Part shown: positions 1 through 64,000 of the stretch, one piece after another | Layout: every line of letters starts with the position of its first letter | Numbering within the stretch: the first letter of the stretch is position 1 | Virus record (IMG/VR): IMGVR_UViG_3300042923_000474 | Span: 62,001 to 126,000 of that record | Length of the DNA: 64,000 nt | Reading direction: 5' to 3' (one strand) | Notes under the pieces: model-generated | What the model was told of the DNA's origin: nothing | Database searches by the model: none | Seen by the model: the letters and a program-made list of their open reading frames with translations, nothing else | Program-made: the position numbers and the translations under genes

Positions 1-2
1 CC

Positions 3-2327
3 ATGCATTACAACGGCGGAGGTCTGCCCTTCCCTGCAGATAGCCTGATCAACGGTAACTGGATCAGCGACCCGATGAATGCTCAACTACCTGTTCCCCA
101 AAAGCAGGTATTCGCCCAATATCCACAAGTTCAGTGGGTGCTGGGATTTACCGCAGCATTGTTGGTTACGGCATTGCAAGACAAATCGCGTGGCGGTCCT
201 GTGTCGACATTCGCGTACAACCTGTTCTCCAGCAACGGTTACAACAACCAGTTCTGGCTGACCATCGTGGACGAAGCTTCTGACTTCGCGCTGGCTCAGT
301 TGCAGGCATCACCTCAGCACAATGCTCAGCAGGTGGTGGCGGGTGCAGTGAACTTCTACTCTGACTACGCGGCCGCTGCTTGCGTGCTCAAGTGGCCTGA
401 TCTGCAACGCTGGCTTCAACCAGACCAGCTGGCACGCTGCCAGCAGGCAATCAACCAGTGGCATGCGGCGAACGGCCATCAGGCTGCAGCGCCCATTCCA
501 AGCAACACGGCGAACTACGCAACGGCGAACGTGGGTGCAGGTATCACAACCCCGAGCGCCAGTTCCTTTGCGTACAACGTCCAACCCCTCGAAGCTTCTT
601 CTAAGTACGGTGGTCGTCCGAAAGTAAAACCGGATGCCCGTCGCTTGCAAGGAGAACCTACTGACGATCTGAAGGATCTGGGCGTGACTGAAGTCGATAG
701 CATCGGTAAGCAGCAACAGCCAACACCTACGCAGTTGCAGCAACCCGCTATGGCCTCGGCTGGCGGTGCAGCACCTGTCGTGCGTCGTCGTCCACGTCCT
801 ACGCCGCTCGCGGCTGAAGCGATCGTGGTGACTGACAACGCCGGTCAACCTATCCAGCCGAACATTCAGCCTCAACAAGCTGAACGTCCACCGCAGGACA
901 TCCCTCGTGAAGCTCCGCAGGAATTCCTGCCGATGGATCAGGGCATTCCTTCTCTGGACGTGTTGGGCGTGGATGAAAGCGAGTGGGGCGAAATCCCTGC
1001 CTCGCACACCGGTGGCGCTGCTGCGGTAGTTGACAACGATACCCCGCCGGACGATTACGCGATTCACACCAGTGGTCGTTTCCTGATCCGTCCAAAGCAC
1101 AATGACGTGGTTCTGCCTAGCACCTTGGAAGACGCTCAGCTGGAAGAAGAAGACGACCTGGAAATCATTCAGATCTCTTCCCTGCCAGTCGAAGGCGACT
1201 ACTCGGCGCTGGAACTGGAAGATGGCAACGTTGCCGTTGTGGTTGCTCACGACGACACCGGCCGTACTTGGACGGTTGCTCAACCGCACAACTTCCCGTA
1301 CAGCCCACTCACCCACATCCGCTACCTCGTGCACGTCGACGACGATCTCAAGTACGAGGCATTCATGCCGCGAGACCCAGACGTGGAATACGAAGACCTG
1401 GAATTCGATGCGGCCAAACGCATCTCGGCGCGTCAACTGCGTCTGTCGGACAAGACCATCCTGGCTGACCTGTCGGTCATCACCGAGATCGTCCCTGCGG
1501 GTGCTCCGTACACGCTCATCGGTGCTACCGAAGATCTGGTGCGTGCATCTCAATCGGCCGACCAAGGCGCTGCACTGGAAGCTGTAGAACGTTTCCAAGG
1601 CAAGCTGACGTGGTTCGAAGGTACGCTGGAAGAAACCGCCCTGCACAAGGCGCTGTACCGTGTGGACAGTTTCTTCGATCAGGTCAAGGCGCGCAATGCG
1701 GTTATCGTGGCCTACGCCAGCGACACAGTGTCGTTCGTGGCTCACGGCATGGGTACCAAGATCAAAGAACTCAACACGGCACAACACAATCAGCGGCTGG
1801 CTAAACTGCTGCTGTTCGTTCGTGATCTGGAAACCGTGGTGCCACGAGCATTCGTGTACCTCAATGACTGGATGACGCGTGAAGTCAACCGTGTCCTGCA
1901 ATACGAAACGGGGCTCGCTGAGTACACCGTGACTGACTTCGCCCAGGATTACTTCGAACTCATCGAGATGGTTGAGGCGGAGAAGGGCGAACTGGCGGCC
2001 GAGAAGATCGGTACCGTCTTGAACGGCGTGGCACATGGCCTGACGATTGCCTACACTGGAATCGACCTCATGGTGACGCATGCCTACTCGGTAGTTGGTT
2101 TGCCGGTGGGGCTGGCTAGCTTCAAGTTGGAGACGGCGTCTGGGGAGGCGTTCGTTGTTAATTCCACTTGGGGTCCAGAGCTGAACGCTTTGCTGGATGA
2201 GGCAAAGAAAGATGAGGCGCGTCCTTTGAACATCAAAACTTACCTAAGCGGCCGCGATGGTGAGGTGTTTGAAGTGCGCGAGTCCGCTTGGGACGACGGC
2301 TACAAGATGCTCGTTCGTGTGAAGTAA
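3..2327 (+). CDS. Large hypothetical protein (774 aa) with a Gln/Pro-rich disordered middle; start at the window edge
   Basis: Long ORF, codon usage like neighbours, ends before a hairpin terminator; no motif recognised. Confidence 0.75.
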   Translation: MHYNGGGLPFPADSLINGNWISDPMNAQLPVPQKQVFAQYPQVQWVLGFTAALLVTALQDKSRGGPVSTFAYNLFSSNGYNNQFWLTIVDEASDFALAQLQASPQHNAQQVVAGAVNFYSDYAAAACVLKWPDLQRWLQPDQLARCQQAINQWHAANGHQAAAPIPSNTANYATANVGAGITTPSASSFAYNVQPLEASSKYGGRPKVKPDARRLQGEPTDDLKDLGVTEVDSIGKQQQPTPTQLQQPAMASAGGAAPVVRRRPRPTPLAAEAIVVTDNAGQPIQPNIQPQQAERPPQDIPREAPQEFLPMDQGIPSLDVLGVDESEWGEIPASHTGGAAAVVDNDTPPDDYAIHTSGRFLIRPKHNDVVLPSTLEDAQLEEEDDLEIIQISSLPVEGDYSALELEDGNVAVVVAHDDTGRTWTVAQPHNFPYSPLTHIRYLVHVDDDLKYEAFMPRDPDVEYEDLEFDAAKRISARQLRLSDKTILADLSVITEIVPAGAPYTLIGATEDLVRASQSADQGAALEAVERFQGKLTWFEGTLEETALHKALYRVDSFFDQVKARNAVIVAYASDTVSFVAHGMGTKIKELNTAQHNQRLAKLLLFVRDLETVVPRAFVYLNDWMTREVNRVLQYETGLAEYTVTDFAQDYFELIEMVEAEKGELAAEKIGTVLNGVAHGLTIAYTGIDLMVTHAYSVVGLPVGLASFKLETASGEAFVVNSTWGPELNALLDEAKKDEARPLNIKTYLSGRDGEVFEVRESAWDDGYKMLVRVK

Positions 2328-2393
2328 CTTCGACTAACCCTTCCATTAACTTGACAACCCCGGATTGACACCCAACGAAAGCGCCTAATAAGC

Positions 2394-2452
2394 GCATAGA
2401 CTCCAGGCCCACCGGGGGCCTGGAGTCACTTTCACCTATGCTATTTTTTTTT
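2394..2452. terminator. Bidirectional hairpin terminator, GCATA...TATGC flanked, with a + strand T-tract
   Basis: GACTCCAGGCCC/GGGCCTGGAGTC stem between convergent genes; TATGC 2437-2441 then a T-run. Confidence 0.85.
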
Positions 2453-2455
2453 GTC

Positions 2456-5197
2456 TCAGACAGTGCTGTCGTCGTTGGAGCTGTCGTCACTGGTGCTGGA
2501 AGAATCATCCTCGGAAGAGGAATCACCCGAGTCATCACCAAAGTCGAACTCACCACCATCGCCATCGCCGTCTTCGTCGCCCATGTCGAAGTCACCGAAG
2601 TCGTCATCGCCCCCGAAGTCAGAGTCGAAGTCGTCACCACCGCTACCACCACCTGTGGTCTCTGAACCCTCACCGGCCTCAGTGCCCTCAACACGGTTAG
2701 CATCCAGACGCTCCTTGAGAGTCGCCATCTGGTTCTCACTGATGAGTGCGGCAGAGTACAGCTGTAGGCCCATGCCTTGGATGATCTTGGTAAGACGCCC
2801 TGCGTTGACCACACCGTCCATAACCAGCATGCTGCCTGGATCTTCGGCGGTGTCGTTCTTGAACAGGTTGGTAACCTCTGGCAAGATCGAGTTGCTGCGG
2901 CAGTAATCGAGCACCAGCGTAGACTTCACAGATGCCTTCAGTACAGCCACCCACTCGTTCGCACTTTCACCCGTCACGTTCGACTGCATCAGATCGTCAG
3001 GAACAATGTTGTCCAAGACTTTCTCAACAGCGGTCACGTAGTCGTCAAGATCGGTCATGCGGTTGGCAAGGCCGGTATCAGGACGAGGGAGGGTGCAGGT
3101 ATAGATCGAGAAGAAAGCTGTGATGAAATAATCTTCACCGAGCTTGGCCACAATCTTCTTGTCCATCTTGTCGACGTGGTTACCCACAGCCTTACGCATC
3201 TTATCCATGTAGCCCTTGTGGTTAAGGACCAACTTGATAAGTGTTTCGCGGATGAACAGGTTAGTGCGATCTTGCAATGCCAGTGCACGTTTGAGCGACA
3301 GTTCGTTCGAGGTCGCCATCTTGGACGAGAACTCGATCTGAGTCGACAGGTCCACAATCTCTGGTGCCAGACCAAAGCCCATGGTTTGCCGCTTACGCAG
3401 ATCTTCATCCAGATCCAGGTTGACTTCCTTGTACTCAACCGGGCGAGAGTCGATAGACACCTCGGTACCAGGGTAGTTGTCACCACCCTTCACAGATACG
3501 GCCAGACCAGAGTTCTGAGCCACTTCAACCATACGACGAGGGTTGGAGCTAGCCCATGGAATGGAGTTGCCGCGGTTACGAGCGTACTCGTGGAGAATCA
3601 TCTCCTTGGTACGAGACTTGTTAGGGTCATCCTCGTCCACTGTGATGTTGAGCGTACGGTGATCGATCGAGTTGCGGATGTGCGTTTCGATGTTCATGAA
3701 CATGGTCAGTGCACGGATAGAGGACAGGATCTTGTTGTCTTCCATCAGCGAACGGCCAGTACCGTTGTCGTTGTAGTCGTACGTCCAGTAGATCACCATG
3801 TCGGCAGGGACATAAACCACACGAGTCTGCTTACCCGCCAGCGCTCGTTCGAACATCAGGTCGTAAGCCATTTCCACACGGCTCACGGTCACGTTACCCA
3901 CCGAACCATGCAACAGACGATTCTCGATGTCACGCAGAGCCAACTCACGGAAAGCCTGCACCGCTTGCATCGTCATCAACTGTTGGGAGAAACCATCCTC
4001 CATGTTCAGCTGGTCTGCCATGTTATTCAGCATGCCAGAGACAGCGTTACGGTTGTTGAACACACCCGCTGAGATGTTACGCATGTAATCGCTACGGGCC
4101 GAACGACTGATGAAGGCGCCGAACTCATCGAGCAAGAACAGGTAACCCACAGGTTTGCTCGGACTGCCTGGACGCACTACAGGCATGCAGGATTCAGTTG
4201 GAGCACCTTTCCACAAAGGAGGACCTACCGCTTCGCGGCTGGCTTCTTCCTGACGCATCATCATGACGATGTCTTCAGGCTTGTGGTCTGGACTGTGGTA
4301 CATGGCTTCGATGTTGCCGAACATGCTGTTGCCACCAAACGACTCAATGGCCATGTTGGTTTGCGTACGCTTGATCGAGGAGACGATGTCTTCCAGCTTC
4401 ATCATCTGCGGGTTATCAAACAGCTCAGGCATCACAAAGCCTGTCAGCTTGCTGAAGTCCCACTTGTTGCCATCCATCATGGTACCCGCTACTTTGAGCG
4501 GTTCGAGCTTGTCGACAACCTCAGGCGGTCTGGACAGGCCATCCAGCATGCTCTCCAGCGTCATCTTCACGCCGGCAGCTGGAGCGGTCTTTGGACCATT
4601 GGCCATGAAGCCGCGGGGCTTGCTGATGTCGTTGTAGAGACCCTTCTCACGGAACGATTCCAACGTGATCTTGTGCGCACCCCGGCCATTGATCAAGTCG
4701 TCCAACGAGTTCTCAGGGATGACGATAGAAACGTCAGCACCTTCAGAGACTAAGGCCTTACGCAGTTTTTCCTGCAAAAGGGACTTAATCTTATAGTTCT
4801 GCTCGGCCTCCTTCAAGATTTCGAGCATCTCCTGTGCCATTTCGGCAACCAGGATATTCGGTTCAACGGCATGCTTGAGTTCGATCTTGTCGATGTCTTT
4901 GGGTGTCAGAATCAACGACAACAGAACCTGGATGCAGAGTTCAATCTCCGGCAGCATGGCCATGTGGTTTTTGTAGTCGTCGATGTTTGTAGCCATGACA
5001 TCGGCGGATTCTTGCAGGTAGCCAAAGTTACCCAAGTAAGGACTGTCGGTACGCTCGCGACTTTCGCCGTTAGGGTCGCGAATCATCTTTGACATGATGG
5101 TGTTGTTATCAACACCCGCTCGACTGTGCGGGAGTCGGGTATTGGGTGCGCCAGAACGAATGACGTTCTGAGCAGAGACTCGACCTGACGGGTTCAT
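2456..5197 (-). CDS. Portal protein, phiKZ gp129-like (start moved to ATG 5197)
   Basis: About 900 aa, head-to-head with a gp128-like gene as recalled for phiKZ-like phages; AAGGA RBS before 5197; acidic Gly/Asp C-terminal tail. Confidence 0.7.
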   Translation of the reverse strand: MNPSGRVSAQNVIRSGAPNTRLPHSRAGVDNNTIMSKMIRDPNGESRERTDSPYLGNFGYLQESADVMATNIDDYKNHMAMLPEIELCIQVLLSLILTPKDIDKIELKHAVEPNILVAEMAQEMLEILKEAEQNYKIKSLLQEKLRKALVSEGADVSIVIPENSLDDLINGRGAHKITLESFREKGLYNDISKPRGFMANGPKTAPAAGVKMTLESMLDGLSRPPEVVDKLEPLKVAGTMMDGNKWDFSKLTGFVMPELFDNPQMMKLEDIVSSIKRTQTNMAIESFGGNSMFGNIEAMYHSPDHKPEDIVMMMRQEEASREAVGPPLWKGAPTESCMPVVRPGSPSKPVGYLFLLDEFGAFISRSARSDYMRNISAGVFNNRNAVSGMLNNMADQLNMEDGFSQQLMTMQAVQAFRELALRDIENRLLHGSVGNVTVSRVEMAYDLMFERALAGKQTRVVYVPADMVIYWTYDYNDNGTGRSLMEDNKILSSIRALTMFMNIETHIRNSIDHRTLNITVDEDDPNKSRTKEMILHEYARNRGNSIPWASSNPRRMVEVAQNSGLAVSVKGGDNYPGTEVSIDSRPVEYKEVNLDLDEDLRKRQTMGFGLAPEIVDLSTQIEFSSKMATSNELSLKRALALQDRTNLFIRETLIKLVLNHKGYMDKMRKAVGNHVDKMDKKIVAKLGEDYFITAFFSIYTCTLPRPDTGLANRMTDLDDYVTAVEKVLDNIVPDDLMQSNVTGESANEWVAVLKASVKSTLVLDYCRSNSILPEVTNLFKNDTAEDPGSMLVMDGVVNAGRLTKIIQGMGLQLYSAALISENQMATLKERLDANRVEGTEAGEGSETTGGGSGGDDFDSDFGGDDDFGDFDMGDEDGDGDGGEFDFGDDSGDSSSEDDSSSTSDDSSNDDSTV

Positions 5198-5243
5198 CGT
5201 ACGTCCTTCTTTTACAGGTGTCACAATTTTTGGGGTGCTGGCG

Positions 5244-7529
5244 ATGGCCAACGACTATTATCAAATCTACCGCGATAGCGTAAAGCGGATGGCCCGAACT
5301 ATGGTCATTCGTCATGACCTCAGCGCTCAGGCTACAAACCGTTACCTCATCAATGCCGGTATTCCCGTGGGCGATGATAGACGAGGCTGGCGTTACTACA
5401 TGAATATCGCCGGACTATATCATTCTACTAATGAAATGATGCAGGTCCAAAGTCTTGACACACGGGAAATGATTGACTTCACCCGCGAGAACATGGCCAT
5501 CCACCGGGCTACGGCTCGGGGCTACGCTTACGGTACTCGCTACTACAAAGAGCTGGTGGCTCAGTGGGGGCGACAAGAGCGACTGATTAAAGGCATCATT
5601 AACCCAGTGGACATTGATGTGGCTATCAATGCTCGGGAGAATGAGATCCTCTGGATTGATCCTTTGCTCATGAGTGAGAACGAGGACAACCTCAAGTTAC
5701 TCATCCAAAGTCAGATCGATGCAACAATGGATCGCTGGCATGTCGAGATGTACTCGTTGACCGAGAGCCTCTACGACTGCTCACGCTACGTGAACCTTTA
5801 TGCCCACATGCCGGCCTTCATCGAGTTCGCTCGTTGGAAGAACAGCCGTACAGAGCGGGCACACAGCTTCTACATCCGTCAGTTCCTCGCAGCCAACGGT
5901 CGATTGGACCAATGGTTCGATGCGATGAGTCTGGAACAGCGTTTGTTCTTCTACCGCAACCTGCCTTACCTGCACCGTTACCCGGGTTGGCAGGACACGT
6001 TCGACTGGCTCAAGGTCGAGGTGTTGGAAAAACGTCTGTTCCCATTGGCCGACTATCGACTGATTCAAAACGTCGAGAACATGCCGAATGACCTGACGCC
6101 GGCTGTGGAACTGATCCGTCAGGAAACCACTGCAGACTACGCTGGGATCAAGCCTACCAAGGCCTCGGTGCGGGATGTGTTGGTGAAGCAGCAACGCTTG
6201 GCACTGCGCAACGCCGAGACGCTGGAAGAGAACGAGATCGAAACAACTCAGTTGATGAGCAATGCTCAGGTCAGCGAGATGCAGACCAAGGTGTTGGAAT
6301 CGGACGTGCTGGACATGACCGATAGCCAGATCTTTAAGCTCGAAGAGTTTCTGATCAACCACTGGGCCTATCTGGCCTTAGAGGAACGTTACCTTGCCAT
6401 CGTAACCGTTGAACACCCTCGCACCGGTGAGCCTATCCAGTTGTCTGCACTGGATGCGTTCATTCTGTTCCTGTACGTGTACAACAAGTCCGTGCTGCAA
6501 GACCTGACACTGGTACCCGACATTCATGTCAGCTGCGTGTTGAAAGATCCAAAGCCTAGCGCCAAGGAAATGTTCGATGTCTGCTGCTTGGGCAAGAATG
6601 CTTCTATCAACCACGCCAATGCACTCTGGGACATGATCCCTGAGTTCACCTCCTACATCTCTACTGAATCGTTCTACAACGCTGTGAATGCTTTGTACAA
6701 CGCCGCAGTGGATCAGCACAACTTGGCAGCCTTCCAAGGCCACTTACAAACGCGTGCTGAAGTGGAGGCCATGGGCCTTTACATGTTCATGGACTACGGC
6801 GTAAGTCTAGCTGGTGAAGTGCCATACGACGATTGGATGAATGTGCGGGGTCTGTCCACGATCCGTGACCTGAACCAGACAGAGTGTGAAGGCTTGTCTT
6901 CTGCTCTGCTGCAAAGTGCTACGGGGATGGACCTCAACGTCTCGCTGTCGTTGAACGATATCCACAAGGCCATGATCGGCATCATGCAGCGCCTGTCGTC
7001 TTATTCGGTTCACTATGTGCGCCTGATGAACGACTCGCCACTGCGTCCGATCGACCTTAAGTGGATTCGTATTGGTGACACGCTCGGTACAGGTGAAGGG
7101 CATCACGAGTTCGATATCCTGAAACTCAAGGAGATCCACAGTAAGGGTCAGCTCAAGGGTAACTCGGTATTGCCGAACCTTGACAACATGCAGGTGCAGG
7201 AGTGGGAGACGGATCTGGCGGGTACATCGATGATGATGTTCGGCCTGACGTTTGAACAGCAGACCGAGAAGCATGGCCACTCGTACATTGAGATGCCACG
7301 TCTGCGGATGTTTGAACCCGTACTGCGTCCAGTGACAGACCTGTCGGTCTACAAGCTTTCCACAGACATCATCGTGGGGCCACTGGACCCAGAGGCAGAG
7401 CACGTGGGTGAGGTGATCTCTACTCGCTACTTGTCCGGCCTGAACTACCCGAACCATGCCAGTGAACTGACACCGCTGGATCGCGTGATCACCAACGTTA
7501 ACCTCAGGGGGCTTGAGTACCCTGAATAA
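5244..7529 (+). CDS. Virion structural/baseplate wedge-like protein, phiKZ gp128-like
   Basis: 761 aa; WRYYMNIAGLYH N-terminal block recalled from this family; synteny with portal. Confidence 0.6.
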   Translation: MANDYYQIYRDSVKRMARTMVIRHDLSAQATNRYLINAGIPVGDDRRGWRYYMNIAGLYHSTNEMMQVQSLDTREMIDFTRENMAIHRATARGYAYGTRYYKELVAQWGRQERLIKGIINPVDIDVAINARENEILWIDPLLMSENEDNLKLLIQSQIDATMDRWHVEMYSLTESLYDCSRYVNLYAHMPAFIEFARWKNSRTERAHSFYIRQFLAANGRLDQWFDAMSLEQRLFFYRNLPYLHRYPGWQDTFDWLKVEVLEKRLFPLADYRLIQNVENMPNDLTPAVELIRQETTADYAGIKPTKASVRDVLVKQQRLALRNAETLEENEIETTQLMSNAQVSEMQTKVLESDVLDMTDSQIFKLEEFLINHWAYLALEERYLAIVTVEHPRTGEPIQLSALDAFILFLYVYNKSVLQDLTLVPDIHVSCVLKDPKPSAKEMFDVCCLGKNASINHANALWDMIPEFTSYISTESFYNAVNALYNAAVDQHNLAAFQGHLQTRAEVEAMGLYMFMDYGVSLAGEVPYDDWMNVRGLSTIRDLNQTECEGLSSALLQSATGMDLNVSLSLNDIHKAMIGIMQRLSSYSVHYVRLMNDSPLRPIDLKWIRIGDTLGTGEGHHEFDILKLKEIHSKGQLKGNSVLPNLDNMQVQEWETDLAGTSMMMFGLTFEQQTEKHGHSYIEMPRLRMFEPVLRPVTDLSVYKLSTDIIVGPLDPEAEHVGEVISTRYLSGLNYPNHASELTPLDRVITNVNLRGLEYPE

Positions 7530-7546
7530 GGTGACTCCCCTCTAAG

Positions 7547-7575
7547 AGACGGGCCCAGTGCCCGTCTATTTTTTT
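7547..7575 (+). terminator. Classical intrinsic terminator
   Basis: AGACGGGC-CCAGT-GCCCGTCT followed by ATTTTTTT. Confidence 0.8.
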
Positions 7576-7593
7576 GTCAAATGGAAGAACATC

Positions 7594-8814
7594 ATGAGCG
7601 AGTTCTATGCTGCTCGGGCGGCGAGACTGCCCCCCAAAGACTTTGTGTTGTTCTTGTTCAACCATGTCTCTGGCCTGAACATCAACTCCTACGAGGCTGA
7701 AGTGTCTGCCCCGCTGGGGAAAGATGCCCAAGGCCGTACGGTGGTGAACATCCGTGGATTGGGTCAACCCGGTCCTAACGGAGACGGTGGCTACATTAAC
7801 CGTGCCGAGTTCGCCTATCGTCGTACACCGCTGGATCAGATCGATCTACCTACCGACGGTAGTTTCTTTGATGTGATTGGTTCTCGTCCGACGTTCGTTG
7901 AGATCGTGGATGAGCTGCGTCGTCGTACACAGTTGGGTTGCACAGTGGCCGACTTTATTCCCACGGAGTATCGCTCTGACCAAACCACAGGTTACGTGCT
8001 CAAGGCCGACCCCAACAGTCTGCGCTTTGAAGGCCGGGTCAACATCGGCAACCCACGTCGTGCCAACATCGATGAGTTCATCCCAGCCGACATCGGTGAA
8101 CTGACCTTCGAACAGTACGACGGCATCTTTGACCTGAACTTGAATCGCATCCCGATCAACTTCGACGTCACTGAGTACCCAGACCAGATCACCAAACTGG
8201 CGAAGGGTTACAAGATCCGTACCAATGACTTGGTCCTGTTCAGCCTGTTGCAGGTGCAAGCCGACTACAGTGGTCTGCCATTGACCAACGACACAACGCC
8301 AAATGACCTGCTCAACGTCTACCAAGCGGAAGTGACCTACCACGGTCCTCTACGTCAGGATGCCGATGACAAGCATTTGTTTGCCAGTCGTGATCGGGTG
8401 ATTGAGTTGACCCCCTCCAAGGTCTATGCCCCACGGGCTCAGGGTGTGCTCAAGCTCTACTACTCCACCGATGTTCCAGCCTCCCCGGTATTGGCCAGCC
8501 AGAACATCTACGCACTGAACCTACTGTCTACGCCCGCTTCTGGCAGTGCACAGGCAGCGTTCTGGGCGCAGTGCGTGAAAGGTAGACTGTTGGACCAAAA
8601 TGGGACAGCAGGGGTTATCTCCACGGCGTTCCAAGCCGCATTTGGGATAACATATGACCCCATCCTCAAGCAGGCGTTGAAAGTGACCTATAATGGCCCC
8701 GCTCGACCTATCGATCAGGTGCCCGCTGGCAAGACGACCTGCAACGTCTGTGAGCTTTCTGTTGTGGACAGCCCACTTGACTTCATCTACGGCCCAGGCA
8801 AGGTGTACTACTGA
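7594..8814 (+). CDS. Putative virion (tail/baseplate) protein
   Basis: 406 aa ORF in the structural operon, coupled to the next gene by a TGATG overlap. Confidence 0.6.
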   Translation: MSEFYAARAARLPPKDFVLFLFNHVSGLNINSYEAEVSAPLGKDAQGRTVVNIRGLGQPGPNGDGGYINRAEFAYRRTPLDQIDLPTDGSFFDVIGSRPTFVEIVDELRRRTQLGCTVADFIPTEYRSDQTTGYVLKADPNSLRFEGRVNIGNPRRANIDEFIPADIGELTFEQYDGIFDLNLNRIPINFDVTEYPDQITKLAKGYKIRTNDLVLFSLLQVQADYSGLPLTNDTTPNDLLNVYQAEVTYHGPLRQDADDKHLFASRDRVIELTPSKVYAPRAQGVLKLYYSTDVPASPVLASQNIYALNLLSTPASGSAQAAFWAQCVKGRLLDQNGTAGVISTAFQAAFGITYDPILKQALKVTYNGPARPIDQVPAGKTTCNVCELSVVDSPLDFIYGPGKVYY

Positions 8815-9380
8815 TGAGCGCTATCATTGACCTTCTTGCCGTGTCGCAAGAGGAAGCCATCATGCGCAACCTCGCAGAGCGCATGGGGGTGGACTTCGAG
8901 TTGATCCATCCCAAATACTTCACGTTCACGTACAACCAATTGGATGACGTGCGCGTGGCTATTCAAATTCGTGCACGAGCACAAACTGTCAATGGTGAGA
9001 AGTCTCCATGGCAGGCTGACCGCACCGTGCAGTTCCACCGTGCCAAGTTGCGAGGCCTGGCCAGCCAACGGATGCTCAATGTCAATTGGGTATCAGGCAT
9101 GGCCATCGAACACATTCTGCGCGCCCTGAAGCTGACCCACAGCTTTAATGTGTCGGCCAGCGAACTTGAGTTCCAGCAGGCTGATGGCAGTTGGATTCAA
9201 TTGGCTGAGTCCTATCGCCCTGTGGTCAAGACTCTGTACTGCCGCTTTGCTGCATCGCAAGGTCGGTTCCTGCCCAGCTCCAGCCAGTTCACGGTGGTGC
9301 TGTCCGATACCCAGCGTAATGACTTGGGCGAATACCTGCGCATCATCTCGGCAGGTACCGTAACGGGAGCACTGCAATGA
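8814..9380 (+). CDS. Hypothetical protein, probably virion-associated
   Basis: 188 aa, start/stop overlaps on both sides. Confidence 0.6.
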   Translation: MSAIIDLLAVSQEEAIMRNLAERMGVDFELIHPKYFTFTYNQLDDVRVAIQIRARAQTVNGEKSPWQADRTVQFHRAKLRGLASQRMLNVNWVSGMAIEHILRALKLTHSFNVSASELEFQQADGSWIQLAESYRPVVKTLYCRFAASQGRFLPSSSQFTVVLSDTQRNDLGEYLRIISAGTVTGALQ

Positions 9381-9883
9381 GTGGAATGATTACCCGTGAT
9401 GAGTTGCGGGGTATCTCGGTGAGCGGTTTGATTACACTGTACGTTAACCGTGCGGGTGATCTGAACATCGAGTCCAAGCACCTCAAGCTGGAAACCGCTA
9501 CTCGACTGGAGAACGGCGATGTGCGGTGCAAGCTGACACCAGCGCCTGAAACTGGTTGGAATAACGGTCCTATCGAAGTCGTCATCCCACCTGTGCGTGT
9601 CGGTGAGGTCTACGACGAGACCGAGATTCAGTGGGCCGACATTGGCACCCACACGTTGGAGGAGGTGTTCAAGCAAGCCAACCTGCCTCCACCAGCCCCG
9701 TCCAGTGTAGAGGTTGAGGAATACCTGATGCTTGATCCAGGCCCAGAGCTGAAACTCAAGTATCGTTTGACCTACACACACGCTTTCTTCATGGGTGACG
9801 TGATTGTCCGCATCGCTGGTGCGCCTAACAATCTTGACTCCCTCGAATTCCTTAACAACCTTTTCATCAGGGCTGAGCAATGA
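9377..9883 (+). CDS. Hypothetical protein, probably virion-associated
   Basis: 168 aa, ATGA overlaps on both sides. Confidence 0.6.
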   Translation: MSGMITRDELRGISVSGLITLYVNRAGDLNIESKHLKLETATRLENGDVRCKLTPAPETGWNNGPIEVVIPPVRVGEVYDETEIQWADIGTHTLEEVFKQANLPPPAPSSVEVEEYLMLDPGPELKLKYRLTYTHAFFMGDVIVRIAGAPNNLDSLEFLNNLFIRAEQ

Positions 9884-10734
9884 AAACCACAGTCACCACC
9901 ATTTACGGCGCCTTTGTACAAGCGTGCCAGTTCTTCAAGCAGAAGTTCGTCTTGGTACCCAACACCACGCTGAACGAAAAGCTTGGCTTCATGGCGGGCG
10001 TTGCTCCAGCCGATAACGAGATGCCGAGCGTGCAGTGGGTGTGCATCGGTAACTGGGGTCACCGTAACGTCAATGACGCCACCGGTCGACCGTACACCGC
10101 CAGTAACCAACACTTGCCGAGCGATGCTGGTCTGTACGGCATGATCCCGTGGGTTGTGCGTCCGATCAACAATGACCTCACGGCCAATGAGAAGAAGCAG
10201 TACGGCGGTCGCGTTGTCAAGGAACACAACGGCGCACGTCTGGTGCTCTACTACCTGCGCAAGGTAGACACCACCACTGCAGTACCGGCCATGACGATCA
10301 ACGTCAAGATCAATGGTCAAGTGTCGTCCAAGCCATTCGTGCCGGATGCCTCCAACCTGTCGCCTACTCCGCCGGTCATTCAGAACGGTGAAGTGCTGGA
10401 AGCCTCCGGCGAATACCTGGCGGTCAAGTCGGTCATTGACATCATCATCACCGCTCAGGAAATCGAAGCCATCATCGAAGGCTGCCGTATCCTGGACGAC
10501 AACGAAGGTCTGGCCATCATCTCCGAGATCGGTTTGGTGTCGGGCGTTCCACGTCAGAACTCGGGTCAGGGTGCTGGTGGTAACAACATCCAGTACGACG
10601 AAGTCATCGCCGCGCAGATCGTAGGTATTCTCAACACCTACTACTCGCTGCCTGCTGCAAACAGTCAGATCCGTGAAACCATGACACTGGGTACCAGTGA
10701 CCCGATGCTGCTCAATACTGGCTTGACCAAGTAA
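9880..10734 (+). CDS. Virion structural protein, phiKZ gp139-like
   Basis: 284 aa; CIGNWGHRNV and IISEIGLVSGV blocks; directly upstream of RuvC as recalled for phiKZ. Confidence 0.6.
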   Translation: MKTTVTTIYGAFVQACQFFKQKFVLVPNTTLNEKLGFMAGVAPADNEMPSVQWVCIGNWGHRNVNDATGRPYTASNQHLPSDAGLYGMIPWVVRPINNDLTANEKKQYGGRVVKEHNGARLVLYYLRKVDTTTAVPAMTINVKINGQVSSKPFVPDASNLSPTPPVIQNGEVLEASGEYLAVKSVIDIIITAQEIEAIIEGCRILDDNEGLAIISEIGLVSGVPRQNSGQGAGGNNIQYDEVIAAQIVGILNTYYSLPAANSQIRETMTLGTSDPMLLNTGLTK

Positions 10735-10744
10735 GGGGCAACTC

Positions 10745-11332
10745 ATGGAAGTCAGACACGATCGAGACTGTGTTCGTGTCATGGGCATAGACCCAGGGTC
10801 CCGGACCCTGGGCATTGCTATCACCACGGTGTTCCCGTATGAACAGGAATGGACGTTGGATGAAGCATGGACACTGAACACTGAGTTAGCTTTAAGACTC
10901 AAGCGTTATCGTGCTGAACGAGTGGGCGACCATCAAGTCAGGATTGAGGCGATTGAGGAAGAGGTGTTTGACGCTCTTTGCGAATACCATCCCGATGCAG
11001 TGATCATGGAGACGCCTTACCTAGGCCGGCTCCCACAACCTTTCTTTGTGCTTACTCAAGTCATGGTGGCCATTGGCCGAGCCGTTCAACGGTATTCCGC
11101 AGCCATGCACTTGGAGAAGATTGATCCTTCAACTGCGAAGAAGGCCATAGGAGTCCCTGGTAACTCCTCTGACAAGTCTCTGGTGCGCAAAGCGGTCCTT
11201 GGGTTGAAGAACCTGGAGAACGTCTCTGACACACCTCTGACGAGCCTGGACGAGCACAGCATTGATGCCATTGCTGTTGCACACTACTACTGTGTCACTG
11301 AACTCGGGTTGGAGTTTAAGAAGCCATGTTAG
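10745..11332 (+). CDS. ruvC: RuvC-like Holliday junction resolvase
   Basis: VMGIDPGSRTLG, PDAVIMETP, KKAIG and DEHSIDAIAVA catalytic motifs. Confidence 0.93.
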   Translation: MEVRHDRDCVRVMGIDPGSRTLGIAITTVFPYEQEWTLDEAWTLNTELALRLKRYRAERVGDHQVRIEAIEEEVFDALCEYHPDAVIMETPYLGRLPQPFFVLTQVMVAIGRAVQRYSAAMHLEKIDPSTAKKAIGVPGNSSDKSLVRKAVLGLKNLENVSDTPLTSLDEHSIDAIAVAHYYCVTELGLEFKKPC

Positions 11333-11847
11333 ACAAACTCAAGAGTTACCTACTCCTGGGCTGTGGCTTGCTGTTGATATCACTCATCGTGGTGAATCTG
11401 TACGGCGTTCGCAAAGTCTGGAACCGCCTCGATGAAGTGGCCAACATGCGGGTCGAAGTTGCAGGGGAAAAGGTAGTGGCTCAACTTGCTGACAAACAGA
11501 AGGAAGCCATTACAAAAATTAATCAGGCTGGTGAAGATTCCACCGCTAGACTACAGGAAATTCTCAGTGATGCGCAGAACGAGAATACTGAGCGGAGCCA
11601 GCCGGCCCCGTCCACCAACGTTATTCAAGTGGTCAATGTTCCGTCAGCCCCTGTGGTTGCGAAAGCTACGCCACGTCCTACTCCTCAAGCGAAAGTCGAA
11701 GCTGTCCCTAAGGGTCCTTCTGCTACCACCACTCGCACTATTGATGAGTTGTGGAACAACTACTGTACAACCTTCCCCACCGAAAGTAGCTGTGATCGAC
11801 AAACGGCTACAACACGGGGAGTGTCGCCCAGTACCGCCACCCGCTAA
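11326..11847 (+). CDS. Putative inner-membrane spanin (Rz-like)
   Basis: Single N-terminal TM helix, coiled coil, Pro-rich linker, C-terminal Cys pair; overlapped by a lipoprotein ORF in the +1 frame. Confidence 0.65.
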   Translation: MLDKLKSYLLLGCGLLLISLIVVNLYGVRKVWNRLDEVANMRVEVAGEKVVAQLADKQKEAITKINQAGEDSTARLQEILSDAQNENTERSQPAPSTNVIQVVNVPSAPVVAKATPRPTPQAKVEAVPKGPSATTTRTIDELWNNYCTTFPTESSCDRQTATTRGVSPSTATR

Positions 11848-12001
11848 GGAATCCGTGGCGGGTCGTACTGATCAGGAGATGGTTCCCATCCTCGGTCAGG
11901 TCATCGTAAAGCAGAACGGGGTGATCGCCAAATGTATCGAGCAGATCGATACCGGCAACGTTTACCTCGAAAAGATCAATGAGGAGCTGAAAAAGAAATG
12001 A
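11636..12001 (+). CDS. Putative outer-membrane lipoprotein spanin (Rz1-like), start uncertain
   Basis: Basic N-region, hydrophobic LLLPPLALL, lipobox-like LMS-C, Pro-rich then helical mature part; overlaps the Rz-like 3' end. Confidence 0.6.
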   Translation: MFRQPLWLRKLRHVLLLKRKSKLSLRVLLLPPLALLMSCGTTTVQPSPPKVAVIDKRLQHGECRPVPPPAKESVAGRTDQEMVPILGQVIVKQNGVIAKCIEQIDTGNVYLEKINEELKKK

Positions 12002-12432
12002 ACCTCTTTACCGCGACTACGCTGAACGAGAATGCACCCATCGGCACCCAGTCGTGGTATTCGATGGTCCCTCTGATTCAGTTGAGCTTTCCCTCGGGCA
12101 CCAACTTCGATCCTACCATGACGTGTAAGGATTTCCTCGCACAGATCATGGGTTTGGAAGTTGAGATCCGTTCCCGTATCCTGAACATGGATATCCCTGT
12201 CGTGGCTGAACAAGTCGAAGAAGCAAAGCGTGAAGGGCACAAGTCATTGCTCGTGGGCGTCATTGCCTGTGTGGTGGTGGCCAGTGTGTTGATTACCGGC
12301 GGCTACATTGTGGCAACCAGTCATCTGACCGGGGCGGCTGATGCGGGGCTGTTTGAAAAGTTCACCACCTTCATCCTGGAGATTCTCAAGATGTTGGTGT
12401 CTATGTTGAGTGGGTCCACCCCAGCAGCATAA
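11998..12432 (+). CDS. Membrane protein with two C-terminal hydrophobic helices (holin candidate)
   Basis: LLVGVIACVVVASVLITGGYIV and FTTFILEILKMLVSML; coupled to the spanin pair. Confidence 0.55.
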   Translation: MNLFTATTLNENAPIGTQSWYSMVPLIQLSFPSGTNFDPTMTCKDFLAQIMGLEVEIRSRILNMDIPVVAEQVEEAKREGHKSLLVGVIACVVVASVLITGGYIVATSHLTGAADAGLFEKFTTFILEILKMLVSMLSGSTPAA

Positions 12433-12467
12433 AGCCTGCCTGCCCCCAAAGGGGCAGGCAGTTATGC
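12427..12467. terminator. Bidirectional hairpin terminator, GCATA/TATGC flanked
   Basis: TGCCTGCCCC-CAAA-GGGGCAGGCA between convergent genes; no T-tract. Confidence 0.75.
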
Positions 12468-12469
12468 CG

Positions 12470-13738
12470 TCATTCGAAAATGTCACACTTGATCTCAAGG
12501 ATCTCAGGGTTAGCCACTCGTAAACGATCACGGTTGGACCTGACAGCGTCTACCGCGTTGACATTGCGCCAACGGATGTCGTGCATGCGCATGTGATCGT
12601 GTGTGCCCTCTGGAGCCAGCAGGGCCCACTTAGGCCATTGGTCGAGCAACAAGTAGTTCATCAGTCGACCATCGTGATGTACAACCGGTGCCTTAACAGC
12701 TTCGTGGTGGAAGAACGCACAAGGGTGACCACCCACTTCCAGAGGAATACGATTGACGTACACATCAGGGCTGTTGATCACCACAATGAACGACTGACTG
12801 ATGGTCAACAACTCACGCAGGAAGTCACGTTGCAACACTTCTTGCGTACTGGTTACCGACGGGGAGTCTTTCTTCTTGGAGAGTACGGAGCGGATCTGCG
12901 AGAGGTCCATGTACTTCTCAGCCGTCAAGAAGCGTTCCAGATACGGATACTGCAACAGGTTGATTTCAAACAACCCATCACCCGTGGCACGGAACACACT
13001 GCCCAATGGGATCAGATGGCCGAGGAGCACCAACATAGCAGAAGAACGGCTCCAGTCGATACCAGGGACAGAGACGTAAATTGGAGTGTCCAGTGTAGCT
13101 CCTGGTTCAGGTAACCCTCCAAGCATTGATTCAACAATCGGGACAACTTTACACCCCCCAAGTTTACTGAAGCTAATGAGTCCCAAGCTGTTGATATTGG
13201 AGACCGCTACCGTGCGGCCACCTTGCATGACGTACATCCCGCGGCTAGAACTGTAGGTGCGGTGCAGAAAGCCTGCCACGCTGGCCAGACAGTTCGCCTC
13301 TACCATACCGCCTTCCATTCCTTTTTTAGTGACGAGCAGGTCAGTCTTGGCAGAATGCACCAACATGTCACTGGGCCCACCGCCGGGTGTGACCATCTCC
13401 ACTTGAAACTTTGCATGGATCGCGTCGGAGTAAACCGCTTGCACGGTACGGGTGTCTTTAAACTCCGTGGTGGGTAGCGCCGTGTTGCCCAACGCTGTGA
13501 ACCACTCACCCAATGTCATCTGCTCTTCAAAGCTATTGACGAAGGGGAGGGAATCCATAAAGAAGTCGAACAGGAACAACTTGTCCTTGTCCGCGCTGTG
13601 GGTGAGGACCATGCGGGTTTGTCCCAACACTTGTCCTACAGAGTGCACCTCAACTGCGAGGGCGGTTGCCAGATCCTGTTCGATCCAGCGCAGGCCATTT
13701 AGATTGACCTTGGCGAAGATTTTCTGTGGGGTATACAT
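12470..13738 (-). CDS. Hypothetical protein (422 aa), probably virion-associated
   Basis: Long ORF convergent on the terminator, in the structural region. Confidence 0.7.
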   Translation of the reverse strand: MYTPQKIFAKVNLNGLRWIEQDLATALAVEVHSVGQVLGQTRMVLTHSADKDKLFLFDFFMDSLPFVNSFEEQMTLGEWFTALGNTALPTTEFKDTRTVQAVYSDAIHAKFQVEMVTPGGGPSDMLVHSAKTDLLVTKKGMEGGMVEANCLASVAGFLHRTYSSSRGMYVMQGGRTVAVSNINSLGLISFSKLGGCKVVPIVESMLGGLPEPGATLDTPIYVSVPGIDWSRSSAMLVLLGHLIPLGSVFRATGDGLFEINLLQYPYLERFLTAEKYMDLSQIRSVLSKKKDSPSVTSTQEVLQRDFLRELLTISQSFIVVINSPDVYVNRIPLEVGGHPCAFFHHEAVKAPVVHHDGRLMNYLLLDQWPKWALLAPEGTHDHMRMHDIRWRNVNAVDAVRSNRDRLRVANPEILEIKCDIFE

Positions 13739-13791
13739 AGGGCCGCCTCTCGGCTGAAGAAGTATGTTATGGACGATGCATCGGCTATAAA

Positions 13792-13807
13792 ATAGCCGCC
13801 CCTATAA
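13792..13807 (+). promoter_or_regulatory. ATAGCC-N4-CTATAA motif, putative phage promoter
   Basis: Recurs at 24824-24839 (+) and 49055-49070 (-), each at a divergent junction. Confidence 0.45.
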
Positions 13808-13838
13808 ACCCCGGAGACGGATTCGGAGTACCCGAGAC

Positions 13839-16040
13839 ATGTCAATTGATCTCAACACCGTCAGTCTCCCCTTCGACCGTTGGGGCACAGCAGCTACCAA
13901 CAAGATCGTGGGGGAACGACAAACTCTCACCAGCGTCGCCTGGACAGAGTTCAATATCCTGATTCCGAAGTACGCTCCGTACTACTCGGAGAGTATCCCG
14001 AACGACGGCATTACTCACTTGCCAAGTGGGCGCAAGCTGGTTCGTGGTAAGGACTGGATCGAGGGCTGGTACTTCCAATCCGCTTCTGGCGAACTGGGCC
14101 TGGACCTGCACTGCTGCATTTATTTCTACGACCCAACCTTGGCGGGTGAAGTCGAGATCCCATCCTACCAAGCGATGGGTGGTGAATGGCAACTCAATGC
14201 GGCGTTGCTCACCAAGATCCTCGCAGAGAAACTGCTCAACCCACTGCGTTACTACTGGGAGCAGATTGCAGAGCTGCCAGAAATCTTCAACCCGCTGGAC
14301 CACGACCAAGACATCGAAGACTTTACTCGTCTCGGCAGCTTGATCGACGTCCTGCGTGAGATCGCTCAGGCGATCGGCAAAGATGACCCGGCTATCCTGG
14401 CTCACATTGCCAACAAGAACAACCCACACGGCACCAACAAAGGCCACGTGGGGCTGCCGCTGGTAGAGAACTGGCGTCCGGCTGATCTGAATGACTTGGT
14501 TGTCGGTAACTTGACGTACCAGGCGTACATGAACCCGCCGATGACGTACCAGTTGATCCAGCGTACGGCCATCCCTGCGATCAATGCGCACATTGCGCGG
14601 GTGGACAACCCTCACAATACCCGTGCAGACAAAACCGGTGCCTACTTCAGAGAAGAAGTTGATGCCCTGTTGGAATCGCTGGCTCGTGGTCTGATCCACA
14701 ACGTCTATGCTTATCGCCTTGAAGGTAAGAGCGTGGCCGACATTGTGGCACTGGCTCGTGGTGATGCCTCCGGCAGCCTGGACGAACTGCGCAACCTGAT
14801 CACCGGCGTTTCGAATGCGGCGAATGCTCACGCCCAACGTACTGACAATCCGCACAACACGCGGGCTGACAAGACGGGCGCCTACTTCACGACTGAAGTG
14901 GATGCGTTGCTCGATGCACTGGCTACAGGTAACCTGCACAACCTCTACGCCTACCGTTTGGAAGGCAAGAGCGTACAGGATATCATCAGTGCCTCCATCG
15001 CCGGTGTGGTTGACCGGATGGATGAGATCAAGCAGGACGTACTGGACACCCTGACCGCCACGCTGAACAACTACAAGGCTGTCGACACCACCAAGTTTGC
15101 CGGTAAAACGGAAGACCAGTGGGTGGACATCATTGATGGCAAAATCGTTGAGGCGGTGAACCATTGGAACATCTGGCCACCGGGCGACGTCATCGGTAGC
15201 GAGACTGAGGCAAGCGTTATCCTCATTGCGGAAATGTCCGACTCTGAAGATTCAGGCGGCACCGACGCCTCGCACCGTGGTAGCTTTGGCTTCCGTGTTC
15301 TGATGGGTGGTCCTAACACCACTTCTGCAACCAACTATGCCGACATCTTTGTATCGCAGAGTACGGGTCAGGCGTGGGGTATCGCCTCTGCTGCATTGCC
15401 AACCGGCGTCTCGTTCTTCTTGGAAAACAAGTTCGGTGACGATGGTTCGCTGTGGGATGGTACCAAGCGTCTGTACATGCGTGCTCCGGCAGGCTTTGGC
15501 GCTGTGGGCGTTACTGCGTTCTCCATGACCGGTATCACAGTTCCGGGCGAGCAGGACATCTGGAAGCAGTCGACGTGGAATGGTTTGGGTTCCCCTACCA
15601 ACACCGTCAACATCCAGCTGACCACCAACGGCACCAAGGAAATGACGGACGCCGTGGCTACCAACGTAGGTCTGCTGACTACAGCACTGACCAACTTGGG
15701 CACCACTGTCGGCACCCAAGGCGGCAAGATCCTCGCACTGGAGAACAGCAACAAAGTTCGCTATGCGCAGAGTCGTCAAATCCCAGCCGGTCTCAAGATC
15801 ACCATCGACCTGCAAACGTTGGTGACCGATCCTGCAGACTACGCCAAGTACGATTACCTGGGCGCTCGTGTCAACGTATTGCTCCTGGACGAGGTGGCCG
15901 AATCCAACTCCAAGGATTCGTACATTGAAGCCTCGACCACTGTGGTCAAAGCTCTCCGTGGCAACCGCTATCTGGATCTGTGGAACTACGATACGGTTCC
16001 GGTTACGGTCGCCGTGCGAATCGAGCTGCCATTGCTCTAA
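13839..16040 (+). CDS. Tail fibre protein, phiKZ gp145/146-like
   Basis: N-terminal attachment-type domain, NPH motifs, 80-aa tandem repeat, Gly/Ser/Thr-rich distal domain. Confidence 0.75.
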   Translation: MSIDLNTVSLPFDRWGTAATNKIVGERQTLTSVAWTEFNILIPKYAPYYSESIPNDGITHLPSGRKLVRGKDWIEGWYFQSASGELGLDLHCCIYFYDPTLAGEVEIPSYQAMGGEWQLNAALLTKILAEKLLNPLRYYWEQIAELPEIFNPLDHDQDIEDFTRLGSLIDVLREIAQAIGKDDPAILAHIANKNNPHGTNKGHVGLPLVENWRPADLNDLVVGNLTYQAYMNPPMTYQLIQRTAIPAINAHIARVDNPHNTRADKTGAYFREEVDALLESLARGLIHNVYAYRLEGKSVADIVALARGDASGSLDELRNLITGVSNAANAHAQRTDNPHNTRADKTGAYFTTEVDALLDALATGNLHNLYAYRLEGKSVQDIISASIAGVVDRMDEIKQDVLDTLTATLNNYKAVDTTKFAGKTEDQWVDIIDGKIVEAVNHWNIWPPGDVIGSETEASVILIAEMSDSEDSGGTDASHRGSFGFRVLMGGPNTTSATNYADIFVSQSTGQAWGIASAALPTGVSFFLENKFGDDGSLWDGTKRLYMRAPAGFGAVGVTAFSMTGITVPGEQDIWKQSTWNGLGSPTNTVNIQLTTNGTKEMTDAVATNVGLLTTALTNLGTTVGTQGGKILALENSNKVRYAQSRQIPAGLKITIDLQTLVTDPADYAKYDYLGARVNVLLLDEVAESNSKDSYIEASTTVVKALRGNRYLDLWNYDTVPVTVAVRIELPLL
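14583..14975 (+). repeat. Intragenic tandem repeat, 240-nt period
   Basis: DNPHNTRADKTGAYF..EVDALL..LA.G..HN.YAYRLEGKSV twice, starting 14583 and 14823. Confidence 0.9.
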
Positions 16041-16100
16041 ACCTTCATTGGGCGCCCCGCTCGTCGGGGCTAGTCCACGTTCGATTCAGGAGCATTCTTT

Positions 16101-17564
16101 ATGTCCCTTCGCCCGTTTAAGTTCGAGGTTGATAACACGGGTGTCAACCCGAACAACCTCGTACCGGCAGAGGCGCACACCCTACAAGCGTCGGGTAAGC
16201 GCTTCATCGTTACGGATCATGGCCCGTTCTATACGGACTCGTTGATCCTGATTGATCTGGCAACAGGTCAACAGTTGGCACCCCGTACACAGTTCACCGC
16301 TATCCAGCTGGAAGAAGATGCAACCGTTGAGTCCGGTAAGGAAGTCTGCTCGATTGTTATCATCGACGACCCCAAGGTCTCCAACCGTGTAGCGATCACT
16401 TACCAAGCCTACGGCGGCTGGATGTCCTATTCGGTTACGGCCATCATCGAGATGATCGAGAACCTGGACTTGGACAACCGAGTCATTCACTGGGCAGACA
16501 TTGTGGGCAAGCCGGATCGCTATCCGCCTGCTCCGCACCAACACCCATTGTCCGACGTTTATGGTTGGCACAAACTGTTCCCATCGCTTAATGCCATCCG
16601 TGAGGCTATCCTCGCCGGTGACCAGGCGGTGTTCGACCAGATCCGTGCATCGTTCGCTGCTGAGATTGCAAGGCTTGAGGCTAAGGATGCTGACATCCTG
16701 AACAAGCTGAACTCTCACATCAGTAACCTTGCCAACCCGCACAACGTTACCATCCATCAAATCGACGGTCTGTCCTCTAGCGAGATCTACGCGCTGTTGG
16801 CTCAGAAGCTCGGCAAGACGGAGACCGCGGTTAACTCGATGAAACTGGAAGGGCGTAGCTTCCTGCAAACTCGTGATGAGATTGTAGGCTCTATCCAGAA
16901 CCCAGAGCTGAGCCGTGGCCTGTTCAACAAGCCCAACTTGGGTGAGAACTGGAACACCAGCGATGCGTCGTTGCTGTTGACCCGCGATGGTTGGAAGAAC
17001 TTCAAGCAACACGAAACTCAGTTCGGTCGCAGCATTACTGAGCTGGGCGGCTACACCACGTCTGAAACAAACAACCTGCTCAACCAGCGTCTGCCTGTAG
17101 GCGGTACCGCCGTCAATGCCAACGCGTTGGAAGGCCGCTCGTTTGGTCAGACCCGTGCCGAGATCGTGGGCAGCATCCAGAACCCTGAACTGGTTCGTGG
17201 TTATTTCAACAAGAATAACCTCGGTGAAAACTGGAACCCTGTCAACAACAAGTTGGTCCTGACCGCAACTGGCTGGCGTGAGTTTGCCACCATGGCGGGT
17301 GAGAACGGCTTGGACGGCGGCTCTCTGATCTGGTCGGGTGGCATGCGTTGGGCTCAGGTGCAAGTGGCGTACGCTGACAACACCCGTTACAAGCCCGGCA
17401 CTGCTGTGATCTTCGTGTACACCAACTACAACGTTTGGGGTACCGGTAACGGTACGGCTTCGACCTCCGTTGACACCTACGGCATCATGGTCAAGATTGC
17501 CGCTGGTCAATGGATCTTGGTAGCAACCTCTGGCCCAGCCACTAACCAGGCCAACAATCTGTAA
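16101..17564 (+). CDS. Second tail fibre protein
   Basis: Related N-terminal domain, NPHNVT motif, 94-aa internal repeat. Confidence 0.75.
   Translation: MSLRPFKFEVDNTGVNPNNLVPAEAHTLQASGKRFIVTDHGPFYTDSLILIDLATGQQLAPRTQFTAIQLEEDATVESGKEVCSIVIIDDPKVSNRVAITYQAYGGWMSYSVTAIIEMIENLDLDNRVIHWADIVGKPDRYPPAPHQHPLSDVYGWHKLFPSLNAIREAILAGDQAVFDQIRASFAAEIARLEAKDADILNKLNSHISNLANPHNVTIHQIDGLSSSEIYALLAQKLGKTETAVNSMKLEGRSFLQTRDEIVGSIQNPELSRGLFNKPNLGENWNTSDASLLLTRDGWKNFKQHETQFGRSITELGGYTTSETNNLLNQRLPVGGTAVNANALEGRSFGQTRAEIVGSIQNPELVRGYFNKNNLGENWNPVNNKLVLTATGWREFATMAGENGLDGGSLIWSGGMRWAQVQVAYADNTRYKPGTAVIFVYTNYNVWGTGNGTASTSVDTYGIMVKIAAGQWILVATSGPATNQANNL
16824..17285 (+). repeat. Intragenic repeat, 282-nt period
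   Basis: TAVN...LEGRSF.QTR.EIVGSIQNPEL.RG.FNK.NLGENWN....L.LT..GW..F twice, starting 16824 and 17106. Confidence 0.9.
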
Positions 17565-17573
17565 GGAGGCGTC

Positions 17574-18146
17574 ATGAACATTGCTGCATTGTCTGGTGCC
17601 TTCGCGCAGGCGCCGAGTATTGTGGGGGGTACCGCCAAAGTTTGGTTGATCTTCAACCGAGCCAACGGCGTGTATTGGGGTTTCGCTCAGTACGATGAAG
17701 ACCATGCGTTTGATGAAGACTACTTCGTCTTGGTCGAAGCTGAGATGGATGCCACCTATGAAGGCGTGGTTGGGACTTATCCCGATTACAAGATCATGGC
17801 CAAGGCAGACATGCCTCAGGAAATCGACGAGGCCATGCTCAATGCAATGACCTCCGAGAACATCGAAACCCGCTACCCTGTGACCAAGCAGATCAATAAC
17901 CTGGCTGCCGTGGTTATGTTGTTGGCCAAAACCGCTGGTCTACAAGACAACGAGTTGGTCGTCGCGCTACAGGAACAGGTGGATGAAATCGCCGACATCC
18001 TGCGCAACAACTCTCTGCGTAAGCAGGGTTACGCGGGTAACGATGCGTTCAAGTTCGTCACCACCGACGACCGTGCACGTGCCGAGAACTCCAAGTACGA
18101 AGGTGGTCTGCATGAGCGAATGGGTCCAAGAACAGTTGTATCCTGA
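17574..18146 (+). CDS. Putative tail fibre assembly/accessory protein
   Basis: Follows the fibre gene; acidic; YPVTKQINNL helix; AAGGAGG RBS. Confidence 0.55.
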   Translation: MNIAALSGAFAQAPSIVGGTAKVWLIFNRANGVYWGFAQYDEDHAFDEDYFVLVEAEMDATYEGVVGTYPDYKIMAKADMPQEIDEAMLNAMTSENIETRYPVTKQINNLAAVVMLLAKTAGLQDNELVVALQEQVDEIADILRNNSLRKQGYAGNDAFKFVTTDDRARAENSKYEGGLHERMGPRTVVS

Positions 18147-18618
18147 CGTTCTTAGTCCTGTTGTCTGTACGGAAATGCTGGAGCGGTGTAAAGCCCTCCA
18201 GCCGTTCCACTGGGTCAAAGTCGATCGAGCCATGGGAAAGCAGGGGTATGCCGGGGCGTGGTCCCGGTATGCCTATGTTACGCAAGATTCCGTACCTAAG
18301 GAATTGGCCGACTGGATCTGGGCACAGGCACCTAAGAACCCGGCGTGGGAGTTGGGGCGGTTTGTTGTGAACCGCTATCGGGTCGGGGAATTCATTGGTC
18401 TACATAAGGACCGTGGCACCCACGATCTGAATTTAATCATCCCTCTGCAGACTGGTGAAGACGGCGTGTCCATCGAAGACGTGCTGTATCCCGATGTGGT
18501 GGGTAATGGGCGACTCCATATCTACAACGGCAAACCTCATTGCGTGCCCCCTGTTAAGACAGAGCGCTACGTGGTGATTTACCTGTACAAAGAGGTAGGT
18601 ATCCATGATCAAGGATAA
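18112..18618 (+). CDS. 2OG-Fe(II) dioxygenase (P4H/AlkB-type fold)
   Basis: VNRYRVGEFIGLHKD (HxD), distal H in PHCVPPV, 2OG-binding R in ERYVV. Confidence 0.85.
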   Translation: MSEWVQEQLYPDVLSPVVCTEMLERCKALQPFHWVKVDRAMGKQGYAGAWSRYAYVTQDSVPKELADWIWAQAPKNPAWELGRFVVNRYRVGEFIGLHKDRGTHDLNLIIPLQTGEDGVSIEDVLYPDVVGNGRLHIYNGKPHCVPPVKTERYVVIYLYKEVGIHDQG

Positions 18619-19270
18619 TTTGGGTCCAGACATCAAACGTCTGTCCCCGCTTACAGACGAGCAGCTTAAAGGCCTTATCGCCTACGCTGACTCGCACACG
18701 ATGTTCCCTGGCAACTTTCCACACATGGGCATCAATGGCCGCGACAATGTCTCGGTCTATCTGCAACACTCGATGTACAAGCAACCGATCCGTGACCGTA
18801 AGGCGCTGCGTGAATTCATGCCGAGCCTGCATGAGAAGGCGATCTTGGAATACTTCTTGGAGTATCCAGCCAAGCGTGGTCACCTTGACCTGCAGACGTA
18901 CTGGATCGGTAAGCGTCCGGCCATGCGCATTGCAGCCTGGTGCCTGTCTGAAGAGGCCACCTTCTACAACTGCCGCAACATTACCAACCCAGCTTTCTCC
19001 ATGGATGAAACCATTCCAGTGGGTGACGTGGTGGCCGATGCCGACCGCATTGAGTTGGTGACGCTGGAGAATGCTGAGTATTGGGCGAACCGTGATGACA
19101 TCATTCGTCAGAACGCGCCGACTGAACATGTCTTCAAGCAAGGCGAAGGTTTCGTTTTCAACTTGAACAACGCGCACGCCGTGCTCAAGCAATCCACCAC
19201 TCAACGCTGGTTCTGCTTGGGGCTGATGATGGCTCCCGACAGTGTCCACGCACCCAAGTCATGGATCTAA
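18605..19270 (+). CDS. Divergent 2OG-Fe(II) dioxygenase/cupin-like protein
   Basis: GHLD (HxD), FKQGEGFVFNLNNAHAV (distal H), QRWF; about 50-aa insertion relative to the flanking paralogues. Confidence 0.55.
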   Translation: MIKDNLGPDIKRLSPLTDEQLKGLIAYADSHTMFPGNFPHMGINGRDNVSVYLQHSMYKQPIRDRKALREFMPSLHEKAILEYFLEYPAKRGHLDLQTYWIGKRPAMRIAAWCLSEEATFYNCRNITNPAFSMDETIPVGDVVADADRIELVTLENAEYWANRDDIIRQNAPTEHVFKQGEGFVFNLNNAHAVLKQSTTQRWFCLGLMMAPDSVHAPKSWI

Positions 19271-19274
19271 ACAA

Positions 19275-19799
19275 ATGGACTTCGACAAGACATTGGGGTT
19301 TCAATCCATCCCAGGGTTGATCACTCCGGTACTGTGCGACTTGGTTAAGGAAGCCCTCGAACGGTTGCCTGCCCAATACTGGGCCCTGCGCGATGTACTG
19401 GCTCCCGGTCGTGGTTACCCAGGTGAGTCCTGCCGCTACCACTGGGCAGGGCCTAATACGCTCCCTAAAGAGCTTTACCGGTCTTTGCTGGACATTGCCC
19501 CTAAGCATCCAGAACTCGACCTGTACGAGGCCTGTGTGAACCGCTATGAGCCAGGAGACTACATCGGCAGACACCGTGATCGAGACGGCTGCATTCTCAA
19601 CGTCACAGTACCTCTGCAAGCGGATGGCGATGGCCTGCTCGTGGACGATGTGTTTTACCCCGATGTCATTGGCCAAGGCAATCTGTTATACAAGTCTGGT
19701 CCTGCCCATTCAGTGCCGCCTGCCAAGCGCAGTCGTTACGTTTTGATCTTCCTCTATACGGAGAAGCCCCATGATCACCGTTTCCCGCCTGGGCAATAG
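19275..19799 (+). CDS. 2OG-Fe(II) dioxygenase, paralogue of 18112-18618
   Basis: VNRYEPGDYIGRHRD, AHSVPPA, SRYVLIFLY. Confidence 0.85.
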   Translation: MDFDKTLGFQSIPGLITPVLCDLVKEALERLPAQYWALRDVLAPGRGYPGESCRYHWAGPNTLPKELYRSLLDIAPKHPELDLYEACVNRYEPGDYIGRHRDRDGCILNVTVPLQADGDGLLVDDVFYPDVIGQGNLLYKSGPAHSVPPAKRSRYVLIFLYTEKPHDHRFPPGQ

Positions 19800-20466
19800 C
19801 TGGGCATCTGCCACTGACCCCAAGACAGGTGAGTTGGTATTGATTCATTTGGATAGTCTGCGCCAAGAGGTGAGTGATCCCCTCGAATCGTCCGCTATCG
19901 TTTCGACCTTCAGCTTCTATCGTCGCCCTCAACCGGGTGAAGGTGAAGTGGTCAAGCCTACCGCCGATAACCTCAAGCAGGCCAAGCGCTTCCCTAACGA
20001 AGTGGTTCTGCTGATGGGAATGGCTGACGGCGAGAACCCTGCTCGTTTGTTCGATCAGGTGGTCTACGTGTTGTTTGCGGTGTTGTTCGAAACCCATCCT
20101 CCGATGACGTACGAAGAATATCAGCTGTACCTCAAGCAGACTCCGCGTTACGGTCGCAATTACCTGGCCCTGCCAAACCCATCGAGCCCTACTGGGCGCT
20201 TTGCGGTGTGGAACATCCTCTTCACTCGTACCTACGGCTTGAATGCCGAAGGCGTGTTCACCAAGCTCTCGGCGAAAGCCAAGTATCGCTTTGGTTACAT
20301 GGGCGGTGTGGAAGTGTTCCCAGGCACGATCTACAACTTCCCTCAAGGCTTCATGCTGGAGCGTAGCGTGGAAGGTCATGACTTTATTGAACTCATGGCT
20401 AACCTGCTGACTCTCGCCAGTCAGAGTGAAGACGTGGCCAAGGTTGAGCCGTACTGGGTCAAGTAA
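19771..20466 (+). CDS. Hypothetical protein (231 aa)
   Basis: Overlap-coupled to the dioxygenase, RBS GGAGAAG, last gene before a terminator. Confidence 0.7.
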   Translation: MITVSRLGNSWASATDPKTGELVLIHLDSLRQEVSDPLESSAIVSTFSFYRRPQPGEGEVVKPTADNLKQAKRFPNEVVLLMGMADGENPARLFDQVVYVLFAVLFETHPPMTYEEYQLYLKQTPRYGRNYLALPNPSSPTGRFAVWNILFTRTYGLNAEGVFTKLSAKAKYRFGYMGGVEVFPGTIYNFPQGFMLERSVEGHDFIELMANLLTLASQSEDVAKVEPYWVK

Positions 20467-20472
20467 TGCTGC

Positions 20473-20505
20473 CCCGCTCTCCCCACGGGGAGGGCGGGCG
20501 TATGC
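20473..20505 (+). terminator. Hairpin followed by TATGC
   Basis: CCCGCTCTCCC/GGGAGGGCGGG stem; TATGC 20501-20505; tandem junction. Confidence 0.7.
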
Positions 20506-20534
20506 TATGATTCTCAATCCACAGGAGCAGTCCA

Positions 20535-23500
20535 ATGGCCGCTTACAACGTCTGGTTCGATAAAGAACCTGGCCGCTATACCAGTCCCCAGACCATTGGC
20601 TGGACTGTGTCTGATCAGGTTGACTTCTTTGCCATCTCGCAAGGTGACCTCCCGGCTGCTATTTCCGAGTACATCGCTTACGACACCCTGACCCCACCGA
20701 ACCCTTTCATCGCGGTAACGCAGGACGGTACAGGTAACGTCGTTTATGATGGCGGCTTCCCCAAGTTCATGAATGCGTCAGCTCCACCGGCTGGGATCAA
20801 TGCTTCGATCACTATGGAGTTCCGGGCTACCTGTACGGGCGTAGCTGCTGGTGTCAATGCCTTCTACTACAACGCATTCACCGATCTGGCATGTCTGATT
20901 GCAGCGGGTGACAAGCTCGTGTACGACATGTGGCAGAACAACAGCCTTGCCCGAGCAGGTATTGACGGGGTTACCTCCCTGACCCCACCGGACCCACACT
21001 ACTCATTGCGAGATTGGGAAGGCGGATACATCGTTGACCAGAACGGACTGGCCTCCCATCCTGCAACAGATCTGGGTGGTCGAGCCACTAACCAGTGGTA
21101 TCACCGTGAGTTCGACCTGACTCGCTGTGCAGGCTTCACGTTCAATCGTTGGTCGATGGCCTTCGAAGGCGAGTCTGCGGGCGACTTTGCTTGCCGCTTC
21201 CGTGACGTCTATATCTTGGACAGCGCCGGTCGTATTAAGTACACGTTGTTTAAGGATTCCATGCGTCTGCCGGGGAATTCCTCAACTGAAGTAGGGGCGA
21301 GTGGCTACACCAATCTGGTCAAGCAGCTTTACGACCCACGGGCTCAGTTAGCAGGTTCCTACAAGTACCTGTTCAACGCCGTGCATTTTTGCTCCAACAC
21401 CAAGAAGAACGCGGCGGGTAACAAGAAGATTCTGATCTTGGGTGACCACACCAATGCATCTTCTACCTATGCGGTTAAGAGCACTGACCCTAGTGGCTTC
21501 TTTACCAGCATGACCAACCTGTGTGCGGCGCTCGGCTACACGCCAACGTTCAAGGACTTGGGTGATTATGGTGGCACCCAACTGAATCCAACACTGGCTG
21601 AGTTGGAGCAGTACAGTCTGGTGTTGATGTTCTCTACGGCCTACCACCAGCAGAACGCTCCACTGATTACTCCGGCAGCTGTGGATGCGTTTGTGGCGTA
21701 TCGTTCGGCGGGTAGCGGCATTATCCTGATCACCGACCATGGCAGTGCCGTGATTACCGACATCGCCCAAGTCAACCAACAGGTGGCTACATCGGCGGGC
21801 TTCTACGGTACCTGTAACCGGATTGCCACGCGTTTCGGTGCATGGTTCACTGGTAACTTTGACCGCTCTCCGGTTAACGTAGGTTTCCTGCGTTCGACGT
21901 ATGGCGAGCATCCTCTCTGGGCGGGGCTGGCCAACGATGAAAGTATCATTGCCGGGGGCTCTGAATCCAAGGTAATGATCAGTCCCTTCACCAAGTACAC
22001 CAAGACCTCCCTGCCTCCGGCGATCTCACTGCAGACGCCGCAGCGTAAAGTGGTTCAGGTAACGGCCAAGCTGAAGAACGGTGAGGCTGAAACCTTCCGA
22101 GTGGTGTTCATCTACGGTGACGGTTCGCTGATTAAGTGGACGGCTGACGGCAGCACCGAAGTGACCAGCGTCGACATCAAGTGGGCATGGACCATGTTCC
22201 TCGATCTGAAGTTCGACACGGCAGGATTAGGTACGCTGACAGGTTCCATTTACAAGAACACCACCAAGATCGGCGAGATCCTTTCGTCCGACGACGGCGA
22301 TGTTAAGGTAACCTGGTATTCGGGTGCCGTCTCCAACCACACCTTCTTGAATGGGGATGTGTTGCGGGCGGCTCTGGAAAACCCAATCAGTGCTTCTGCC
22401 AGTGTGGCGATCAGTCGCTGGAACTTGGAACAACTCAAGGGGCGTTCCAAAGCAGAGATTGCTCAGCTGATCAGTCACAAGTACGGGGCTGACACCGTAG
22501 CGGGTCCAGAAGCCAAGTTCCCACAGCGAGCCATTCGTGCTGCGGGGCGTGGTGTTCGTTCCATCTTGCCGAAGGATGCCATCATTGATGGTTACGGTAA
22601 GGTGCTGGACTGGGTGAGTGCAGGTCAGATCATCCGCATGCTCAAGGAGTTCGCCAAGGGTAACTTCCCACGGGTTCCGCTGAACGTTCTACTGTACGAG
22701 GACCAAGCGAAAGCCAACGTGGCCATGGCCAACTTCACCCCACCCACGCCTAAGCAGATCTTCGACACATGGGGTCGCTTCTCGAATCAGGAATGGTACG
22801 AGCCTGGGGTTGTTCCGCCTGCTGGTTCTGAGGCGGCTGGCTGGTCGTGGGATGCAGCTTCCAACAGTGCCAAGTCCACGGTCAACTCTGCGAGCACGAT
22901 TGGTTTTGTGTCCAAAGAGAAGGTAGAGGAATACATCCACGATGTGACCTTCACCTCCAGCAATGCTGACGACGATTCCATCTGCGTGGTGATTGCTGCT
23001 GCGAAGACGGGTAATCTGGTTGAGCACTTGACGTTGGTGGCAAGCCCTGGTGGTTACGGCACTGCACCGATCATGTTGGTGTACAACCTCGCTACAACGG
23101 GTGCCAAAACACTGGTAGAGCGTAACGTCATTGCGTTCGGTACACCTAACAGTGGGCTGACGCCATGGAGCGGTCGATCCATCCGGGTTAACATCAACCG
23201 TCGTGGGTCAAGCGTTACCATCGGCTACACGAACTGGAACGACCCATTGGGCCCGATCGTGGATACCTTCACGTTCGACATGACCAGCGAACCTTTACTG
23301 CACAACCTCTTGGGGCCACAGCAGTACGGCTACGGTGCCATGTCTCAACCTGATGTGACGTTCAAGAACATCCAGTTCTATGGCGGGGTGATGCTGCAGA
23401 CACTGACCGTAGCTTCGACGGGTGCGGTGTATCGTTGGAACGGTTCGGCTTGGGCTCCGGTAAACGGGGTTAAGTTGAAGGATGTGTACGGGACGCAGCG

Positions 23501-24014
23501 TAAGTTGATCTCGTACCTGACAACGCAAGAGTTCTACATCGACAAGAATGGGGTGGTGACTAAACTGACCGACCCTGCTCCCATGTTGTTGTCCCCTCTG
23601 GTGAACTCCGCCTTCAAGAACCCTGTAACCAATGCGGTGTTGTCGCCACAGTACAAGGTTTACTCGGCCAGCTACGGGTGGCAATCTCTGCCGGCTAACC
23701 TGACGATGTATTACTACGCGGACATGTACTTCCCAGCGGGAGACTACTGGTTCATCGGTGCTGCGGATGATCAGTTGACTGTCGAGATTGATGGGGTGGT
23801 GTATGGAAATCTGGGTGGTGGTTATGTAGAAGGAGCCGCTGTTCAGAAATTCAAAGTCACACTCACTGCAGGTACACACAAGTTGAAACTGACTAACGTG
23901 AACGTCCCTGCTGGTACGCCTGGGTATTGGTACATGTTGATCCTCAACAGTGCAGGTGCCATATTCCACGAGCCTACTCCGGGCACTTGGAAAACACTCG
24001 ACGCAATCGGGTAA
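20535..24014 (+). CDS. Large modular virion/tail-associated protein (1159 aa) with lectin-like and PA14-like domains
   Basis: Gly/Ser/Thr/aromatic-rich; beta-sandwich-like segment SSNADDDSICVV; C-terminal FIGAADDQLTVEIDG...GTHKLKL PA14-like pattern. Confidence 0.6.
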   Translation: MAAYNVWFDKEPGRYTSPQTIGWTVSDQVDFFAISQGDLPAAISEYIAYDTLTPPNPFIAVTQDGTGNVVYDGGFPKFMNASAPPAGINASITMEFRATCTGVAAGVNAFYYNAFTDLACLIAAGDKLVYDMWQNNSLARAGIDGVTSLTPPDPHYSLRDWEGGYIVDQNGLASHPATDLGGRATNQWYHREFDLTRCAGFTFNRWSMAFEGESAGDFACRFRDVYILDSAGRIKYTLFKDSMRLPGNSSTEVGASGYTNLVKQLYDPRAQLAGSYKYLFNAVHFCSNTKKNAAGNKKILILGDHTNASSTYAVKSTDPSGFFTSMTNLCAALGYTPTFKDLGDYGGTQLNPTLAELEQYSLVLMFSTAYHQQNAPLITPAAVDAFVAYRSAGSGIILITDHGSAVITDIAQVNQQVATSAGFYGTCNRIATRFGAWFTGNFDRSPVNVGFLRSTYGEHPLWAGLANDESIIAGGSESKVMISPFTKYTKTSLPPAISLQTPQRKVVQVTAKLKNGEAETFRVVFIYGDGSLIKWTADGSTEVTSVDIKWAWTMFLDLKFDTAGLGTLTGSIYKNTTKIGEILSSDDGDVKVTWYSGAVSNHTFLNGDVLRAALENPISASASVAISRWNLEQLKGRSKAEIAQLISHKYGADTVAGPEAKFPQRAIRAAGRGVRSILPKDAIIDGYGKVLDWVSAGQIIRMLKEFAKGNFPRVPLNVLLYEDQAKANVAMANFTPPTPKQIFDTWGRFSNQEWYEPGVVPPAGSEAAGWSWDAASNSAKSTVNSASTIGFVSKEKVEEYIHDVTFTSSNADDDSICVVIAAAKTGNLVEHLTLVASPGGYGTAPIMLVYNLATTGAKTLVERNVIAFGTPNSGLTPWSGRSIRVNINRRGSSVTIGYTNWNDPLGPIVDTFTFDMTSEPLLHNLLGPQQYGYGAMSQPDVTFKNIQFYGGVMLQTLTVASTGAVYRWNGSAWAPVNGVKLKDVYGTQRKLISYLTTQEFYIDKNGVVTKLTDPAPMLLSPLVNSAFKNPVTNAVLSPQYKVYSASYGWQSLPANLTMYYYADMYFPAGDYWFIGAADDQLTVEIDGVVYGNLGGGYVEGAAVQKFKVTLTAGTHKLKLTNVNVPAGTPGYWYMLILNSAGAIFHEPTPGTWKTLDAIG

Positions 24015-24016
24015 CA

Positions 24017-24063
24017 GCATAGACCCCCTGCCCGCAATGGGCAGGGGGCTTGTGCCTTTATGC
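24017..24063. terminator. Bidirectional hairpin terminator
   Basis: CCCCCTGCCC-GCAAT-GGGCAGGGGG; GCATA 24017-24021, TGTGC 24051-24055 and TATGC 24059-24063. Confidence 0.75.
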
Positions 24064-24798
24064 TGCTTCCAGAACGTTGCCTGGTTTCAAGCCTTCGGCC
24101 ATCATGGCTTTCAGTTTGACCAGACATTCACCGCGAGTGATCGCGCCGTCTTTGTTCACGTCCAGACCCGAGTTCTGACGGTAGGTGGTAGGACGGCTGT
24201 TCTGATCCCAGAGGATGTAGTCGTCCGACTGACCCACGCCACGCGGCCAGAGAATAGCCATGTACAGGTCACCCAGGTTCTTCAACTTGCCAGTGTACGG
24301 CATGAAGTATTTGAGCACGTAATCCAGCTGCTCCTCTGCCGACATCTTGGCCAGTTTGGCACAGGCTTCGATACCCGCTGCTTTCTTCTGGGCATCAGAC
24401 ATCTTGGCGATGGCCGCTGGCGTGTTGAAGTAGGCAATCGCGGTAGCCGGCATGAACTGAATCAAACCAGTAGCGCCAGAGCCTGCCTTGTTCACTACGG
24501 AAGCCGAGAAGGTACGACCCGACTCCCACGCGATACAGGTCATGAGATCGGACAGGCCAGCAGGTGGCATGTTCAATGCGGCGACAATGTTACGGGCCTT
24601 GTCGAGGAAGGGTTTGGAAACCTTCGCACCCCATGCAATTTGCATTGGTTTAGTTCCTGTTTGAGTTTGTTGAACAATCCCGATTGCCCGATCAAAGGCG
24701 CCTTGGGACCCACTACCCCACAGCCCGTCAATGTCGCCCGTATAAAGGCCAACAGTCGCCAGACCACGTTGCAATTCTTTGAATGTTTCTTTAGACAT
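24058..24798 (-). CDS. Modular endolysin: peptidoglycan-binding domain plus lytic transglycosylase/lysozyme-like domain
   Basis: ELQRGL..VGLYTGDIDGLWG binding motif; CIAWESG (catalytic Glu), GATGLIQFMP, LYMAILWP; GAAGGAG RBS. Confidence 0.9.
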   Translation of the reverse strand: MSKETFKELQRGLATVGLYTGDIDGLWGSGSQGAFDRAIGIVQQTQTGTKPMQIAWGAKVSKPFLDKARNIVAALNMPPAGLSDLMTCIAWESGRTFSASVVNKAGSGATGLIQFMPATAIAYFNTPAAIAKMSDAQKKAAGIEACAKLAKMSAEEQLDYVLKYFMPYTGKLKNLGDLYMAILWPRGVGQSDDYILWDQNSRPTTYRQNSGLDVNKDGAITRGECLVKLKAMMAEGLKPGNVLEAA

Positions 24799-24856
24799 GT
24801 AAGTCTCCTTCACCAGTCACAGAATAGCCCTAGCTATAAGAAACTAGGAGCAAACC

Positions 24857-25339
24857 ATGAAGAATGACCTTACTATCTTCCACGACGCATCTGGCAACCC
24901 TACTCAGGTATTGATGTCGTGGGTGGAATATCAGAAGCTTTTATCCGGCAAACCCAAACTGGATGGAGCGGCACTGCAGACTAACCCTAACGAGATTCGT
25001 CTACCGGGTGCTGGTAACTATGCACTTAATGTTGTTGACTTGGTTGCTCGGTTAAAGACTTGGGGGTTTTCCATCATCCCCATCTGTGCCAGAGCCAAGA
25101 AGCTTACCGAGTTTGAGGGTTATGAAAAGAACTCTCTGGAGTACGTCATTCGTGCCGACATCCTTGGCCCAGAATCACCTTACCACAACACCATGCAATG
25201 TACGACGTTGGTCATAGAGGCCTTGGTACACAGCGGGTGGTTTGAGCGATGTAAGGACAAGGGCCCACGGTATTCCGATGGTCGACCTTTTGTTGAAACG
25301 TACTACCGCGCAGTAATGTGTCTAAAAATTAAAGACTAG
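24857..25339 (+). CDS. Hypothetical protein with a Phd/YefM antitoxin-like N-terminus
   Basis: IFHDASGNPTQVLMSWVEYQKLL matches the G.P..Vlms..eY..L pattern; AGGAG RBS. Confidence 0.6.
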   Translation: MKNDLTIFHDASGNPTQVLMSWVEYQKLLSGKPKLDGAALQTNPNEIRLPGAGNYALNVVDLVARLKTWGFSIIPICARAKKLTEFEGYEKNSLEYVIRADILGPESPYHNTMQCTTLVIEALVHSGWFERCKDKGPRYSDGRPFVETYYRAVMCLKIKD

Positions 25340-25343
25340 GGAG

Positions 25344-25658
25344 ATGGCAATGAGTAACATGTTTTGGATGGCGGCTGGTGGTTTGGTTCTGGCGATGGTC
25401 CTGTTGTTTGGCGCACTGCTGGTGGTGCAGTTGTCGGCTCGGGTGCGATACATCCCGTATTCGATTCCAGAAGGAGACTACGCCATCAGTGGAATAACGG
25501 CCAATCATTTCCGATTCTCTGGCTCTGTAAAAACTGACGACGTACATGATCACAAAGGAGCCGAATGGGCTATCCGTGCGTGGGCGTTCAGGCGTGGTGT
25601 TAAGGTTAAAGTAATCACGCACATTGCAAGTGGAAAGCTTATCTACGAACGTAAGTAA
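25344..25658 (+). CDS. Small single-pass membrane protein
   Basis: N-terminal TM helix, basic C-terminal domain. Confidence 0.7.
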   Translation: MAMSNMFWMAAGGLVLAMVLLFGALLVVQLSARVRYIPYSIPEGDYAISGITANHFRFSGSVKTDDVHDHKGAEWAIRAWAFRRGVKVKVITHIASGKLIYERK

Positions 25659-25768
25659 CAAAGGCTCAGCTGTATGTATTGAGGAACACGGCGTTAAATC
25701 CATTGGCGTGGCTCAGTCGACACCTCGCAACATCTCCTACTACAGCAGCACCTATCGAGACAACCACC

Positions 25769-27337
25769 ATGCAAAAGATTGCAGCTTTCGTAAGCAAGAC
25801 CAACCAGGATTGGCTAATCCCAATCAATGAGTTGAAGACACTGGACACGGGTATTTGCGATATCCTCAACTTCCAGCGTATGACACAAGACGATGAGTTC
25901 GCAGGCGACATCCTGTACGGTTGGTCCGAAGGCATTGCCGACAACCGTAAACACTGCGTAGCGCCATTGGTGCACGTACTGGTTAGCGAACGTCTGTCTC
26001 ACGCTGTCATGAGCAACTACGGCGAAGACAAGCAGCTGCCAGCCGTGTTCATCATGCCGAGCACTCCTCGCAGCATGGATTGGGTCATTGTACTGCATTT
26101 GTTCGCGTACAAGCGTCCGCAAGAATTCGCATTCACCGAGAGCCGTGGTCTGCTTAAGGTGAATCAAGAGAGTCCGGTCTACAGGCACTGGGCTGCCGAG
26201 CGTGTATCCCATGAGTGGCTAGGTGATACCGCTGCCCCTAACTTCTGCTATGGCCTGTTCCCGACCATGCCCCGACCTGCACCCCTCGGCGTCGATAAAG
26301 ACCTGACGGTGGAAGTGGCTCACGGTGGCATGATCTGTCGCGAATACTGGGCAGACTGGGTGTTCAACTACCATCATGGCAAAACCGCTGCCATCACGGT
26401 CGACTCTGTGGTTTCCCAAGTGCAGGAAGTCGAAGAGCGCATCCGCAAGATTGGTGGAACAGAGCGCCTTCTTAAGGTCATGCCATCGGACAGCGACGAG
26501 TTCCGTCTGGACATTCTTCGTGCTACTGGCCGCGATCTACTGGAAGCCATGCGCAGAGCTAAGCTGTCTGACCTGATTGTGTTCTTCTCCCAGGCAGGCG
26601 AACTGCGCTACGTGGCCGACCCAGAAGGTCATCTGATCGATACCGACTCCGGCGCTGGTGCAGAGATTGCTGCTGCTGTACTTGCAGCGGGTAGCCGAAC
26701 GACTGGTGATGGCATTGATACCGTGTCTGATAAACTAATGGTGGTCAGGCCAGCAGACACTGCACATTACAAGGAACAGGTCCAGCGGGTATTGGGCTCT
26801 CCAAAGTATCTGTCGGTGTTTACCACGGCCAAACAGTACGGCTTAACCCTGGAGTTCAGTCAGTCCGGTAAACTGGTTAGTCTGCGTGATGGGGCAGGTA
26901 ATCTGGCTGACATGCGCGGTGGTTGGGGGTTGCACTTGGTTGAGTTGTGTACCCAGGCAGCAGCGTCCAAGCGCGTCGTTGAGGTCGTCCCGGTCGGGAC
27001 CAAACTTAAGGCCGAGTTCTACGACCTGGCACAGTTCATCGGCAAGAACCGTCCCCTTAAAGGCATGGCCGACATTCCAACTCAGACTCGTCTGGGCAAT
27101 AAAGAGGCGTACCACTACCCTCCATACTGCTCACCGATTCAGGGCATTCTGGAAAAGTCACAGACCCTGCAATACGCTCAGGAAGCTGGGTTGGTGATCG
27201 TCACCTTGAACGACGACTTCCAGCAGCTGGTCACAATCTGTGATTCGTCAGGCCATGAGATCTGTATCTCTCGCGGGATGGGCAATGACATTGCTCGTGC
27301 CTTCGGTGGGGTCGTCGGACGCACCGCTCAGAAGTAA
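25769..27337 (+). CDS. Hypothetical protein with three C-terminal repeats (start uncertain, 25679 possible)
   Basis: Long ORF; repeat A...L...FSQ.G.L....D..G......G.G. Confidence 0.7.
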   Translation: MQKIAAFVSKTNQDWLIPINELKTLDTGICDILNFQRMTQDDEFAGDILYGWSEGIADNRKHCVAPLVHVLVSERLSHAVMSNYGEDKQLPAVFIMPSTPRSMDWVIVLHLFAYKRPQEFAFTESRGLLKVNQESPVYRHWAAERVSHEWLGDTAAPNFCYGLFPTMPRPAPLGVDKDLTVEVAHGGMICREYWADWVFNYHHGKTAAITVDSVVSQVQEVEERIRKIGGTERLLKVMPSDSDEFRLDILRATGRDLLEAMRRAKLSDLIVFFSQAGELRYVADPEGHLIDTDSGAGAEIAAAVLAAGSRTTGDGIDTVSDKLMVVRPADTAHYKEQVQRVLGSPKYLSVFTTAKQYGLTLEFSQSGKLVSLRDGAGNLADMRGGWGLHLVELCTQAAASKRVVEVVPVGTKLKAEFYDLAQFIGKNRPLKGMADIPTQTRLGNKEAYHYPPYCSPIQGILEKSQTLQYAQEAGLVIVTLNDDFQQLVTICDSSGHEICISRGMGNDIARAFGGVVGRTAQK

Positions 27338-27355
27338 GTAATACCACGCCAATGG

Positions 27356-27395
27356 CGCCCCCTAGTCTCCTAATTGGGGGCTAGGGGGTGTATGC
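27356..27395 (+). terminator. Hairpin followed by TATGC
   Basis: CGCCCCCTAGTCTCC-TAATT-GGGGGCTAGGGGGTG then TATGC. Confidence 0.7.
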
Positions 27396-27404
27396 CGTTA
27401 TGTG

Positions 27405-27434
27405 CGATTTAACTGATTTTCAAACCTACATTAC
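27405..27434 (+). promoter_or_regulatory. Putative early (virion RNAP) promoter
   Basis: CGATTTAACT-N6-CAAACCTACATTAC; near copy at 30445-30474; ends in a TATTAC-like core as recalled for phiKZ early promoters. Confidence 0.7.
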
Positions 27435-27488
27435 CAACATGAAGCGCGTCAATAAGCTTCTTCATTATCCACAGAAAGGAGTCTAGTT

Positions 27489-27632
27489 ATGTTGAAACAT
27501 ATCGCTGTACCTGCCATCTTCTTGGCAGTCGCTGTCGGTGTCTGCGGCCTGTTCGCTACACTTGAATCTGGTCGACAGGATGCATCGACTTATGCCACAC
27601 CCCAAGCTGCAATCGCGGCTAACTTCAAATAA
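27489..27632 (+). CDS. 47-aa membrane peptide (absent from the ORF track)
   Basis: AGAAAGGAG RBS; MLKHIAVPAIFLAVAVGVCGLFATLESGRQDASTYATPQAAIAANFK; TAA at 27630-27632. Confidence 0.7.
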   Translation: MLKHIAVPAIFLAVAVGVCGLFATLESGRQDASTYATPQAAIAANFK

Positions 27633-27641
27633 GGATGTTGT

Positions 27642-27965
27642 ATGTTTGACAATGATGTTACGGTTCTCTGCATCAGCGGTACTGCCTACTTGCTGTTGCT
27701 GATTGTGTTCTATTACAAGATCAAGCGTATGTACGCCAAGGTCTTGTCCAGGAAGGTTTCTCAAACAGAGGGAGGTAATCTGGATATCGTGGTATGGAAT
27801 GACACGCACGGCAGGACTGAGTACCTGAGTGTGGATACTTGCATACCGCTGGAAAAGTCTGCATCCGTAATTCGGGCTGTACGGATGTGGGGGATTGTAC
27901 GGAGAAAGTCCATCATCGAGATCAAGGATGTCAATGCATCCAAGATCCTGTATCGAACCTACTGA
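27642..27965 (+). CDS. Small single-pass membrane protein
   Basis: TM helix AYLLLLIVFYY; AAGGA RBS. Confidence 0.7.
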   Translation: MFDNDVTVLCISGTAYLLLLIVFYYKIKRMYAKVLSRKVSQTEGGNLDIVVWNDTHGRTEYLSVDTCIPLEKSASVIRAVRMWGIVRRKSIIEIKDVNASKILYRTY

Positions 27966-27975
27966 GGGGTTTTAC

Positions 27976-28818
27976 ATGAATCGTCGTATCTTACCTGCGG
28001 TGCTTATCATTGCGGGGGTTGTGGGGTTGGTCACTGTCTGGTTGGAGGTGATGTCTTCTGGCGTCGTGCCACGCTGGTCGGCCTTTACCTTCCCCATCGG
28101 CTGGGTGTTGTTTGCCATTCTGCTCATTTCGATCAACCGCACCATGACCGTCAAGGACGATCTGATCGCCCGGAAACAGGCGACCAATGATCGACTGACT
28201 GAACAGTGCCGACTGACGCAGACGAATGTCGAGAATCTGGAACGTCAGGTTAGCGGCATACAGGACCAACTGCGTTCGGCGCAACATGCCCACTCCATGG
28301 TGTCGCTGGATCTGGCTACTCAGAAGTTGTTTGTTCGTCGCCTGAACGGCATCTGTGCGGACAACGGCATTGACACCCGTGCAGCCAACGTCCCACCTGC
28401 TGAAGCTGGACGTGAACTGAACAGCAGTCGTGTGGCCCGCGAGAACCCAGTAGCACCACCACCGGTGCCGCAATCTTTGCGTGGCCAAGTGGTCTCTCAG
28501 CGTCGTTCCATGTCTTCGCCTAATCCATCCAGTTCGCCTGTCATCCGTGACACCGACAATGGTGGTTTCGACGGTCTCATGGCCGGTGTGCTGATCGGGT
28601 CGATGCTGAGTGACGATTCTTCGGCGTCGCCACGTCGTGAGCCTGAACCAACCCGTTGCGAACCAGCCCCGACTTATTCGGAGCCTGTCCGTAGCGAACC
28701 GTCTTATTGTGAACCCACCCGCAGTTCAGGTGGCGACAGTTGGGGCGGTAACAGTTCCTCGTCCGAGTCGTCTTCCTCATCGGGTGATTCCGGTGGCGGT
28801 AGTGGCGGCGGCGATTAA
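27976..28818 (+). CDS. Membrane-anchored coiled-coil protein with a Ser/Gly-rich tail
   Basis: Two N-terminal TM helices, coiled coil, GGFDGLMAGVLIGSML, low-complexity C-terminus. Confidence 0.75.
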   Translation: MNRRILPAVLIIAGVVGLVTVWLEVMSSGVVPRWSAFTFPIGWVLFAILLISINRTMTVKDDLIARKQATNDRLTEQCRLTQTNVENLERQVSGIQDQLRSAQHAHSMVSLDLATQKLFVRRLNGICADNGIDTRAANVPPAEAGRELNSSRVARENPVAPPPVPQSLRGQVVSQRRSMSSPNPSSSPVIRDTDNGGFDGLMAGVLIGSMLSDDSSASPRREPEPTRCEPAPTYSEPVRSEPSYCEPTRSSGGDSWGGNSSSSESSSSSGDSGGGSGGGD

Positions 28819-28825
28819 CCCTCTT

Positions 28826-28855
28826 GCCCCCGGCCAAGTGCCGGGGGCTTTATAC
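28826..28855 (+). terminator. Hairpin followed by TTTATAC (variant motif)
   Basis: GCCCCCGGC-CAAGT-GCCGGGGGC. Confidence 0.55.
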
Positions 28856-28873
28856 CCACGTTCTAAGGAGAAC
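28855..28873 (+). promoter_or_regulatory. RBS-sequestering hairpin element 1
   Basis: CCCAC-GTTCT-AAGG-AGAAC, 3 nt before ATG 28877. Confidence 0.65.
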
Positions 28874-28876
28874 ACA

Positions 28877-29638
28877 ATGTCCTCAACTTTTCCAGGTGCA
28901 ACTCGTCCTAGTCGTGAAGCAGACGATTGCCCATGTCAATACGACGACTGCACTGAAGTGGCCACGCAGGAATACTGCACTGAAGTGGACAGCATGGGCG
29001 GTGAGTGGCTGCCCCTGTGCGATGAGCACATCGTGCAGTTCAAAGAAGATGTAGCCAATGCCAATGCCATCTCTGACGGTGAGTGTGATTGGTGTAAAGC
29101 AAGAGATGTGCAGGTAGCCCCCTTCCGTGACTGGCAGGAAGGCACTCAGGGACCCGTGTACGAGGTTTGCGAGACTTGCCGCGGCAAGAGTATAGATGAG
29201 GCCAACAAGCTGGCAGACAACGTCCCAGAGGACGAGGAGGATATCAATGGCGACGTTGATACTTTCGCGCAGATGCCAGAGCTGGACGATGACGCCATCG
29301 GTGAGATGTTCTTTGCCCCAGGCGTTGGACGCAGTGCTGATTACGACTGTGATGAACTGAACCTGTTCAAGCATTCGAACATTGGTGAACCCATTCGGTC
29401 TGACCACCACTTCAACCTCAATGGTCCGATGCTGGTAGATGGTCAACTGGGTTTCTCTGCACACTTCCAGGACGGCATCCACTTTGTGATTGCGCTGGAT
29501 CTGGATCTGGGGATGATGTTCTGGGGGGTTAGTTTTGATAACCCGCTTTACTTCATCGCCATCGGCCCTCGTGTTAATCGCATTCGTCTTCGCCTAGCCG
29601 CCCTTGGCTACCGCGTACTTGACACTGAAGAACTTTAA
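28877..29638 (+). CDS. Cys-rich, acidic putative Zn-binding protein
   Basis: CPCQYDDC, LCDEH, CDWC, CETC motifs. Confidence 0.7.
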   Translation: MSSTFPGATRPSREADDCPCQYDDCTEVATQEYCTEVDSMGGEWLPLCDEHIVQFKEDVANANAISDGECDWCKARDVQVAPFRDWQEGTQGPVYEVCETCRGKSIDEANKLADNVPEDEEDINGDVDTFAQMPELDDDAIGEMFFAPGVGRSADYDCDELNLFKHSNIGEPIRSDHHFNLNGPMLVDGQLGFSAHFQDGIHFVIALDLDLGMMFWGVSFDNPLYFIAIGPRVNRIRLRLAALGYRVLDTEEL

Positions 29639-29648
29639 GGATAGTCCC

Positions 29649-30452
29649 ATGACTACTGCAAACCCGCTCCAAGACAAACTGCGTTCGTTGTTCCTGCTGT
29701 GCGACTATGCCAACATCAGTTCTAACGATCACCGTGACTGCTACAGTACGGCTGAGGAGGAGATCAAGAAACGCAATCCTAAAGTCAGCGAAGACATCCT
29801 GGCTGGGATGATCGAAAGCAACGTGTGGCACGAGATCACCATCCACCCAGTGGGCGCTCGTAGCCGCATGTCCTTCATCGGCCATGACTTCATCTCTACG
29901 TTGAACGATGCGTTCGCCATGGCGGTGATGTTCTCCAAGGAAGCCTGTCCTGAAGGGGATGACATTATCCTTACTGATGAAGAGGATAACGCCACCCTCA
30001 ACTACGTCAAGCTGAGCAATACTTGCCGTGCGTCTGTTGGACTTACCTTCAACGGCTGGCGGGATGATCAGGTGAGCACGCAGGACGGTCCCCAAGAGGC
30101 GACTGCCGAGAACCACCTGCGTAACCACATCGAGTGGGAAGACGATGAGGAGTGCACCGAGTACCTGACCGAGGAGTTGATTGCTGCAATGTGTGAGCCA
30201 GGCTCTGAGTCTGTCTTCTACATCCACGCTTACCCCAACACCCCTGTCGGCAGCTACAGCTTCTATGGTCTGAACTCTCATCAGGTCATCAAGGCCATGC
30301 TGCAGATCTGCACAGAAGCCACCCAGTTCGATGCTCCCCAGCCAGCCGGCATGAACATTGAGTTGTCTCGTGTGGCAGCAGAGCTGCGTCGTCAAGGCGC
30401 TGAACCGTCCGAATTCTGGACTAGCCGTGAAAAGCCAAACGATTCGATTTAA
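29649..30452 (+). CDS. Hypothetical protein with a tandemly duplicated domain
   Basis: ND HRD..STAEE..K...VSEDILAGMIE..ITIHP echoed by NGWRD..TAE..L...LTEELIAAMCE..IHAYPNTPVG. Confidence 0.7.
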   Translation: MTTANPLQDKLRSLFLLCDYANISSNDHRDCYSTAEEEIKKRNPKVSEDILAGMIESNVWHEITIHPVGARSRMSFIGHDFISTLNDAFAMAVMFSKEACPEGDDIILTDEEDNATLNYVKLSNTCRASVGLTFNGWRDDQVSTQDGPQEATAENHLRNHIEWEDDEECTEYLTEELIAAMCEPGSESVFYIHAYPNTPVGSYSFYGLNSHQVIKAMLQICTEATQFDAPQPAGMNIELSRVAAELRRQGAEPSEFWTSREKPNDSI

Positions 30453-30474
30453 CTAAAAATCGAACCTATAATAC
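30445..30474 (+). promoter_or_regulatory. Putative early promoter, copy 2
   Basis: CGATTTAACT-AAAAAT-CGAACCTATAATAC. Confidence 0.7.
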
Positions 30475-30516
30475 CCACGTGAATAAGGTTGAATAAACTT
30501 CCTTGTTCACATCAAT

Positions 30517-30536
30517 CCCCATGTTCTAAGGAGAAC
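30517..30536 (+). promoter_or_regulatory. RBS-sequestering hairpin element 2
   Basis: CCCCAT-GTTCT-AAGG-AGAAC before ATG 30540. Confidence 0.65.
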
Positions 30537-30539
30537 AAA

Positions 30540-30875
30540 ATGGAAACTTACTTCATCGTTTCTGGCGTTATCGCCAATGCTGTTGTTATCGCTGCTGCCC
30601 TGCTGTGGATCGTCTACTGGGTGATCCTGCGTAAAGGTGTGGATGTACGAGAGGTAGGCGTTATGAACGCCGAAGTGAAGGAAGGCGATGACTGGGTTGA
30701 GGTGGTTGAAGAGGGCGGAGTGGTTAAGCACTATATCCTGACCTTCACGGCTATCCGTCACCGTTACTACTCCATCTGGTCCATGCGCCGTCAGATCTGG
30801 AAGTCTGTAAAGCGCATGCATCCAAACGTCAGAGCTGTTAGCGTGGAAGGCTTCGCTTACGGTTTCGACGACTAA
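30540..30875 (+). CDS. Single-pass membrane protein, paralogue of 30911-31222
   Basis: N-terminal TM; IWKSVKR...VRAV...GFAYGF. Confidence 0.75.
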   Translation: METYFIVSGVIANAVVIAAALLWIVYWVILRKGVDVREVGVMNAEVKEGDDWVEVVEEGGVVKHYILTFTAIRHRYYSIWSMRRQIWKSVKRMHPNVRAVSVEGFAYGFDD

Positions 30876-30884
30876 TCAACCTAT

Positions 30885-30904
30885 CCCCAAGTCCTAAGGA
30901 GGAC
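30885..30904 (+). promoter_or_regulatory. RBS-sequestering hairpin element 3
   Basis: CCCCAA-GTCCT-AAGG-AGGAC before ATG 30911 (compensatory C-G pair). Confidence 0.65.
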
Positions 30905-30910
30905 ACTGTA

Positions 30911-31222
30911 ATGACCGCTATCATCGTTATCGCTGTACTGGCTGCAATCGTACTGACTGTTGTTGTAGCACGTCGTATGCGTCACCATGGCTTCACCTTG
31001 CAAGAGGTATCCATCTATCAAGAAGCTGCCTCTCAAAAGGCTGACAACTTCGTAGAGATCACTGTTGCTGGCTGCCGTCTGCGCAAGCCACTGGCTGTAG
31101 AGGTTGAACTGGAACGCCGGTTCAATCCAGAGAAACTGCGTGAAGCCATCTGGCGGAGCGTTAAGCGTTACGATGATCGTGTGAGCGCTGTGCGTTTCCA
31201 AGGTCACACCTACTCGTTCTAA
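30911..31222 (+). CDS. Single-pass membrane protein, paralogue of 30540-30875
   Basis: N-terminal TM; IWRSVKR...VSAV...GHTYSF. Confidence 0.75.
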   Translation: MTAIIVIAVLAAIVLTVVVARRMRHHGFTLQEVSIYQEAASQKADNFVEITVAGCRLRKPLAVEVELERRFNPEKLREAIWRSVKRYDDRVSAVRFQGHTYSF

Positions 31223-31230
31223 AACTAAAC

Positions 31231-31264
31231 GGTCCGGCTCTCAGGTGAGGGTCGGACCTTATGC
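31231..31264 (+). terminator. Hairpin followed by TTATGC
   Basis: GGTCCGGCTCTC-AGGT-GAGGGTCGGACC. Confidence 0.7.
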
Positions 31265-31283
31265 CGACTAAAGGAGCAAGATA

Positions 31284-31556
31284 ATGGCATCTGTAAAAGT
31301 AATGGTAAACCGCGTAAACATCCTCGTCCTCCCTGACTTCCGTAAGGTGCTCAAGGAGTGGGAGAAGTTTGGCAACACCACCGGCGAACGTCTGGTGGGC
31401 ATCGTCGTCACCCCTTGGGATGGCGAGTACAACCTGGAAGAGGTCATGACTTCTTCTCGCTTCTCAATCCCCGGCTTGCAAGATGCAAAACGGGACCTCA
31501 TGGCGACTATCGCCGAATACGACAAGGTCACTATCAATGAACGTCGAATTGCTTGA
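31284..31556 (+). CDS. Hypothetical protein (90 aa)
   Basis: AAGGAG RBS. Confidence 0.7.
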   Translation: MASVKVMVNRVNILVLPDFRKVLKEWEKFGNTTGERLVGIVVTPWDGEYNLEEVMTSSRFSIPGLQDAKRDLMATIAEYDKVTINERRIA

Positions 31557-31557
31557 A

Positions 31558-31719
31558 ATGAATAACCTGATCCTCTCCATCGGTGCACGCCTGCGTCAAG
31601 TCTCCCTGAGTCTTGCACAGGCTACCGGCCACTGCCGTGAACTGCTTTCCGTTGAACGAGACGTCCTGCTTAACCAGTACACTTCACTCTGCAGCCGTAC
31701 CTCCACCCTGACCGCCTAA
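31558..31719 (+). CDS. Possible 53-aa protein
   Basis: ATG 1 nt after the upstream stop; MNNLILSIGARLRQVSLSLAQ... Confidence 0.45.
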   Translation: MNNLILSIGARLRQVSLSLAQATGHCRELLSVERDVLLNQYTSLCSRTSTLTA

Positions 31720-31766
31720 GCTTAGTCTTAAGCGCATTGGGTGGCAGTGCATTTAAGAGTGAACTT

Positions 31767-31786
31767 CCCCACGTCCTTAGGAGGAC
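31767..31786 (+). promoter_or_regulatory. RBS-sequestering hairpin element 4
   Basis: CCCCAC-GTCCT-TAGG-AGGAC before ATG 31793. Confidence 0.65.
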
Positions 31787-31792
31787 AACCCC

Positions 31793-32053
31793 ATGAGCGA
31801 ACAAAATGATCCACTCGATCAACTAACCCCTGAGAATCGCATCAAGTATGAAAACTACAAACGCGAAGATCAGTTAACCGCAGACCTGCTCCACGGCATT
31901 GTCGCCATGGCAAAGATGTTGCGTGGTCGTGACATCTTCGGCTTGGAAGGCAAGGGTGCTCTGGACTCTTTCCAACAGAGTGAAGACATTCAATGGCTGA
32001 TGGACCACACTGGCGTAGCCGGTTGGGATGACCCCATTGACCCAGCAGACTGA
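31793..32053 (+). CDS. Small acidic hypothetical protein (86 aa)
   Basis: Strong RBS; ends at a terminator. Confidence 0.75.
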   Translation: MSEQNDPLDQLTPENRIKYENYKREDQLTADLLHGIVAMAKMLRGRDIFGLEGKGALDSFQQSEDIQWLMDHTGVAGWDDPIDPAD

Positions 32054-32055
32054 CA

Positions 32056-32111
32056 GCATAACCGCCCTCCCATTACGGGAGGGCGGCTACCTGCTTGCTA
32101 TTTATTTTTTT
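32056..32111. terminator. Bidirectional hairpin terminator
   Basis: CCGCCCTCCC-ATTAC-GGGAGGGCGG; TATGC on the minus side, distal T-tract on the plus side. Confidence 0.75.
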
Positions 32112-32244
32112 GTTTCTGAACACGATCACTGATCTTGCTCAAGGCGATCCCCGCAACAATTTCACGGATAGCCTGACGACCCTGGCACATTTGCTGACTG
32201 GTCATGATGGGTACGCGCTCTGCCACTGCTTGCATGTTCGATCC

Positions 32245-32718
32245 TTACTTGATCTTGGAAAGCACCATGGAGATGAATTCCTCTAGGGATTTGGCGATGA
32301 TCTGCCGTTTAGGTTTACCGGTGCGGAAAAGGATGATCTGACCCCGTCGCCCACCGGCTGCTGGCGCTTGGTCAATGCAGTAATAGTCTGCCCCATTGAT
32401 TTTGGCAAACGGAATCCACGCAGGGTTCCACCAGGTAGCTGCGACCCCAGAGTCCGGCACAGCTTTCTTGTCGTCGGTCTTGCCATCGGTGTAGGTCTCG
32501 TTGAAACCTTTCCAGAGGGTCAACACCTTCTGATGAGGCAGGAATACAATCTTGCCCCCTTCAGTCTTGATGGACATCCCGTTGGATTGTTCCAGCGCAG
32601 AGCGCAGGTCCTTGGGCATGTCGATCTTTGCTTTCTGTTCGTTCGCATCGGCCTTGGCCTTATCGAGTTCAGGTCCCTTTTTTACACCTTCCGGCAGGGA
32701 TGACAAGTTAACGGCCAT
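32245..32718 (-). CDS. SMI1/KNR4 (SUKH) family immunity-like protein
   Basis: MPKDLRSALEQSNG, WWNPAWIPFA, DYYCIDQAP..GG..GQIILF, IAKSLEEFI. Confidence 0.85.
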   Translation of the reverse strand: MAVNLSSLPEGVKKGPELDKAKADANEQKAKIDMPKDLRSALEQSNGMSIKTEGGKIVFLPHQKVLTLWKGFNETYTDGKTDDKKAVPDSGVAATWWNPAWIPFAKINGADYYCIDQAPAAGGRRGQIILFRTGKPKRQIIAKSLEEFISMVLSKIK

Positions 32719-33154
32719 TGCGAGGCTCCTGATTGATTTGCTCTATATAGTTCAACCAGTTGGTGAGGAAGTCACGAGCCTTATCGTGATTGCCCACTGT
32801 CTTACCGGTCTGACGACCCGCTACAAAAGCTGCACGAGACAGTTCACGAATGCCATGGTAGGCTTGCTCTTTACGACGCAGGCTTTCCCAGTCCAGACGT
32901 TTGTCGATGCCGTGCAGATGGGAACGGATGTGGAAGGTGATCATGTTTGCACGGTGGCCACCAATGGGTTCCGGCAACTCTACAGCTTCCAGCTTTTCCA
33001 ACTCCTGACCCGCCACGTGATCGGCGTAGATCTCCTTGTGCATCTGTTCATGCATGTCCATGCCGCGTTGCTCTTCTGGAGTCAGCGGCTTCTGAAGATC
33101 TGACTGATAAGTGAAATCAGACATCAGACCTGCATTGAAGGGTGACGATCGCAT
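32708..33154 (-). CDS. Hypothetical protein with an isolated terminase-type Walker A peptide (GRQTGKT)
   Basis: GGAG RBS; AFVAGRQTGKT encoded at 32798-32818. Confidence 0.7.
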   Translation of the reverse strand: MRSSPFNAGLMSDFTYQSDLQKPLTPEEQRGMDMHEQMHKEIYADHVAGQELEKLEAVELPEPIGGHRANMITFHIRSHLHGIDKRLDWESLRRKEQAYHGIRELSRAAFVAGRQTGKTVGNHDKARDFLTNWLNYIEQINQEPRNGR

Positions 33155-33363
33155 ATGAAACTCCGTAGTCTTTCAGGGAACCCTCGCATGCTCACGTACT
33201 GATTCCGAGCGTGCTGCTGGCCACACAGATAAATAAAGTCACGACGCTGTTGGGCATCGAAAGTGATTGCACCCAACTGCATGCAGTAGGGCAGGGGCTT
33301 AAGAATCCCGCCCACTCGGTTCGCCATCATCTCCAGCATCGGAGTCGGTAACGTCAGGTTCAT
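33124..33363 (-). CDS. Possible hypothetical protein (79 aa)
   Basis: Fills the gap in the operon but overlaps both neighbours. Confidence 0.4.
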   Translation of the reverse strand: MNLTLPTPMLEMMANRVGGILKPLPYCMQLGAITFDAQQRRDFIYLCGQQHARNQYVSMRGFPERLRSFICDRHPSMQV

Positions 33364-33913
33364 TGAGCGACTCCATTAGCATGCGATCGATGGGGTCCAT
33401 GGGACCGTACTCGGTAGGGGGCACCATCAGGAAATCAATGTCACTTGACGGCGTGGGTTCGGAATGATCAACAGTGCCCGTAGGGACTATCCGGCCCAAG
33501 TAAGGGACACCATCCTTACTGACATCAATACGGGAGACGGGGTCTGGCATGAAATCGCAATTGCCAATGCTCAATGAGTCAATGGACAATGGATGAGGAT
33601 ACTCGGTCACCATCTGACGAATGCCACCGTCCTCTACGGCCGTCGGGCGAGTGGCGAAGAACTGCCGTTCGAATTCCCGCTCCCGATGACGCAACTTGAT
33701 CCATTCCAACTGGGCCCTGAAGTTGATGTCTTTCTCAAAGCCAGACACATGACTCGTGACACAAAAGCTCAGCGCCTTGATGTACGAGGGAGGCTGGCTA
33801 AGGGCGTAGCGAGGAACGCCCTCTTCAACCAGACTGGTGGCCAAAGCGTCCAGCTGTTCCTGTTCACGTTTCCTGTCTGCTTGACGCTGGAGGCGCTTTC
33901 TACGGTTGGCCAT
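33299..33913 (-). CDS. Hypothetical protein, basic N-terminus and acidic C-terminus
   Basis: AAGG RBS; 204 aa. Confidence 0.65.
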   Translation of the reverse strand: MANRRKRLQRQADRKREQEQLDALATSLVEEGVPRYALSQPPSYIKALSFCVTSHVSGFEKDINFRAQLEWIKLRHREREFERQFFATRPTAVEDGGIRQMVTEYPHPLSIDSLSIGNCDFMPDPVSRIDVSKDGVPYLGRIVPTGTVDHSEPTPSSDIDFLMVPPTEYGPMDPIDRMLMESLNEPDVTDSDAGDDGEPSGRDS

Positions 33914-33926
33914 TTTCTTACCTTGA

Positions 33927-34625
33927 TTAACGTGGTTGCCTGAAAGATTGCTTGGATCTGTGGCGTATTACTGAGCCCCGCATCTTCTTGGTACGGTTCT
34001 GCCGCTTACGGTTGCGCAGGATGTCCAGCGTGACCATTTGCAACAGTACATCACAGATGAGGTTGTGTGCAGCATCCGCGCGCTCTGGAGACATCCCTAC
34101 GACGTACTGTTGCATGGTGTCTGCATCCATCACAATGTCGCCCGGCAGTGGACCATCAGGACGACCCAACGCATCACCACCGTGCCACATCGGAGGAACC
34201 TTGACGTTGCGCAGGGGTTCTGGGATGTCGACAACGACGGGGCCAAAGGCATTTAAGAAGGTGGGTTCAAAGTCCGGCGTAGATTTTCTTTCACCACGCA
34301 ACATTGTTTGAACACTGGGTTGCAGGTGACTGTCGCACAGGCCGAAGCTTAAAACGTCTTCGCCTTTACCTAGGCCATTGACCAAACCGACCTCGGAGAT
34401 AACTGCGTAGGCTTGACCTTTGTGCTGGGTCATGTTCACCTCGTAGACCTTACCGTTAGACAACTCCAACGGTGCCTGGATGATGTCTAACAGCTCCTTT
34501 GGGAACTCGTAGAGGTGCCGGGCAATACCTGTCTTCTCCTCGACAGGTTCAGCAACCTTCGGAGCGTCACCTATCCGGGTGATCTCCATGGCGGTTATGT
34601 CGCACAGCTTATTGCCTTTTTCCAT
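33927..34625 (-). CDS. Hypothetical protein with an Arg/Lys-rich C-terminus
   Basis: Start moved to ATG 34625; overlap-coupled. Confidence 0.65.
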   Translation of the reverse strand: MEKGNKLCDITAMEITRIGDAPKVAEPVEEKTGIARHLYEFPKELLDIIQAPLELSNGKVYEVNMTQHKGQAYAVISEVGLVNGLGKGEDVLSFGLCDSHLQPSVQTMLRGERKSTPDFEPTFLNAFGPVVVDIPEPLRNVKVPPMWHGGDALGRPDGPLPGDIVMDADTMQQYVVGMSPERADAAHNLICDVLLQMVTLDILRNRKRQNRTKKMRGSVIRHRSKQSFRQPR

Positions 34626-35220
34626 GATTGATATCTCGAATGGCTTGTTGTAAAGGTGGGAGGATCTCTTGTTGAGGTCCCATGTAATCGCAATGGCCGA
34701 TAGTTCCCACATTGACAATGGGTTTCTTCAGCCCGGCCAGAGGATCTTCGTACATACCACCCCACGCCTTGTACGAGACGGTGTAGCGATCACGCCATGG
34801 CTCGATAGCGATCACGTTGGCAGCGATCATGTAGCGAGTCATGGCCTCTGCATCACGCAGGTGCACGATGTGGTCATGGAGAGGATCTGCCAGCGGCCCA
34901 CCGAACATGGGTTCCATGCTGCACTTGGTGTGCCCGGTGTAATACAAGATGCGCTCATTGGGATCACGCTCGTCTACGACCCGCCTGGTCCTTAGGTCGT
35001 AACCACGCGCACGATAAACCGAGTGACGGTGTGCATTGGGTTCAACGACCGATTGGAGTGGAGAGTTCTCCAACATCTCCACATGGGCTGCATGGATTTT
35101 GGATTGGTAGAATTCATTGCGGGCTTTATGCCACTCGTCCATGGCTTGCTCGTGGGCCAATTCCCCTTTCTCAAAGAGGCGATGCCAGCTGCTCTTCTTG
35201 AAGCTTACAAAGGTATCCAT
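34609..35220 (-). CDS. Hypothetical protein with an EF-Tu-like peptide KPIVNVGTIGHCD
   Basis: 203 aa; motif encoded at 34687-34725. Confidence 0.7.
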   Translation of the reverse strand: MDTFVSFKKSSWHRLFEKGELAHEQAMDEWHKARNEFYQSKIHAAHVEMLENSPLQSVVEPNAHRHSVYRARGYDLRTRRVVDERDPNERILYYTGHTKCSMEPMFGGPLADPLHDHIVHLRDAEAMTRYMIAANVIAIEPWRDRYTVSYKAWGGMYEDPLAGLKKPIVNVGTIGHCDYMGPQQEILPPLQQAIRDINHGKRQ

Positions 35221-36353
35221 TGATCTTCTACCCGATAAGAGAAGGAAGGTTCGCCAGCTCTAACCTTAACCTGCACGCGGTTTGGGCCGACAGCCTTAAT
35301 GACCTCACGATCAAAGAGGCATTCCAATTGACCCTCAGTTACGAGGGGGTGATTGCCATGTTCCTTAACCACCTCATTCCATGCAGTGATCGCTGCAAAC
35401 TTCAGCTCTTCGGTACTCATAGGCGCCTTGACCGACGGCATGATTATCGAGGAACCTGTGTCGATGCGACGGAAGTGGTGACCTTCACGAGGCCTGATGC
35501 CCGGCAGGCTGTATACCCACTCGCCATCGCCAGCCTTGAACTTGAAGCTGACCTTGTCGTACTTCTCATCCTTCCAGATGGCCTCAGCGGAAACCATCTC
35601 TGGTCCAACTTCACGCCAGAAGTCTTGGAACTTGGTTGCCACGACGGTGTGAGGTGGGCTTTGGTGATGGGCGAAGTACACCATGGTGAAGCTCCACGCT
35701 TTCTGAGCCAGTTCTTCATACGTGGCCAATGAGCTGGGTGTGGGATATCGTGAGGAAGGCTCTACCGTGACCGTAGGGAAGTAGATCTCAGCGAACTGTG
35801 CCGGCTTCCCGCCCAGATATTCATCCAGCGAGATCGGACGCTCAATCTCTTTCCACTCACCCCAGACCAGTTGCTCGTAACGCACACCCATGCCGACGAA
35901 ACGAACACGAGCCAGCTCGGAGCCAAACTTCTCACGAGCAGCCCGTGCAAATTCAGCCTGCATGTGCTCGCCGTAGCGGTCGCGGTTAGCGGAGTAAATG
36001 CGGCTCCATGTTTCATCGCACCATTCCCACGTTGGGCCGTCTACCATCTCTTCCCTGTAGTAGTCGCCGATGGAGAGGGCCGGTGGGAACAGAGGAGGGG
36101 TGCCGATCGCCTTTTTCTCAATCTCTGACCACGTCAGCATGTCGCCGTCCATATCGCCCGGTGTCTTGTCAGGATACTGAGGCAGTGTACGGATGGCATC
36201 CCATGCGTAACGTTCAGCTTTCGCGCCGAGGATACGTGTGAAGAAGTATTCTGGATTAACCCTGACTTCTTCCAGAATGAGTTCCTTCTGCTCCTGAGTC
36301 AGGTTCGGCGAGAAAGGGTCAAGCGCCTTTACGTTCTTGTTAATCAGTTCCAT
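35205..36353 (-). CDS. Hypothetical protein with a terminase-N-like first 40 aa
   Basis: ALDPFSPNLTQEQKELILEEVRVNPEYFFTRIL; start moved to ATG 36353. Confidence 0.7.
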   Translation of the reverse strand: MELINKNVKALDPFSPNLTQEQKELILEEVRVNPEYFFTRILGAKAERYAWDAIRTLPQYPDKTPGDMDGDMLTWSEIEKKAIGTPPLFPPALSIGDYYREEMVDGPTWEWCDETWSRIYSANRDRYGEHMQAEFARAAREKFGSELARVRFVGMGVRYEQLVWGEWKEIERPISLDEYLGGKPAQFAEIYFPTVTVEPSSRYPTPSSLATYEELAQKAWSFTMVYFAHHQSPPHTVVATKFQDFWREVGPEMVSAEAIWKDEKYDKVSFKFKAGDGEWVYSLPGIRPREGHHFRRIDTGSSIIMPSVKAPMSTEELKFAAITAWNEVVKEHGNHPLVTEGQLECLFDREVIKAVGPNRVQVKVRAGEPSFSYRVEDQWIPL

Positions 36354-36729
36354 GCTGTTCCCCCACAGTTGTAATGTCAGTAAGTTGGTAAGCTTCTTTC
36401 CCGTCGACGCAGACCGAGATAGCATTGAACGGTTCGCCCACAGGGATCGCAGTGATGCGCCCATGGATCTCCACCGGCAGCTTAACGGAGTTAGCCTTCT
36501 CCACAATTGCTCGGGCCAGTGTGACGTGAATGTCTTCGCCTTCCAGTTGGACATTGGTTTCATCGTCCAATGCCAAGTCAACTACCTGACAGGCAATCCA
36601 CAAGCGTTGACTGGTCGCCAAGGCCTCTGGGTTGCTGTCGTACATGGTGGACAGAGTCGGGTACTGCATTGCGCGCAGCATCTCGGTGGCTTGATCTGCT
36701 TCAACCTGAGGGATGAATTGCTTTACCAT
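36340..36729 (-). CDS. Hypothetical protein (129 aa)
   Basis: GGAG RBS. Confidence 0.7.
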   Translation of the reverse strand: MVKQFIPQVEADQATEMLRAMQYPTLSTMYDSNPEALATSQRLWIACQVVDLALDDETNVQLEGEDIHVTLARAIVEKANSVKLPVEIHGRITAIPVGEPFNAISVCVDGKEAYQLTDITTVGEQHGTD

Positions 36730-36746
36730 GATTTACTCCAAAATTA

Positions 36747-36774
36747 GCATAAAGGCCCACCCCGAAGGATGGGC
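36747..36774 (-). terminator. UUCG hairpin followed by CTTTATGC on the minus strand
   Basis: Minus strand GCCCATCC-TTCG-GGGTGGGC-CTT-TATGC. Confidence 0.7.
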
Positions 36775-36943
36775 ACAATGGGGGCTTATGCCCGAGGCAG
36801 GCTGGTAGCCAAGGCTACCCAGAAGTCACGCCAAACTTTCTGCACGTCCAGAAGCGCTTTCGCATTTCCATACGGGCAGACGAGAGGGATAGACTGCTGT
36901 GGGATTACAACAGGAAGCTTTCGGTTCATGACGCCCCCAGACA

Positions 36944-37774
36944 TTACTTCTGCTCAGCCTGATCTTTCTTGGCCTGCTCTTCAGCAGCCAGATCTTCAGC
37001 CGACTTTTCTACAGGCGCCGGAGCGTCGGTATTTGGTTTGTCGGTATTGACCTGTTCCAGGCCGGCAGCAGAGCTGGCAGCAGGTGGAACCTGTTCAGGG
37101 TTTGGCGCAGAGGGCAGATCGTTGCTTGCAGGCACAGCGCCTTCAAGTACGGTCTTTTCTTCTGGCAGTTTCATGTCGGTTGGAGCAGAGCCAGTTTGTG
37201 CTTCAGCGGCCACTTCCGAAGTGGTCACAACCACTGCAGAGTCAGGCTGCCCTTCAACTGGTGCTGCACCCGCTTGACGACCAGCGTCAGAGATGGTCAG
37301 ACCGTTGTCAGCCGACGGAGCGACGTATTCAACGCCGTTCTGTTCGTTCAGAGAGGCATTGCCCTCGTGCAGAACATTGTCGACCACAGGGGCTTGCAGG
37401 TCTTCACCAGCGCCATTGCGGTGACTGCCCGGAGCCCAGGTGCCCACCACTTCGCTTTCGTGCAGGACGTTGGCTTTACGCTCGCCTTGGCTACCGTCAG
37501 AGACGGACACTGCCAGAAGGGCCAGACGCGGGTGGTGGTTGGTGGCCAACTGGTTGAATCGACGGACGAAGGTCGACGTTTCCAGATGTTCCTTGTTGGC
37601 CTCGGCCACACCGACAACCTCATTGATGAGGACGCCAACTTTCGACTTGATGACATCGGTCGAAGGTTCCGGGGTGTTGTCGCGTTTCGGTTCAGTTGCC
37701 TGAGCCTTCACTTGAGCGTCTGCAGCTTGGGTGCGCTGCTGCTCTTGCTGGCGACGTTGGTTCTTCTTGGACAT
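36944..37774 (-). CDS. Acidic, largely disordered hypothetical protein (276 aa)
   Basis: GGAG RBS; Ala/Glu/Pro/Gln-rich. Confidence 0.7.
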   Translation of the reverse strand: MSKKNQRRQQEQQRTQAADAQVKAQATEPKRDNTPEPSTDVIKSKVGVLINEVVGVAEANKEHLETSTFVRRFNQLATNHHPRLALLAVSVSDGSQGERKANVLHESEVVGTWAPGSHRNGAGEDLQAPVVDNVLHEGNASLNEQNGVEYVAPSADNGLTISDAGRQAGAAPVEGQPDSAVVVTTSEVAAEAQTGSAPTDMKLPEEKTVLEGAVPASNDLPSAPNPEQVPPAASSAAGLEQVNTDKPNTDAPAPVEKSAEDLAAEEQAKKDQAEQK

Positions 37775-37827
37775 GTGATTTCTCCATGTTTCAGTTGAAT
37801 GTGGAGTGGGGTCCCCACATAAGAATG

Positions 37828-38121
37828 TCAGGAGTGCAGGATTTCCAGCACGTGATCCACCAGATCCTGGCCCTCTTTCAGCTCAGGTGTCATGGGGTAC
37901 AAATTCTCAGCCTTGGTACGGTTCAGGCGGAACTGCTTGAACACAGGAGGACCCTCGCCGTACCACTGACCTTTATCGGCTACCATGACCGAGTAGCGTC
38001 CTTGCTTGGCGCCGAGGTGATGTACACGCTTATCACCGATCATGACTTTGTTGGCGTTGAAGAAGCAAAGACGCAGGTGGTCTGTGGGTACCGAAGTACC
38101 CATCACGTTAAGCCCACTCAT
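37828..38121 (-). CDS. Hypothetical protein (97 aa)
   Basis: Start moved to ATG 38121, TAATG overlap with the upstream stop. Confidence 0.6.
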   Translation of the reverse strand: MSGLNVMGTSVPTDHLRLCFFNANKVMIGDKRVHHLGAKQGRYSVMVADKGQWYGEGPPVFKQFRLNRTKAENLYPMTPELKEGQDLVDHVLEILHS

Positions 38122-38411
38122 TACGAAATCTCGACGTCGGCCAGTTTCAGGAAGCGGTGGTACCAGTACGACCAGTTGTGACGGCATTCCAGACGAATGG
38201 CTTCACGCTGCTCTTCGGTAACATCCGGGCTGAAGGGGTCCAGCTCTTTCAGGGCAGGGTTGACGTAGTACAGGCCTTCCGGTACCTGGATGAGTTTAGA
38301 AGCAGCTGCACGCTGCTCCTGAGTCATCTCCTCGTAACGGCGAGCCAACTTGATGCTCTCATCGTTTTCGAGGAAGGTGGCGTCAAACTTAAATTCACTA
38401 TCGGTATTCAT
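38121..38411 (-). CDS. Stand-alone 96-aa protein resembling the N-terminus of phiKZ-like large terminase
   Basis: NDESIKLARRYEEM...NPALKELDPFSPDVTEEQREAIRLECRHNWSYW; TAATG-coupled to SbcC. Confidence 0.65.
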   Translation of the reverse strand: MNTDSEFKFDATFLENDESIKLARRYEEMTQEQRAAASKLIQVPEGLYYVNPALKELDPFSPDVTEEQREAIRLECRHNWSYWYHRFLKLADVEIS

Positions 38412-40891
38412 TAACTAATCTCCACATGCAGATTGGCGTCGGCTGGACGCGTGATATTTCGGTCATCCAATACCACGAACTCGGCTTGGTTAAATGAACC
38501 ATAGACCGACGAATAGTGACTGACCATGAACAACTGACTGAACCGACCCTGCTCCATCAGCGACTGAATGTAATTGACCAGACGCTCGCGGTGCTCATCG
38601 TCAAAGTCCTTACCGAACTCATCGGCCAGCAATGGGAAGTCGTGTAAACCTGTCAACTCCATCACCACCAACTTGAACACCCAGTCAATCATCGAGACCT
38701 GACCGGTAGACCCATCGGCAATATCGCCATCGGGGTTCGGTTGGTTGTTGACAATGATCGGGAGTTTCACGTTGAGGGTAGCGCCTTCCTCCAAGACCGC
38801 ATCAATCTCCATCGGGTACGTCCACACCATCGCAATGTGTTCGTTGATCATCCCAGTGAAGTGACGAATGAAGTTCTTGGTGATGTCTGCCACAATGCCA
38901 TGAGTAGGTGACAGGGCGCGAGCCAGTAACTTGTACGACGTGAAGCGAGACTCCACATCAATCAGCTCACTGCGAGAGTTCTCGTAACGGGCTTGTAGGT
39001 CACGGTAACGCTGGGTGGATTGGTGCAGGGTAGCCAGACGGGTCATCACCTTGCCACGCACCTGATCCAGATGCTCATCACGCAGTGCATCTTCCACTTG
39101 CTTACGCAGGGAGTTGAACGATTCAATGGCGTTGGACATCTCCATCATCAGAGTATCCAACTTCTCCAAGTGATAGAGTTCCTCACTGAGTTGGGCCATT
39201 GCGATCGTTGCCTGGTTCACCGCCTCGTACTTGTCGTGCAGCTCACCTTCGAGCAGGTCAGCACGCTGCAGCAGGAACTTAGGATCACCACTGTTCTTGA
39301 TCAGCTCCAGACGCGATGTGAGGTCCTTTAGCTCTGCAGTGATACGCTTGGCGTAAGCAGTGTCCAAAAGCTTTCTAATCGTGTCTGAGAGCGCCACAGA
39401 GATCATGGCAGGGTTAGTGCGTACATAACCTCGTTCACTCACCATCTCCCAGAAAGCAGACAACACTTTGGAGCCTTCACGAATACGAGCCAACTCACCG
39501 AGCTTACGGCTGTAGTCATCAAAGTCTGAGATGTGGACAGACAACTCCTCCATCTCCCGCTGAGCCTGCTCCACCTTTTGACGACGACTGTCCAACCGCG
39601 CCTGAGTTTGCTCAACCAACCCAGCAGGCCAGCCCGGCTTGAAGGTGTGTTCACACTTAGGGCAGTTGGTATCAGCGGTGTGGGTCGCATGTTCCAGCGT
39701 CGCCTCCATCTTGGAGATGACGTTGTTGGATTCAATGCACCACTGACTGAGTTTGGTGTAGCGCTCCATCCTTTCAGAGTGAGTACCACGAGCGTACAGT
39801 CCTTCGGTGTTGGCAGGGATCGTGACGCACAGTTCAGTCAGTTGCTGCTGGATACCTTCCGCTACGGCCAGCAACGCTTCAGGAGACTCGCTACCGCATT
39901 CGTAGAGACTGCCTTGAGCTTGGATACCCGCCAGCTCTTCTTCGATCTGTGCAACGCGTGTAGTGAGCTGAGAAGGATCGTCCAAAGACTCACGACCTAC
40001 GTGACGGATCAGCGACTGGATACCTTCCAGTGCTTTCTCATGGGTGTCACACTCCCCACGGGTCTTCATCATCCGATCACGCAGCGAGGAGATCTCGCCA
40101 TCCACCTGCTCTTTGGTCTTGCCACCGTACTTGGAGTTGTCACGAATGACCGTCTCCGCCACGATGGTTTGAGAGCGCTGGTGAATGGTCTTGTACGCGT
40201 CCTGCATGCGCTTGATCAGACCACTGGAATCGGCTACCGACATTCGGCCATTCAAAGCGTGGTTGAGTTCAATGCCCAACTGCTTGAGTTGAGTGACCTC
40301 ATCATCCGTGTCCTTGAAGTCATCCTCCATAGAACGGATCTCATCGGACATGTCATGTGTCAGGTCCAGCAGGTACTTCATCGTACCCTGCATGTCACGG
40401 GCTTTGACACGAAACTGTTCGAACAGACCCAACACGTAATCAAAGTCAGTCCCTGAGATACGCATCATCCACTCACGGCGTTTGGAGGGACTCATCTGAG
40501 ACAGGCGTGCTCGTCCTGTCAGAATGTCACTCACCTCTTGGGTCAACCCCACGTAACGCTCTACCAACTCTTTCTGAGTGGCCTGAGTGTTGCCGTCGTT
40601 CAGCTGAACACCGTTCATGTTAAAGGTGTGGTGACCGGCCTTAACGTTATAGACGCTGATCAGGTTGAAGTTTGAATCGTTGTGTTCGAAGAAGTATTCG
40701 ACACCACCACCTTTGTGGAAACGGCTACCGTTAGGCACAAGGTTCAGAATCGCTTGTAGCAAAGAACTTTTACCTGCCCCGTTACTGCCCAGCACAATTT
40801 GTTCCTGTGACTGCGGCGTATATTCGAAGCGCCAAATACCCGCTAGGTCAAAAGACTTGTAGCCGGTTAGGATGATTTTGAGAAGACGCAT
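38411..40891 (-). CDS. sbcC: SbcC/Rad50-like SMC ATPase
   Basis: Walker A GSNGAGKS, coiled coils, central CPKC zinc hook, signature GSTGQ, Walker B LLADE, H-loop MVSH. Confidence 0.92.
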   Translation of the reverse strand: MRLLKIILTGYKSFDLAGIWRFEYTPQSQEQIVLGSNGAGKSSLLQAILNLVPNGSRFHKGGGVEYFFEHNDSNFNLISVYNVKAGHHTFNMNGVQLNDGNTQATQKELVERYVGLTQEVSDILTGRARLSQMSPSKRREWMMRISGTDFDYVLGLFEQFRVKARDMQGTMKYLLDLTHDMSDEIRSMEDDFKDTDDEVTQLKQLGIELNHALNGRMSVADSSGLIKRMQDAYKTIHQRSQTIVAETVIRDNSKYGGKTKEQVDGEISSLRDRMMKTRGECDTHEKALEGIQSLIRHVGRESLDDPSQLTTRVAQIEEELAGIQAQGSLYECGSESPEALLAVAEGIQQQLTELCVTIPANTEGLYARGTHSERMERYTKLSQWCIESNNVISKMEATLEHATHTADTNCPKCEHTFKPGWPAGLVEQTQARLDSRRQKVEQAQREMEELSVHISDFDDYSRKLGELARIREGSKVLSAFWEMVSERGYVRTNPAMISVALSDTIRKLLDTAYAKRITAELKDLTSRLELIKNSGDPKFLLQRADLLEGELHDKYEAVNQATIAMAQLSEELYHLEKLDTLMMEMSNAIESFNSLRKQVEDALRDEHLDQVRGKVMTRLATLHQSTQRYRDLQARYENSRSELIDVESRFTSYKLLARALSPTHGIVADITKNFIRHFTGMINEHIAMVWTYPMEIDAVLEEGATLNVKLPIIVNNQPNPDGDIADGSTGQVSMIDWVFKLVVMELTGLHDFPLLADEFGKDFDDEHRERLVNYIQSLMEQGRFSQLFMVSHYSSVYGSFNQAEFVVLDDRNITRPADANLHVEIS

Positions 40892-40956
40892 GGGTAGGCT
40901 TTCCGTATTCGTAGGCATTCGCTAATAAGTGCCCCCAATCTGTTAGGAGATACACG

Positions 40957-41823
40957 GTGGATAACTCCAAATACCGCCTCTACGCATTAGGCCATGCAGC
41001 CGAACGTAAAGTGGACTGTTACAACTGGGAACTGGAGTGCACCCCTACCGAACGGGTTCAGTATTCTGACGGTGCTTTGACCAACCGAGGGGAGGCCATT
41101 GAGACCGAAGGTACTGACGGGGGTGAGAAACAGTACGCCAGTAAAGAACTGGTGTCCGGTACCGTCAATGCCGAATGGCTCTGTCGTGAAGCCAACCGTT
41201 TGACCTGCCCCAACGTTGAAGCCGGTGAAGAACTCTTCATCTGGACGTACGAGAAGACCGGTAAGTTCTTCTGGGAGACCCGCAACAACGGCAAGGTATC
41301 CCGTCGAGAGGAAACCGTGTGCATTGGTGTAGCAGCAGACCCTGCTGGTAATGAGGGTACCCAGCGCTCTCAGGACAACAGTTACATCCTGGACATCTCA
41401 GCCCACAAGAAGATCGTGACCATCTCAACCTCTGACAAGAATGATGAGTTGGCTCGCTTCACGTTGCAGTTGAATGGTGGTGAGGGCTTTGCTTCGTTGC
41501 AGGACAGTGAAGGGCAAGAGGTCACACTCGACCCTACAAGCAACCGTATCTCAGTGATCAACGCTGAGGATGTAGAAGTGCATCTGCAAGGCAAGAACCT
41601 CACGGTCAATGTCCCAGCCGATGAAACCCACAACGTGCAAGGTAACTTCACCATCACGGTTAACGGTGCGGCCTACATCAAGGCAGAGACTGCCACGATT
41701 GAATCCACGCTGAACACTATCGTGGGTCCTACCAAGATCGATGGTCCGCTGGAGGTAACAGGGCCTAGCAAGTTGAATGGTGCAGATTCACCACTCCCCA
41801 TTACAGCCCCCAACATCAAGTGA
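40957..41823 (+). CDS. Baseplate central spike-like protein, phiKZ gp164-like
   Basis: Gp5/GpV-like layout ending in short beta-helix repeats (GNFTITVNG, GPTKIDGPLEVTG); next to SbcC. Confidence 0.6.
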   Translation: MDNSKYRLYALGHAAERKVDCYNWELECTPTERVQYSDGALTNRGEAIETEGTDGGEKQYASKELVSGTVNAEWLCREANRLTCPNVEAGEELFIWTYEKTGKFFWETRNNGKVSRREETVCIGVAADPAGNEGTQRSQDNSYILDISAHKKIVTISTSDKNDELARFTLQLNGGEGFASLQDSEGQEVTLDPTSNRISVINAEDVEVHLQGKNLTVNVPADETHNVQGNFTITVNGAAYIKAETATIESTLNTIVGPTKIDGPLEVTGPSKLNGADSPLPITAPNIK

Positions 41824-41825
41824 CG

Positions 41826-41869
41826 GCATAGCCTCCCTCTCCCTACGGGGAGAGGGAGTGCGCTTATGC
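41826..41869. terminator. Bidirectional hairpin terminator
   Basis: CTCCCTCTCCC-TACG-GGGAGAGGGAG flanked by GCATA and TATGC. Confidence 0.75.
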
Positions 41870-42568
41870 GCCGATGGACTTCAGCGTGCGGGACAGACGG
41901 CCCGAAGCGTTGAACAGGTGGTACAGAGCACCGATGCAGATACGGGTCCAGTTTTCGTACGGACGATCTTCACCGCGCAACAGTTGCAACAGTGGAACCG
42001 GCTTGTGCATGATCTGGTTCGGCTCGTTCGACACGATCTTGCTGCCGGCAGGCAACAGAGCGATGAACACTGCAGCGAAGTGAACCTGGCCGATGGCGTT
42101 GGAGTTGTCGTTGATCCAGCCGATGTGCTTGTAGGTCGGCTTGATGACGGTGCCGTCTTTGTCGGTGATGGTGATTTCTTCGCCGTCTTCGCGCTCTTGG
42201 CTGGCGAGCAGGGAGGCTACGAAGTCGGTGTACTCGTACTTGTCTTCGCGGTAGTCGGTCTTCTTGTCAACGTGGCCACCGTAGCCGATGGAGAAATCGC
42301 CATGTAGCAGTTCTTCACCCACGGTCTTGGCACGCTGGTACAGGCTGATCTCGTCGGCGACGATACTGGTCTCGTCTTCGATGACGTAGATGTTGTACGC
42401 AATCGCCTGAGCGTCTTTGGCCGCAGCTTTGAGTTCTTTGCGATCACCCCAGACGATGTGTCCACGGATCTCTTCAGCGAAACGGTTCAGCGGGATGGAG
42501 TTGCTGAAACCTTCTGGCAGGATTTGGTCAATGACCTGACGCGGTACAGCCAATACTACTTCGCCCAT
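41864..42568 (-). CDS. Nudix-family phosphoesterase (YmaB/COG4112-like)
   Basis: LYQRAKTVGEELLHGDFSIGYGGHVD, NSNAIGQVHFAAV, YENWTRI. Confidence 0.75.
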   Translation of the reverse strand: MGEVVLAVPRQVIDQILPEGFSNSIPLNRFAEEIRGHIVWGDRKELKAAAKDAQAIAYNIYVIEDETSIVADEISLYQRAKTVGEELLHGDFSIGYGGHVDKKTDYREDKYEYTDFVASLLASQEREDGEEITITDKDGTVIKPTYKHIGWINDNSNAIGQVHFAAVFIALLPAGSKIVSNEPNQIMHKPVPLLQLLRGEDRPYENWTRICIGALYHLFNASGRLSRTLKSIGA

Positions 42569-42659
42569 GGGGATAGTCCTTTTAATGGATTGAGGGAATT
42601 GCACAAACAATCCAACGAGCCTGTTCGGCATAAAGACCAGCCCGAAGGCTGGCCTCTAC

Positions 42660-43274
42660 TTACACAGGGATGCCGGCTTGGATAATCAACTGCTCGTAGC
42701 GCTGACGAATCGACTTCTCAGTGTTGAGTTGTCGTTGCAGATCTTCCACTTTGGCAAAGAACGTTTGACGGTTCTCGACAGCTGCCAAGCGGTTCGCTTC
42801 GAAAGACGCGGCCTGTTCAGGCGTCAGGATACCGGTCATGGGAGCGGTGTACATGGTGACAGTGATGTCAGTCAAACCTGTCAACGCTGTAAACAACTCC
42901 TTGACTTCTTCCTGCACGTAGGTCAAATCCAACGTATCAGGAATGACCCCCACATCCAGACCCATCACCATGCGACTGAAACCAGACGTCACGGTAGTCG
43001 GTGCAACCTTGATGTAGGTGGTCGGTACCAGAACGTCTGCGTAGTCATCAGACTTCAGCGTCACCAGCGAGGTGCCATTGACCCGGTCACTGTTGTACTG
43101 CTCAAGCGTCAGTCCGTAAGGCTTGTAGTAAGCCTCAAAGATGTTGATGCCCTCAGCCAACACTTTACCGAAGTCGTTGATGCCGTTACAGGTGTAGCTT
43201 ACATCGTCTTTGATCAACGTGCGGTACGGGTCGAGCAACTCCCATTTACCGCGTGCGTGCATGATCGGTGTCAT
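42660..43274 (-). CDS. Putative virion structural protein (204 aa)
   Basis: Co-transcribed with the 455-aa gene; C-terminal coiled coil. Confidence 0.6.
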   Translation of the reverse strand: MTPIMHARGKWELLDPYRTLIKDDVSYTCNGINDFGKVLAEGINIFEAYYKPYGLTLEQYNSDRVNGTSLVTLKSDDYADVLVPTTYIKVAPTTVTSGFSRMVMGLDVGVIPDTLDLTYVQEEVKELFTALTGLTDITVTMYTAPMTGILTPEQAASFEANRLAAVENRQTFFAKVEDLQRQLNTEKSIRQRYEQLIIQAGIPV

Positions 43275-43285
43275 GAACTAACCCC

Positions 43286-44653
43286 TCAGTCAGTAACAGG
43301 CACCATGGTGGAGCCTTGAGAAACTTGATACAGCTCCAACACAGAGGCACGGGACACAACGATCAAGCTGGTACGCTCAAAGGTAGCGGTCACGTAGAGA
43401 ACGCCTTCACGGATCAAACGCATGTAGCCACGCGGCACTGCCGAGATAGCGGTCATGGTTTCAGCGATTTCCAGCATCTTACTCAGCGCCATGGCGAACT
43501 TGATGGTCGAGTCGCTCATACGCTTGAAGTCGATGCCGGCAGTGGAGACTGCGATGTAGTCCTTGAAGCGGTCACCGATCTGGTTAACGCCGTCACGGTT
43601 ACGGTAGCCGCCGATCACCGACATCTGCACCGACTTGTAGGTCGACTGCATCGTGTTGATGTTCGCATTGATGTAGGCTTCCGTGTAGCCTGCACCGCGG
43701 ATGAACTTCTTTGCCATGACCAAACGCTGGGCATCGTTGTTGATCGGCGAGTACACACCACTGTTTACCGCGTCGTCTGGAATGGCGATGTGGTTGAAGG
43801 TGGGGATGAAGATGAACTCGGTGCTGCCGAAGATGTCGGGAAACAACTTCTGCCATTCGCTTTCCGGGTACTTGCTGTGCTCGATGATCCACTTGCCAAT
43901 GGCGTCACGGATGGCATCGATATTGCGCCCGGCTTCACCGTAGATCACGCAGGTCCACGGCACCACGATCTTGCGTTGAGCGTTGGTGGGGTCAACCCAT
44001 TCAAACTCAGTCGGCTCGATGATGGTGGGCAGTTTGTCACCGACGATCACATTGGCACGGCTGAACTGATCCATCAGGGTCATCTCTTCAGAGACGATCT
44101 TTTGAACAGTAGTCGCGTCATCGAAGAAGCGGTCGATGTCATCGATCGGACCTACCACCTTGATGGTGTACAGGTCGTACTCGTTGCGGAAGCTCTGGTC
44201 GCTGAACCAGATCTGTACCTGGAACGGACTGGTGGTGCTCGTGCCTTCAAAGATGATCGAGGATGGCAACCACAACGTACCGTCAGACACCATGGTGTTA
44301 ACGATGACGTTCTGTACCTGGCCCTGCCACTGCGACAAGATGAACTCTTTGACCGGGATTTCCTGGTCATCGAAGTCACCGGCCACCGAGCGGGTGAACA
44401 ACGTCTCCATCATGTCCAGAACCAGCGAGGACACACCAGGCGGTACGTCGGCATACACCGATTCAACAGAGGAGATCTCGTTCAGGGACGAGAAGGTAAT
44501 GAGGAGGCTGGAAGGACGGGTGGTGTCTTTGAAGATACCACGGTCGAGGGCAAACGACTCCGAATAAGGAGTTAACTCACCCAGCCGGTTTACTTCGTCC
44601 TTGCTGTTGTTACTGATGGGCGGAAAGGCGCCAAATGCCTTTAGACGATACAT
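43286..44653 (-). CDS. Putative virion structural protein (455 aa)
   Basis: GELTPYSESFA and FPDIFGSTEFIFIP blocks recalled from phiKZ-like virion proteins; GGAG RBS. Confidence 0.6.
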   Translation of the reverse strand: MYRLKAFGAFPPISNNSKDEVNRLGELTPYSESFALDRGIFKDTTRPSSLLITFSSLNEISSVESVYADVPPGVSSLVLDMMETLFTRSVAGDFDDQEIPVKEFILSQWQGQVQNVIVNTMVSDGTLWLPSSIIFEGTSTTSPFQVQIWFSDQSFRNEYDLYTIKVVGPIDDIDRFFDDATTVQKIVSEEMTLMDQFSRANVIVGDKLPTIIEPTEFEWVDPTNAQRKIVVPWTCVIYGEAGRNIDAIRDAIGKWIIEHSKYPESEWQKLFPDIFGSTEFIFIPTFNHIAIPDDAVNSGVYSPINNDAQRLVMAKKFIRGAGYTEAYINANINTMQSTYKSVQMSVIGGYRNRDGVNQIGDRFKDYIAVSTAGIDFKRMSDSTIKFAMALSKMLEIAETMTAISAVPRGYMRLIREGVLYVTATFERTSLIVVSRASVLELYQVSQGSTMVPVTD

Positions 44654-44714
44654 GCTCGCTCCTAAGATTCAACAGAACTACTTTATGATAGCCTTGTTGG
44701 ATGAGTACCCGAAA

Positions 44715-45149
44715 ATGACAGCACTAGCCCAGGCGATTCTACGCTTACTGCTGCCTCTTATCCGGGATTGGTGGAAGAAAAAGAACTGGTCGGCTCATAG
44801 CATCAAGAACCTGAAAGAGATCCACTACATCTTCTTTGGTGGACTCTTTCAATTTGCTTTGCTCTTGGTAGTTGTGGATCACGGCCTTGGTTTGTATATC
44901 GCGTACACGGATGTCGTCCATGACAACGCGATAGAATCCAGCCGGGTGGAGCACACAAAGCTTGAGAATACGCGATTGATCTCGCAGAACCAAACCTTGA
45001 CGGAACAAGTAGACGCTGCAAACAGACTCATCCGTCAACTTATCGAAAACAACCCAAGTCTTGCTCCCAAGAAGACTGTAACCAATAACCCCTCGGTACC
45101 CCTGAGTGACAAGCTCAACGGGTTGAAGAAAAAGTACGGTGAACCGTGA
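44715..45149 (+). CDS. Membrane protein with a C-terminal coiled coil (start uncertain)
   Basis: IFFGGLFQFALLLVVV hydrophobic helix; ATGA overlap with the next gene. Confidence 0.6.
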   Translation: MTALAQAILRLLLPLIRDWWKKKNWSAHSIKNLKEIHYIFFGGLFQFALLLVVVDHGLGLYIAYTDVVHDNAIESSRVEHTKLENTRLISQNQTLTEQVDAANRLIRQLIENNPSLAPKKTVTNNPSVPLSDKLNGLKKKYGEP

Positions 45150-45613
45150 TGCTTAAACGACTCACAAACGTGATCTTGGGGGTGCTGCTGGTGCTGTTAA
45201 TAGGTGGGGTCTTCTTGCTAACCACAAAGGTTAACAACCTGGCCAGCCTCCTTACCGCAACACCACCCGCCACCACCTCGACCAAGTCCCCCACCACCTC
45301 TCTGTCGATTGGTGAATGTTCTGGCTCGGGTTATTGCTTGCGCTTTAAGCATGAGGCTGAACTGGCTTTGCCGGCTGTGTCTTCAACAGGATGCGCGCCG
45401 TACAAGTTGCCAGAGATGCCTGCCCTGCCCAACGTGAAGGAACTGGACATCAGTGCCACGACTTCCTCGGAGCAGGCAAGCGATACCCTACTCAAATATG
45501 TCGAGAAAGTGTTGGATGCAGACAAAGCGAACCAAGCTCTGCTGCTCAAGCATTATCAAGACTATCTGGCGGGTTGCTCTGAAGCTGCCAAGCCTTCGAC
45601 TCCTACCAACTAG
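45146..45613 (+). CDS. Signal-anchored protein with a Cys-containing periplasmic domain
   Basis: N-terminal TM, Thr/Ser/Pro linker, four Cys. Confidence 0.65.
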   Translation: MMLKRLTNVILGVLLVLLIGGVFLLTTKVNNLASLLTATPPATTSTKSPTTSLSIGECSGSGYCLRFKHEAELALPAVSSTGCAPYKLPEMPALPNVKELDISATTSSEQASDTLLKYVEKVLDADKANQALLLKHYQDYLAGCSEAAKPSTPTN

Positions 45614-45646
45614 CGGTATCTGGTAGCCGAGTATAAGGACAGCATC

Positions 45647-47302
45647 ATGACTGATCTCCCATTTGACGTTGACGAAGTTAAGGTTCCTCCCGTTCCACCA
45701 GTCGTTGAGGCTGAGGTCAAAGTCGAACCCAAGCCTGTAAAGGCAGGTAAGGCCAAGGCCGTTGTGGAAGTGGAAGAACCTGTCAACCAGTTTGCCGCTT
45801 TCTACATTGTGGAAAGCTCGATGCCGGACCGTGGTTTCTTCGGCGTCGGTGTACATGGGTACGTGACCACCCAGGTGAAGGCCAAGCGGGGCTACGGCCT
45901 CAAGAAGGTTGTGCCGACACCCAAAGGTTACAAGGACGATGGGAAGATGGAGTTGCAGATCATCCGTGAGGTGGTCGACATCCGTGCCCCATTGTCCAAA
46001 CCCGAACATACAGCCACTGTAGCCAACTGCATTTTGCAAGGCTGCGTGCTAGCGCTCGAATACGTGGCGCAGATGGAAGAGACACCCAAGACACTTTGCT
46101 TACTGGTCCCGCGCAAGAACCTTGCGTCGTTCATGACCAAAGGCTACCCCAAAGCAATTGAGGCGGGGTATGTGGATGGCAAGGGTAATCCCCTGGCGTT
46201 CCGTGAGGTCTTGGATGCGTACATTCGTGTTCTGGAAGTGCTCGCCTCAAAAGGGTGCAAGACTTCTATCGAGTACGTGTCTCTGGAGGACAAGCGTGGA
46301 CTGCCCGTCGCCAAGGCCAATGCCAATGACGCGGTGCTGTCTGCTCAGAAGTCCAAGGGTGCAGAGGTGGATGCCCATTGTATCGTGTCGCCGCCTGAAG
46401 GTTACTGGAACCACGATCATGGACGCCACCCACTCTTGGGTAAGTCTCGCATGGTCTTCAAGATGGCCAATAAGGAAGTCGTGGCTCAGGAACACGTCTA
46501 CCTGATGGACTTTGAGAAGTCTAGCAAAAAGAAAGAACACTTGCACAAGCTGGAAATCGAAGTTGGGCAGCTGTTGCCTTCGGCCTCGTACTGCGTGGCT
46601 CGAATCAACACACTAGATCCAATCATCCAGTCGATCCAAAAGCAGCATACGAACTATCTGGACACGAAAGTGGAACGGATGGCGGTGTTGTTTCTGGATG
46701 CGGTCTTCAAACCAGGTGCACACTCGGTCATGGAAAAGGTGGGCGCAGATTATCTGCACTCGACGACCTTTGTGACTGACTTGGCGGACAGCTACGGGGC
46801 GATGTACACCCACGAACTGAACCCGGCTCGTCAAGCACACAGAGCATGGAACGTGTACCTGGACATGGAGTCGCTGGTCCTGAGGTTTCTGGACCACAAG
46901 AAAGATAAAGGTGGTGCCGGTCAGTTCCATGGGGCGGACGGTATCTACATGGCCACCAATATCACCGAGCACTTCATTACCGTCACGGAAGACGCCAAAG
47001 GCAAACCTGTCTTTAAGGCATCGAAGCGGGTGGAAACGCCCAACACCAGCCTTCTAGTTCCAGCTGCTTACTGGGATGACAACGAGGAAAAGGTTAAGGA
47101 AGCTAAAATTAACCTGGCCATCGGACTCGACATGCCTAAACGTAACGCGATCGCTGCAATGGCGGGTGCGGAATACGAAGCCTACGTTTTGGTTCACCAG
47201 GACACGGCCTTCACGGTTAGACACTTTGTCGTAGTCACAAACGGGGATGAATACGGTATCTGGGCGGCGCCCTTTGCCAATCGAACCTTTGTCAAGAAAT
47301 AG
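45647..47302 (+). CDS. RNase H-like protein, phiKZ gp155-like, catalytic residues apparently degenerate
   Basis: GVGVHGY and HPLLGKSRMVF family blocks, synteny; YIVESS in place of Y.DG and no EL, DS or NE.AD motifs. Confidence 0.6.
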   Translation: MTDLPFDVDEVKVPPVPPVVEAEVKVEPKPVKAGKAKAVVEVEEPVNQFAAFYIVESSMPDRGFFGVGVHGYVTTQVKAKRGYGLKKVVPTPKGYKDDGKMELQIIREVVDIRAPLSKPEHTATVANCILQGCVLALEYVAQMEETPKTLCLLVPRKNLASFMTKGYPKAIEAGYVDGKGNPLAFREVLDAYIRVLEVLASKGCKTSIEYVSLEDKRGLPVAKANANDAVLSAQKSKGAEVDAHCIVSPPEGYWNHDHGRHPLLGKSRMVFKMANKEVVAQEHVYLMDFEKSSKKKEHLHKLEIEVGQLLPSASYCVARINTLDPIIQSIQKQHTNYLDTKVERMAVLFLDAVFKPGAHSVMEKVGADYLHSTTFVTDLADSYGAMYTHELNPARQAHRAWNVYLDMESLVLRFLDHKKDKGGAGQFHGADGIYMATNITEHFITVTEDAKGKPVFKASKRVETPNTSLLVPAAYWDDNEEKVKEAKINLAIGLDMPKRNAIAAMAGAEYEAYVLVHQDTAFTVRHFVVVTNGDEYGIWAAPFANRTFVKK

Positions 47303-47314
47303 CGGGTAATCACA

Positions 47315-47671
47315 ATGAGAACAGAAAGCCTCTGGAGTAAGTTTTTAGGACAGGTAGTTCCACAAGGTGTGAAGCGCAAACTGGTATTGGTGACAGTCTT
47401 CGTGGAATTGGAACGTGAGCGTGGTCATGACGAACCGCGCTTGTCTGACCTGAATGAGCAAATGCATTTGGTGGAAGACATTGATGTTCTCAACCGACTG
47501 GCTGACTTAGCCAAGGTGTTGTTTGGTGGGCGACACTGCCCGGTGGATAAGGACTCGATTACCGAGAACTGTTCCAAGGTGATGAGCTGGCTTCCCCAGT
47601 GGCTCAAATATGGCGAGCGTGACAAGATCTTCAATGATCTGGCCGAGCTGAACGTCAGTCATATCCGTTGA
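47315..47671 (+). CDS. Hypothetical protein (118 aa)
   Basis: Ends at a terminator. Confidence 0.65.
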   Translation: MRTESLWSKFLGQVVPQGVKRKLVLVTVFVELERERGHDEPRLSDLNEQMHLVEDIDVLNRLADLAKVLFGGRHCPVDKDSITENCSKVMSWLPQWLKYGERDKIFNDLAELNVSHIR

Positions 47672-47673
47672 CA

Positions 47674-47711
47674 GCATACTCCCCGCTCCCTAGGGAGCGG
47701 GGAGCCTATGC
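47674..47711. terminator. Bidirectional hairpin terminator
   Basis: GCATA-CTCCCCGCTCC-CTAG-GGAGCGGGGAG-CC-TATGC. Confidence 0.8.
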
Positions 47712-47713
47712 CC

Positions 47714-48937
47714 TTACCAGCCGCCTGGAGAAGCGTCTTGCGAGGATTGCCCTTGGTTGGTCCATGCAGAGATCAACTGCTCAGTGGTGGCTTCTACCAA
47801 ACGAATGGTGGTTGCACCCGACTGCACGTTAGCTGCCAGAACGTCCAAGTTCATGACCGGGTACAGACGACCACCCATGCGGATAGCGCCTACCAGATCA
47901 CCTGCCCAATCACGCTCTTCGTTGCCGAGCAGCGGATCACGGTCCAGCACTTCGAACACCCACGACACTTCATTGATGTCGACGTCCTGCTCCTGCTGCC
48001 ATTTGAGCGTGTCGTAGACGAATGTATGCGGGATATGCACACCACCCAATACCAACTCAGGTTCAGTGACGACGACCATCGACTCGGTCTTCATGGCGAT
48101 CTTGCGCGATTCAGCCAGAGGCTTCTTCAACTCGCCCACTTGGTGATCGCACGCCACTACCAACTCACGCACCAGGATACCGATCTGGCCGTACAGGTCG
48201 ATAGCCTGAGACATGTTGGCACAGATACCCGAGAGGATGACTGCAGTGTTCGCCGACAGTTTGGCGTTGCCTTCGTCGCTACCGTCTTCGATCTTGGTGA
48301 TGATGCGATCGATCTTGTCTGCAATCTCAATGGTCATCTTGACGATGCGCTGAGGATTGGTTTCCAGATAGCGGGTAGCCAGTGCGTTGGCATTGTCCCA
48401 CGTTGGTTTGACCTGAGAAAGGTTCTCGTAGATCGAAGACATGGGAAGGTGATCGACACGACCGGTTGGGTCAACGAACTTGGCCAGCGCAGCACGAGTG
48501 CCTTCGATGTCCTGCTCTTTGAAGTTCTTGAGGTCGGTGAGGGTGGCAGCCGAGGCCAGCGTATCAGGAGAAGCAATGCGCAGGGACAGCCAGATGCTGA
48601 ACGGCTTGAGCACTTCTTCTTCGATGTTCTCAACTTTCACCAGACCGTCGAACAACGATTCGGTGTAGGCCATCAGCGGACCCTTAAGGCCACGTGGCAC
48701 GCTGAGTTTGTTCGAAGAGATGTCAGAGTAGCGGCTACCCGCCAAGTCTTTCAGTACGCCGTTGTACGCCACCAGAGGGATCTTCACTTCTGGACGGATC
48801 TTGCCACGGGCCCAATCACCAATGGCACCAGCGATACCTTTGAGCTTGGCAGTCACAGAACCTGTGATGCTACCAGTCATGCCGTGGCCCAAAGCTTCCT
48901 GGACGATCATTTGGTGTTTCAGTTCAATCTCGTTCAT
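47714..48937 (-). CDS. Virion (head) protein, phiKZ gp153-like
   Basis: Divergent from UvsX as recalled for phiKZ; GAGG RBS before ATG 48937. Confidence 0.6.
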   Translation of the reverse strand: MNEIELKHQMIVQEALGHGMTGSITGSVTAKLKGIAGAIGDWARGKIRPEVKIPLVAYNGVLKDLAGSRYSDISSNKLSVPRGLKGPLMAYTESLFDGLVKVENIEEEVLKPFSIWLSLRIASPDTLASAATLTDLKNFKEQDIEGTRAALAKFVDPTGRVDHLPMSSIYENLSQVKPTWDNANALATRYLETNPQRIVKMTIEIADKIDRIITKIEDGSDEGNAKLSANTAVILSGICANMSQAIDLYGQIGILVRELVVACDHQVGELKKPLAESRKIAMKTESMVVVTEPELVLGGVHIPHTFVYDTLKWQQEQDVDINEVSWVFEVLDRDPLLGNEERDWAGDLVGAIRMGGRLYPVMNLDVLAANVQSGATTIRLVEATTEQLISAWTNQGQSSQDASPGGW

Positions 48938-49044
48938 TTCATTTCCTCGGACTTGGGCCGGGTGTGAACCGCAATAACGGCAATTTGGTTGTTGAGCGCC
49001 CATGCACGAATCTGAGCAGCGAGGCGTTTGCGTACTTCGGCCAT
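48934..49044 (-). CDS. 36-aa peptide (absent from the ORF track)
   Basis: AGAAGGAG RBS; MAEVRKRLAAQIRAWALNNQIAVIAVHTRPKSEEMK; ATGA overlap with the next gene. Confidence 0.65.
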   Translation of the reverse strand: MAEVRKRLAAQIRAWALNNQIAVIAVHTRPKSEEMK

Positions 49045-49142
49045 GATGGGCTCCTTCTAGTGACGGCTATAGTATTCCTTAAGGTGCCACGAGTCTGGGA
49101 AACCTATTGATTAGGATATTCCGTTAACTGGGGAAACACTCA

Positions 49143-50612
49143 ATGGCTCGTCGTGGAAACTTTGTATCGTCACCAGTGGTGATGCCGATCCTTAACACGG
49201 GTCGATTTTGGGACATTATCACCGGTAACCTCATACAGGGGAAACACGGTGACACTATCTGCATTGGTGGCTTGGCTTATCAAACAGGTATTGCGGGCCC
49301 CGGCAACACCTTCAAGTCGTTGTTCATGTGGGACATGCTGCTCGCCATCCTGAACAACTATATTTGCTCTCAGGGTAACATGTACGACACCGAGCTGTCG
49401 CAACAGCGCAGTCGTCCGCGTAACCTGTCGAAAATGTACGCACGTCTTAAAGAGATTGTGGACATCATCTTCGACGAGCAGATGAACGAGTCTGGTCAAC
49501 TGCAAATGACCAACGCTGCACAATACCTCGGTGACCAGTGGTACAACCTGTTCGCCGAATCCATGGACGAGAAGTTCGCCAAGGGCAAGAAAGAGATCGG
49601 CAAGAAGAATCCAGAGTACCTGCTGGAAACGCCGTTCATCAATCCAGACGGCACTCCAATGTTCGCCATGGTGCCAGACGTCTACGGCGTCGACTCCTTC
49701 TCCAACTTCCTCACGTCGTCCGTAGAGAAGCTGCAGAACGAGCATGACATCGGTGACGGTGGCCGTAACATGGAAGTGTTCCGCGGTGGTATGGCCAAGA
49801 CGCAGATGATGATGGAGCTGCCGGTCAAGACTGCACGCGGTGGTGGTTACATCCTGCTCTCTGCCCACATCGGTAAAGAGTTCGCCATGGACCCACGGAC
49901 TCCGCCTGCCAAGCAATTGGCGTTCATGAAACAAGGCGTGAAGTTCAAGAACGTGCCTGAGAAGTTCACTTTCCTTGTGAACAACTGCTGGCTGTCGATG
50001 AGTGCGTCGTCGTACTTCAACAGCTCCAGTGACCGTACACCGGCCTATCCTCGCAACAGCGACGACAAGATCGTGGGTGACACTGACCTCATGACCGTAC
50101 TGATTGCCAACCTGCGTGGTAAGTCGGGTGGTTCGGGTACGCCGTTTGAAGTGGTGGTGCGCCAGTCGGAAGGTGTGATGCACAGTCTGACCGAGTTGGA
50201 CTTCTGCAAGAAGTATGGTCGTTTCGGTTTGGACCCTAACGTCCAGAACTACTTCCTGCACCTGCGCCCTGATGTGAAGCTGTCGCGTACCACCGTGGAC
50301 AAGAAGTTCCGCGAAGACGCCAAGCTTGCTCGCGCCATGTTCATCACCTTCGAGATGTGCTACGCGCGTTACCTGCACCAGGACTGGCCAGAGCAGTACC
50401 GCAACATCACGCCTGAGGAGCTGTACAAGGGCTTGATCGAGAAAGGCTACGACTGGGACGTTCTGCTCGACACCGTGCCAAACTGGGACTTCGTGGACTT
50501 CGAGAAGGTTGCACCGAAGCCTCGTCTGACTACATGGGATTTGATGAACATGTACCACGGTACCTACCATCCTTACTGGATGAAGGACAAACCCAAAGCG
50601 GCTGCTAAGTAG
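49143..50612 (+). CDS. uvsX: UvsX/RecA-like recombinase, phiKZ gp152-like
   Basis: Walker A-like GPGNTFKS, MYDTE, Walker B YGVDSFS, ILLSAHIG, NLRGKSG. Confidence 0.8.
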   Translation: MARRGNFVSSPVVMPILNTGRFWDIITGNLIQGKHGDTICIGGLAYQTGIAGPGNTFKSLFMWDMLLAILNNYICSQGNMYDTELSQQRSRPRNLSKMYARLKEIVDIIFDEQMNESGQLQMTNAAQYLGDQWYNLFAESMDEKFAKGKKEIGKKNPEYLLETPFINPDGTPMFAMVPDVYGVDSFSNFLTSSVEKLQNEHDIGDGGRNMEVFRGGMAKTQMMMELPVKTARGGGYILLSAHIGKEFAMDPRTPPAKQLAFMKQGVKFKNVPEKFTFLVNNCWLSMSASSYFNSSSDRTPAYPRNSDDKIVGDTDLMTVLIANLRGKSGGSGTPFEVVVRQSEGVMHSLTELDFCKKYGRFGLDPNVQNYFLHLRPDVKLSRTTVDKKFREDAKLARAMFITFEMCYARYLHQDWPEQYRNITPEELYKGLIEKGYDWDVLLDTVPNWDFVDFEKVAPKPRLTTWDLMNMYHGTYHPYWMKDKPKAAAK

Positions 50613-50623
50613 CCGTATTACCG

Positions 50624-50645
50624 GGGGCAGCCTTCGGGCTGCTCT
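50624..50645 (+). terminator. UUCG hairpin without T-tract or TATGC
   Basis: GGGCAGCC-TTCG-GGCTGCTC. Confidence 0.45.
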
Positions 50646-50660
50646 CAAGGATTATTGCCG

Positions 50661-51005
50661 ATGAAAACCCTTCGAGATAATATTTATGATGTCCTCTCGG
50701 AGCATTGCAAAGTAACTGCGCGCCGCTGGCGCCAGAACTATGTTCCGTGTGCGGCCTTCGCCAGCCCTGAACAAGAACTTCAGGGTGTGGTTTCCTATTT
50801 CTTTCAGGCGTTCTCTCTCCTGCAAGGCAACTTCACACACGAACTCAGCTGCATTGTTTGCAACAGTCACGATAAGGATCTGTGGCTGGAAGATTTCCGT
50901 CGTGTGTTAGCCCCCGCATTTGTACAGAACGCCCGACACATCTTCTCCCCAGCACCGAAGCTTGACGACAACGTTAACTGGTTGAGTCAGTTGCTGAGCG
51001 GATAA
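50661..51005 (+). CDS. Hypothetical protein (114 aa)
   Basis: AAGGA RBS. Confidence 0.6.
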   Translation: MKTLRDNIYDVLSEHCKVTARRWRQNYVPCAAFASPEQELQGVVSYFFQAFSLLQGNFTHELSCIVCNSHDKDLWLEDFRRVLAPAFVQNARHIFSPAPKLDDNVNWLSQLLSG

Positions 51006-51022
51006 CACCTAAGGGGTGCCTC

Positions 51023-51703
51023 GTGGCCGGTAATCGTAAAGCTGCTGAAAAGATCATACTGAGCGACTTGGCTCTCTACGACAAGTCCCCCGGTAAGGAC
51101 AACGTCAAAAACTATGCCGCGTATTTCGCCGCAATGAATGATGCGCAATTCGATGGTTGGGTAGATCGGGTTGACAAACAGGAAGAATACATCCAGTTCA
51201 AAGTCCCTAACTTCCAGGGCAAAGACCTTACCTTCGAAGAGATCCTCGATATTGGGGATCGGGTAGGTTACAAGTTCTTCGAACGCATCTGGATCACCGA
51301 CCGGGCAACCGGCATCACCATGCTGTCGCCGCACGAGTACATGATTATCGTGCAGCCATTGCGACGCCAGTCTCAGTCGCTCATGGGCAAAATGTCCACG
51401 GCTGAAGATAACAGCCACATCGATACTTTGACCGATCAGCCAACTGGCGAGTCAAAGACCAGTAGCCTCTCGTTCGTAGAGACTCAGGTGGTGAGTAACC
51501 AAGGCATCCGTAAGCCCTTGGAAGAACTACTGCGGGTGCGTGGGGGTAACCTCAAGGCATTGGCACGGTTCGAACAGCAGTTCCTTGAATACGGGGAGGG
51601 GTCATTGGATGCGCCGGGCATGGAACAGGGTAAAGTAAAGTCTGTGCAAAACACGGCCATCTATCTGCGTGCAATGCACCTGGATAACAACTTCGATAAG
51701 TAA
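51023..51703 (+). CDS. Virion RNA polymerase split beta subunit, C-terminal part (phiKZ gp149-like)
   Basis: KMSTAEDNSHIDTLTDQPTGESKTSSLSFVETQV parallels the beta KmhaR...ltqQP.gG...rfgEmE region. Confidence 0.8.
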   Translation: MAGNRKAAEKIILSDLALYDKSPGKDNVKNYAAYFAAMNDAQFDGWVDRVDKQEEYIQFKVPNFQGKDLTFEEILDIGDRVGYKFFERIWITDRATGITMLSPHEYMIIVQPLRRQSQSLMGKMSTAEDNSHIDTLTDQPTGESKTSSLSFVETQVVSNQGIRKPLEELLRVRGGNLKALARFEQQFLEYGEGSLDAPGMEQGKVKSVQNTAIYLRAMHLDNNFDK

Positions 51704-52311
51704 TGGTGAAATTCATGGATCGTCAACAAGCCGCAATCCATTACATCTCCCAGGCAGAGATTGCCTTGAAGACGTGTTTGGAATGGTGTAAAGCCACGTA
51801 TGGAACTCCGGCTGCTGACCAGTTGTCTCGTTTGTTAACGAACACGCTGTTCAGTGAGAACTTGGCTGCCTACACTGAGCCAGGCGAGGTCCTTTCACTG
51901 TGGGGTGCCATCAGCCGTAGCCCGATCACTGAGAAGGTGTACGGTGGCGAATTCATCATGATGCTGTACAATCAGTTCAGCATGTATGTTGAACCTGCGG
52001 TGGTGGACAAGTCGGAAAGCCCTACCAACGTCAACAACCTGACCACTCTGGGTAAGCACCTGGTATCCTCAATTGCCCGTGCTCACCCGTTGGTCAAATA
52101 CCCTGAGACAGAAATGCACGTTGAGTTGGCGAACTTCAATTCGTTCCTCACCGACCTGCCCACCCCTGAGCAGGTGATTTCCATTCTGTCGTACTTCCCT
52201 TGGATCGCTCCACTGTACCTGCTGATGTTCTCCCAGCCTGCAACGCTGAAGAGCGTCTTGCACGAGTTCCAGATCAACAGTGGTTCGACCCCTAACGGCA
52301 CGGGTGCATAA
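51703..52311 (+). CDS. Hypothetical protein (202 aa)
   Basis: TAATG coupling on both sides. Confidence 0.7.
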   Translation: MVKFMDRQQAAIHYISQAEIALKTCLEWCKATYGTPAADQLSRLLTNTLFSENLAAYTEPGEVLSLWGAISRSPITEKVYGGEFIMMLYNQFSMYVEPAVVDKSESPTNVNNLTTLGKHLVSSIARAHPLVKYPETEMHVELANFNSFLTDLPTPEQVISILSYFPWIAPLYLLMFSQPATLKSVLHEFQINSGSTPNGTGA

Positions 52312-53114
52312 TGCGCAGCACTATCTTGATTGAACTGGATGCTTTGCTCGATACGCGCTTGGGTGCCATGCGTGTGTTCAGTGAAAGTCTCTGGACCAAC
52401 ACCTGGAACGATCCGGCGTATTACAATCGGTTGGTGGATGACTTCGACCATTACGGTGCGGGGACCACTCTGATGTGGCGCGGGATTTACGAACAGCGTG
52501 GTTCTCTGCGAGATGCGGAGAGTGGTCAACTCTTGGTGCTCAAGAACTCCATCATGACATGCATGGTGGGTAAGATCGGCATGCACCTACGTCAACTGTA
52601 CTCAACCAAAACCACCTCGCCTAACTTCATCGGTGCCGACGTGAAGGTTAACGTCTGGCCGTACGAGTTGGAACAGGTAGACATGGATGAGATCGTTTTG
52701 GCCCTGGAACAAATGATGGTCCCGGACGAAAGCGGGTCTGACGTTGAGATCGTTGATACCCAAATCAGTTGCGTGCGTTTGTCGCCTGCTGAATTGACGT
52801 TAGACGAGATCCGAGAGAAGTTCAGTCGGGTGGTGATGTACAACTTCAACGAGTGGTGGGACATTCAGGCTAAAGCAATCTACGAGGCGGAGCGCGGTGC
52901 TACGCTAACCGAGTTTGTGGTGCCTGAACTTCTGCGTTTGGACAAGACCCGCAAGATCGACAAGAAGGTCTTTGTCGATGACACAGGCAACATGTACAAC
53001 CCATTCACCGAGACTAAGCGCACGCTGTCTGTTTCGATGAACCTGAACTTCATGTCTCCGCTGTACTTCTCTGTCCCTAACCCCCAAGAGCTTATCAAGG
53101 ACTTGAAGGCATAA
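52311..53114 (+). CDS. Hypothetical protein with a HAD-like N-terminal motif
   Basis: ILIELDALLDTRLG. Confidence 0.6.
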   Translation: MRSTILIELDALLDTRLGAMRVFSESLWTNTWNDPAYYNRLVDDFDHYGAGTTLMWRGIYEQRGSLRDAESGQLLVLKNSIMTCMVGKIGMHLRQLYSTKTTSPNFIGADVKVNVWPYELEQVDMDEIVLALEQMMVPDESGSDVEIVDTQISCVRLSPAELTLDEIREKFSRVVMYNFNEWWDIQAKAIYEAERGATLTEFVVPELLRLDKTRKIDKKVFVDDTGNMYNPFTETKRTLSVSMNLNFMSPLYFSVPNPQELIKDLKA

Positions 53115-53150
53115 ACCCTCCCCCTCCCTGCAAGGGGAGGGGGAGTATGC
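53109..53150. terminator. Bidirectional hairpin terminator
   Basis: GCATA..CTCCCCCTCCC-TGCAAG-GGGAGGGGGAG-TATGC. Confidence 0.8.
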
Positions 53151-53153
53151 TCG

Positions 53154-53663
53154 TCACTTATCGTTTTCGAGCAAGTTGGTTCTGTCACGGGAGAAGCGGC
53201 TCTGCATGGCGCTGTACGTTATTGTGTGGCTGCCGGTATCCATTTCACCGGGTACCACTTCAATGTCGGGCAATTCGCTGTCCAGAGGGATAGCTGCACG
53301 CTGTACGGGTGCGCCTTCGACACGCATGACCGAACCGCTGCCTTGGCGGTTGGCCAACTCCAACAGAGCCTGTGCCACGATCTGGTCTTTCTTGGCATTG
53401 TTGTCGTCGGTCTTCTGACGCATGACACCCAGCTCTTGGGCGTCAAAGTCTTTCATCGTGTCGAGCAACATCTTCACACCGTCTTTATCGGTGGGGACTT
53501 TACCACCCGGTGCGAGTTCATCCATCATCTTCAAACGCACTTGTTGCGTAAGGCGAAGACGTTCTTCGTGGGTGGCGGGCATCACCGCGGGAACGATGGG
53601 GGTTACGTTCTCCAAGTGGGTTCCGTCTTCAACCACGCCTAAGTCTTTCAGTGCCTGATCCAT
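53154..53663 (-). CDS. Hypothetical protein (169 aa)
   Basis: Start moved to ATG 53663 with GAGG RBS. Confidence 0.65.
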   Translation of the reverse strand: MDQALKDLGVVEDGTHLENVTPIVPAVMPATHEERLRLTQQVRLKMMDELAPGGKVPTDKDGVKMLLDTMKDFDAQELGVMRQKTDDNNAKKDQIVAQALLELANRQGSGSVMRVEGAPVQRAAIPLDSELPDIEVVPGEMDTGSHTITYSAMQSRFSRDRTNLLENDK

Positions 53664-53673
53664 TGTAATGCCC

Positions 53674-53703
53674 TCTAATAACTCTTTCTCAAACCTAAAA
53701 CAT
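53674..53703 (+). promoter_or_regulatory. Possible early-type promoter, degenerate copy 3
   Basis: TAACT-N6-CAAACCTA with the same spacing as 27405 and 30445. Confidence 0.45.
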
Positions 53704-53766
53704 CTATTTGAATACCTACCTATAAGGTTTTGGTTATTCACCTAGGATGGATATGTGAGGCGTAAC

Positions 53767-54318
53767 ATGCTCGCACAATCATTTAGCTTTCCGGCTACTG
53801 GACGCCAATCCATGTTTCATCGATTGCTACGCTGGCTAGGATTTGGACAGGGGGACGCTCCTGCTCCAGATGAACGATTGGACAAGATGAATGCTATGCT
53901 TGTACAGGTAGACCGACTTCGACGTCTGATCGGTCAACACACTTGGAAAGGTCGCAGGGGAACCTGGCGTACCTCCAAGTTGGAAAGTGTTCATCCGAAC
54001 ATTTTCTACCTCATCAACACCGTACGGAGTACCACAGATGCAGTCATATCGAAATCGCCACCCCCGCGTGAAGCAATCCTGTCACGCAAGTTCATGGACA
54101 ACTTGTATCCCGTAACACTTGATGGCTATCTAACCGATGAGCAGGGACTGACCTGTCCACCGGAAACGATCATGCGGGAGCTGATAAAGGCCATCGAAGA
54201 TTTGGTCAACAACATCCGCATGTACGACCAAACGGACTCGACGTACTACGATTACTATCTTCGTCAGTGCTCGACTCTATTTGGCGAGTTGGAGATCATA
54301 ACAAAAACATACCTCTAA
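53767..54318 (+). CDS. Hypothetical protein (183 aa)
   Basis: GAGG RBS before ATG 53767. Confidence 0.65.
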   Translation: MLAQSFSFPATGRQSMFHRLLRWLGFGQGDAPAPDERLDKMNAMLVQVDRLRRLIGQHTWKGRRGTWRTSKLESVHPNIFYLINTVRSTTDAVISKSPPPREAILSRKFMDNLYPVTLDGYLTDEQGLTCPPETIMRELIKAIEDLVNNIRMYDQTDSTYYDYYLRQCSTLFGELEIITKTYL

Positions 54319-54347
54319 CTCAGCCAAGGTTACGAAGGACTTTTTGG

Positions 54348-55040
54348 ATGAGTGCTAAAGGTAATGACATCTACACGATGTTGGCTACCCCCGACAAACG
54401 GATTCGAGAAGCCCATGGCATTCTGTCACGGATGTATCGTCTCATTTTGTGGGAGTTGCAGATTACCCCTTACAAGTGGAATCTTTTCCTGATCAACTAT
54501 TTGGACAAGTTGACTGACCAACTCAATCTGTCCCAAGACCGGGTAACCAATGAGCGGAACAATCTGCGCAAAGGCCTATCCGATCCTGACATGACTTTCG
54601 AGATGCTTACTCGTGGTCTGTCTGTGTTGGCCCCCAGGGGGATGATCTTTAAGGTGGAACTGTTTTACGACAACGACGTTACCGTTCATTCCAGCGTTGA
54701 CATGCTGGCACCTGATACCGGTGACGTGGGCAAGTTGTCTGGGCTGTATCAGAACCTCTGCGCGATTATGGGTAAGGACGTCAATCATCTGGAACCTGAG
54801 ATTGAAGCCTACCTATGTAACAGTCTCGTACGCGAAGATACAAAGGGGCGCAAGAAGGGCAACGACAAGGGCAACCTGCGTCGGGAGTTGCCTGGGATGC
54901 AGATGACATGGGACGTGTTCAAGAAGGGCTTGCGGGTCTTGGCACCGAACATGACGTGCATCAGTGTAGAGCTTAAGTGGAACCGTAACCGGACCACTCG
55001 GCACATGTTGCGAATTGCAACGCCGAAGAAAGCTGCGTAA
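54348..55040 (+). CDS. Hypothetical protein with an internally duplicated domain
   Basis: NERNNLRKGL..PDMTFEML.RGLSVLAP echoed by NDKGNLRREL..MQMTWDVFKKGLRVLAP. Confidence 0.7.
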   Translation: MSAKGNDIYTMLATPDKRIREAHGILSRMYRLILWELQITPYKWNLFLINYLDKLTDQLNLSQDRVTNERNNLRKGLSDPDMTFEMLTRGLSVLAPRGMIFKVELFYDNDVTVHSSVDMLAPDTGDVGKLSGLYQNLCAIMGKDVNHLEPEIEAYLCNSLVREDTKGRKKGNDKGNLRRELPGMQMTWDVFKKGLRVLAPNMTCISVELKWNRNRTTRHMLRIATPKKAA

Positions 55041-55044
55041 CATG

Positions 55045-55093
55045 CTCCCCCACCTTCGGGTGGGGGAGTTTATGCTGCCTGTTTATTTTTTTT
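55045..55093 (+). terminator. UUCG hairpin followed by TTTATGC and a distal T-tract
   Basis: CTCCCCCACC-TTCG-GGTGGGGGAG-TT-TATGC. Confidence 0.8.
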
Positions 55094-55131
55094 GTCCAAT
55101 TCTATGAATCTTTTCCTACGAGTCCGATGCC

Positions 55132-56145
55132 ATGCGTACTACCCTAGCTCCTACCACGTTGAGCATCGGCTCAACGGACAAGGTTCTTGAGAAGAGTGCT
55201 TCTGAAGTTACCAGCGCTGCAGACAACACGTCCATCAAGGACATGCTGGTTGGTTTAAAGGATGAAACGGTTGATGCCCTGCGTAAGACACCCAAGCTTG
55301 CCTCGCAGCTCACCAAGCTCGTTGTAGACGCCAAGACAGGCAAGCTCAATGCAACCAATGCGTTGTCTCGTCTGAGTTCGGTGTTTGGCAACAAAGGTGG
55401 CATCATTGACAAGCTGTCGACTAAGACAGTCTCTCTGATGTCTGACACACTCGGGATGGACCCCAAACTGTCCAAGCGTGTCATGATGACGGTCAAGGAT
55501 GTGGCCACAGGTCGCAACACCAGCATCCTTGGTTACTCTGCCAACGTGTCGTCTTCTCAGGGGCTGGTAAACACCATACAGCGTCTGCTGGGCGACAAAG
55601 ATGTAATCGGCTACGTTGACCTCGATGCTGAGGCTTCGTTGCTCTCAGGCCTGCTCAAGGAAGCTGTGAAGGCAGGTATCCCTCAATCGGTTGACATCCT
55701 GCTCAAGGAAGCCACGAGCGAGGAAACAAAAAGAAGAGTCATCAGTGAAAACGTCTACGCAGTTGTGTTCAGCGGTAACCTGAACACAGTAGAGAAATTG
55801 ACCACGCACATGACACCTGAACAAATCAGGGCGCAGTACCCACACTTTGCCAGGGATTTCTTGGCACAATTCGCTCTCACCCCAGCAGACACTGTGGCCG
55901 AGTATGCGAACATCAAAACCCGAATCATCACTCTGTTCAACCAGATTGATGTCCATTGGGATAAGTCCTTGCGTGACGGGGCTTGGGTTCCTGCACTTGC
56001 TCCTTTCAGCAAGGCATCTGAAGACGCTACGATCATCTTCAATACGTCCCCAGCGTATCGTAGTGCTTTGGTCCTGGCCAAGAACTTCCCCTCCATTGAG
56101 ATCAAATCCTGGATCAAAAAGCACTACGCCTTTTTCCCCGGTTAA
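55132..56145 (+). CDS. Putative virion structural protein (337 aa)
   Basis: Long ORF in the tail gene neighbourhood. Confidence 0.6.
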   Translation: MRTTLAPTTLSIGSTDKVLEKSASEVTSAADNTSIKDMLVGLKDETVDALRKTPKLASQLTKLVVDAKTGKLNATNALSRLSSVFGNKGGIIDKLSTKTVSLMSDTLGMDPKLSKRVMMTVKDVATGRNTSILGYSANVSSSQGLVNTIQRLLGDKDVIGYVDLDAEASLLSGLLKEAVKAGIPQSVDILLKEATSEETKRRVISENVYAVVFSGNLNTVEKLTTHMTPEQIRAQYPHFARDFLAQFALTPADTVAEYANIKTRIITLFNQIDVHWDKSLRDGAWVPALAPFSKASEDATIIFNTSPAYRSALVLAKNFPSIEIKSWIKKHYAFFPG

Positions 56146-56160
56146 TAAAGGCGAGCCGAC

Positions 56161-56739
56161 ATGGAAGATAAAATCCTGATTGTGCCAATCAGAAAGTTTG
56201 ACCAGTACAGTGTGTCCTTCAATCAGGAGTTCACGAAAGCGTTGGGCAAACAGCATTGGCTCACTAACGAAAACTACGTCTACTACTTGGGAGAGAAGTA
56301 TTCCAATGAGTGGGTTGTGGTTCCTCGCGGATACGCCACTGATGGCGCCACTGTTCCACCTGCGTTTCAAAGTATCCTGCCTGTGTTTGGCAAACATGGC
56401 TCTGCCGTCATTCTCCATGACTGGCTGTGTGAGTACGGCTTTGTGTGGCATCGCAACCTCATGTCGGGAGAAGTCACAAAACGTGTACTGACCCGTGAGG
56501 AGATCGACAATGTCTTCTTAGAAGCGTTGGCGGTTATCGAGATGGACCCCGGTACCATTCACTGGGTGAAGTTAGGCTTTGCTACCCACCGTGCACTTTC
56601 GCGTCCTAAAGTTCCCAACATGGACCACGCCAAACAACTCCTGGAGTTTAACTACGCGCAATCGAAGGGCTACCACCCTTTCGACGGCAGTTTGTTATAC
56701 GACGTGATTGATCACCCCCCGCTCTGGGCAATCGCATAA
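56161..56739 (+). CDS. DUF1353 family protein
   Basis: VVPRGYATDGATVP...GSAVILHDWLC...TREEIDNVFLEAL. Confidence 0.85.
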   Translation: MEDKILIVPIRKFDQYSVSFNQEFTKALGKQHWLTNENYVYYLGEKYSNEWVVVPRGYATDGATVPPAFQSILPVFGKHGSAVILHDWLCEYGFVWHRNLMSGEVTKRVLTREEIDNVFLEALAVIEMDPGTIHWVKLGFATHRALSRPKVPNMDHAKQLLEFNYAQSKGYHPFDGSLLYDVIDHPPLWAIA

Positions 56740-56777
56740 AGGTCACTGCCTCTCCCTTGCGGGAGAGGCAGCTATGC
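56734..56777. terminator. Bidirectional hairpin terminator
   Basis: GCATA..CTGCCTCTCCC-TTGC-GGGAGAGGCAG-C-TATGC. Confidence 0.8.
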
Positions 56778-56779
56778 CG

Positions 56780-58912
56780 TCAGTTGTTAGAGACGGTACC
56801 TTTGGTGAAGAGGTTCAACATTCGAACAGGCATCCACCCACCCACCTTGTTCTGGAAGGCAGAGGTTGTTGTCCACGACTCGTAACTGGAGATCATCTTC
56901 GTCATGGCGATCTTAAGCTTCTGCGTGGTGTAGATCTGCTCTTGCAGCGTCAGACCACCGAAGACTGCCATCAACTCGGAATACTTGTTCGAGTCATCCC
57001 ACGTGGTTGGGTCAGTGAGCGTAGCCGCCCCTTGGAAGAAACGGTTTTCACCCACCACAGCGCCAGTAGCACCGTCAGCCATCTTGCCCACAGTCTGCTT
57101 CACACCGCTCCAGAAGCCCGCCTCGGTAGAGATCGGCATGGTAACAATGCTAGACAGGTCCACAATCGAAAACGTCACAGTGACGCCCAGAGGGTCACCG
57201 TCCTGGTTACGACCCATGGTACCCACACCGGTAGTGATGGTGAGGTCACGGATCATGCCCAGTTTGATCGTGTGCCGGCTACGCGAGTAGGCTTCACAGA
57301 TGAACGGAGACGTGTACGACTGCTTACCTGTGGCCAGAGGCAGAACACCAGCGAGCAACATCGAGACCGGAATCCAGATGTTCTTGAAGCGACTGATAGG
57401 GTCACCCGACCAGCTACGCAACTCGATGGTGTACGACGGAGCAGGCAGCGATGCTGCAGCGCTCTGCCATGTCTGCGGAATGTCAACGAAGGCGTTACCC
57501 ATCAGGGCTGTCAGGTTGGACACACCAATCATGTCCAGACCGCCAGCCATCATCCCCTTAACAGCGCCTGCCACCTCATCGATCACGCCGATACCCGTTT
57601 GGAACTGGGCAGCGTTAAACATCACCGAACGAGCCCGAGCAGTCATGCCGTTAGCGTTCTGAGAGATCTCAGATTCACCGACGGTGTTACTGAACGAGGT
57701 GGTGGTAGGGCCTGTGGAATCCACGCGGAAGGTTACGAATTCAGAGCCATCGTTCATCGAGGCCTTTTCGTGTTCTTCCATGGCATCAGTGAAGCTCCAC
57801 TTCGCCATCGTACTCGGGTCGGCAATCTTCTTACCCGTGGAGTCCACCTGTACGTTGGTTTCGTTCTCCACCTTAAAGGAGTTGACCTGCCGCTCCAATG
57901 CCTCGGTTGAGATGTTCTCGAACTGACTGCCCTGCGCATTGAGATAACGACTGACGTAGTCTCGCACGTTACCCACGTTGGTGTCCGTCAGGGCACTTAA
58001 GTAGGCAGCATTGGTCCAGTTACGGAACGCATCGACAAAGGCTCCCTTGGAGGTTGCCTGAATCGCCAGTTCGTTCACCGACTCTTGGAACTTGAGTGCC
58101 AGTCGGTTGTAACGGTTGGCCACACCGAACAAGTCAATACCACCGTCCTTACGGAAGATGTCAGGGAGCTGTTCGTTGTAGTGCTTGATCTCCTCCATCC
58201 GCGCTTGGGCTTCTTCCTTGGTCTCATCGCGGCCACCGACACGGGGAATGATCCCCATGTTGACAGCAATGGAGTTGGCAATGTTGTTAGCTGCCGACCA
58301 GTAGTTGTGCATGGTAGGGTCGAGGTAGTAGAACCGCGACACCGACGAACCCAACAGGAAGCTGATTGCCTTACCCGCAAACATCACAGGAGCGTAGGCA
58401 AAACCTACCACCCAACCGAGTGCCTGACCCATCCGGTAGAACAAGCCAGGACCTTTACCTGTACGCGCAATGACCGAAGCCTCTGGGTCGTAGAAGGTAA
58501 AGAAGAACGAGAGCAGGGAGTTGAACTTGGGGACACCGAAACGCATGGTGATATACTCACCGGTGTCATCGTACATCTCCGAGTAGGCCCTGCCCATACC
58601 CCTCGAAGCAGTTGCCCCCGATCGAATGTCATCCGCCATGTCGTTGGCCGCAATAAGCGGCTTCATGACCGGGTTGTCAATCGAGTAGGAGAACATGGTG
58701 TTCAGGCCAGCGACTGTCATGTCAGCATAAACAGTGAACTGGGGTGGTGGGTTGATGCAGCGTGCACCGCCCAGAGTGGTGTCGGCGAATTTGATACGTG
58801 CGCCAGACTCCAAACGCGCTCGTCTATCGTTACTCGACCTGCCCGCTCGGGCGATCAGAAAGCTGGAGCGCACCCAGCTGTCGTTGCGAATACCCGCAAG
58901 AGCTGTTGCCAT
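56780..58912 (-). CDS. Virion tail/baseplate hub-like protein, phiKZ gp182-like
   Basis: 710 aa, directly downstream of the gp181-like gene; GGARCINPPPQFT block. Confidence 0.6.
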   Translation of the reverse strand: MATALAGIRNDSWVRSSFLIARAGRSSNDRRARLESGARIKFADTTLGGARCINPPPQFTVYADMTVAGLNTMFSYSIDNPVMKPLIAANDMADDIRSGATASRGMGRAYSEMYDDTGEYITMRFGVPKFNSLLSFFFTFYDPEASVIARTGKGPGLFYRMGQALGWVVGFAYAPVMFAGKAISFLLGSSVSRFYYLDPTMHNYWSAANNIANSIAVNMGIIPRVGGRDETKEEAQARMEEIKHYNEQLPDIFRKDGGIDLFGVANRYNRLALKFQESVNELAIQATSKGAFVDAFRNWTNAAYLSALTDTNVGNVRDYVSRYLNAQGSQFENISTEALERQVNSFKVENETNVQVDSTGKKIADPSTMAKWSFTDAMEEHEKASMNDGSEFVTFRVDSTGPTTTSFSNTVGESEISQNANGMTARARSVMFNAAQFQTGIGVIDEVAGAVKGMMAGGLDMIGVSNLTALMGNAFVDIPQTWQSAAASLPAPSYTIELRSWSGDPISRFKNIWIPVSMLLAGVLPLATGKQSYTSPFICEAYSRSRHTIKLGMIRDLTITTGVGTMGRNQDGDPLGVTVTFSIVDLSSIVTMPISTEAGFWSGVKQTVGKMADGATGAVVGENRFFQGAATLTDPTTWDDSNKYSELMAVFGGLTLQEQIYTTQKLKIAMTKMISSYESWTTTSAFQNKVGGWMPVRMLNLFTKGTVSNN

Positions 58913-58941
58913 GGTAGAGTCCTTTAATAAAGGGGGTTAGG

Positions 58942-58980
58942 TCATAAAGTAGACAGGGCGCCCCCGAAGGAGCACCCTGA
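58942..58980 (-). terminator. UUCG hairpin followed by CTACTTTATGA on the minus strand
   Basis: Minus strand CAGGGTGCTCC-TTCG-GGGGCGCCCTG. Confidence 0.6.
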
Positions 58981-58986
58981 CTAAAC

Positions 58987-61900
58987 TCACACGGACGTTG
59001 GAGCTTTGACACTCATTGGACCACCTGCCCCAGTAGCTGGAGCACGTTGACTTTGTGCTGCAATGATCTGCAACAGCTGCACTTGTTGTTGCTGCAACTG
59101 TAGAGACTTCGAACCAATGTCGATCAGCTTGTCAATGCCTGCACCAGAAGTGTTAGCCGCTGATGTAGTATTGGCTGCTGCTTGCGCTGCACGCTGTTCC
59201 GCCTGTACCTGGGCTTGGCTTGGGGATGGAGCAGATGTACCCGGAGCCGAAGCACCCGTGTCGCCACCGCCGCCACCCGAAGAACCGCCACCAGAACTGG
59301 TAGGAGCCAACGAGGTTTTGAGCAACTCTGGAGGAGCGCCCGGTGCTGCTGCAATGTCGGCACCACCCGAGTTAGCATCACGCGCCATGGAGGCCACGGA
59401 TGGTTTACCCTGTTCACCAACTGGACCACCTGTCGTCGGAGCATTGCCAGCAGCCGAGGCATCAGGGTTAGGACCCGTATCCTTAGGCTGACCTGCAACA
59501 GTCTGCTCTGTACTGCTCAGTGGGTTCACACCTTCGCCAGCACGCAACATGCTGTCGTCAACCTTCTCACCCTTGGACTTCATGTAGGAGTACATCAGCG
59601 AACCGAACTTGTTCCGGTTGCCCACCTGCTTAGCAGCCATGAGATCGATGATCTGACGGAACGTACGCGGCTTGGATTTGTCGCCACCCACGTAGAAGAT
59701 CGGTTTGTTATAACCTGCCTCCTTCGGCATGACATCCGCACCGTACTTGTCCAGATTCTTGAGCGCGGTTTTGTAACCACCGGAACCCAAGAAGTGAGCC
59801 ATGTACGCATCCACATCCGTCAGTGGACGGTTGAGAGTACCTTTGAGCGACTCCATGTTGTCCTTCATGTACATTACTGTCATGAGGGCGTTAGCACGTG
59901 GATCGTTCGGGTCGGTACCTTCCTTGATACCAAACTTCGCACCGTGCTTTTTGATCATCGCTTTCCAGGTACCCGTGATGAACTGACCCAGACCAGTCGC
60001 AGAGCCACCCATAGAAGATTTAACCGAGGAGTCAAACCCAGACTCAGTGGCCATGAGGCCAGCAAGTACACCTGGATCTACGCCGGTCATCTTCGCTACA
60101 GCCGCAATCAGCTCTTTGTGAGCGTCAAAACCTTTGCGGGATGTAGGCATTGGCAAGTCATTGACATTGCCGGCACTGCCACCATTCGGGTCAAACGTCA
60201 GACCGACGCCACCACCATTCTGAGCATTGTACTCACCCGGCTTACCACCTACCCCTTGGTTGTAGAGATCCGTCTTGTTCTGGTTGTAGGTATCGGAAAG
60301 GTTGCCGCCCGCGGTACGTTCACCGGAGCTTGGACCTTTGAACATGTTGGTGAACCAGTTGCCGCCTTCCGAAGAAGGAGTAGCGCCCTTATCACCGCCT
60401 GCACCGAAGAAGTTCTTGACGCTATCCACAGCGCCAGAGAAGAAGTCTTTGGTCTTAGACATCAGACCGGACTTCACCTTACCAGACTCACCCGCCACCT
60501 CATCGAGTTGTTGCTTCTCGATGTCTTTGATGAGCGCCTTCATGTTATCCGCCGCAGTCGACGAATCCATGTTAGGTGCATCACCGTAGTACGGAGACAG
60601 GGGGACCTTCCAGATGGCTACAAAGTTGTCTTTGTAGTACGAACCCGCAGAGATCACCGCCTCAGCCAACTTGTATTGCTCAGTTGGTTTGCAGTGAACG
60701 TGAGCCAGCAATGGATCGGTGTTACCCGACACCGCCTTGAGAGCACCCACGTAGGCTTTGTACACGGGCAAGAAGCGATAGTTCAACCAGTCCTTGAAGG
60801 TGTTGAAGCTTTCCGACCCAGGTTGCCCCACGCCGAACTTCGCACCCGCCAGACCAATCAAGTCTTCCAGCGTGCCGGTGTAATCAGCCGAGCCGTCCGA
60901 ACTTGCCCGCATCTTCTGCTGAGCAGCCCACTCCAGATACAGCAAGGCATGAACCTTCTGCACATCCAAAGTGATCAGGCCATACGCACGCATACGGATC
61001 GTACGCAGTGGGTCCAATGGACCTTTAGGCAACAGCGATGTTGGGAACTCATTCGCAGCAGAGCCAGACGTTGGACGCGTACCACCACTCATGGCCAGCG
61101 CACCCGCCATGACAGGCGTCACAGAACCCACTGCCATAACCGCAGCAGCAGAGCCCATGGTTTGCTGGGTGGTCATCACCTTGGACGGTGCAGCGACTTC
61201 AGCCACCACGGCAGCCCCAGCCACACCTGTACCCAATGCAGCAGCCTCAGCCGCCAGTTGCCGCGCCTTGTCGTTCCCACCCTCTGGCAGCGGTAGGTCA
61301 GTCTTGGCGTTGGCTTTACCGAACTTCTCCACAGCAGCGTCAGCCAGTGCTTTGATAGCTGATGGATCGGTGAGCATGTTCATGTCTTCACCGGGAGCCG
61401 AACCAATGGTCCAACCCGCGCTACCCGCCGTCTTCACCAATTCGAGCAAGGTCTTCTTGGTTTCGTCGTTGAGCTTGTCATCCACCTCAGGTAGTTTGGC
61501 AGAAGCATCTACCTTGTTCAGGGCCATGACCCAAGTGTCGAACACCAAACGGAATCGCTTGTCGTACCACTCTTGGAAGCTTCTGAACTTAAGGTCACGT
61601 GGCTTCTCTGGATCGATGTCAAACTCTTTCAGAGCTGCGATTGCATCATCGCCACCTGCGCCCACGTCGATCTTGCCGTCGGTGACTTTGGTGTGTTTGA
61701 GAATCTTCTCCTCAAAGGCCAACATCTTCTTGGCCACATCGCTATCCTTACCATCCCACCCGTACTGAGCCAACCTGAGTCTTTGCAGCGGACGATCTTT
61801 CGATGCGTCGTACCACTTGTACGCAAGCCATGCCACAGTACCCACAGCCATCGCAATACCCACAGCCGCCATAACAGGAGCCGACACAATACCTGCTGCC

Positions 61901-64000
61901 ACAGCGCCTGCACCCAGAGCCCCACGCAATGCCCAACCACCGGCAGTGCGCAGACCCAACCCAATGGCACCCCGAGCACCCAAACCGCTTACAGCACCGC
62001 GTAGGGCACCTACACCGGGGATTCGACTAAGCATGCCACCAAGGCGACCAACACCAGGGATACGGCCCAGTTTGCCACGCAGCCAACGACCAGCTCCCTT
62101 GGTCTTGTTCCAGAGCTTACCCAGTCCTTTCTTACCATGCTCTGCCAAATCAGCAGCATTAGCAGCGTCCTGCAGATCCAACCCACCTTCTTCATCCTCC
62201 TCTTTCTTCTTGCCCCCGAACAAACCTTTGAGCTTATCACCCAAAGCGGCCAGTAGCCCACCGCCAGCAGCGGCCTTACCAGCACCCCCAGCACCCATGG
62301 CCTCACGATCCTTATCCTTCTCGGACTTGGCGTTGCGCTTGGCTAGGATGTCCTGCCAGCTACCTTCCACGACACCGTCACCATCTCGGTCACCGGTCTT
62401 ACGCTTCTTGTTCGCTGGGTTCATCTGGGCGATCTGTTCAAGGATCGCAGTTTGCACCTCAAGTTGAGCCGACAGGATTCCGTTTGCGCCCGAGTCTTCA
62501 CTCAGCCAACGGTTGATCTTGCCACCCAATCCAGACAGGGAACTCAACGCCCAGTTGCCGAAGCCCTTGGCACGTTTCAGTACGCCCTTACCGAAGTTCT
62601 TGAGACCTGTGTAAAGCTTCTTGCCATTTTCCCACGCAGCATTGCCCATCGCTTTAACGCGACTGACTGCCGTGAGCCAGTTGGCCTTGACCTTTTCGCC
62701 GTACTGGTCGACCAAGCCCTTACGCATGTCATCCAATGACAGTACGAGGTTACCCTGCAAGTCCACCACGTCGCCCTTGATGTCGCTGAGCTTGGTGATG
62801 ACCTTGTTAGTGGCCTTGTCGATGTACCCGCCGTTCTGCAACACGAACTTGAGCAGACGAGGTGTGTCCTCACCCGCCACGTAGACGTCGTGCAGCTCGG
62901 TCATCTTGCCCCAGGCCCAGTCTTTAGCAGACTTGAACGCGCCAGTGATCTTGCCGGCCAAATTACCCCAAGCCCCAGATACCCGCTCAAACAGGTTCTT
63001 GCCCAAGTCCTTGACGTTCTTGATACCGGCCATCACAACACGGCGACCCAGTCGGTCATGCAGACCCTTCTTGATGTCGTCGATGGTCAGGACAATGCGA
63101 GTGGTACCGTCGTCCATCAACTCTTCCACTTCCCCGGTGATATCGGAAAGCTTCTTGATGATTTTGCCGGTGACCTTGTCGCGGTACATGCCCAGTTCAA
63201 TCTTGCGGGCTTCCAGTGCAGCGCGTTCCCAACCCTTGACATAGACGTCAACGATCTGACCTTTCCAGTTGTCGGCAAAGGTAGCGAGCTGCCCCATCTT
63301 GTCCTTACCGAAGGACAACGCCTTGCCTGCTGTTTGACGAGCAGAGGTCAGACGATTGCCGACTGCTTTACGGGCTTTACCGAACATGTCACGAGCGCCT
63401 GTGAGCGCGCGCTTGCCACGGTTCTTCCACACGGCACCTTCGGTACCCAGTTGCTTGCCATTCACGATGAACAGATCGTCAGACACCACCACGTTGGCTT
63501 GTTGACGGCCGTCCGTGAGAATGTCCATGATCTCTTCCAACACCAGCGTTTGATAGCCTGAGTTGTAAGTGTCGTTCATGCTTTGCAGCGCTTCAATGAT
63601 CTTGTCCATACGGGACATGTATTCATCGATTGGACCACAGCATGCATCATCGTCGTTCTTAGCCTTGGTGTCTTGCAGAGCCTTGGCCATGGCTTCGCCC
63701 ATCAGGTTGTAATTGATGGTGCCACCGGTTGGGAGCAGGGGTTGCTTACTGCGGTTCTGTTGAGCCAGCAGCTGTTGGTTGGTGAACTGTTGCAACGAGG
63801 TGGACAGATTGTTGATGGCCTTGTTACCAGCACCTTTACCGCCGCCGCCCCACTGACGACCTTTAGGTGAGTAGGCCCGTGGACCGAAGTCCTGACCCGC
63901 CTGCCCTTCACCCAAACGCAGATCATTGATCGCATCAAGGTTCAGTGTAACGTGGCCGTCCTTCTCATTCAGCAGACCAGCAGCAATCAGTTCTTCCTTG
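58987..64000 (-). CDS. Tail tape-measure/lytic transglycosylase, phiKZ gp181-like; 5' end beyond the window
   Basis: VDPGVLAGLMATESGFD, SATGLGQFITGTW, YMAHFLGSGG SLT motifs; frame stays open upstream of TTG 63915 to base 64000. Confidence 0.88.
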   Translation of the reverse strand, partial: KEELIAAGLLNEKDGHVTLNLDAINDLRLGEGQAGQDFGPRAYSPKGRQWGGGGKGAGNKAINNLSTSLQQFTNQQLLAQQNRSKQPLLPTGGTINYNLMGEAMAKALQDTKAKNDDDACCGPIDEYMSRMDKIIEALQSMNDTYNSGYQTLVLEEIMDILTDGRQQANVVVSDDLFIVNGKQLGTEGAVWKNRGKRALTGARDMFGKARKAVGNRLTSARQTAGKALSFGKDKMGQLATFADNWKGQIVDVYVKGWERAALEARKIELGMYRDKVTGKIIKKLSDITGEVEELMDDGTTRIVLTIDDIKKGLHDRLGRRVVMAGIKNVKDLGKNLFERVSGAWGNLAGKITGAFKSAKDWAWGKMTELHDVYVAGEDTPRLLKFVLQNGGYIDKATNKVITKLSDIKGDVVDLQGNLVLSLDDMRKGLVDQYGEKVKANWLTAVSRVKAMGNAAWENGKKLYTGLKNFGKGVLKRAKGFGNWALSSLSGLGGKINRWLSEDSGANGILSAQLEVQTAILEQIAQMNPANKKRKTGDRDGDGVVEGSWQDILAKRNAKSEKDKDREAMGAGGAGKAAAGGGLLAALGDKLKGLFGGKKKEEDEEGGLDLQDAANAADLAEHGKKGLGKLWNKTKGAGRWLRGKLGRIPGVGRLGGMLSRIPGVGALRGAVSGLGARGAIGLGLRTAGGWALRGALGAGAVAAGIVSAPVMAAVGIAMAVGTVAWLAYKWYDASKDRPLQRLRLAQYGWDGKDSDVAKKMLAFEEKILKHTKVTDGKIDVGAGGDDAIAALKEFDIDPEKPRDLKFRSFQEWYDKRFRLVFDTWVMALNKVDASAKLPEVDDKLNDETKKTLLELVKTAGSAGWTIGSAPGEDMNMLTDPSAIKALADAAVEKFGKANAKTDLPLPEGGNDKARQLAAEAAALGTGVAGAAVVAEVAAPSKVMTTQQTMGSAAAVMAVGSVTPVMAGALAMSGGTRPTSGSAANEFPTSLLPKGPLDPLRTIRMRAYGLITLDVQKVHALLYLEWAAQQKMRASSDGSADYTGTLEDLIGLAGAKFGVGQPGSESFNTFKDWLNYRFLPVYKAYVGALKAVSGNTDPLLAHVHCKPTEQYKLAEAVISAGSYYKDNFVAIWKVPLSPYYGDAPNMDSSTAADNMKALIKDIEKQQLDEVAGESGKVKSGLMSKTKDFFSGAVDSVKNFFGAGGDKGATPSSEGGNWFTNMFKGPSSGERTAGGNLSDTYNQNKTDLYNQGVGGKPGEYNAQNGGGVGLTFDPNGGSAGNVNDLPMPTSRKGFDAHKELIAAVAKMTGVDPGVLAGLMATESGFDSSVKSSMGGSATGLGQFITGTWKAMIKKHGAKFGIKEGTDPNDPRANALMTVMYMKDNMESLKGTLNRPLTDVDAYMAHFLGSGGYKTALKNLDKYGADVMPKEAGYNKPIFYVGGDKSKPRTFRQIIDLMAAKQVGNRNKFGSLMYSYMKSKGEKVDDSMLRAGEGVNPLSSTEQTVAGQPKDTGPNPDASAAGNAPTTGGPVGEQGKPSVASMARDANSGGADIAAAPGAPPELLKTSLAPTSSGGGSSGGGGGDTGASAPGTSAPSPSQAQVQAEQRAAQAAANTTSAANTSGAGIDKLIDIGSKSLQLQQQQVQLLQIIAAQSQRAPATGAGGPMSVKAPTSV

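What the first reader, a model, noticed from the sequence alone, without database searches (positions are those of the whole stretch)
32245..38411. Candidate anti-defence decoy island: ORFs carrying isolated fragments of terminase and EF-Tu beside a SUKH immunity protein
Seen: in one minus-strand block of otherwise unrelated ORFs, two share an LDPFSP..T.EQ.E.I..E...N..Y segment, one has GRQTGKT, one has KPIVNVGTIGHCD, and the last is a SMI1/KNR4 protein. Knowledge: Avs2 and Avs3 STAND NTPases sense large terminase (Avs3 contacts ATPase and nuclease active-site residues), and EF-Tu is the target of the Lit protease. The terminase-N resemblance is from my memory of phiKZ-like terminases. Inference: the block encodes non-catalytic molecular mimics that titrate pattern-recognition immunity or EF-Tu-directed effectors.
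Basis: partly seen in the sequence, partly recalled or inferred. Interest (0 to 1): 0.82.

Follow-up and report, generated by a model that had tools for sequence, protein, structure and literature searches.

The report
Extra terminase-tip modules in jumbo phage
A strain-variable accessory operon of an uncultivated phiKZ-like jumbo phage holds two genes carrying a conserved 45-residue copy of the large terminase's N-terminal segment, plus a SUKH-type binding protein. The supposed EF-Tu and Walker-A "fragments" are short motifs no better than chance, and what the terminase-like module does is untested.

Summary
Only two are demonstrable homologies.

(1) g1 (38121-38411) and g5 (35205-36353) each carry about 45 residues homologous to residues 44-89 of chimallivirus large terminase (TerL). 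A profile of 83 TerLs gives E=2e-8 and 1e-8; the next-best ORF in the window scores E=2.

(2) g11 is a SMI1/KNR4 (SUKH-1) protein.

GRQTGKT is not a terminase or P-loop remnant. It decays within its own family and is absent from the paralog g8, and such patterns occur at chance frequency. The EF-Tu-like string is 11/14 identical but not significant. It is, however, the invariant core of a small orphan family in which no member has a P-loop.

The phage's own TerL is intact, about 52 kb from sbcC, and is not the source of the copies. The same module sits in non-terminase proteins of phages Noxifer and Kwan. It is under purifying selection (dN/dS about 0.1). Both copies are present or absent among strains that are 95-98% identical.

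Best reading: an accessory hotspot encoding a terminase-N-like docking module on swappable partner domains. A decoy role against Avs or Lit is not supported, because the fragments lack the surfaces those systems use. A competitor or mimic role remains possible.

The parts
38411..40918 (-). sbcC-like ATPase. It is the last gene syntenic with other chimalliviruses and anchors the block.
   Evidence: phrog_77 E=1e-73. It is 30% identical to Ralstonia phage RP12 SbcC. Synteny with RP12 stops at its 3' end.
38121..38411 (-). g1, 96 aa: a stand-alone terminase-N-like protein. The TerL-homologous span is about 38142-38303. It is a strain-specific insertion.
   Evidence: TerL HMM E=2e-8. 42% identity over 59 aa to Asesino TerL residues 29-87. 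Absent from L006, L007, L104, L106 and run X8. Present in runs X3, X6 and X7. Singleton cluster.
37828..38121 (-). g2, 97 aa, orphan
   Evidence: Ortholog in L006 at 54% identity. No family hit.
36944..37774 (-). g3, 276 aa: low-complexity acidic, Ala/Pro-rich orphan with a basic N-terminus
   Evidence: Orthologs in L006, L007 and L104. No family hit.
36755..36774 (-). GC-rich hairpin followed by a T-run. It is terminator-like and separates sbcC-g1-g2-g3 from g4-g11.
   Evidence: 8-bp stem with 6 GC pairs. This is a pattern match only.
36340..36729 (-). g4, 129 aa, orphan. In sister strain L106 it is fused in frame to the C-terminal half of g5.
   Evidence: Absent from L006 and L007. P0033 is a 323-aa g4::g5C fusion.
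35205..36353 (-). g5, 382 aa. It consists of an N-terminal terminase-N-like module (36225-36350), a hypervariable linker, and two tandem alpha-alpha-beta-beta(-beta) domains (35208-35729).
   Evidence: TerL HMM E=1.1e-8. Only 4 proteins in the family among 5.8e9. Motif conserved in L006, L007 and L104. In AF2 the motif is a helix-turn-helix at pLDDT about 78, and the C-terminal domain scores 70-89. The gene is replaced or absent in runs X6, X7, X8 and L106.
34609..35220 (-). g6, 203 aa, an orphan family. Its invariant core is ILYY.G ... VGT.GH.D ... L..AIR..N. The EF-Tu-like string is at 34684-34725.
   Evidence: 14-member family alignment. 26.6 bits against EF-Tu. AF2 pLDDT is below 50 at the motif.
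33927..34625 (-). g7, about 232 aa, orphan with a basic C-terminus. The start codon is uncertain.
   Evidence: 58% identity ortholog in L006. No family hit.
33299..33913 (-). g8, 204 aa, a paralog of g10
   Evidence: hhalign against the g10 family gives 90% probability, E=1.6e-6.
33124..33363 (-). g9, a possible 79-aa gene that overlaps the end of g8 and the start of g10
   Evidence: tblastn finds 69% and 43% conservation in L006 and L007. It is not called in L106. Uncertain.
32708..33154 (-). g10, 148 aa. The family core is PEPxGGxR..F (32933-32974). GRQTGKT is at 32798-32818 and HEQMH at residues 35-39.
   Evidence: Only 6 representative clusters among 1.84e9 proteins. The alignment shows that GRQTGK and HExxH are not family-wide.
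32245..32718 (-). g11, 157 aa, a SMI1/KNR4 (SUKH-1) protein. Its start overlaps the end of g10 by 11 nt, and it is the last gene of the operon.
   Evidence: PF09346 E=5e-15. PADLOC PDC-M40A E=8.7e-29. Only one weak hit among 50,697 phage records.

Best explanation
The block is a strain-variable accessory operon. It sits at the synteny break after sbcC in an uncultivated chimallivirus-type (phiKZ-like) jumbo phage found in soil and wastewater.

Shown:
- g1 and g5 carry a paralogous copy of the roughly 45-residue helix-turn-helix segment at residues 44-89 of chimallivirus large terminase. This segment lies upstream of the Walker A and is one of the most conserved stretches of that enzyme.
- The copies are neither debris of the phage's own terminase nor a split terminase gene. 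The own TerL is intact elsewhere and is among the TerLs least similar to the copies.
- The same module occurs at the N- or C-terminus of otherwise unrelated non-terminase proteins in phages Noxifer (gp119) and Kwan/Wellington (gp157).
- The module evolves under purifying selection while its linker and partner domains are swapped, deleted or replaced between near-identical strains.
- g11 is a SUKH-1 protein.

Inferred:
- The module is a non-catalytic protein-protein docking element that keeps the binding specificity of the terminase N-terminal segment.
- g5, and perhaps g1, would therefore compete with or piggy-back on whatever partner that segment contacts. This could be a packaging-machinery component of this or a co-infecting phage, or a host factor that recognises it.
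- g5 would deliver its C-terminal double domain to that partner.
- g11 would bind and neutralise a protein effector, as SUKH proteins do.

The EF-Tu-like and Walker-A-like strings are family-specific short motifs with no demonstrable homology to EF-Tu or terminase.
For: Homology:
- TerL HMM E=1e-8 and 2e-8, with the next ORF at E=2.
- PHROG phrog_2 hits.
- 253 TerL-bearing records hit by g1.

Own TerL:
- It was found by walking the contig: L102:2276-4456, 726 aa, E about 1e-270, with its own motif and Walker A.
- g1 and g5 are only 27% and 33% identical to it. It ranks 71st of 85 and 54th of 91 TerL hits.
- There is no DNA similarity between g1 and either the g5 N-terminus or the own TerL.

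Other carriers:
- Kwan gp157.
- Noxifer gp119, also found by Foldseek with probability 1.0 and 40% identity over 53 columns.
- All seven non-TerL copies form one clade apart from 83 TerLs (SH-like support 0.94).

Selection:
- Motif column identity is 0.66 against 0.35 for the linker.
- dN/dS is 0.10-0.13 with dS at or above 1.4.

Modularity and flux:
- Sister strain L106 is 95-97% identical at the nucleotide level. It lacks g1, and g5 codons 1-212 are replaced by 88 nt, giving a g4::g5C fusion.
- Runs X6 and X7 replace 1,099 nt of g5 with 240 nt but keep g1. Run X8 lacks g1 and also has a joint skipping about 1,100 nt of g5.

SUKH.

Negative results for the other motifs.
Against: - No binding partner is known for the terminase N-terminal segment, and none could be tested here.
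- The segment may be buried in the ATPase domain rather than exposed. I could not fold TerL.
- The AF2 model of g5 is poor overall (mean pLDDT 51).
- Strains lacking both copies exist. The module is therefore dispensable, which also fits neutral baggage.
- g1 is a singleton, so nothing shows it is under selection.
- The single-clade result rests on 43 columns and could be long-branch attraction. Independent local duplications are not rejected (AU p=0.13).
- There is no expression evidence. The one 'RNA' run that holds the region is probably DNA.
Confidence: 0.45

Rival explanations
1. The block encodes decoys that titrate Avs2/Avs3-type terminase sensors and EF-Tu-directed effectors such as Lit.
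For: - Real, conserved, non-catalytic terminase fragments are present.
- The locus is hypervariable, like counter-defence loci.
- A SUKH binder lies adjacent.
- Jumbo-phage TerL can weakly activate Avs5, and T4 carries a TerL-ATPase paralog, vs.8, that Avs2 senses.
Against: - The fragments lack the ATPase fold, ATP site, nuclease domain and core beta-strands that Avs2, Avs3 and Upx recognise.
- GRQTGKT is not a Walker A. The residue after K varies (T, P, S or D), the motif decays across the family, and paralog g8 lacks it.
- The EF-Tu-like string corresponds to residues 10-23, not to the Lit or Thoeris IV cleavage sites or the Avs7 interface. Its similarity is not significant.
Confidence: 0.08
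2. Inter-phage interference. The module is a dominant-negative mimic that jams terminase assembly or partner binding of co-infecting chimalliviruses. The phage's own, divergent TerL motif (DPHDP rather than DPFSP) would escape this.
For: - The copies resemble foreign TerLs more than the own TerL.
- Gain and loss occur at strain level.
- The module is spread across phages of different hosts.
Against: - This is purely inferential.
- The identity differences rest on about 45 residues.
- The DP.DP motif is common among TerLs, so the own TerL is not unusual.
- No co-infection data exist.
Confidence: 0.15
3. Non-functional recombination debris. The terminase-like pieces would be gene fragments dragged along by illegitimate recombination or homing-endonuclease traffic around TerL, which is often intron- or HEG-invaded in jumbo phages.
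For: - TerL genes of several jumbo phages are split in two pieces, one with an annotated homing endonuclease.
- g1 is a singleton insertion flanked by a repeated '...VEIS-stop-ATG' junction.
- Strains without the copies exist.
Against: - The g5 module is conserved in at least four diverged lineages, with dN/dS about 0.1 and an intact reading frame.
- The non-TerL copies share features with each other, such as ILEE in place of the TerL I..EC.
- There is no DNA similarity to the own TerL.
Confidence: 0.1
4. g10-g11 form a toxin/immunity-like pair. A small HExxH metallopeptidase-type effector (g10) would be held in check by its SUKH partner (g11).
For: - The g10 stop and g11 start overlap by 11 nt.
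- HExxH is invariant in the three closest orthologs.
- SUKH proteins are classically immunity partners of an upstream toxin (established knowledge: Zhang, Iyer and Aravind 2011).
- g11 matches defence-island candidate PDC-M40A.
Against: - HExxH is missing in 3 of 9 family members.
- g10 has no hit in Pfam, PHROG, NCBIfam or PADLOC.
- The invariant core is PEPxGGxR..F, which is not a peptidase signature.
- Its paralog g8 has no adjacent SUKH.
Confidence: 0.1
5. A fragmented or intron-split terminase gene whose exons are g1, g5 and g10.
For: On the coding strand an N-terminal motif comes first and a Walker-A-like string follows.
Against: - A complete 726-aa TerL is encoded about 52 kb from sbcC on the same contig.
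- No other TerL similarity exists in the window.
- The motif occurs twice.
- g10 is not TerL-like at family level.
Confidence: 0.01

Closest known systems
N-terminal segment (residues about 44-89) of chimallivirus/phiKZ-like large terminase (PHROG phrog_2)
   Same: There is significant profile and pairwise similarity. The shared signature is L.NP.L..(V/L)DP(F/H)..L...K..I..E...NP.YF, and the predicted fold is a helix-turn-helix.
   Different: g1 and g5 have no ATPase domain (Walker A/B) and no nuclease domain. They have ILEE where TerL has I..EC, and they lack the TerL-invariant W of NPWYF.
Pseudomonas phage Noxifer gp119 (157 aa) and Erwinia phage Kwan/Wellington gp157 (419 aa, annotated 'putative terminase large subunit')
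   Same: They are non-terminase proteins carrying the same module. They cluster with g1 and g5 apart from true TerLs and are uncharacterised.
   Different: The partner domains and gene neighbourhoods are unrelated: one sits after a DnaB-like helicase, the other before an EPS depolymerase. In Kwan the module is C-terminal.
T4 vs.8, a terminase-ATPase paralog that activates EcAvs2 (PMC13601566)
   Same: It is a phage-encoded partial paralog of the large terminase outside the packaging gene.
   Different: vs.8 keeps the whole ATPase fold with Walker A/B. g1 and g5 keep only the roughly 45 residues upstream of that fold.
SUKH-1 / SMI1-KNR4 immunity proteins of polymorphic toxin systems; PADLOC candidate PDC-M40A
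   Same: g11 passes the Pfam threshold and matches PDC-M40A over almost its full length.
   Different: g11 is encoded by a lytic-type jumbo phage, has no recognisable toxin domain upstream, and is nearly absent from sequenced phages (one weak hit).
EF-Tu N-terminus (beta-1 strand and start of the G1 loop)
   Same: 9-10 contiguous identical residues, (V)NVGTIGH(V)D.
   Different: The HGKT P-loop and the rest of the G domain are absent from every family member. The similarity score is at chance level for the window.

Membership tests
Large terminase (TerL) | N-terminal conserved segment upstream of the ATPase core | tested here: met
   g1 and g5 match HMM positions 44-86, E=2e-8 and 1e-8.
Large terminase (TerL) | ASCE ATPase domain with Walker A and Walker B | tested here: not met
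   No TerL similarity beyond the segment in g1, g5 or elsewhere in the window. g1 ends 10 residues after the segment.
Large terminase (TerL) | C-terminal RNase-H-like nuclease domain | tested here: not met
   No hit. The real TerL is L102:2276-4456.
P-loop NTPase (for g10, GRQTGKT) | GK[ST] conserved across the family, preceded by a beta-strand | tested here: not met
   The residue after K is T, P, S or D. Variants include GRTTGK, SRQSGK, GRNHGK and GKENTR. Paralog g8 has no such motif.
Translational GTPase / EF-Tu (for g6) | G1 P-loop GHVDHGKT and the G2-G5 motifs; Pfam GTP_EFTU | tested here: not met
   No Pfam hit. None of 14 family members has HGKT. Only 14 residues align.
SUKH-1 (SMI1/KNR4, PF09346) | Profile match above the curated threshold over the whole domain | tested here: met
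   56.6 bits against 25.4, residues 24-150.
SUKH immunity system | Adjacent cognate toxin gene | tested here: inconclusive
   g10 is translationally coupled to g11 but has no toxin-domain hit. HExxH is not family-wide.
Zinc metallopeptidase (for g10) | Invariant HExxH plus a third ligand | tested here: not met
   HExxH is absent in P0011, P0013 and P0015.
Decoy-type anti-defence protein against terminase sensors (Avs2/Avs3/Upx) | Presents the surface the sensor recognises (ATPase pocket with ATP, nuclease site, core beta-strands) | tested here: not met
   These regions are absent from g1 and g5. The sensor requirements are taken from PMC13601566.
Decoy-type anti-defence protein | Binds the sensor or rescues plating | not testable with these tools
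   Needs co-folding or experiments.
Chimallivirus-type (phiKZ-like) jumbo phage (genome context) | phiKZ-type core genes and synteny | tested here: met
   SbcC, UvsX, RNase H and a virion protein are syntenic with RP12. The contig is 231,724 bp and carries a phiKZ gp29-type sheath, PhiKZ_VTX and TerL. Chimallin itself was not looked for.

The most novel reading that the evidence does not exclude
Chimalliviruses carry a mobile, previously undescribed 'terminase-N-like' mimic module. It would be a single paralogous family spread across phages of Pseudomonas, Erwinia and soil hosts. Fused to interchangeable effector domains, it would be used to occupy the partner of the terminase N-terminus. That would either sabotage packaging by rival co-infecting jumbo phages or blind a host sensor that reads this most conserved terminase epitope. 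It turns over between strains as an arms-race cassette.
Probability: 0.2. Interest if true: 0.75.

Novelty: new variant of a known kind. Interest (0 to 1): 0.42.

Why it matters
phiKZ-like phages have no recognised small terminase, and nothing is known about what the conserved N-terminal segment of their large terminase contacts. A free-standing, selected copy of exactly that segment, attached to swappable domains and gained or lost between near-identical strains, gives a handle for finding that partner. Two cultivable phages, Noxifer and Kwan, carry it and could be used for the search. It would also allow a test of whether partial mimics of essential virion-assembly proteins are used in phage-phage or phage-host conflict. 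The negative results matter too. Two of the three 'fragments' that made the finding look like a themed decoy island are short-motif coincidences.

Tried and rejected
- **Split or intron-interrupted terminase:** rejected, because the own TerL is intact.
- **Recent duplication of the own TerL:** rejected. Identity is 27-33%, the own TerL ranks near the bottom of the TerL hits, and there is no DNA similarity.
- **GRQTGKT as a Walker A or terminase remnant:** the pairwise match to the own TerL looked suggestive (13/34 identical, E=0.008). It failed at profile level, family level, paralog level and against chance counts.
- **g6 as a decayed GTPase:** no family member has a P-loop. AF2 is uninformative at the motif.
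- **g10 as a metallopeptidase:** HExxH is not family-wide.
- **Searches that gave nothing useful:**
  - Megablast of the block against phages.
  - NCBIfam.
  - Atlas searches for g6, the g5 C-terminus and g10, all at chance-level scores.
  - Foldseek against PDB for g5 and g6, with no hit at E<=0.001.
  - The TerL-N profile against PDB.
  - Literature on the phiKZ TerL N-terminus.
- **First attempts to find the own TerL:** pattern scans of IMG/VR failed. One search matched the wrong pattern, and the own contig was not in the best 80.
- **Full-size AU test:** it timed out, so a reduced version was run.

Full report
**Context.** The window is 64 kb of a 231,724-bp uncultivated phage contig (IMG/VR UViG_3300042923_000474 = JGI Ga0456365_0000130). 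Window position equals contig position minus 62,000. The phage is a distant phiKZ-like (chimallivirus-type) jumbo phage:
- Its SbcC-like ATPase (38411-40918, minus strand) is at most 30% identical to those of Ralstonia phages RP12/RP31, 201phi2-1, Goslar and others.
- UvsX, RNase H, a virion protein and SbcC are syntenic with RP12. That synteny ends exactly at the 3' end of sbcC.
- The contig also encodes a phiKZ gp29-type sheath and PhiKZ_VTX.
- The same or closely related phages occur in soil, wastewater, leaf-litter and plant metagenomes.

**Gene map of the finding (minus strand, refined with orthologs).**

| Gene | Coordinates | Size | Note |
|---|---|---|---|
| g1 | 38411-38121 | 96 aa | start overlaps the sbcC stop |
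| g2 | 38121-37828 | 97 aa | |
| g3 | 37774-36944 | 276 aa | low complexity |
| hairpin | 36774-36755 | | terminator-like |
| g4 | 36729-36340 | 129 aa | |
| g5 | 36353-35205 | 382 aa | |
| g6 | 35220-34609 | 203 aa | |
| g7 | about 34625-33927 | about 232 aa | start uncertain |
| g8 | 33913-33299 | 204 aa | |
| g9 | 33363-33124 | 79 aa | possible gene |
| g10 | 33154-32708 | 148 aa | |
| g11 | 32718-32245 | 157 aa | |

Downstream genes converge on the block from the plus strand. Related contigs keep the cassette after sbcC:
- L006: SbcC 80% identical.
- L007: SbcC 71% identical.
- L104: SUKH 62% identical.
- L106: 95-97% nucleotide identity.

Identity to L006 ranges from 43% (g5) and 49% (g6) to 87% (g11), against 80% for SbcC.

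**The terminase resemblance is real.**
- g1 and g5 share the LDPFSP..T.EQ...I..E...N..Y segment (49% identity over 39 aa, E=5e-8).
- PHROG phrog_2 (terminase large subunit) hits both.
- tblastn of g1 finds 253 jumbo-phage records, almost all under annotated TerL genes.
- Asesino TerL residues 29-87 align to g1 (42% identity, E=1.7e-6), and residues 44-81 align to g5 (50% identity).
- An HMM I built from 83 chimallivirus TerLs scores g5 at E=1.1e-8 and g1 at E=2e-8, both at HMM positions 44-86. The next-best six-frame ORF of the window scores E=2.
- This segment is among the most conserved parts of these terminases. The locus-finding tool chose NP[WM]Y[FY]FR from it as a search pattern.
- It lies about 35 residues upstream of the Walker A.
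- AF2 predicts it in g5 as a helix-turn-helix at pLDDT about 78, in an otherwise poor model.

**The copies are not a broken or duplicated own terminase.**
- No other TerL similarity exists in the window.
- I walked along the contig with four exact-protein look-ups. This found the phage's own TerL at contig 154,833-157,013 (L102:2276-4456). It is 726 aa, scores E about 1e-270 against the TerL HMM, and has its own version of the segment (DPHDPNL...NPWYF) and its own Walker A.
- g1 and g5 are only 27% and 33% identical to it. It ranks 71st of 85 and 54th of 91 among TerL hits.
- g1 shows no DNA-level similarity to the g5 N-terminus or the own TerL.

**The same module occurs in other non-terminase proteins.**
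- Erwinia phage Kwan/Wellington gp157 (419 aa) has it near its C-terminus, and the true TerL is elsewhere in that genome.
- Pseudomonas phage Noxifer gp119 (157 aa, just after a DnaB-like helicase) has it at its N-terminus. Foldseek recovered this protein independently from the g5 model (probability 1.0, 40% identity over 53 columns).
- On the 43 shared columns, all seven non-TerL copies form one clade apart from 83 TerLs (SH-like support 0.94). They share ILEE where TerLs have I..EC.
- This rests on few columns. A topology with independent local duplications is 26 lnL units worse but is not rejected (AU p=0.13).

**Selection and turnover.**
- In the six-member g5 family (only four proteins in a 5.8-billion-protein search), the motif has column identity 0.66. 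The linker has 0.35, and the two C-terminal domains have 0.36 and 0.47.
- Pairwise dN/dS on the first 44 codons is 0.10-0.13, with dS at or above 1.4.
- Yet the module is dispensable and mobile.
  - Sister strain L106 lacks g1: window 38131-38406 is replaced by about 68 nt.
  - In L106, g5 codons 1-212 (window 35718-36357) are replaced by 88 nt. This fuses g4 in frame to the g5 C-terminal double domain, giving P0033 of 323 aa. L106 has no TerL-HMM hit at all.
  - Assembled contigs from other public runs show further alleles. X6 and X7 keep g1 but replace 1,099 nt of g5 with 240 nt. X8 lacks g1 (joint 38126 to 38417) and also has a joint across g5 (35256 to 36358). X3 keeps g1 and the g5 N-terminus.
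- More distant relatives (L006, L007, L104) have g5 with the module but have neither g1 nor g4. g1 is therefore most simply a recent acquisition in this strain lineage.

**GRQTGKT.**
- Against the own TerL, the g10 C-terminus gave a tempting 13/34 match around the Walker A (pairwise E=0.008).
- hhalign of the g10 family against TerL gives only 28% probability, and g10 is absent from the top 25 TerL-HMM hits.
- An exhaustive profile search of 1.84 billion representatives found just six clusters.
- In the nine-sequence alignment the motif decays (GRTTGK, SRQSGK, GRNHGK, GKENTR), and the residue after K is T, P, S or D. The invariant core is PEPxGGxR..F.
- g8 is a paralog of g10 (hhalign 90%) and has an unrelated sequence at that position.
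- P-loop-like patterns occur 6 times in the six frames against 5.3 +/- 2.2 in shuffles.
- An HExxH in g10 that I noticed is also not family-wide.

**EF-Tu-like string.**
- g6 residues 166-179 are 11/14 identical to E. coli EF-Tu residues 10-23 (26.6 bits). For the whole six-frame window this score is expected about 0.5 times by chance (my arithmetic).
- Nothing else aligns, and Pfam GTP_EFTU is silent.
- In a 14-member family the stretch (V/P)NVGTIGH.D(Y/W) is invariant, together with ILYY.G and L..AIR..N. It is among the best-conserved parts of the family (column identity 0.73, second only to the ILYY.G block at 0.77, against 0.40-0.50 elsewhere).
- No member has the HGKT P-loop, so this is a stable motif of an orphan family and not a decaying GTPase.
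- AF2 is uninformative there (pLDDT below 50).
- Known EF-Tu-directed defences act at G59/I60 (Lit) or R45/R59 (type IV Thoeris), or bind domains II-III (Avs7). None acts at residues 10-23.

**SUKH.**
- g11 is a bona fide SMI1/KNR4 protein.
- It matches the PADLOC defence-island candidate PDC-M40A (E=9e-29).
- It is almost unknown in sequenced phages, with one weak hit. Its word-indexed relatives all lie in this phage clade.

**Interpretation.**
- The themed 'decoy island' is not supported as stated.
  - Two of the three 'fragments' are not fragments.
  - The real one lacks every surface that Avs2, Avs3 or Upx are known to read.
- I propose, as inference, that the terminase-N-like module is a docking element. 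It would retain the binding specificity of the TerL N-terminal segment and bring swappable partner domains to, or compete for, that segment's partner.
- Whether that partner is viral (packaging, possibly of competing phages) or a host sensor is open.
- Confidence in the descriptive part is high, and in the mechanism low.

Noticed in passing
window 58987-64000 (continues beyond the window; L098:3000-9926): The 1,642-aa ORF at the window's end is part of a 2,308-aa gene with an SLT lytic transglycosylase domain. It is followed by 539-aa and 1,451-aa genes.
   Followed up: partly
window 35048-35717 and g5 as a whole: g5 is mosaic. Against L006, synonymous divergence is about 1.4 in the first 44 codons but 0.25 in the last 64. 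Against the 95-97% identical strain L106, a 670-nt patch is only 77% identical. This suggests recombination tracts inside the gene.
   Followed up: partly
window 38121-38130 and 38407-38420: Both ends of the strain-specific g1 insertion carry a similar junction: '...V-E-I-S, stop, overlapping ATG'. SbcC ends HVEIS and g1 ends DVEIS. This looks like a short imperfect direct repeat left by the insertion event.
   Followed up: partly
L006:14870-15549: In relative L006 the g6 ortholog is split into two ORFs of 72 and 154 aa, and only the motif-bearing C-terminal part matches well. In other family members the 70-residue stretch between ILYYTG and NVGTIGH is missing altogether.
   Followed up: partly
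window 32245-32718: The phage SUKH protein matches PADLOC 'phage defence candidate' PDC-M40A almost end to end (E=8.7e-29). This links a phage gene to a bacterial defence-island family of unknown mechanism.
   Followed up: no
other phage genomes (one search hits H104, H106-H110, H112): Large terminase genes of several jumbo phages (USC-1, YC1, LAh10, RisingSun, Madawaska and others) align in two pieces separated by about 0.9-1.4 kb. One has an annotated homing endonuclease, so TerL is a frequent invasion target in this group.
   Followed up: no
window 33388-33500 and 34358-34633: g8, g7 and the g6/g7 junction also carry replacement or indel alleles in other runs. For example, X6 has 111 nt replaced by 33 nt, and a 211-nt stretch is diverged at equal length. 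The whole cassette is polymorphic, not only the terminase-like genes.
   Followed up: no
window 14709 and 14949: The identical peptide AYRLEGKS occurs twice, 240 nt apart, inside the 733-aa tail-fibre/virion-protein-like ORF 13839-16040. This indicates an internal repeat.
   Followed up: no
window 36755-36774: A strong GC-rich hairpin with a T-rich tail lies between g3 and g4. The intergenic region around it (36779-36941) is itself replaced by a different 134-135-nt sequence in L106 and run X3.
   Followed up: no

What the first reader, a model, noticed from the sequence alone, without database searches (positions are those of the whole stretch)
34687..34725. EF-Tu N-terminal/P-loop peptide embedded in a non-GTPase ORF
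Seen: KPIVNVGTIGHCD near the C-terminus of the 203-aa ORF 34609-35220. Knowledge: bacterial EF-Tu reads KPHVNVGTIGHVDHGKT, so 11 of 13 positions are identical. The catalytic GKT and the rest of the G domain are absent. The stretch also overlaps the C-terminal half of the plant-sensed elf18 epitope. Inference: a linear mimic of EF-Tu, or a captured fragment under selection.
Basis: partly seen in the sequence, partly recalled or inferred. Interest (0 to 1): 0.75.

Follow-up and report, generated by a model that had tools for sequence, protein, structure and literature searches.

The report
Dead EF-Tu/EF-G peptides in phage protein
A small jumbo-phage protein keeps, under strong selection, near-exact copies of the two short peptides that flank the GTP-binding loop of the bacterial translation factors EF-Tu and EF-G, but not the loop itself, and the same peptide pair turns up in other unrelated phage proteins, which suggests an undescribed host-derived module of unknown function.

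Summary
KPIVNVGTIGHCD (window 34687-34725, minus strand) is residues 166-178 of the 203-aa ORF 34609-35220. It matches EF-Tu at 11 of 13 positions. No GKT follows it, and the 231.7-kb jumbo-phage genome encodes no G domain.

It is not chance. It is the only such match in the genome, and codon-shuffled genomes reach at most 7/13. VGTIGH.D is invariant in all 11 homologues, while the codons vary only at synonymous positions.

The same ORF holds a second host-like block. 'ERILYYTG' and its flanks match the EF-G N-terminus and nothing else in the PDB. So the protein carries both flanks of a translational-GTPase P-loop, with the loop destroyed.

The pair recurs in other scaffolds. One unrelated phage family (7/7 members) ends ...VNVGTIGH.DQERILYYTG, with the GKT excised. 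EF-Tu N-terminal fragments occur in at least eight phage ORF classes.

'Captured fragment under selection' is supported. 'Mimic' is plausible but untested: both AlphaFold models were poor and the EF-Tu/EF-Ts co-fold gave no answer. The elf18 link is very unlikely to matter. My best guess is a non-catalytic, sequence-specific module aimed at the translation-factor machinery.

The parts
34609..35220 (-). g203, the finding ORF (203 aa, P0001). It belongs to a small family restricted to a clade of phiKZ-like jumbo phages.
   Evidence: There are 11 homologues in 5.8 billion and 1.84 billion protein libraries, all on phage-like contigs, and no Pfam family.
34684..34725 (-). Block 2 core, KPIVNVGTIGHCDY (residues 166-179): the EF-Tu beta1 / start-of-P-loop peptide. 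V169, V171, G172, T173, I174, G175, H176, D178 and Y179 are invariant in A1.
   Evidence: Only synonymous variation is seen.
34612..34683 (-). C-terminal tail MGPQQEILPPLQQAIRDINHGKRQ. A replaced P-loop (no GKT) is followed by a conserved helix; L190, Q192, I194, R195 and N198 are invariant.
   Evidence: AF2 predicts a helix at 189-198. There is no significant similarity to EF-Tu alpha1. A possible intermediate is the L020 protein, GHRDHPKALTPNTIKATIKEF.
34885..35004 (-). Block 1 (residues 73-112), ..RRVVDERDPNERILYYTGHTKCSMEPMFGGPLAD: the EF-G N-terminal-like module. Its core ERILYYTG is residues 89-96, at 34933-34956.
   Evidence: All 29 PDB hits of the block-1 profile are EF-G or mitochondrial EF-G at residues ~25-40. 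z = 3.6-7.1 against a tool-derived EF-G N-terminus and ~0 against EF-Tu. Most homologues also have 'GIS' aligned to EF-G 'NIGISAH'; the window's own copy lacks it.
35026..35220 (-). N-terminal extension (residues 1-65), found only in P0001 and P0002. In a related phage its first 40 residues are a separate 72-aa ORF.
   Evidence: g203 residues 1-40 match L005:5786-5905.
38411..40918 (-). g835, an SbcC/Rad50-like ABC ATPase and first gene of the co-oriented gene string that contains the finding.
   Evidence: phrog_77 E 1e-73. Pfam SMC_N E 5e-8, below cutoff. Its homologue is gp207 of Erwinia phage Stratton, which lies upstream of that phage's own EF-Tu-motif ORF.
35205..36353 (-). g382, the upstream neighbour (16-nt overlap with g203). 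Its N-terminus carries a ~40-aa motif shared with the phage's own large terminase.
   Evidence: A relative in run X6 shows 240 nt in place of ~1.1 kb here (joint 35258->36358).
33927..34625 (-). g232, the downstream neighbour (start overlaps the g203 stop by 17 nt). Function unknown; no match in the relatives L013, L045 and L089 (L045 has little room for it).
32245..32718 (-). g157, a SUKH/SMI1-KNR4 immunity-type protein and last conserved gene of the string.
   Evidence: Pfam PF09346 E 5e-15. Syntenic in L005, L013 and L089.

Best explanation
WHAT IT IS (shown). g203 belongs to a small accessory-protein family of a clade of phiKZ-like jumbo phages. Its two conserved cores are near-exact copies of the two flanks of the P-loop of bacterial translational GTPases. 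Block 1 resembles the EF-G N-terminus: (GIS)...ERILYYTG....E...G....D, that is beta1, helix alpha1 and the start of switch I. Block 2 resembles the EF-Tu N-terminus: KP.VNVGTIGH.D, that is beta1 and the first P-loop residues. In both blocks the GKT of the P-loop is replaced. G2 and G4 are absent, as is an EF-type G3 (only a chance-level 'DYMG'), so the protein cannot be a GTPase. Both peptides are held by strong purifying selection on the protein, not on the DNA.

ORIGIN (inferred). The blocks are fragments of fusA- and tuf-type genes, taken from a host (where fusA sits directly before tufA) or from a phage-borne copy, then captured and exapted. Full-length EF-G- and EF-Tu-type ORFs exist on large viral contigs.

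HOW IT WORKS (inferred, unproven). The two peptides act together as a non-catalytic module whose function depends on sequence identity with the host factors. That would be a P-loop-less pseudo-G-domain core that engages something which also deals with EF-Tu and EF-G: the ribosomal factor-binding site, the factors themselves during folding, or an enzyme or defence protein that acts on them. I put about 0.85 on 'captured translational-GTPase fragments under selection' and about 0.35 on 'function depends on mimicry of the host factors'. The overall confidence given is a blend of the two.
For: Motif identity and statistics.

Specificity: 59/59 PDB hits of the family profile are EF-Tu N-termini, and 29/29 hits of the block-1 profile are EF-G N-termini. 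The rest of the protein matches neither factor, apart from one stray z = 3.6 (P0007's middle region against EF-G).

Conservation: VGTIGH.D and R-I-L-x-Y-x-G are invariant in 12 family members at 30-83% identity. Every fixed motif codon shows synonymous variation. The five strain differences inside the motif are all at third positions and synonymous.

The two peptides travel together:
- An unrelated 323-383-aa family ends ..HVNVGTIGH.DQER[IVM]L[FY]YTG.. in 7/7 members. The order is canonical and the GKT is exactly excised.
- A third scaffold reads NERVLRYTG, 7 aa, then VNVGTIGHVDW.
- ERILYYTG occurs in IMG/VR only in full-length EF-G ORFs, in this family and in one small ORF.

The EF-Tu peptide recurs in many phage ORFs, often with a ruined P-loop: GKP, SRS, HPKA, HGIS.

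Positional analogy: Erwinia phage Stratton gp214, which is EF-Tu-like, lies downstream of the SbcC-like homologue of g835.

Both AF2 models leave the motif at pLDDT <50. That is compatible with a segment that folds on a partner, but also with a thin alignment.
Against: No partner is identified. The co-fold with E. coli EF-Tu and EF-Ts returned 'no answer'.

The mimicked segments are largely buried core elements of the G domain, not a surface that a partner would normally see.

The published EF-Tu-directed defences I found act elsewhere. Lit cleaves G59-I60, the type IV Thoeris caspase cleaves after R45 and R59 (10.1101/2024.10.24.620036), and Avs7 binds domains II/III (PMC13581612).

Two distant family members read ILYYGGRQVGK(T/R), which is a regular Walker A. 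That reading makes 'RILYY' a beta strand of a generic P-loop ATPase rather than the EF-G helix.

Each short match has only a marginal database E-value on its own: 1e-3 for EF-Tu and 0.12 for EF-G.

The family has only 12 members, all from metagenomes, and the host is unknown.
Confidence: 0.45

Rival explanations
1. Historical relic used as scaffold. The two beta-loop-alpha units were captured from translational-GTPase genes but now only build a small alpha/beta domain. That domain would do something unrelated to translation, for example phosphate, nucleotide or nucleic-acid binding in the SbcC-like recombination/nuclease gene string. No mimicry is involved.
For: The gene sits in a conserved co-oriented string headed by an SbcC/Rad50-like ATPase. 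The mimicked segments are core, not surface, elements. The conserved H, D, Y/W and R/K after the strand could line a ligand site. The minimal members (95-121 aa) consist of little more than strand-loop-helix twice.
Against: A mere scaffold gives no reason for near-identity with the host factors to persist while the rest of the protein drifts to 30% identity. It also does not explain why the same two peptides are kept in unrelated scaffolds and in both orders. AF2 finds no confident fold.
Confidence: 0.3
2. Degenerate P-loop ATPase of the AAA/STAND or terminase type. 'RILYY-GGRQVGKT' is beta1 plus Walker A, and 'VNVGTIGH.D' is the next strand, possibly Walker-B-like (hhhhD, with DxxG in 'DYMG'). 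Under this reading the likeness to EF-Tu and EF-G is coincidental.
For: P0014 has a perfect GxxxxGKT after four hydrophobic residues, and P0013 a near-perfect one. Two other small ORFs, L021 and L082, combine WGRQTGKT with a C-terminal VNVGTIGHCDW. Language-model neighbours of P0014 are AAA_14/AAA_16/STAND clusters, score 0.90. There are weak phrog_2 (E 0.09) and AAA_14 (E 0.2) hits. AF2 draws 'YYTGH' as a strand.
Against: hhalign of the family against 25 large terminases gives probability 0.1%. Ten of 12 members have no Walker A. It would take two independent coincidences, 9/9 with Thermus EF-G and up to 12/13 with EF-Tu, both landing on the same region of the same protein superfamily. EF-G itself reads YYTGRIHKIGE, so 'YYGGRQVGKT' may be a secondary pseudo-Walker-A.
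Confidence: 0.1
3. Decoy substrate or inhibitor for defence proteases that cut EF-Tu, such as Lit or the type IV Thoeris caspase.
For: EF-Tu is a recurrent target or cofactor of anti-phage defence (PMC13581612; 10.1101/2024.10.24.620036). A different phage ORF family (L086) does carry 'EQARGITIKS', the Lit/caspase site region, fused to the motif. The neighbourhood holds a SUKH immunity-type gene.
Against: The known cleavage sites (R45, R59, G59-I60) lie outside the mimicked residues 9-21, and g203 has no RGITI. The Thoeris caspase is promiscuous for Arg.
Confidence: 0.05
4. Chance resemblance in a fast-evolving ORFan, with no function attached to the peptide.
For: The match is short, and single-hit database E-values are marginal.
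Against: shuffles; invariance; synonymous-only variation; recurrence.
Confidence: 0.02
5. Plant-immunity-related epitope: elf18/EFR recognition or interference with it.
For: KPHVNVGTIG is the C-terminal part of elf18 (sequence). Some other carriers of the motif infect plant pathogens (Erwinia).
Against: The N-terminal acetyl-SKEKFER part is absent (per my memory of the elf18 literature it is needed by EFR; not checked here). The peptide is internal, in an intracellular phage protein, and the source is a soil metagenome. The same motif occurs in phages of Vibrio and Aggregatibacter.
Confidence: 0.01

Closest known systems
EF-Tu N-terminus (beta1 and the start of the G1/P-loop, residues 9-23)
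   Same: 11/13 identical in the window's copy (KPIVNVGTIGHCD) and 12/13 in most homologues (KPYVNVGTIGHVD). Profile-profile probability is 97.6% over 16 columns.
   Different: There is no GKT and no G2 or G4 (only a chance-level 'DYMG' where G3 would be), and no domains II/III. The peptide sits near the C-terminus of a 95-220-aa protein. Pfam GTP_EFTU does not match.
EF-G N-terminus (beta1, alpha1 and the start of switch I, residues ~12-51)
   Same: ERILYYTG(R) is identical to Thermus EF-G. 'GIS' and the later E, G and D positions line up with one 1-residue gap. All 29 PDB hits are EF-G-type.
   Different: The P-loop AGKTTTT is replaced by .EPDPN. In this family the block comes before, not after, the EF-Tu-like strand. 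The window's own copy lacks the 'GIS' strand.
Small phage ORFs that are EF-Tu N-terminal fragments: PHROG 27465 (e.g. Vibrio phage henriette 12B8 VPDG_00052) and PHROG 12626/28329 (Erwinia phage Stratton gp214)
   Same: They carry the same VNVGTIGH.D peptide, often with a ruined P-loop (YGKP, HSRS). Stratton gp214 occupies an analogous place downstream of the SbcC-like gene.
   Different: Those ORFs keep 30-55 residues of EF-Tu-like sequence, and henriette passes the Pfam GTP_EFTU cutoff. They have no EF-G-like block and no similarity to g203 outside the motif. g203 hits their profiles only at E 0.01-0.04 over 14 residues.
The L087/P0139-P0145 family of jumbo-phage proteins (unnamed)
   Same: Both peptides are conserved at the C-terminus..HVNVGTIGH.DQERILYYTG.., with the GKT missing.
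   Different: The order is canonical and the peptides are directly adjacent. The remaining ~300 residues are unrelated to g203, and the genomic context differs.
Pseudo-enzymes / P-loop beta-(loop)-alpha prototypes, and aggregation-seeding peptides that copy a target's own strand (both from my own knowledge of the literature, not checked here)
   Same: They share the concept of a catalytically dead remnant of an NTPase element, or of a copied core strand whose action depends on sequence identity with the target.
   Different: Nothing here shows ligand binding or co-aggregation. These are analogies, not tests.

Membership tests
Translational GTPase (Pfam GTP_EFTU, PF00009) | G1 Walker A GxxxxGK[ST] | tested here: not met
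   g203 reads GTIGHCDYMGPQQ. No family member has GKT after the EF-Tu-like strand. Block 1 has .EPDPN in place of AGKTTTT.
Translational GTPase (Pfam GTP_EFTU, PF00009) | G2 (RGITI), G3 (DxPGH) and G4 (NKxD) motifs, and a ~190-aa G domain recognised by the profile | tested here: not met
   There is no PF00009 match for g203 at E<=0.1, for four other family members scanned at E<=10 (P0003, P0012-P0014), or in the genome. RGITI, DTPGH and DCPGH are absent from the six-frame translation. 'DYMG' fits DxxG, but only by pattern.
PHROG 27465 / 12626 (phage EF-Tu N-terminal fragment ORFs) | A significant full-length match to the family profile | tested here: not met
   g203 scores E 0.042 over residues 166-179 only. 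The best family member scores 0.009.
Large terminase / ASCE P-loop ATPase | Walker A, Walker B and profile similarity | tested here: not met
   Walker A is present only in P0014, and degenerate in P0013. hhalign against 25 TerL gives probability 0.1%. phrog_2 scores E 0.09 for one member.
elf18 / EFR epitope | N-terminal acetylated SKEKFERTKPHVNVGTIG at a free N-terminus | tested here: not met
   Only the KP.VNVGTIG part is present, at residues 166-175 of 203, preceded by ..DPLAGLK. Recognition by EFR was not testable here.
g203 family itself (new, unnamed) | P.P[NH][ED]RIL[YH]Y.G ... [VP][NT]VGTIGH.D[YW] ... L[QR]Q[AT]IR..N, and a place in the SbcC-like ... SUKH gene string | tested here: met

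The most novel reading that the evidence does not exclude
The two P-loop-flank peptides form a portable phage module whose action needs sequence identity with the host's EF-Tu and EF-G core segments. Possible modes are pairing or co-folding with nascent or nicked host factors, seeding their co-aggregation, or occupying a site that reads both factors. That would be a new class of host-takeover or counter-defence device, built from P-loop-less pseudo-G-domain pieces and reinvented in several phage lineages.
Probability: 0.15. Interest if true: 0.85.

Novelty: new variant of a known kind. Interest (0 to 1): 0.66.

Why it matters
Phages are known to borrow host genes and to mimic host molecules. 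A conserved module made only of the two flanks of the GTP-binding loop of EF-Tu and EF-G has not, to my knowledge, been described. Here the loop is removed, and the pair is kept in both orders in unrelated proteins.

If function depends on identity with the host factors, this would point to a new way for phages to touch the translation apparatus, or the defence systems built around EF-Tu. It would also give a function to several PHROG families now marked 'unknown'.

If it is only a scaffold, it is still a clean natural example of exaptation of NTPase fragments. Either way it can be tested in culturable phages that carry relatives: Pseudomonas phage HRDY3 and Erwinia phage Stratton.

Tried and rejected
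- Megablast of the locus against GenBank phages gave no match.
- Terminase-fragment idea. It was prompted by weak phrog_2 hits in neighbouring ORFs and by the Walker A in P0014. For the family it is rejected by hhalign, probability 0.1%. The TerL-like 40-aa motif in g96 and g382 is real but separate.
- Two AlphaFold2 runs gave mean pLDDT 55.7 for the full protein with 9 sequences and 49.7 for the minimal 95-aa member with 12. The motif was <50 in both, so no fold search was justified.
- Co-fold with E. coli EF-Tu and EF-Ts gave 'no answer', which is evidence neither way.
- ESM Atlas leads were GIY-YIG for P0001 at 0.83 and AAA/STAND for P0014 at 0.90. The first is at noise level; the second only reflects the Walker A.
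- The rest of the protein was compared with full-length EF-G and EF-Tu, to test for a fusA-tufA deletion product. Outside the two blocks nothing matched, apart from one stray z = 3.6 for P0007.
- tRNA co-capture (thrT-tufB type) as the source of phage EF-Tu fragments: a tRNA gene sits directly upstream in only 3 of 41 loci, all with an intact GKT, and none in this window.
- Literature: I found no paper on phage EF-Tu/EF-G peptide mimics. The known EF-Tu-directed defences act at other residues.
- DNA-level element (homing or attachment site): rejected, because the codons differ freely.

Full report
SETTING. The window is bases 62,001-126,000 of a 231,724-bp IMG/VR virus record with direct terminal repeats. 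GC content is 54% and there are no tRNA genes in the window. A 1,159-aa ORF matches virion proteins of phiKZ-like Pseudomonas jumbo phages, the best being pPa_SNUABM_DT01 at 49%. Public runs that hold the sequence are soil metagenomes. The genome is therefore an uncultured phiKZ-like jumbo phage with an unknown host.

OBSERVATION. The ORF 34609-35220 (-) is 203 aa and ends ...GLKKPIVNVGTIGHCDYMGPQQEILPPLQQAIRDINHGKRQ. I obtained real EF-Tu and EF-G sequences from a Salmonella contig that happens to sit in the phage collection. No GKT follows. Pfam GTP_EFTU matches neither the ORF nor anything in the genome.

The match is not chance:
- In the six-frame translation of the whole genome it is the only 13-mer with >=8 identities, and 30 codon-shuffled genomes reach at most 7.
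- Local alignment of the C-terminal block to the EF-Tu N-terminus gives z = 7-12.7, with 0 of 3000 shuffles reaching it.
- A profile-profile comparison with 25 EF-Tu N-termini gives 97.6% probability over 16 columns.

CONSERVATION. Searches of 5.8 billion and 1.84 billion proteins found only 11 relatives, all on phage-like contigs. In the 12-sequence alignment, V171, G172, T173, I174, G175, H176 and D178 are invariant, while mean column identity is 39%. Most homologues read KPYVNVGTIGHVD, which is 12/13 with EF-Tu. Every fixed codon of the motif shows synonymous variation between homologues. In contigs of related strains from three other runs, the five differences inside the motif (34693, 34696, 34702, 34705, 34717) all fall on third codon positions and are synonymous. 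Selection therefore acts on the peptide, not on a DNA site.

A SECOND HOST-LIKE BLOCK. The other invariant part of the family is P.PNERILYYTG.
- A profile of this block hits 29 PDB sequences at E<=10. All are EF-G or mitochondrial EF-G, at residues ~25-40. 'ERILYYTGR' is identical in Thermus EF-G.
- Against the tool-derived EF-G N-terminus ([37 protein letters not shown]) the block scores z = 3.6-7.1. Against EF-Tu it scores z ~ 0.
- The best alignment takes in the upstream 'GIS' with a single 1-residue gap: GISARL-VIEPDPNERILYYTG against [22 protein letters not shown].
- By my own reading of the ungapped alignment, the family-invariant E103 and G108 fall on the E and G of EF-G 'GEVH.G'.
- Nothing else in the protein resembles either factor.

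The protein thus holds an EF-G-type and an EF-Tu-type 'strand, dead P-loop, helix' unit. In other words, it carries the two flanks of a translational-GTPase P-loop without the loop. The EF-G-like block comes first, which is the order of fusA and tufA in the bacterial str operon. I could not show that the protein arose by a single fusA-tufA deletion.

THE PAIR RECURS ELSEWHERE. A degenerate DNA pattern for VNVGTIGH.D found 74 loci in IMG/VR.
- About 27 are full-length EF-Tu-type ORFs.
- The rest are short or non-GTPase ORFs of at least eight classes, many with a ruined P-loop.
- GenBank phages show the same. Vibrio phage henriette 12B8 has ..KPHVNVGTIGHVDYGKP.., and Erwinia phage Stratton gp214 has ..HVNVGTIGHVDHSRS...

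Most telling are other proteins that carry both peptides:
- A family of 323-383-aa proteins (L087, P0139-P0145), unrelated to g203 elsewhere, ends ..FPHVNVGTIGH.DQER[IVM]L[FY]YTGKSHSGR in 7 of 7 members. Both peptides are adjacent, in canonical order, with the GKT exactly excised.
- A 170-aa ORF on another 231.8-kb contig reads NERVLRYTG, seven residues, then VNVGTIGHVDW.
- ERILYYTG itself occurs in IMG/VR only in six full-length EF-G ORFs (on 20-359-kb contigs), in this family and in one small ORF.

That the two peptides are kept together, in either order and in unrelated scaffolds, argues that they work as a unit and that their exact sequence matters.

CONTEXT. g203 lies in a co-oriented gene string on the minus strand:
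- g835, an SbcC/Rad50-like ATPase (phrog_77, E 1e-73).
- g96, g276 and g129.
- g382.
- g203.
- g232, g204 and g148.
- g157, a SUKH/SMI1-KNR4 protein.

Start and stop codons overlap on both sides of g203. The order is kept in four relatives, including the distant one that carries P0014. Both immediate neighbours are dispensable in some relatives, so there is no obligate phage partner.

In Erwinia phage Stratton, the homologue of g835 (gp207; 24% identity, E 8e-63) lies 1.6 kb upstream of gp214, that phage's EF-Tu-like ORF. Two distant jumbo-phage clades thus carry an EF-Tu-motif protein at an analogous place.

MECHANISM. What is shown is the anatomy, the selection and the recurrence. What is not shown is any activity or partner. 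Both AlphaFold2 models are poor, with the motif below pLDDT 50. The co-fold with E. coli EF-Tu and EF-Ts gave 'no answer'.

I commit to the following reading. The two peptides form a non-catalytic module whose function depends on identity with the host factors. Four things are hard to explain otherwise:
- Near-identity persists while everything else drifts.
- The catalytic GKT is removed each time.
- Both an EF-Tu-type and an EF-G-type peptide are used.
- The pair has been assembled in several scaffolds.

The ribosome is the one partner common to EF-Tu and EF-G. From my memory of ribosome-factor structures (not checked here), the H and D of 'GH.D' lie next to the sarcin-ricin loop in the bound factors. 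This is inference.

A decoy role for the known EF-Tu-cutting defences is unlikely, because they act at R45, R59 and G59-I60. Avs7 binds domains II/III.

The main rival is that the captured units are now only a scaffold for a small alpha/beta domain serving the SbcC-like gene string.

A third reading is a degenerate P-loop ATPase. It rests on the perfect Walker A of P0014, ILYYGGRQVGKT, and on L021/L082, which combine WGRQTGKT with VNVGTIGHCDW. Against it stand hhalign with terminases (probability 0.1%), the absence of a Walker A in 10 of 12 members, and the need for two coincidences on the same superfamily.

COMPARISON AND NOVELTY. The protein is not a translational GTPase: G1, G2, G4 and the profile match all fail, and G3 is matched only by a chance-level 'DYMG'. 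It is not a member of the PHROG families of EF-Tu fragments, since only the motif matches (E ~0.01-0.04). It is not a terminase fragment. I found no paper that describes such peptides in phages.

I class it as a new variant of a known kind, namely host-gene fragment capture and possible mimicry. There is a 15% chance that it marks a truly new type of module.

VERDICT. Interest 0.66.

Noticed in passing
window 38121-38411 (-) and 35205-36353 (-); real terminase at G000:C1 ~154.7-157 kb (L010): Two ORFs of the same gene string (g96 and the N-terminus of g382) carry a ~40-aa motif, LDPFSP.[LV]T.EQ.E.I..E.R.NP.YF. It is shared with the N-terminal part of the phage's own large terminase, GVDPHDPNLDEQTKVKIWRECMENPWYF (phrog_2 E 5e-5 and 2e-4). 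This is a second case of a short peptide module copied into small proteins at this locus.
   Followed up: partly
Erwinia phage Stratton KX397373.1 173789-174679 (L091 6290-7180); also L071, L029, L034: The EF-Tu-fragment ORF gp214 sits directly after gp213, a GNAT annotated as ribosomal-protein-alanine acetyltransferase. The pair is kept down to 45-52% identity. E. coli RimI is the enzyme that acetylates the EF-Tu N-terminus (PMC9079301), so the pair could be an enzyme and a pseudo-substrate.
   Followed up: partly
L065 3543-5219 (-); L037 3050-3634 (-) and L079: On ~35-60-kb viral contigs (possibly temperate phages), complete proteins start with an EF-Tu N-terminal fragment. One is a large terminase (Pfam Terminase_6N 3e-9 plus GTP_EFTU 6e-7, reading VNVGTIGHVDNGKTT). 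Another is a YbcO-type nuclease (PF07102 4e-44 plus GTP_EFTU 1e-4).
   Followed up: partly
L018, L019, L023, L026, L030, L049, L063, L064, L067 and others; L094-L099: Full-length EF-Tu-type ORFs sit on IMG/VR contigs of up to 532 kb, and full-length EF-G-type ORFs on contigs of 20-359 kb. They are either phage-borne translation factors or host contamination. They are possible donors of the fragments.
   Followed up: no
L086 2459-2908 (+) and L036 4624-4995 (-): Another small phage family joins the motif to other G-domain signatures. L086 reads ..EQARGITIKSDNVNVGTIGHPDWYY.., which is the G2 'RGITI' (the Lit cleavage site region) followed by the strand. L036 reads ..HVNVGTIGHIDYGKQ...
   Followed up: no
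Pseudomonas phage HRDY3 PQ015379.1, L004 1384-1842 (+): An unannotated ORF next to the DNA polymerase gene reads ..GKPHINVGTVGHIDWGLHPLAQALDRV... It looks like a distant relative of the g203 C-terminal module in a cultured phage.
   Followed up: partly
P0014 (L089 3138-3719) and P0013 (L007): The positional orthologues in a more distant phage have a perfect Walker A (ILYYGGRQVGKT), or a near-perfect one, right after 'ERILYY'. The other ten members do not.
   Followed up: partly
window 35026-35220 (-): The first ~40 residues of g203 correspond to a separate 72-aa ORF in the related 230,984-bp contig, so g203 is a fusion of two neighbouring genes.
   Followed up: yes
window 35258-36358: In a relative present in run X6, about 1.1 kb (most of g382) is replaced by 240 other bases, while g203 is kept (joints table).
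   Followed up: no
window 34868-35009 and 36165-36339: A run labelled 'RNA?' (X10) holds two read-length contigs, 94-96% identical to g203 and to the g129/g382 junction, with adapter remnants at their ends. This is not enough to claim transcription.
   Followed up: no
window 42660-43274 (-): A 204-aa ORF is a full-length DUF7194 protein (E 7e-51).
   Followed up: no

What the first reader, a model, noticed from the sequence alone, without database searches (positions are those of the whole stretch)
36228..36353. Second terminase-N-like segment fused to an unrelated 380-aa protein
Seen: the first 42 aa of ORF 35205-36353 (ALDPFSPNLTQEQKELILEEVRVNPEYFFTRIL) parallel the motif in 38121-38411, about 2 kb away, while the remainder is unrelated. 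Inference: the segment is a portable module, such as a targeting tag for the packaging motor or phage nucleus, or an immune decoy.
Basis: partly seen in the sequence, partly recalled or inferred. Interest (0 to 1): 0.62.

Follow-up and report, generated by a model that had tools for sequence, protein, structure and literature searches.

The report
Portable terminase-N peptide module on phage proteins
A roughly 40-residue piece copied long ago from the front end of the DNA-packaging enzyme of nucleus-forming giant phages sits on two extra proteins here and on dozens of unrelated proteins in related phages; it looks like a reusable binding handle or mimic whose target is still unknown.

Summary
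The window lies in a 231.7-kb jumbo phage that encodes chimallin and is therefore expected to form a phage nucleus. A profile of the terminase (TerL) N-terminus, built only from other phages, finds three places in this genome. These are the real TerL (outside the window), ORF382 residues 1-42 and ORF96 residues 47-88.

- **Age:** the copies are old paralogs, with silent sites saturated and the amino acids kept.
- **Structure in TerL:** the segment is a conserved coil plus two short helices just ahead of the ATP-binding site.
- **Spread:** the same module occurs in about 35 non-TerL proteins. It is N-terminal in 12, C-terminal in 9, internal in 8 and stand-alone in 6, and one carrier is a thymidylate kinase.
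- **Origin:** these tags cluster apart from TerL modules and never group with their own phage's TerL.
- **Accessory and unstable:** ORF96 is a cassette between 19-nt repeats and is missing in relatives. ORF382 keeps its tag and C-terminus while its middle is replaced. In two runs whose flanks are over 95% identical, ORF382 is replaced altogether.

So "portable module" is supported. Its function is not shown. I favour a TerL-N mimic that binds whatever recognises that part of TerL. A cargo address for the nucleus or packaging site is the main rival. I found no description of it.

The parts
36228..36353 (-). TerL-N tag of ORF382 (aa 1-42): a coil with DP-aromatic, then two short helices (LTxEQK..ILEE., NPxYFF)
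   Evidence: BLASTP against ORF96; TerL-only profile E 3.5e-11; AF2 helices at 20-32 and 34-41; nearly invariant in homologs; pN/pS 0.22 against L006
35205..36353 (-). ORF382: tag, then a conserved stretch to about aa 75, a variable low-confidence middle (aa 58-209), and two small alpha/beta domains (about 210-283 and 310-382)
   Evidence: Homologs P0005-7, P0010-14 and P0051; AF2 mean pLDDT 57.5; no fold match above Z 5.4; no Pfam or NCBIfam family; replaced by 240 nt in runs X6 and X7, with a mosaic middle in X3 and X9
38148..38273 (-). TerL-N tag of ORF96 (aa 47-88)
38121..38411 (-). ORF96: an orphan 96-aa gene, essentially a tag plus 46 upstream residues. Its start overlaps the SbcC stop (TAATG) and its stop overlaps the next gene's start (TAATG)
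   Evidence: Sequence read; only itself found among 5.8 billion proteins in its length range; absent in L006 and L128 and in run X9 (joint 38126>38417)
38407..38425 (-). Junction repeat copy 1: the last codons of SbcC (VEIS), the stop and the overlapping ATG
   Evidence: 14 of 19 bases match copy 2, which lies 290 nt away; L006 has a single such junction
38117..38135 (-). Junction repeat copy 2: the last codons of ORF96 (also VEIS), the stop and the overlapping ATG of the 97-aa gene
   Evidence: X9 skips exactly the 290 nt between the repeats, with 6 nt of ambiguity
38411..40918 (-). SbcC/gp46-like ATPase, first gene of the operon that carries both tag genes (context)
   Evidence: PHROG 77 at 1.1e-73 and Pfam SMC_N
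34609..35220 (-). ORF203, the conserved downstream partner of ORF382 (its start overlaps the end of ORF382). It carries an EF-Tu-like 15-mer at 34684-34728
   Evidence: the tag and this motif are fused in one 119-aa protein, P0031, at the same locus of another phage
36340..36729 (-). ORF129, a lineage-specific insertion just upstream of ORF382 (context)
   Evidence: Absent in L006, where a 187-nt spacer with a hairpin lies instead

Best explanation
ORF382 and ORF96 each carry a copy of a roughly 38-aa module, here called the TerL-N tag. It has an extended coil with an invariant D-P-aromatic, then two short helices with the signatures LTxEQK, I..EC and NPxYF. The module arose from the N-terminal cap of the ATPase domain of the large terminase of chimallin-encoding jumbo phages. 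It now exists as a free, shuffled domain family. Shown here: homology to TerL, old age, purifying selection, portability, separateness from the resident TerL, and the accessory and unstable nature of both genes. Inferred: the tag is itself the active part. I propose that it works as a mimic of the TerL N-terminal cap and binds the still unidentified factor that recognises this part of TerL. That factor could be a conserved phage partner at the nucleus or packaging site, or a host sensor of terminase. The tag would then compete with, regulate or shield TerL, and the attached cargo would be secondary.
For: There are three copies in the genome and no more. Nucleotide identity among them is 42-49%, with third codon positions no better than the others, while 11-19 of 42 residues are kept. 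In TerL the module is a coil (47-62) plus helices 63-75 and 77-84, directly before the Walker A motif, in a model with pLDDT 94 whose best fold match is T4 gp17. A profile search of 1.84 billion proteins gave 50 hits, of which only six have TerL length. Positions are 12 N-terminal, 9 C-terminal, 8 internal and 6 stand-alone of 54-76 aa. One stand-alone tag, P0020, was checked in its contig and lies just upstream of an intact TerL. At the locus downstream of SbcC the tag is the constant part, while the protein varies from 102 and 119 aa to 314 and 382 aa. Tags keep the residues shared with TerL, add their own conserved positions (EQK, LEE), and lose the TerL-only positions (W after NP, REV.R.P.GD). 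Tags cluster apart from TerL modules: 4 label changes against 19 in shuffles, and a single clade is not rejected (p-AU 0.81). None groups with its own phage's TerL. Own tags are 32-35% identical to own TerL but 41-53% identical to other TerLs and tags. Distribution is patchy: 13 of 313 database phages and 5 of 25 large IMG/VR records have a second copy. Presence varies among related strains and relatives, as is usual for accessory genes.
Against: No binding partner was identified. The only complex prediction, full TerL with ORF382 residues 1-75, gave no answer. In TerL the module looks like an integral part of the ATPase fold, so its conservation in tags could reflect only the hairpin's own stability. 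Fusions to real enzymes such as thymidylate kinase and to a protein in a sugar-nucleotide cluster fit a delivery address better than a pure mimic. Only one of the stand-alone mini-proteins was checked in its genomic context. ORF96 has no homologs, so selection on it cannot be measured.
Confidence: 0.4

Rival explanations
1. Address tag. The module is a transferable localisation signal that takes its cargo where TerL goes, either into the phage nucleus (licensed by the Imp1/PicA import system) or to the capsid-docking and packaging site on the nuclear shell.
For: The phage encodes homologs of chimallin, Imp1/PicA and Imp3, and 6 of 7 other tag-bearing genomes tested encode chimallin. The tags sit mostly at protein termini. 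Carriers include a thymidylate kinase and a protein in a sugar-nucleotide cluster. Tag genes also lie in operons with SbcC (this window) or DnaB (Noxifer), which are functions that act on DNA inside the nucleus.
Against: Reviews and primary work state that cargo is recognised through surfaces of the folded protein and that no terminal or linear signal is known. Six tags have no cargo at all. At the SbcC locus the cargo is freely replaced while the tag stays. The model phages phiKZ, PhiPA3 and 201phi2-1 appear to have no extra copy, since only 13 of 313 records do. Whether TerL itself is imported is not established in the papers I read.
Confidence: 0.25
2. Structural re-use only. The two-helix hairpin is a stable small fold, or a cap for a nucleotide-binding site, that was reused inside different proteins and has no common partner in trans.
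For: In TerL it packs on the ATPase core just before the adenine-binding and Walker A region. Some hits are short TerL-like ATPase paralogs in which the module keeps its original setting (P0029, P0036, P0038, P0046, P0047, P0049).
Against: Most carriers have no ATPase core. In the ORF382 model the tag is followed by about 150 low-confidence residues, and the overall pTM is 0.31. Polar helix-1 residues (E-Q-K, L-E-E) are more conserved in tags than in TerL. Stand-alone tags exist.
Confidence: 0.15
3. Relic, applying to ORF96 only. ORF96 is a fragment left by illegitimate recombination, kept open by chance and without function.
For: It has no homolog in 5.8 billion proteins within its length range. 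It is flanked by an imperfect 19-nt repeat and is missing in L006, L128 and run X9.
Against: The frame is intact. Start and stop overlap the neighbouring genes precisely, so translational coupling is kept. It retains the conserved tag residues despite saturated silent sites relative to the other copies. It is also present in X3, X6 and X7 with only a few differences.
Confidence: 0.12
4. A split or interrupted second terminase gene (intron, intein or frameshift), or a similarity at the DNA level such as a repeat or packaging signal.
For: PHROG terminase hits on both ORFs. Homologs of one carrier are annotated 'putative terminase large subunit' in Erwinia phages Kwan and Wellington.
Against: The genome has a single TerL body, a 726-aa intact ORF. 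Nothing TerL-like lies downstream of either tag. The gene after the Erwinia carrier is not a terminase. Nucleotide identity between the copies is only 42-49%.
Confidence: 0.02

Closest known systems
N-terminal cap of the ATPase domain of T4 gp17-type large terminases (PHROG 2), as found in phiKZ-like phages
   Same: The sequence is homologous: the same coil plus two-helix motif with the same invariant residues (D-P, E-C, N, Y-F). It maps to PHROG 2 positions 102-148. By register from Walker A it corresponds roughly to gp17 residues 85-125; that mapping is inferred.
   Different: ORF382 and ORF96 have no ATPase core and no nuclease domain. The tags form their own group, have extra conserved positions, and lack the TerL-only positions that follow the motif.
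Capsid-targeting sequences of phage T4 internal proteins and the propeptides of phiKZ-type head proteins (from my own knowledge)
   Same: They are short, transferable, mostly terminal peptides that give unrelated proteins a common destination in a phage assembly pathway.
   Different: Those peptides are about 10 aa or are protease-removed propeptides on virion proteins. The tag here is a folded 38-aa hairpin, also occurs internally and alone, shows no recognisable protease site, and sits on non-structural carriers in replication and recombination operons.
Protein import into the chimallivirus nucleus by Imp1/PicA
   Same: The phage family is the same, Imp1/PicA and chimallin homologs are present, and TerL acts on DNA that is kept inside the phage nucleus.
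   Different: Published work finds recognition of folded surfaces and states that no linear signal is known. No link between the tag and Imp1 was tested here.
Hub-binding peptides of DNA-metabolism proteins, such as clamp-binding and PIP-type motifs (from my own knowledge)
   Same: A short motif, often terminal, is shared by many unrelated proteins of DNA transactions.
   Different: The tag is four to five times longer and helical, and no hub is known for it. This is an analogy only.
Sensing of phage terminase by bacterial Avs immune proteins (structure 8dgc appears among the fold matches of the TerL model), and phage decoys in general
   Same: TerL is a known target of host pattern recognition, so a TerL mimic could in principle act as a decoy.
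   Different: No evidence here that any sensor reads this part of TerL. As I recall, Avs recognition involves large surfaces of both TerL domains.

Membership tests
Large terminase (TerL, T4 gp17 type) | ASCE ATPase core with Walker A and Walker B motifs | tested here: not met
   For ORF382 and ORF96, PHROG 2 matches only positions 102-148 of 807 and there is no Pfam family. The real TerL, at genome 154833-157010, has the core.
Large terminase (TerL, T4 gp17 type) | C-terminal RNase H-like nuclease domain | tested here: not met
   Neither ORF has a match beyond the tag. The C-terminal domains of ORF382 have no clear fold match, best Z 5.4.
Large terminase (TerL, T4 gp17 type) | N-terminal cap motif before the adenine-binding and Walker A region | tested here: met
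   A TerL-only profile hits ORF382 at 3.5e-11 and ORF96 at 4.3e-9.
TerL-N tag (a module family proposed here) | Signature of a D-P-aromatic coil, LTxEQK, I..EC and NPxYF, without the TerL-only continuation | tested here: met
   Alignment of 35 non-TerL copies against 46 TerL copies.
TerL-N tag (a module family proposed here) | Occurs outside TerL in unrelated protein contexts | tested here: met
TerL-N tag (a module family proposed here) | Separate from TerL modules in a tree, and not derived from the resident TerL | tested here: inconclusive
   Labels cluster strongly (4 changes against 19 in shuffles) and a single clade is not rejected (p-AU 0.81). However, only 38 columns were available and most forks are unresolved.
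Chimalliviridae (nucleus-forming jumbo phages) | Chimallin, Imp1/PicA and other core genes, and a multisubunit RNA polymerase | tested here: met
   tblastn with phiKZ gp54, gp59, gp68, gp69 and gp70 gave E 3e-26 to 2e-9. Pfam RNA_pol_Rpb2_6 hits at 4e-15.
Small terminase (TerS) | Sequence membership in a known TerS family | tested here: not met
   ORF382 and ORF96 have no TerS family hit in Pfam, PHROGs or NCBIfam. Oligomerisation and DNA binding are not testable here.
Capsid-targeting or propeptide tags | Removal by the prohead protease and presence of the carrier in virions | not testable with these tools
   No proteomic data exist for this phage or for the carriers that were found.

The most novel reading that the evidence does not exclude
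The TerL-N tag is a transferable, linear address recognised by the chimallivirus nuclear-shell machinery, either the import factor Imp1/PicA or the pore where capsids dock for packaging. It would be the first portable signal for entering or docking at a phage nucleus. The stand-alone copies would then act as regulators or competitors of that gate.
Probability: 0.15. Interest if true: 0.9.

Novelty: new variant of a known kind. Interest (0 to 1): 0.62.

Why it matters
How proteins are chosen for the phage nucleus, and how the terminase meets the DNA and the docked capsid, are open questions for nucleus-forming jumbo phages. Here is a short, conserved, naturally portable piece of the terminase, attached by evolution to dozens of unrelated proteins. 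It gives a ready-made probe: fuse it to a reporter, pull down with it, or over-express it alone.

- If it is an address, it is a tool for sending proteins to the phage nucleus or the packaging site.
- If it is a mimic or decoy, it points to an unknown regulator or host sensor of terminase.

It also explains a likely annotation error: proteins in Erwinia phages are labelled 'putative terminase large subunit' although, to judge from their homolog in pEa_SNUABM_11, they share only the tag with TerL.

Tried and rejected
- **Complex prediction.** Full-length TerL (43-row alignment) with ORF382 residues 1-75 (20-row alignment) gave no answer, score 0.00. This is evidence neither for nor against binding.
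- **Relaxed TerL cap in tag-bearing genomes.** I asked whether genomes with extra tags have a diverged TerL module. They do not: mean identity 0.56 against 0.56, Mann-Whitney p = 1.
- **DNA-level repeat or signal.** Rejected, because nucleotide identity between copies is 42-49%.
- **Split or intron-interrupted TerL.** Rejected. There is one intact TerL, and the gene after the Erwinia carrier is not a terminase.
- **ORF96 as a copy of the whole TerL N-terminus (residues 1-95).** Only the module is significant. The 46 residues before it score E 0.05-0.2 in a three-sequence search, although tblastn alignments stretch weakly to residue 12.
- **Fold of the ORF382 cargo.** The AF2 model is poor (pLDDT 57.5) and the best structural match has Z 5.4. 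The ESM Atlas search gave nothing usable.
- **Family libraries.** Pfam, NCBIfam and PHROGs give no family for ORF382, ORF96 or their small neighbours.
- **EF-Tu Pfam model on this genome.** No match.
- **Near-identical database phage.** None found by megablast.
- **Seeing the 240 nt that replace ORF382 in runs X6 and X7.** Not possible. Look-up by the identical neighbouring protein returned only the source contig, and the IMG/VR relative G026 does not cover the locus.
- **Literature.** Five full-text searches and six papers read gave no description of the module (papers).

Full report
**1. What the window is**

The window is bases 62001-126000 of a 231,724-bp virus record with direct terminal repeats. 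The phage encodes homologs of several phiKZ proteins, found by tblastn:
- chimallin (gp54), E 3e-26;
- Imp3 (gp59), gp68, Imp1/PicA (gp69, E 2e-9), gp70 and SbcD.

It also has a fragment of a multisubunit RNA polymerase beta subunit and phiKZ-type virion protein families. It is therefore a member of the chimallin-encoding group of jumbo phages, which form a phage nucleus. No near-identical phage is in the phage database.

**2.

The ORF at 35205-36353 (-) gives 382 aa (ORF382). The ORF at 38121-38411 (-) gives 96 aa (ORF96).
- BLASTP aligns ORF382 residues 4-42 with ORF96 residues 50-88: 19/39 identities, 27/39 positives, no gaps, E 1e-9. Nothing else aligns.
- PHROG 2 (terminase large subunit) matches both segments weakly at the same profile positions, 102-148.
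- The real terminase lies outside the window, at genome 154833-157010. It is an intact 726-aa ORF.
- I built a profile from the first ~95 residues of TerL of 45 other phages, leaving this genome out. Against all 4054 six-frame ORFs of the genome it finds only TerL (1.3e-38), ORF382 (3.5e-11) and ORF96 (4.3e-9). The next hit has E 1.7.

So there are exactly three copies. The start of ORF382 at 36353 is supported by five homologs that begin at the same Met (three others carry a 27-aa extension) and by the source's gene caller.

**3. Age and selection**

The three coding segments share only 42-49% of their nucleotides. Third codon positions are no better conserved than the others, while 11-19 of 42 residues are identical. 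These are old paralogs kept at the protein level, not a recent duplication or a DNA signal. Between ORF382 and its homolog in relative L006 the tag has pS 0.58 and pN 0.13, a ratio of 0.22.

**4. What the segment is in TerL**

An AlphaFold2 model of the TerL N-domain (46-row alignment) has mean pLDDT 94.3.
- The module is a conserved coil (residues 47-62) followed by helices 63-75 and 77-84.
- A beta hairpin, another helix and the Walker A motif follow.
- The best fold matches are the T4 gp17 ATPase domain structures, E about 1e-10.
- A profile search of PDB sequences puts the Walker A motif in register with that of gp17.

By that register the module corresponds to roughly gp17 residues 85-125. 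This mapping is an inference, not an alignment. The module is thus the N-terminal cap of the ATPase domain, just ahead of the adenine-binding region.

**5. Portability**

The N-terminus of ORF382 hits non-terminase genes in cultured phages.
- Pseudomonas phage Noxifer gp119 is 157 aa with an N-terminal tag, directly after DnaB.
- Erwinia phage pEa_SNUABM_11 gene 160 is 431 aa with the tag at residues 325-372. The next gene is not a terminase.
- Each of these genomes has TerL plus one extra copy.
- pEa_SNUABM_54 gene 298 is a further carrier. Vibrio phage BONAISHI ORF227 is a weaker one (E 6.7e-4) and looks like a degenerate TerL paralog.

A profile search of 1.84 billion representative proteins gave 50 hits at E <= 1e-3, and only six are of TerL length. 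After removing one false positive and six short TerL-like ATPase paralogs, 35 non-TerL copies remain. Of these, 12 are N-terminal, 9 C-terminal, 8 internal and 6 stand-alone proteins of 54-76 aa.

Four carriers were checked in their contigs:
- a thymidylate kinase with a C-terminal tag, next to thymidylate synthase;
- a 395-aa protein in a sugar-nucleotide gene cluster;
- a 76-aa stand-alone tag immediately upstream of an intact TerL that has its own module;
- a 119-aa protein at the locus downstream of SbcC in another phage.

Six of seven other tag-bearing genomes tested encode chimallin.

**6. The tags are a family of their own**

Tags and TerL modules share the D-P-aromatic, LT, I..EC, N-P and Y-F positions.
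- Tags add conserved E-Q-K and L-E-E positions.
- Tags lose positions that are invariant only in TerL: the Trp after N-P and the REV.R.P.GD continuation.

In a tree of 32 tags and 26 TerL modules the labels need 4 changes, against 19 in shuffles. A tree with all tags as one clade is not rejected (p-AU 0.81). No tag groups with the TerL of its own genome. With only 38 columns most forks are unresolved. Own tags are 32-35% identical to own TerL but 41-53% identical to other TerLs and tags. One or a few old origins followed by shuffling fits better than repeated capture from the resident gene.

**7. Both genes are accessory and unstable**

Extra copies are a minority trait. They occur in 13 of 313 database phages with a hit and in 5 of 25 large IMG/VR records, none of which has three.

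*ORF96*
- It sits between SbcC and a 97-aa gene.
- Both junctions read VEIS-stop with an overlapping ATG, forming an imperfect 19-nt repeat 290 nt apart.
- The syntenic relatives L006 and L128 have a single junction and no ORF96.
- Contigs of run X9 skip exactly those 290 nt, while X3, X6 and X7 keep ORF96.

*ORF382*
- Its homologs keep the N-terminal ~75 residues and the last ~80, but the middle is replaced.
- In runs X6 and X7, whose flanks are over 95% identical to the window, the whole gene is replaced by 240 nt that I could not read.
- In other relatives the same position holds tag proteins of 102, 119 or 314 aa.

At this locus the tag is the constant part and the cargo is the variable part.

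**8. The cargo**

The ORF382 model is poor, with pLDDT 57.5.
- The tag forms two helices.
- Residues 58-209 are of low confidence.
- Two small alpha/beta domains (about 210-283 and 310-382) are moderately confident.
- No fold match exceeds Z 5.4.
- No family library names the protein.

**9. Mechanism**

*Shown:* homology, age, selection, portability, separateness and accessory status.

*Not shown:* what the tag binds.

I favour a TerL-N mimic that engages whatever recognises this part of TerL, with the tag itself as the active part (confidence 0.4). Four observations point that way:
- stand-alone tags exist;
- the tag is constant at the SbcC locus while the cargo varies;
- tags stay near the family consensus rather than tracking the resident TerL;
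- both genes lie in a variable, accessory stretch of the genome.

The main rival is a delivery address for the phage nucleus or the packaging site (0.25). Enzyme fusions and the replication and recombination operon contexts favour it. The published view that import reads folded surfaces and that no linear signal is known counts against it. Structural re-use without a shared partner (0.15) and, for ORF96 alone, a relic (0.12) remain possible. The single complex prediction allowed gave no answer.

**10. Comparison and novelty**

The segment belongs to the TerL N-terminal cap by sequence, but the two ORFs are not terminases. They lack the ATPase core and the nuclease domain. Five full-text searches and six papers gave no description of such a module. 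In Erwinia phages Kwan and Wellington the match lies in a gene annotated 'putative terminase large subunit'. That is probably an error caused by the tag, but I did not check those two genes themselves. I rate the finding a new variant of a known kind, namely a portable protein module. It becomes much more interesting if it proves to be a localisation signal or a decoy.

Noticed in passing
window 34684-34728 (-), inside ORF203 (34609-35220): A 15-residue stretch matches residues 9-23 of bacterial EF-Tu (first strand and start of the P-loop) at 11 of 15 positions. 33 of the 34 PDB sequence hits are EF-Tu, but E is only 0.2-4, and the Pfam EF-Tu model finds nothing in the genome. The motif is invariant in the ORF203 homologs of L006, L019 and L020. 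In P0031 it is fused to a TerL-N tag in one 119-aa protein. The tag gene and the gene with this motif form a conserved pair downstream of SbcC. It may be a second mimic peptide.
   Followed up: partly
window 38117-38135 and 38407-38425: ORF96 is a cassette bounded by an imperfect 19-nt direct repeat (14/19) that contains the last four codons, the stop and the overlapping start of the next gene. The Ser codon differs at all three bases between the copies (AGT against TCG). Run X9 and relatives L006 and L128 lack the cassette.
   Followed up: yes
window 35258-36358: In contigs of runs X6 and X7, whose flanks are over 95% identical to the window, all of ORF382 and the last six codons of ORF129 are replaced by 240 nt that could not be read. 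X3 and X9 carry ORF382 alleles with several replaced middle segments.
   Followed up: partly
window 36340-36729 (-): ORF129 is present here but absent in relative L006, which instead has a 187-nt spacer with a GC-rich hairpin and T run upstream of the ORF382 homolog. No family hit.
   Followed up: no
window 32245-32718 (-): The 157-aa ORF at the end of the same gene string belongs to the SUKH/SMI1_KNR4 families, according to the precomputed Pfam hits of its homologs. By my recollection these are typical immunity proteins of polymorphic toxin systems. It is 87% identical in L006.
   Followed up: no
metagenomic proteins P0036, P0038, P0046, P0047 (about 270 aa), P0029, P0049; loci L056, L061, L066: These are short TerL-like proteins that keep the module and a Walker A-like motif but lack the nuclease domain. 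Several end with the same ...LIRC tail. They may be ATPase-only terminase paralogs or split terminases.
   Followed up: no
Erwinia phages Kwan (about 120.6 kb) and Wellington (about 119.1 kb), hits H35-H38: The match to the pEa_SNUABM_11 gene 160 tag lies in genes annotated 'putative terminase large subunit'. Gene 160 itself shares only the tag with TerL, and each of these genomes has a second match elsewhere, presumably the real TerL. This is probably a misannotation, but I did not check those two genes directly.
   Followed up: partly
locus L015:6001-6819 (protein P0052): A complete thymidylate kinase (Pfam 1.9e-22) carries the TerL-N tag at its C-terminus, next to a thymidylate synthase gene on a 36.5-kb contig.
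   Followed up: partly
window 36944-37774 (-): The 276-aa ORF between the two tag genes is rich in Ala, Pro, Glu and Gln and looks low in complexity. It is 65% identical in L006 and has no family hit.
   Followed up: no
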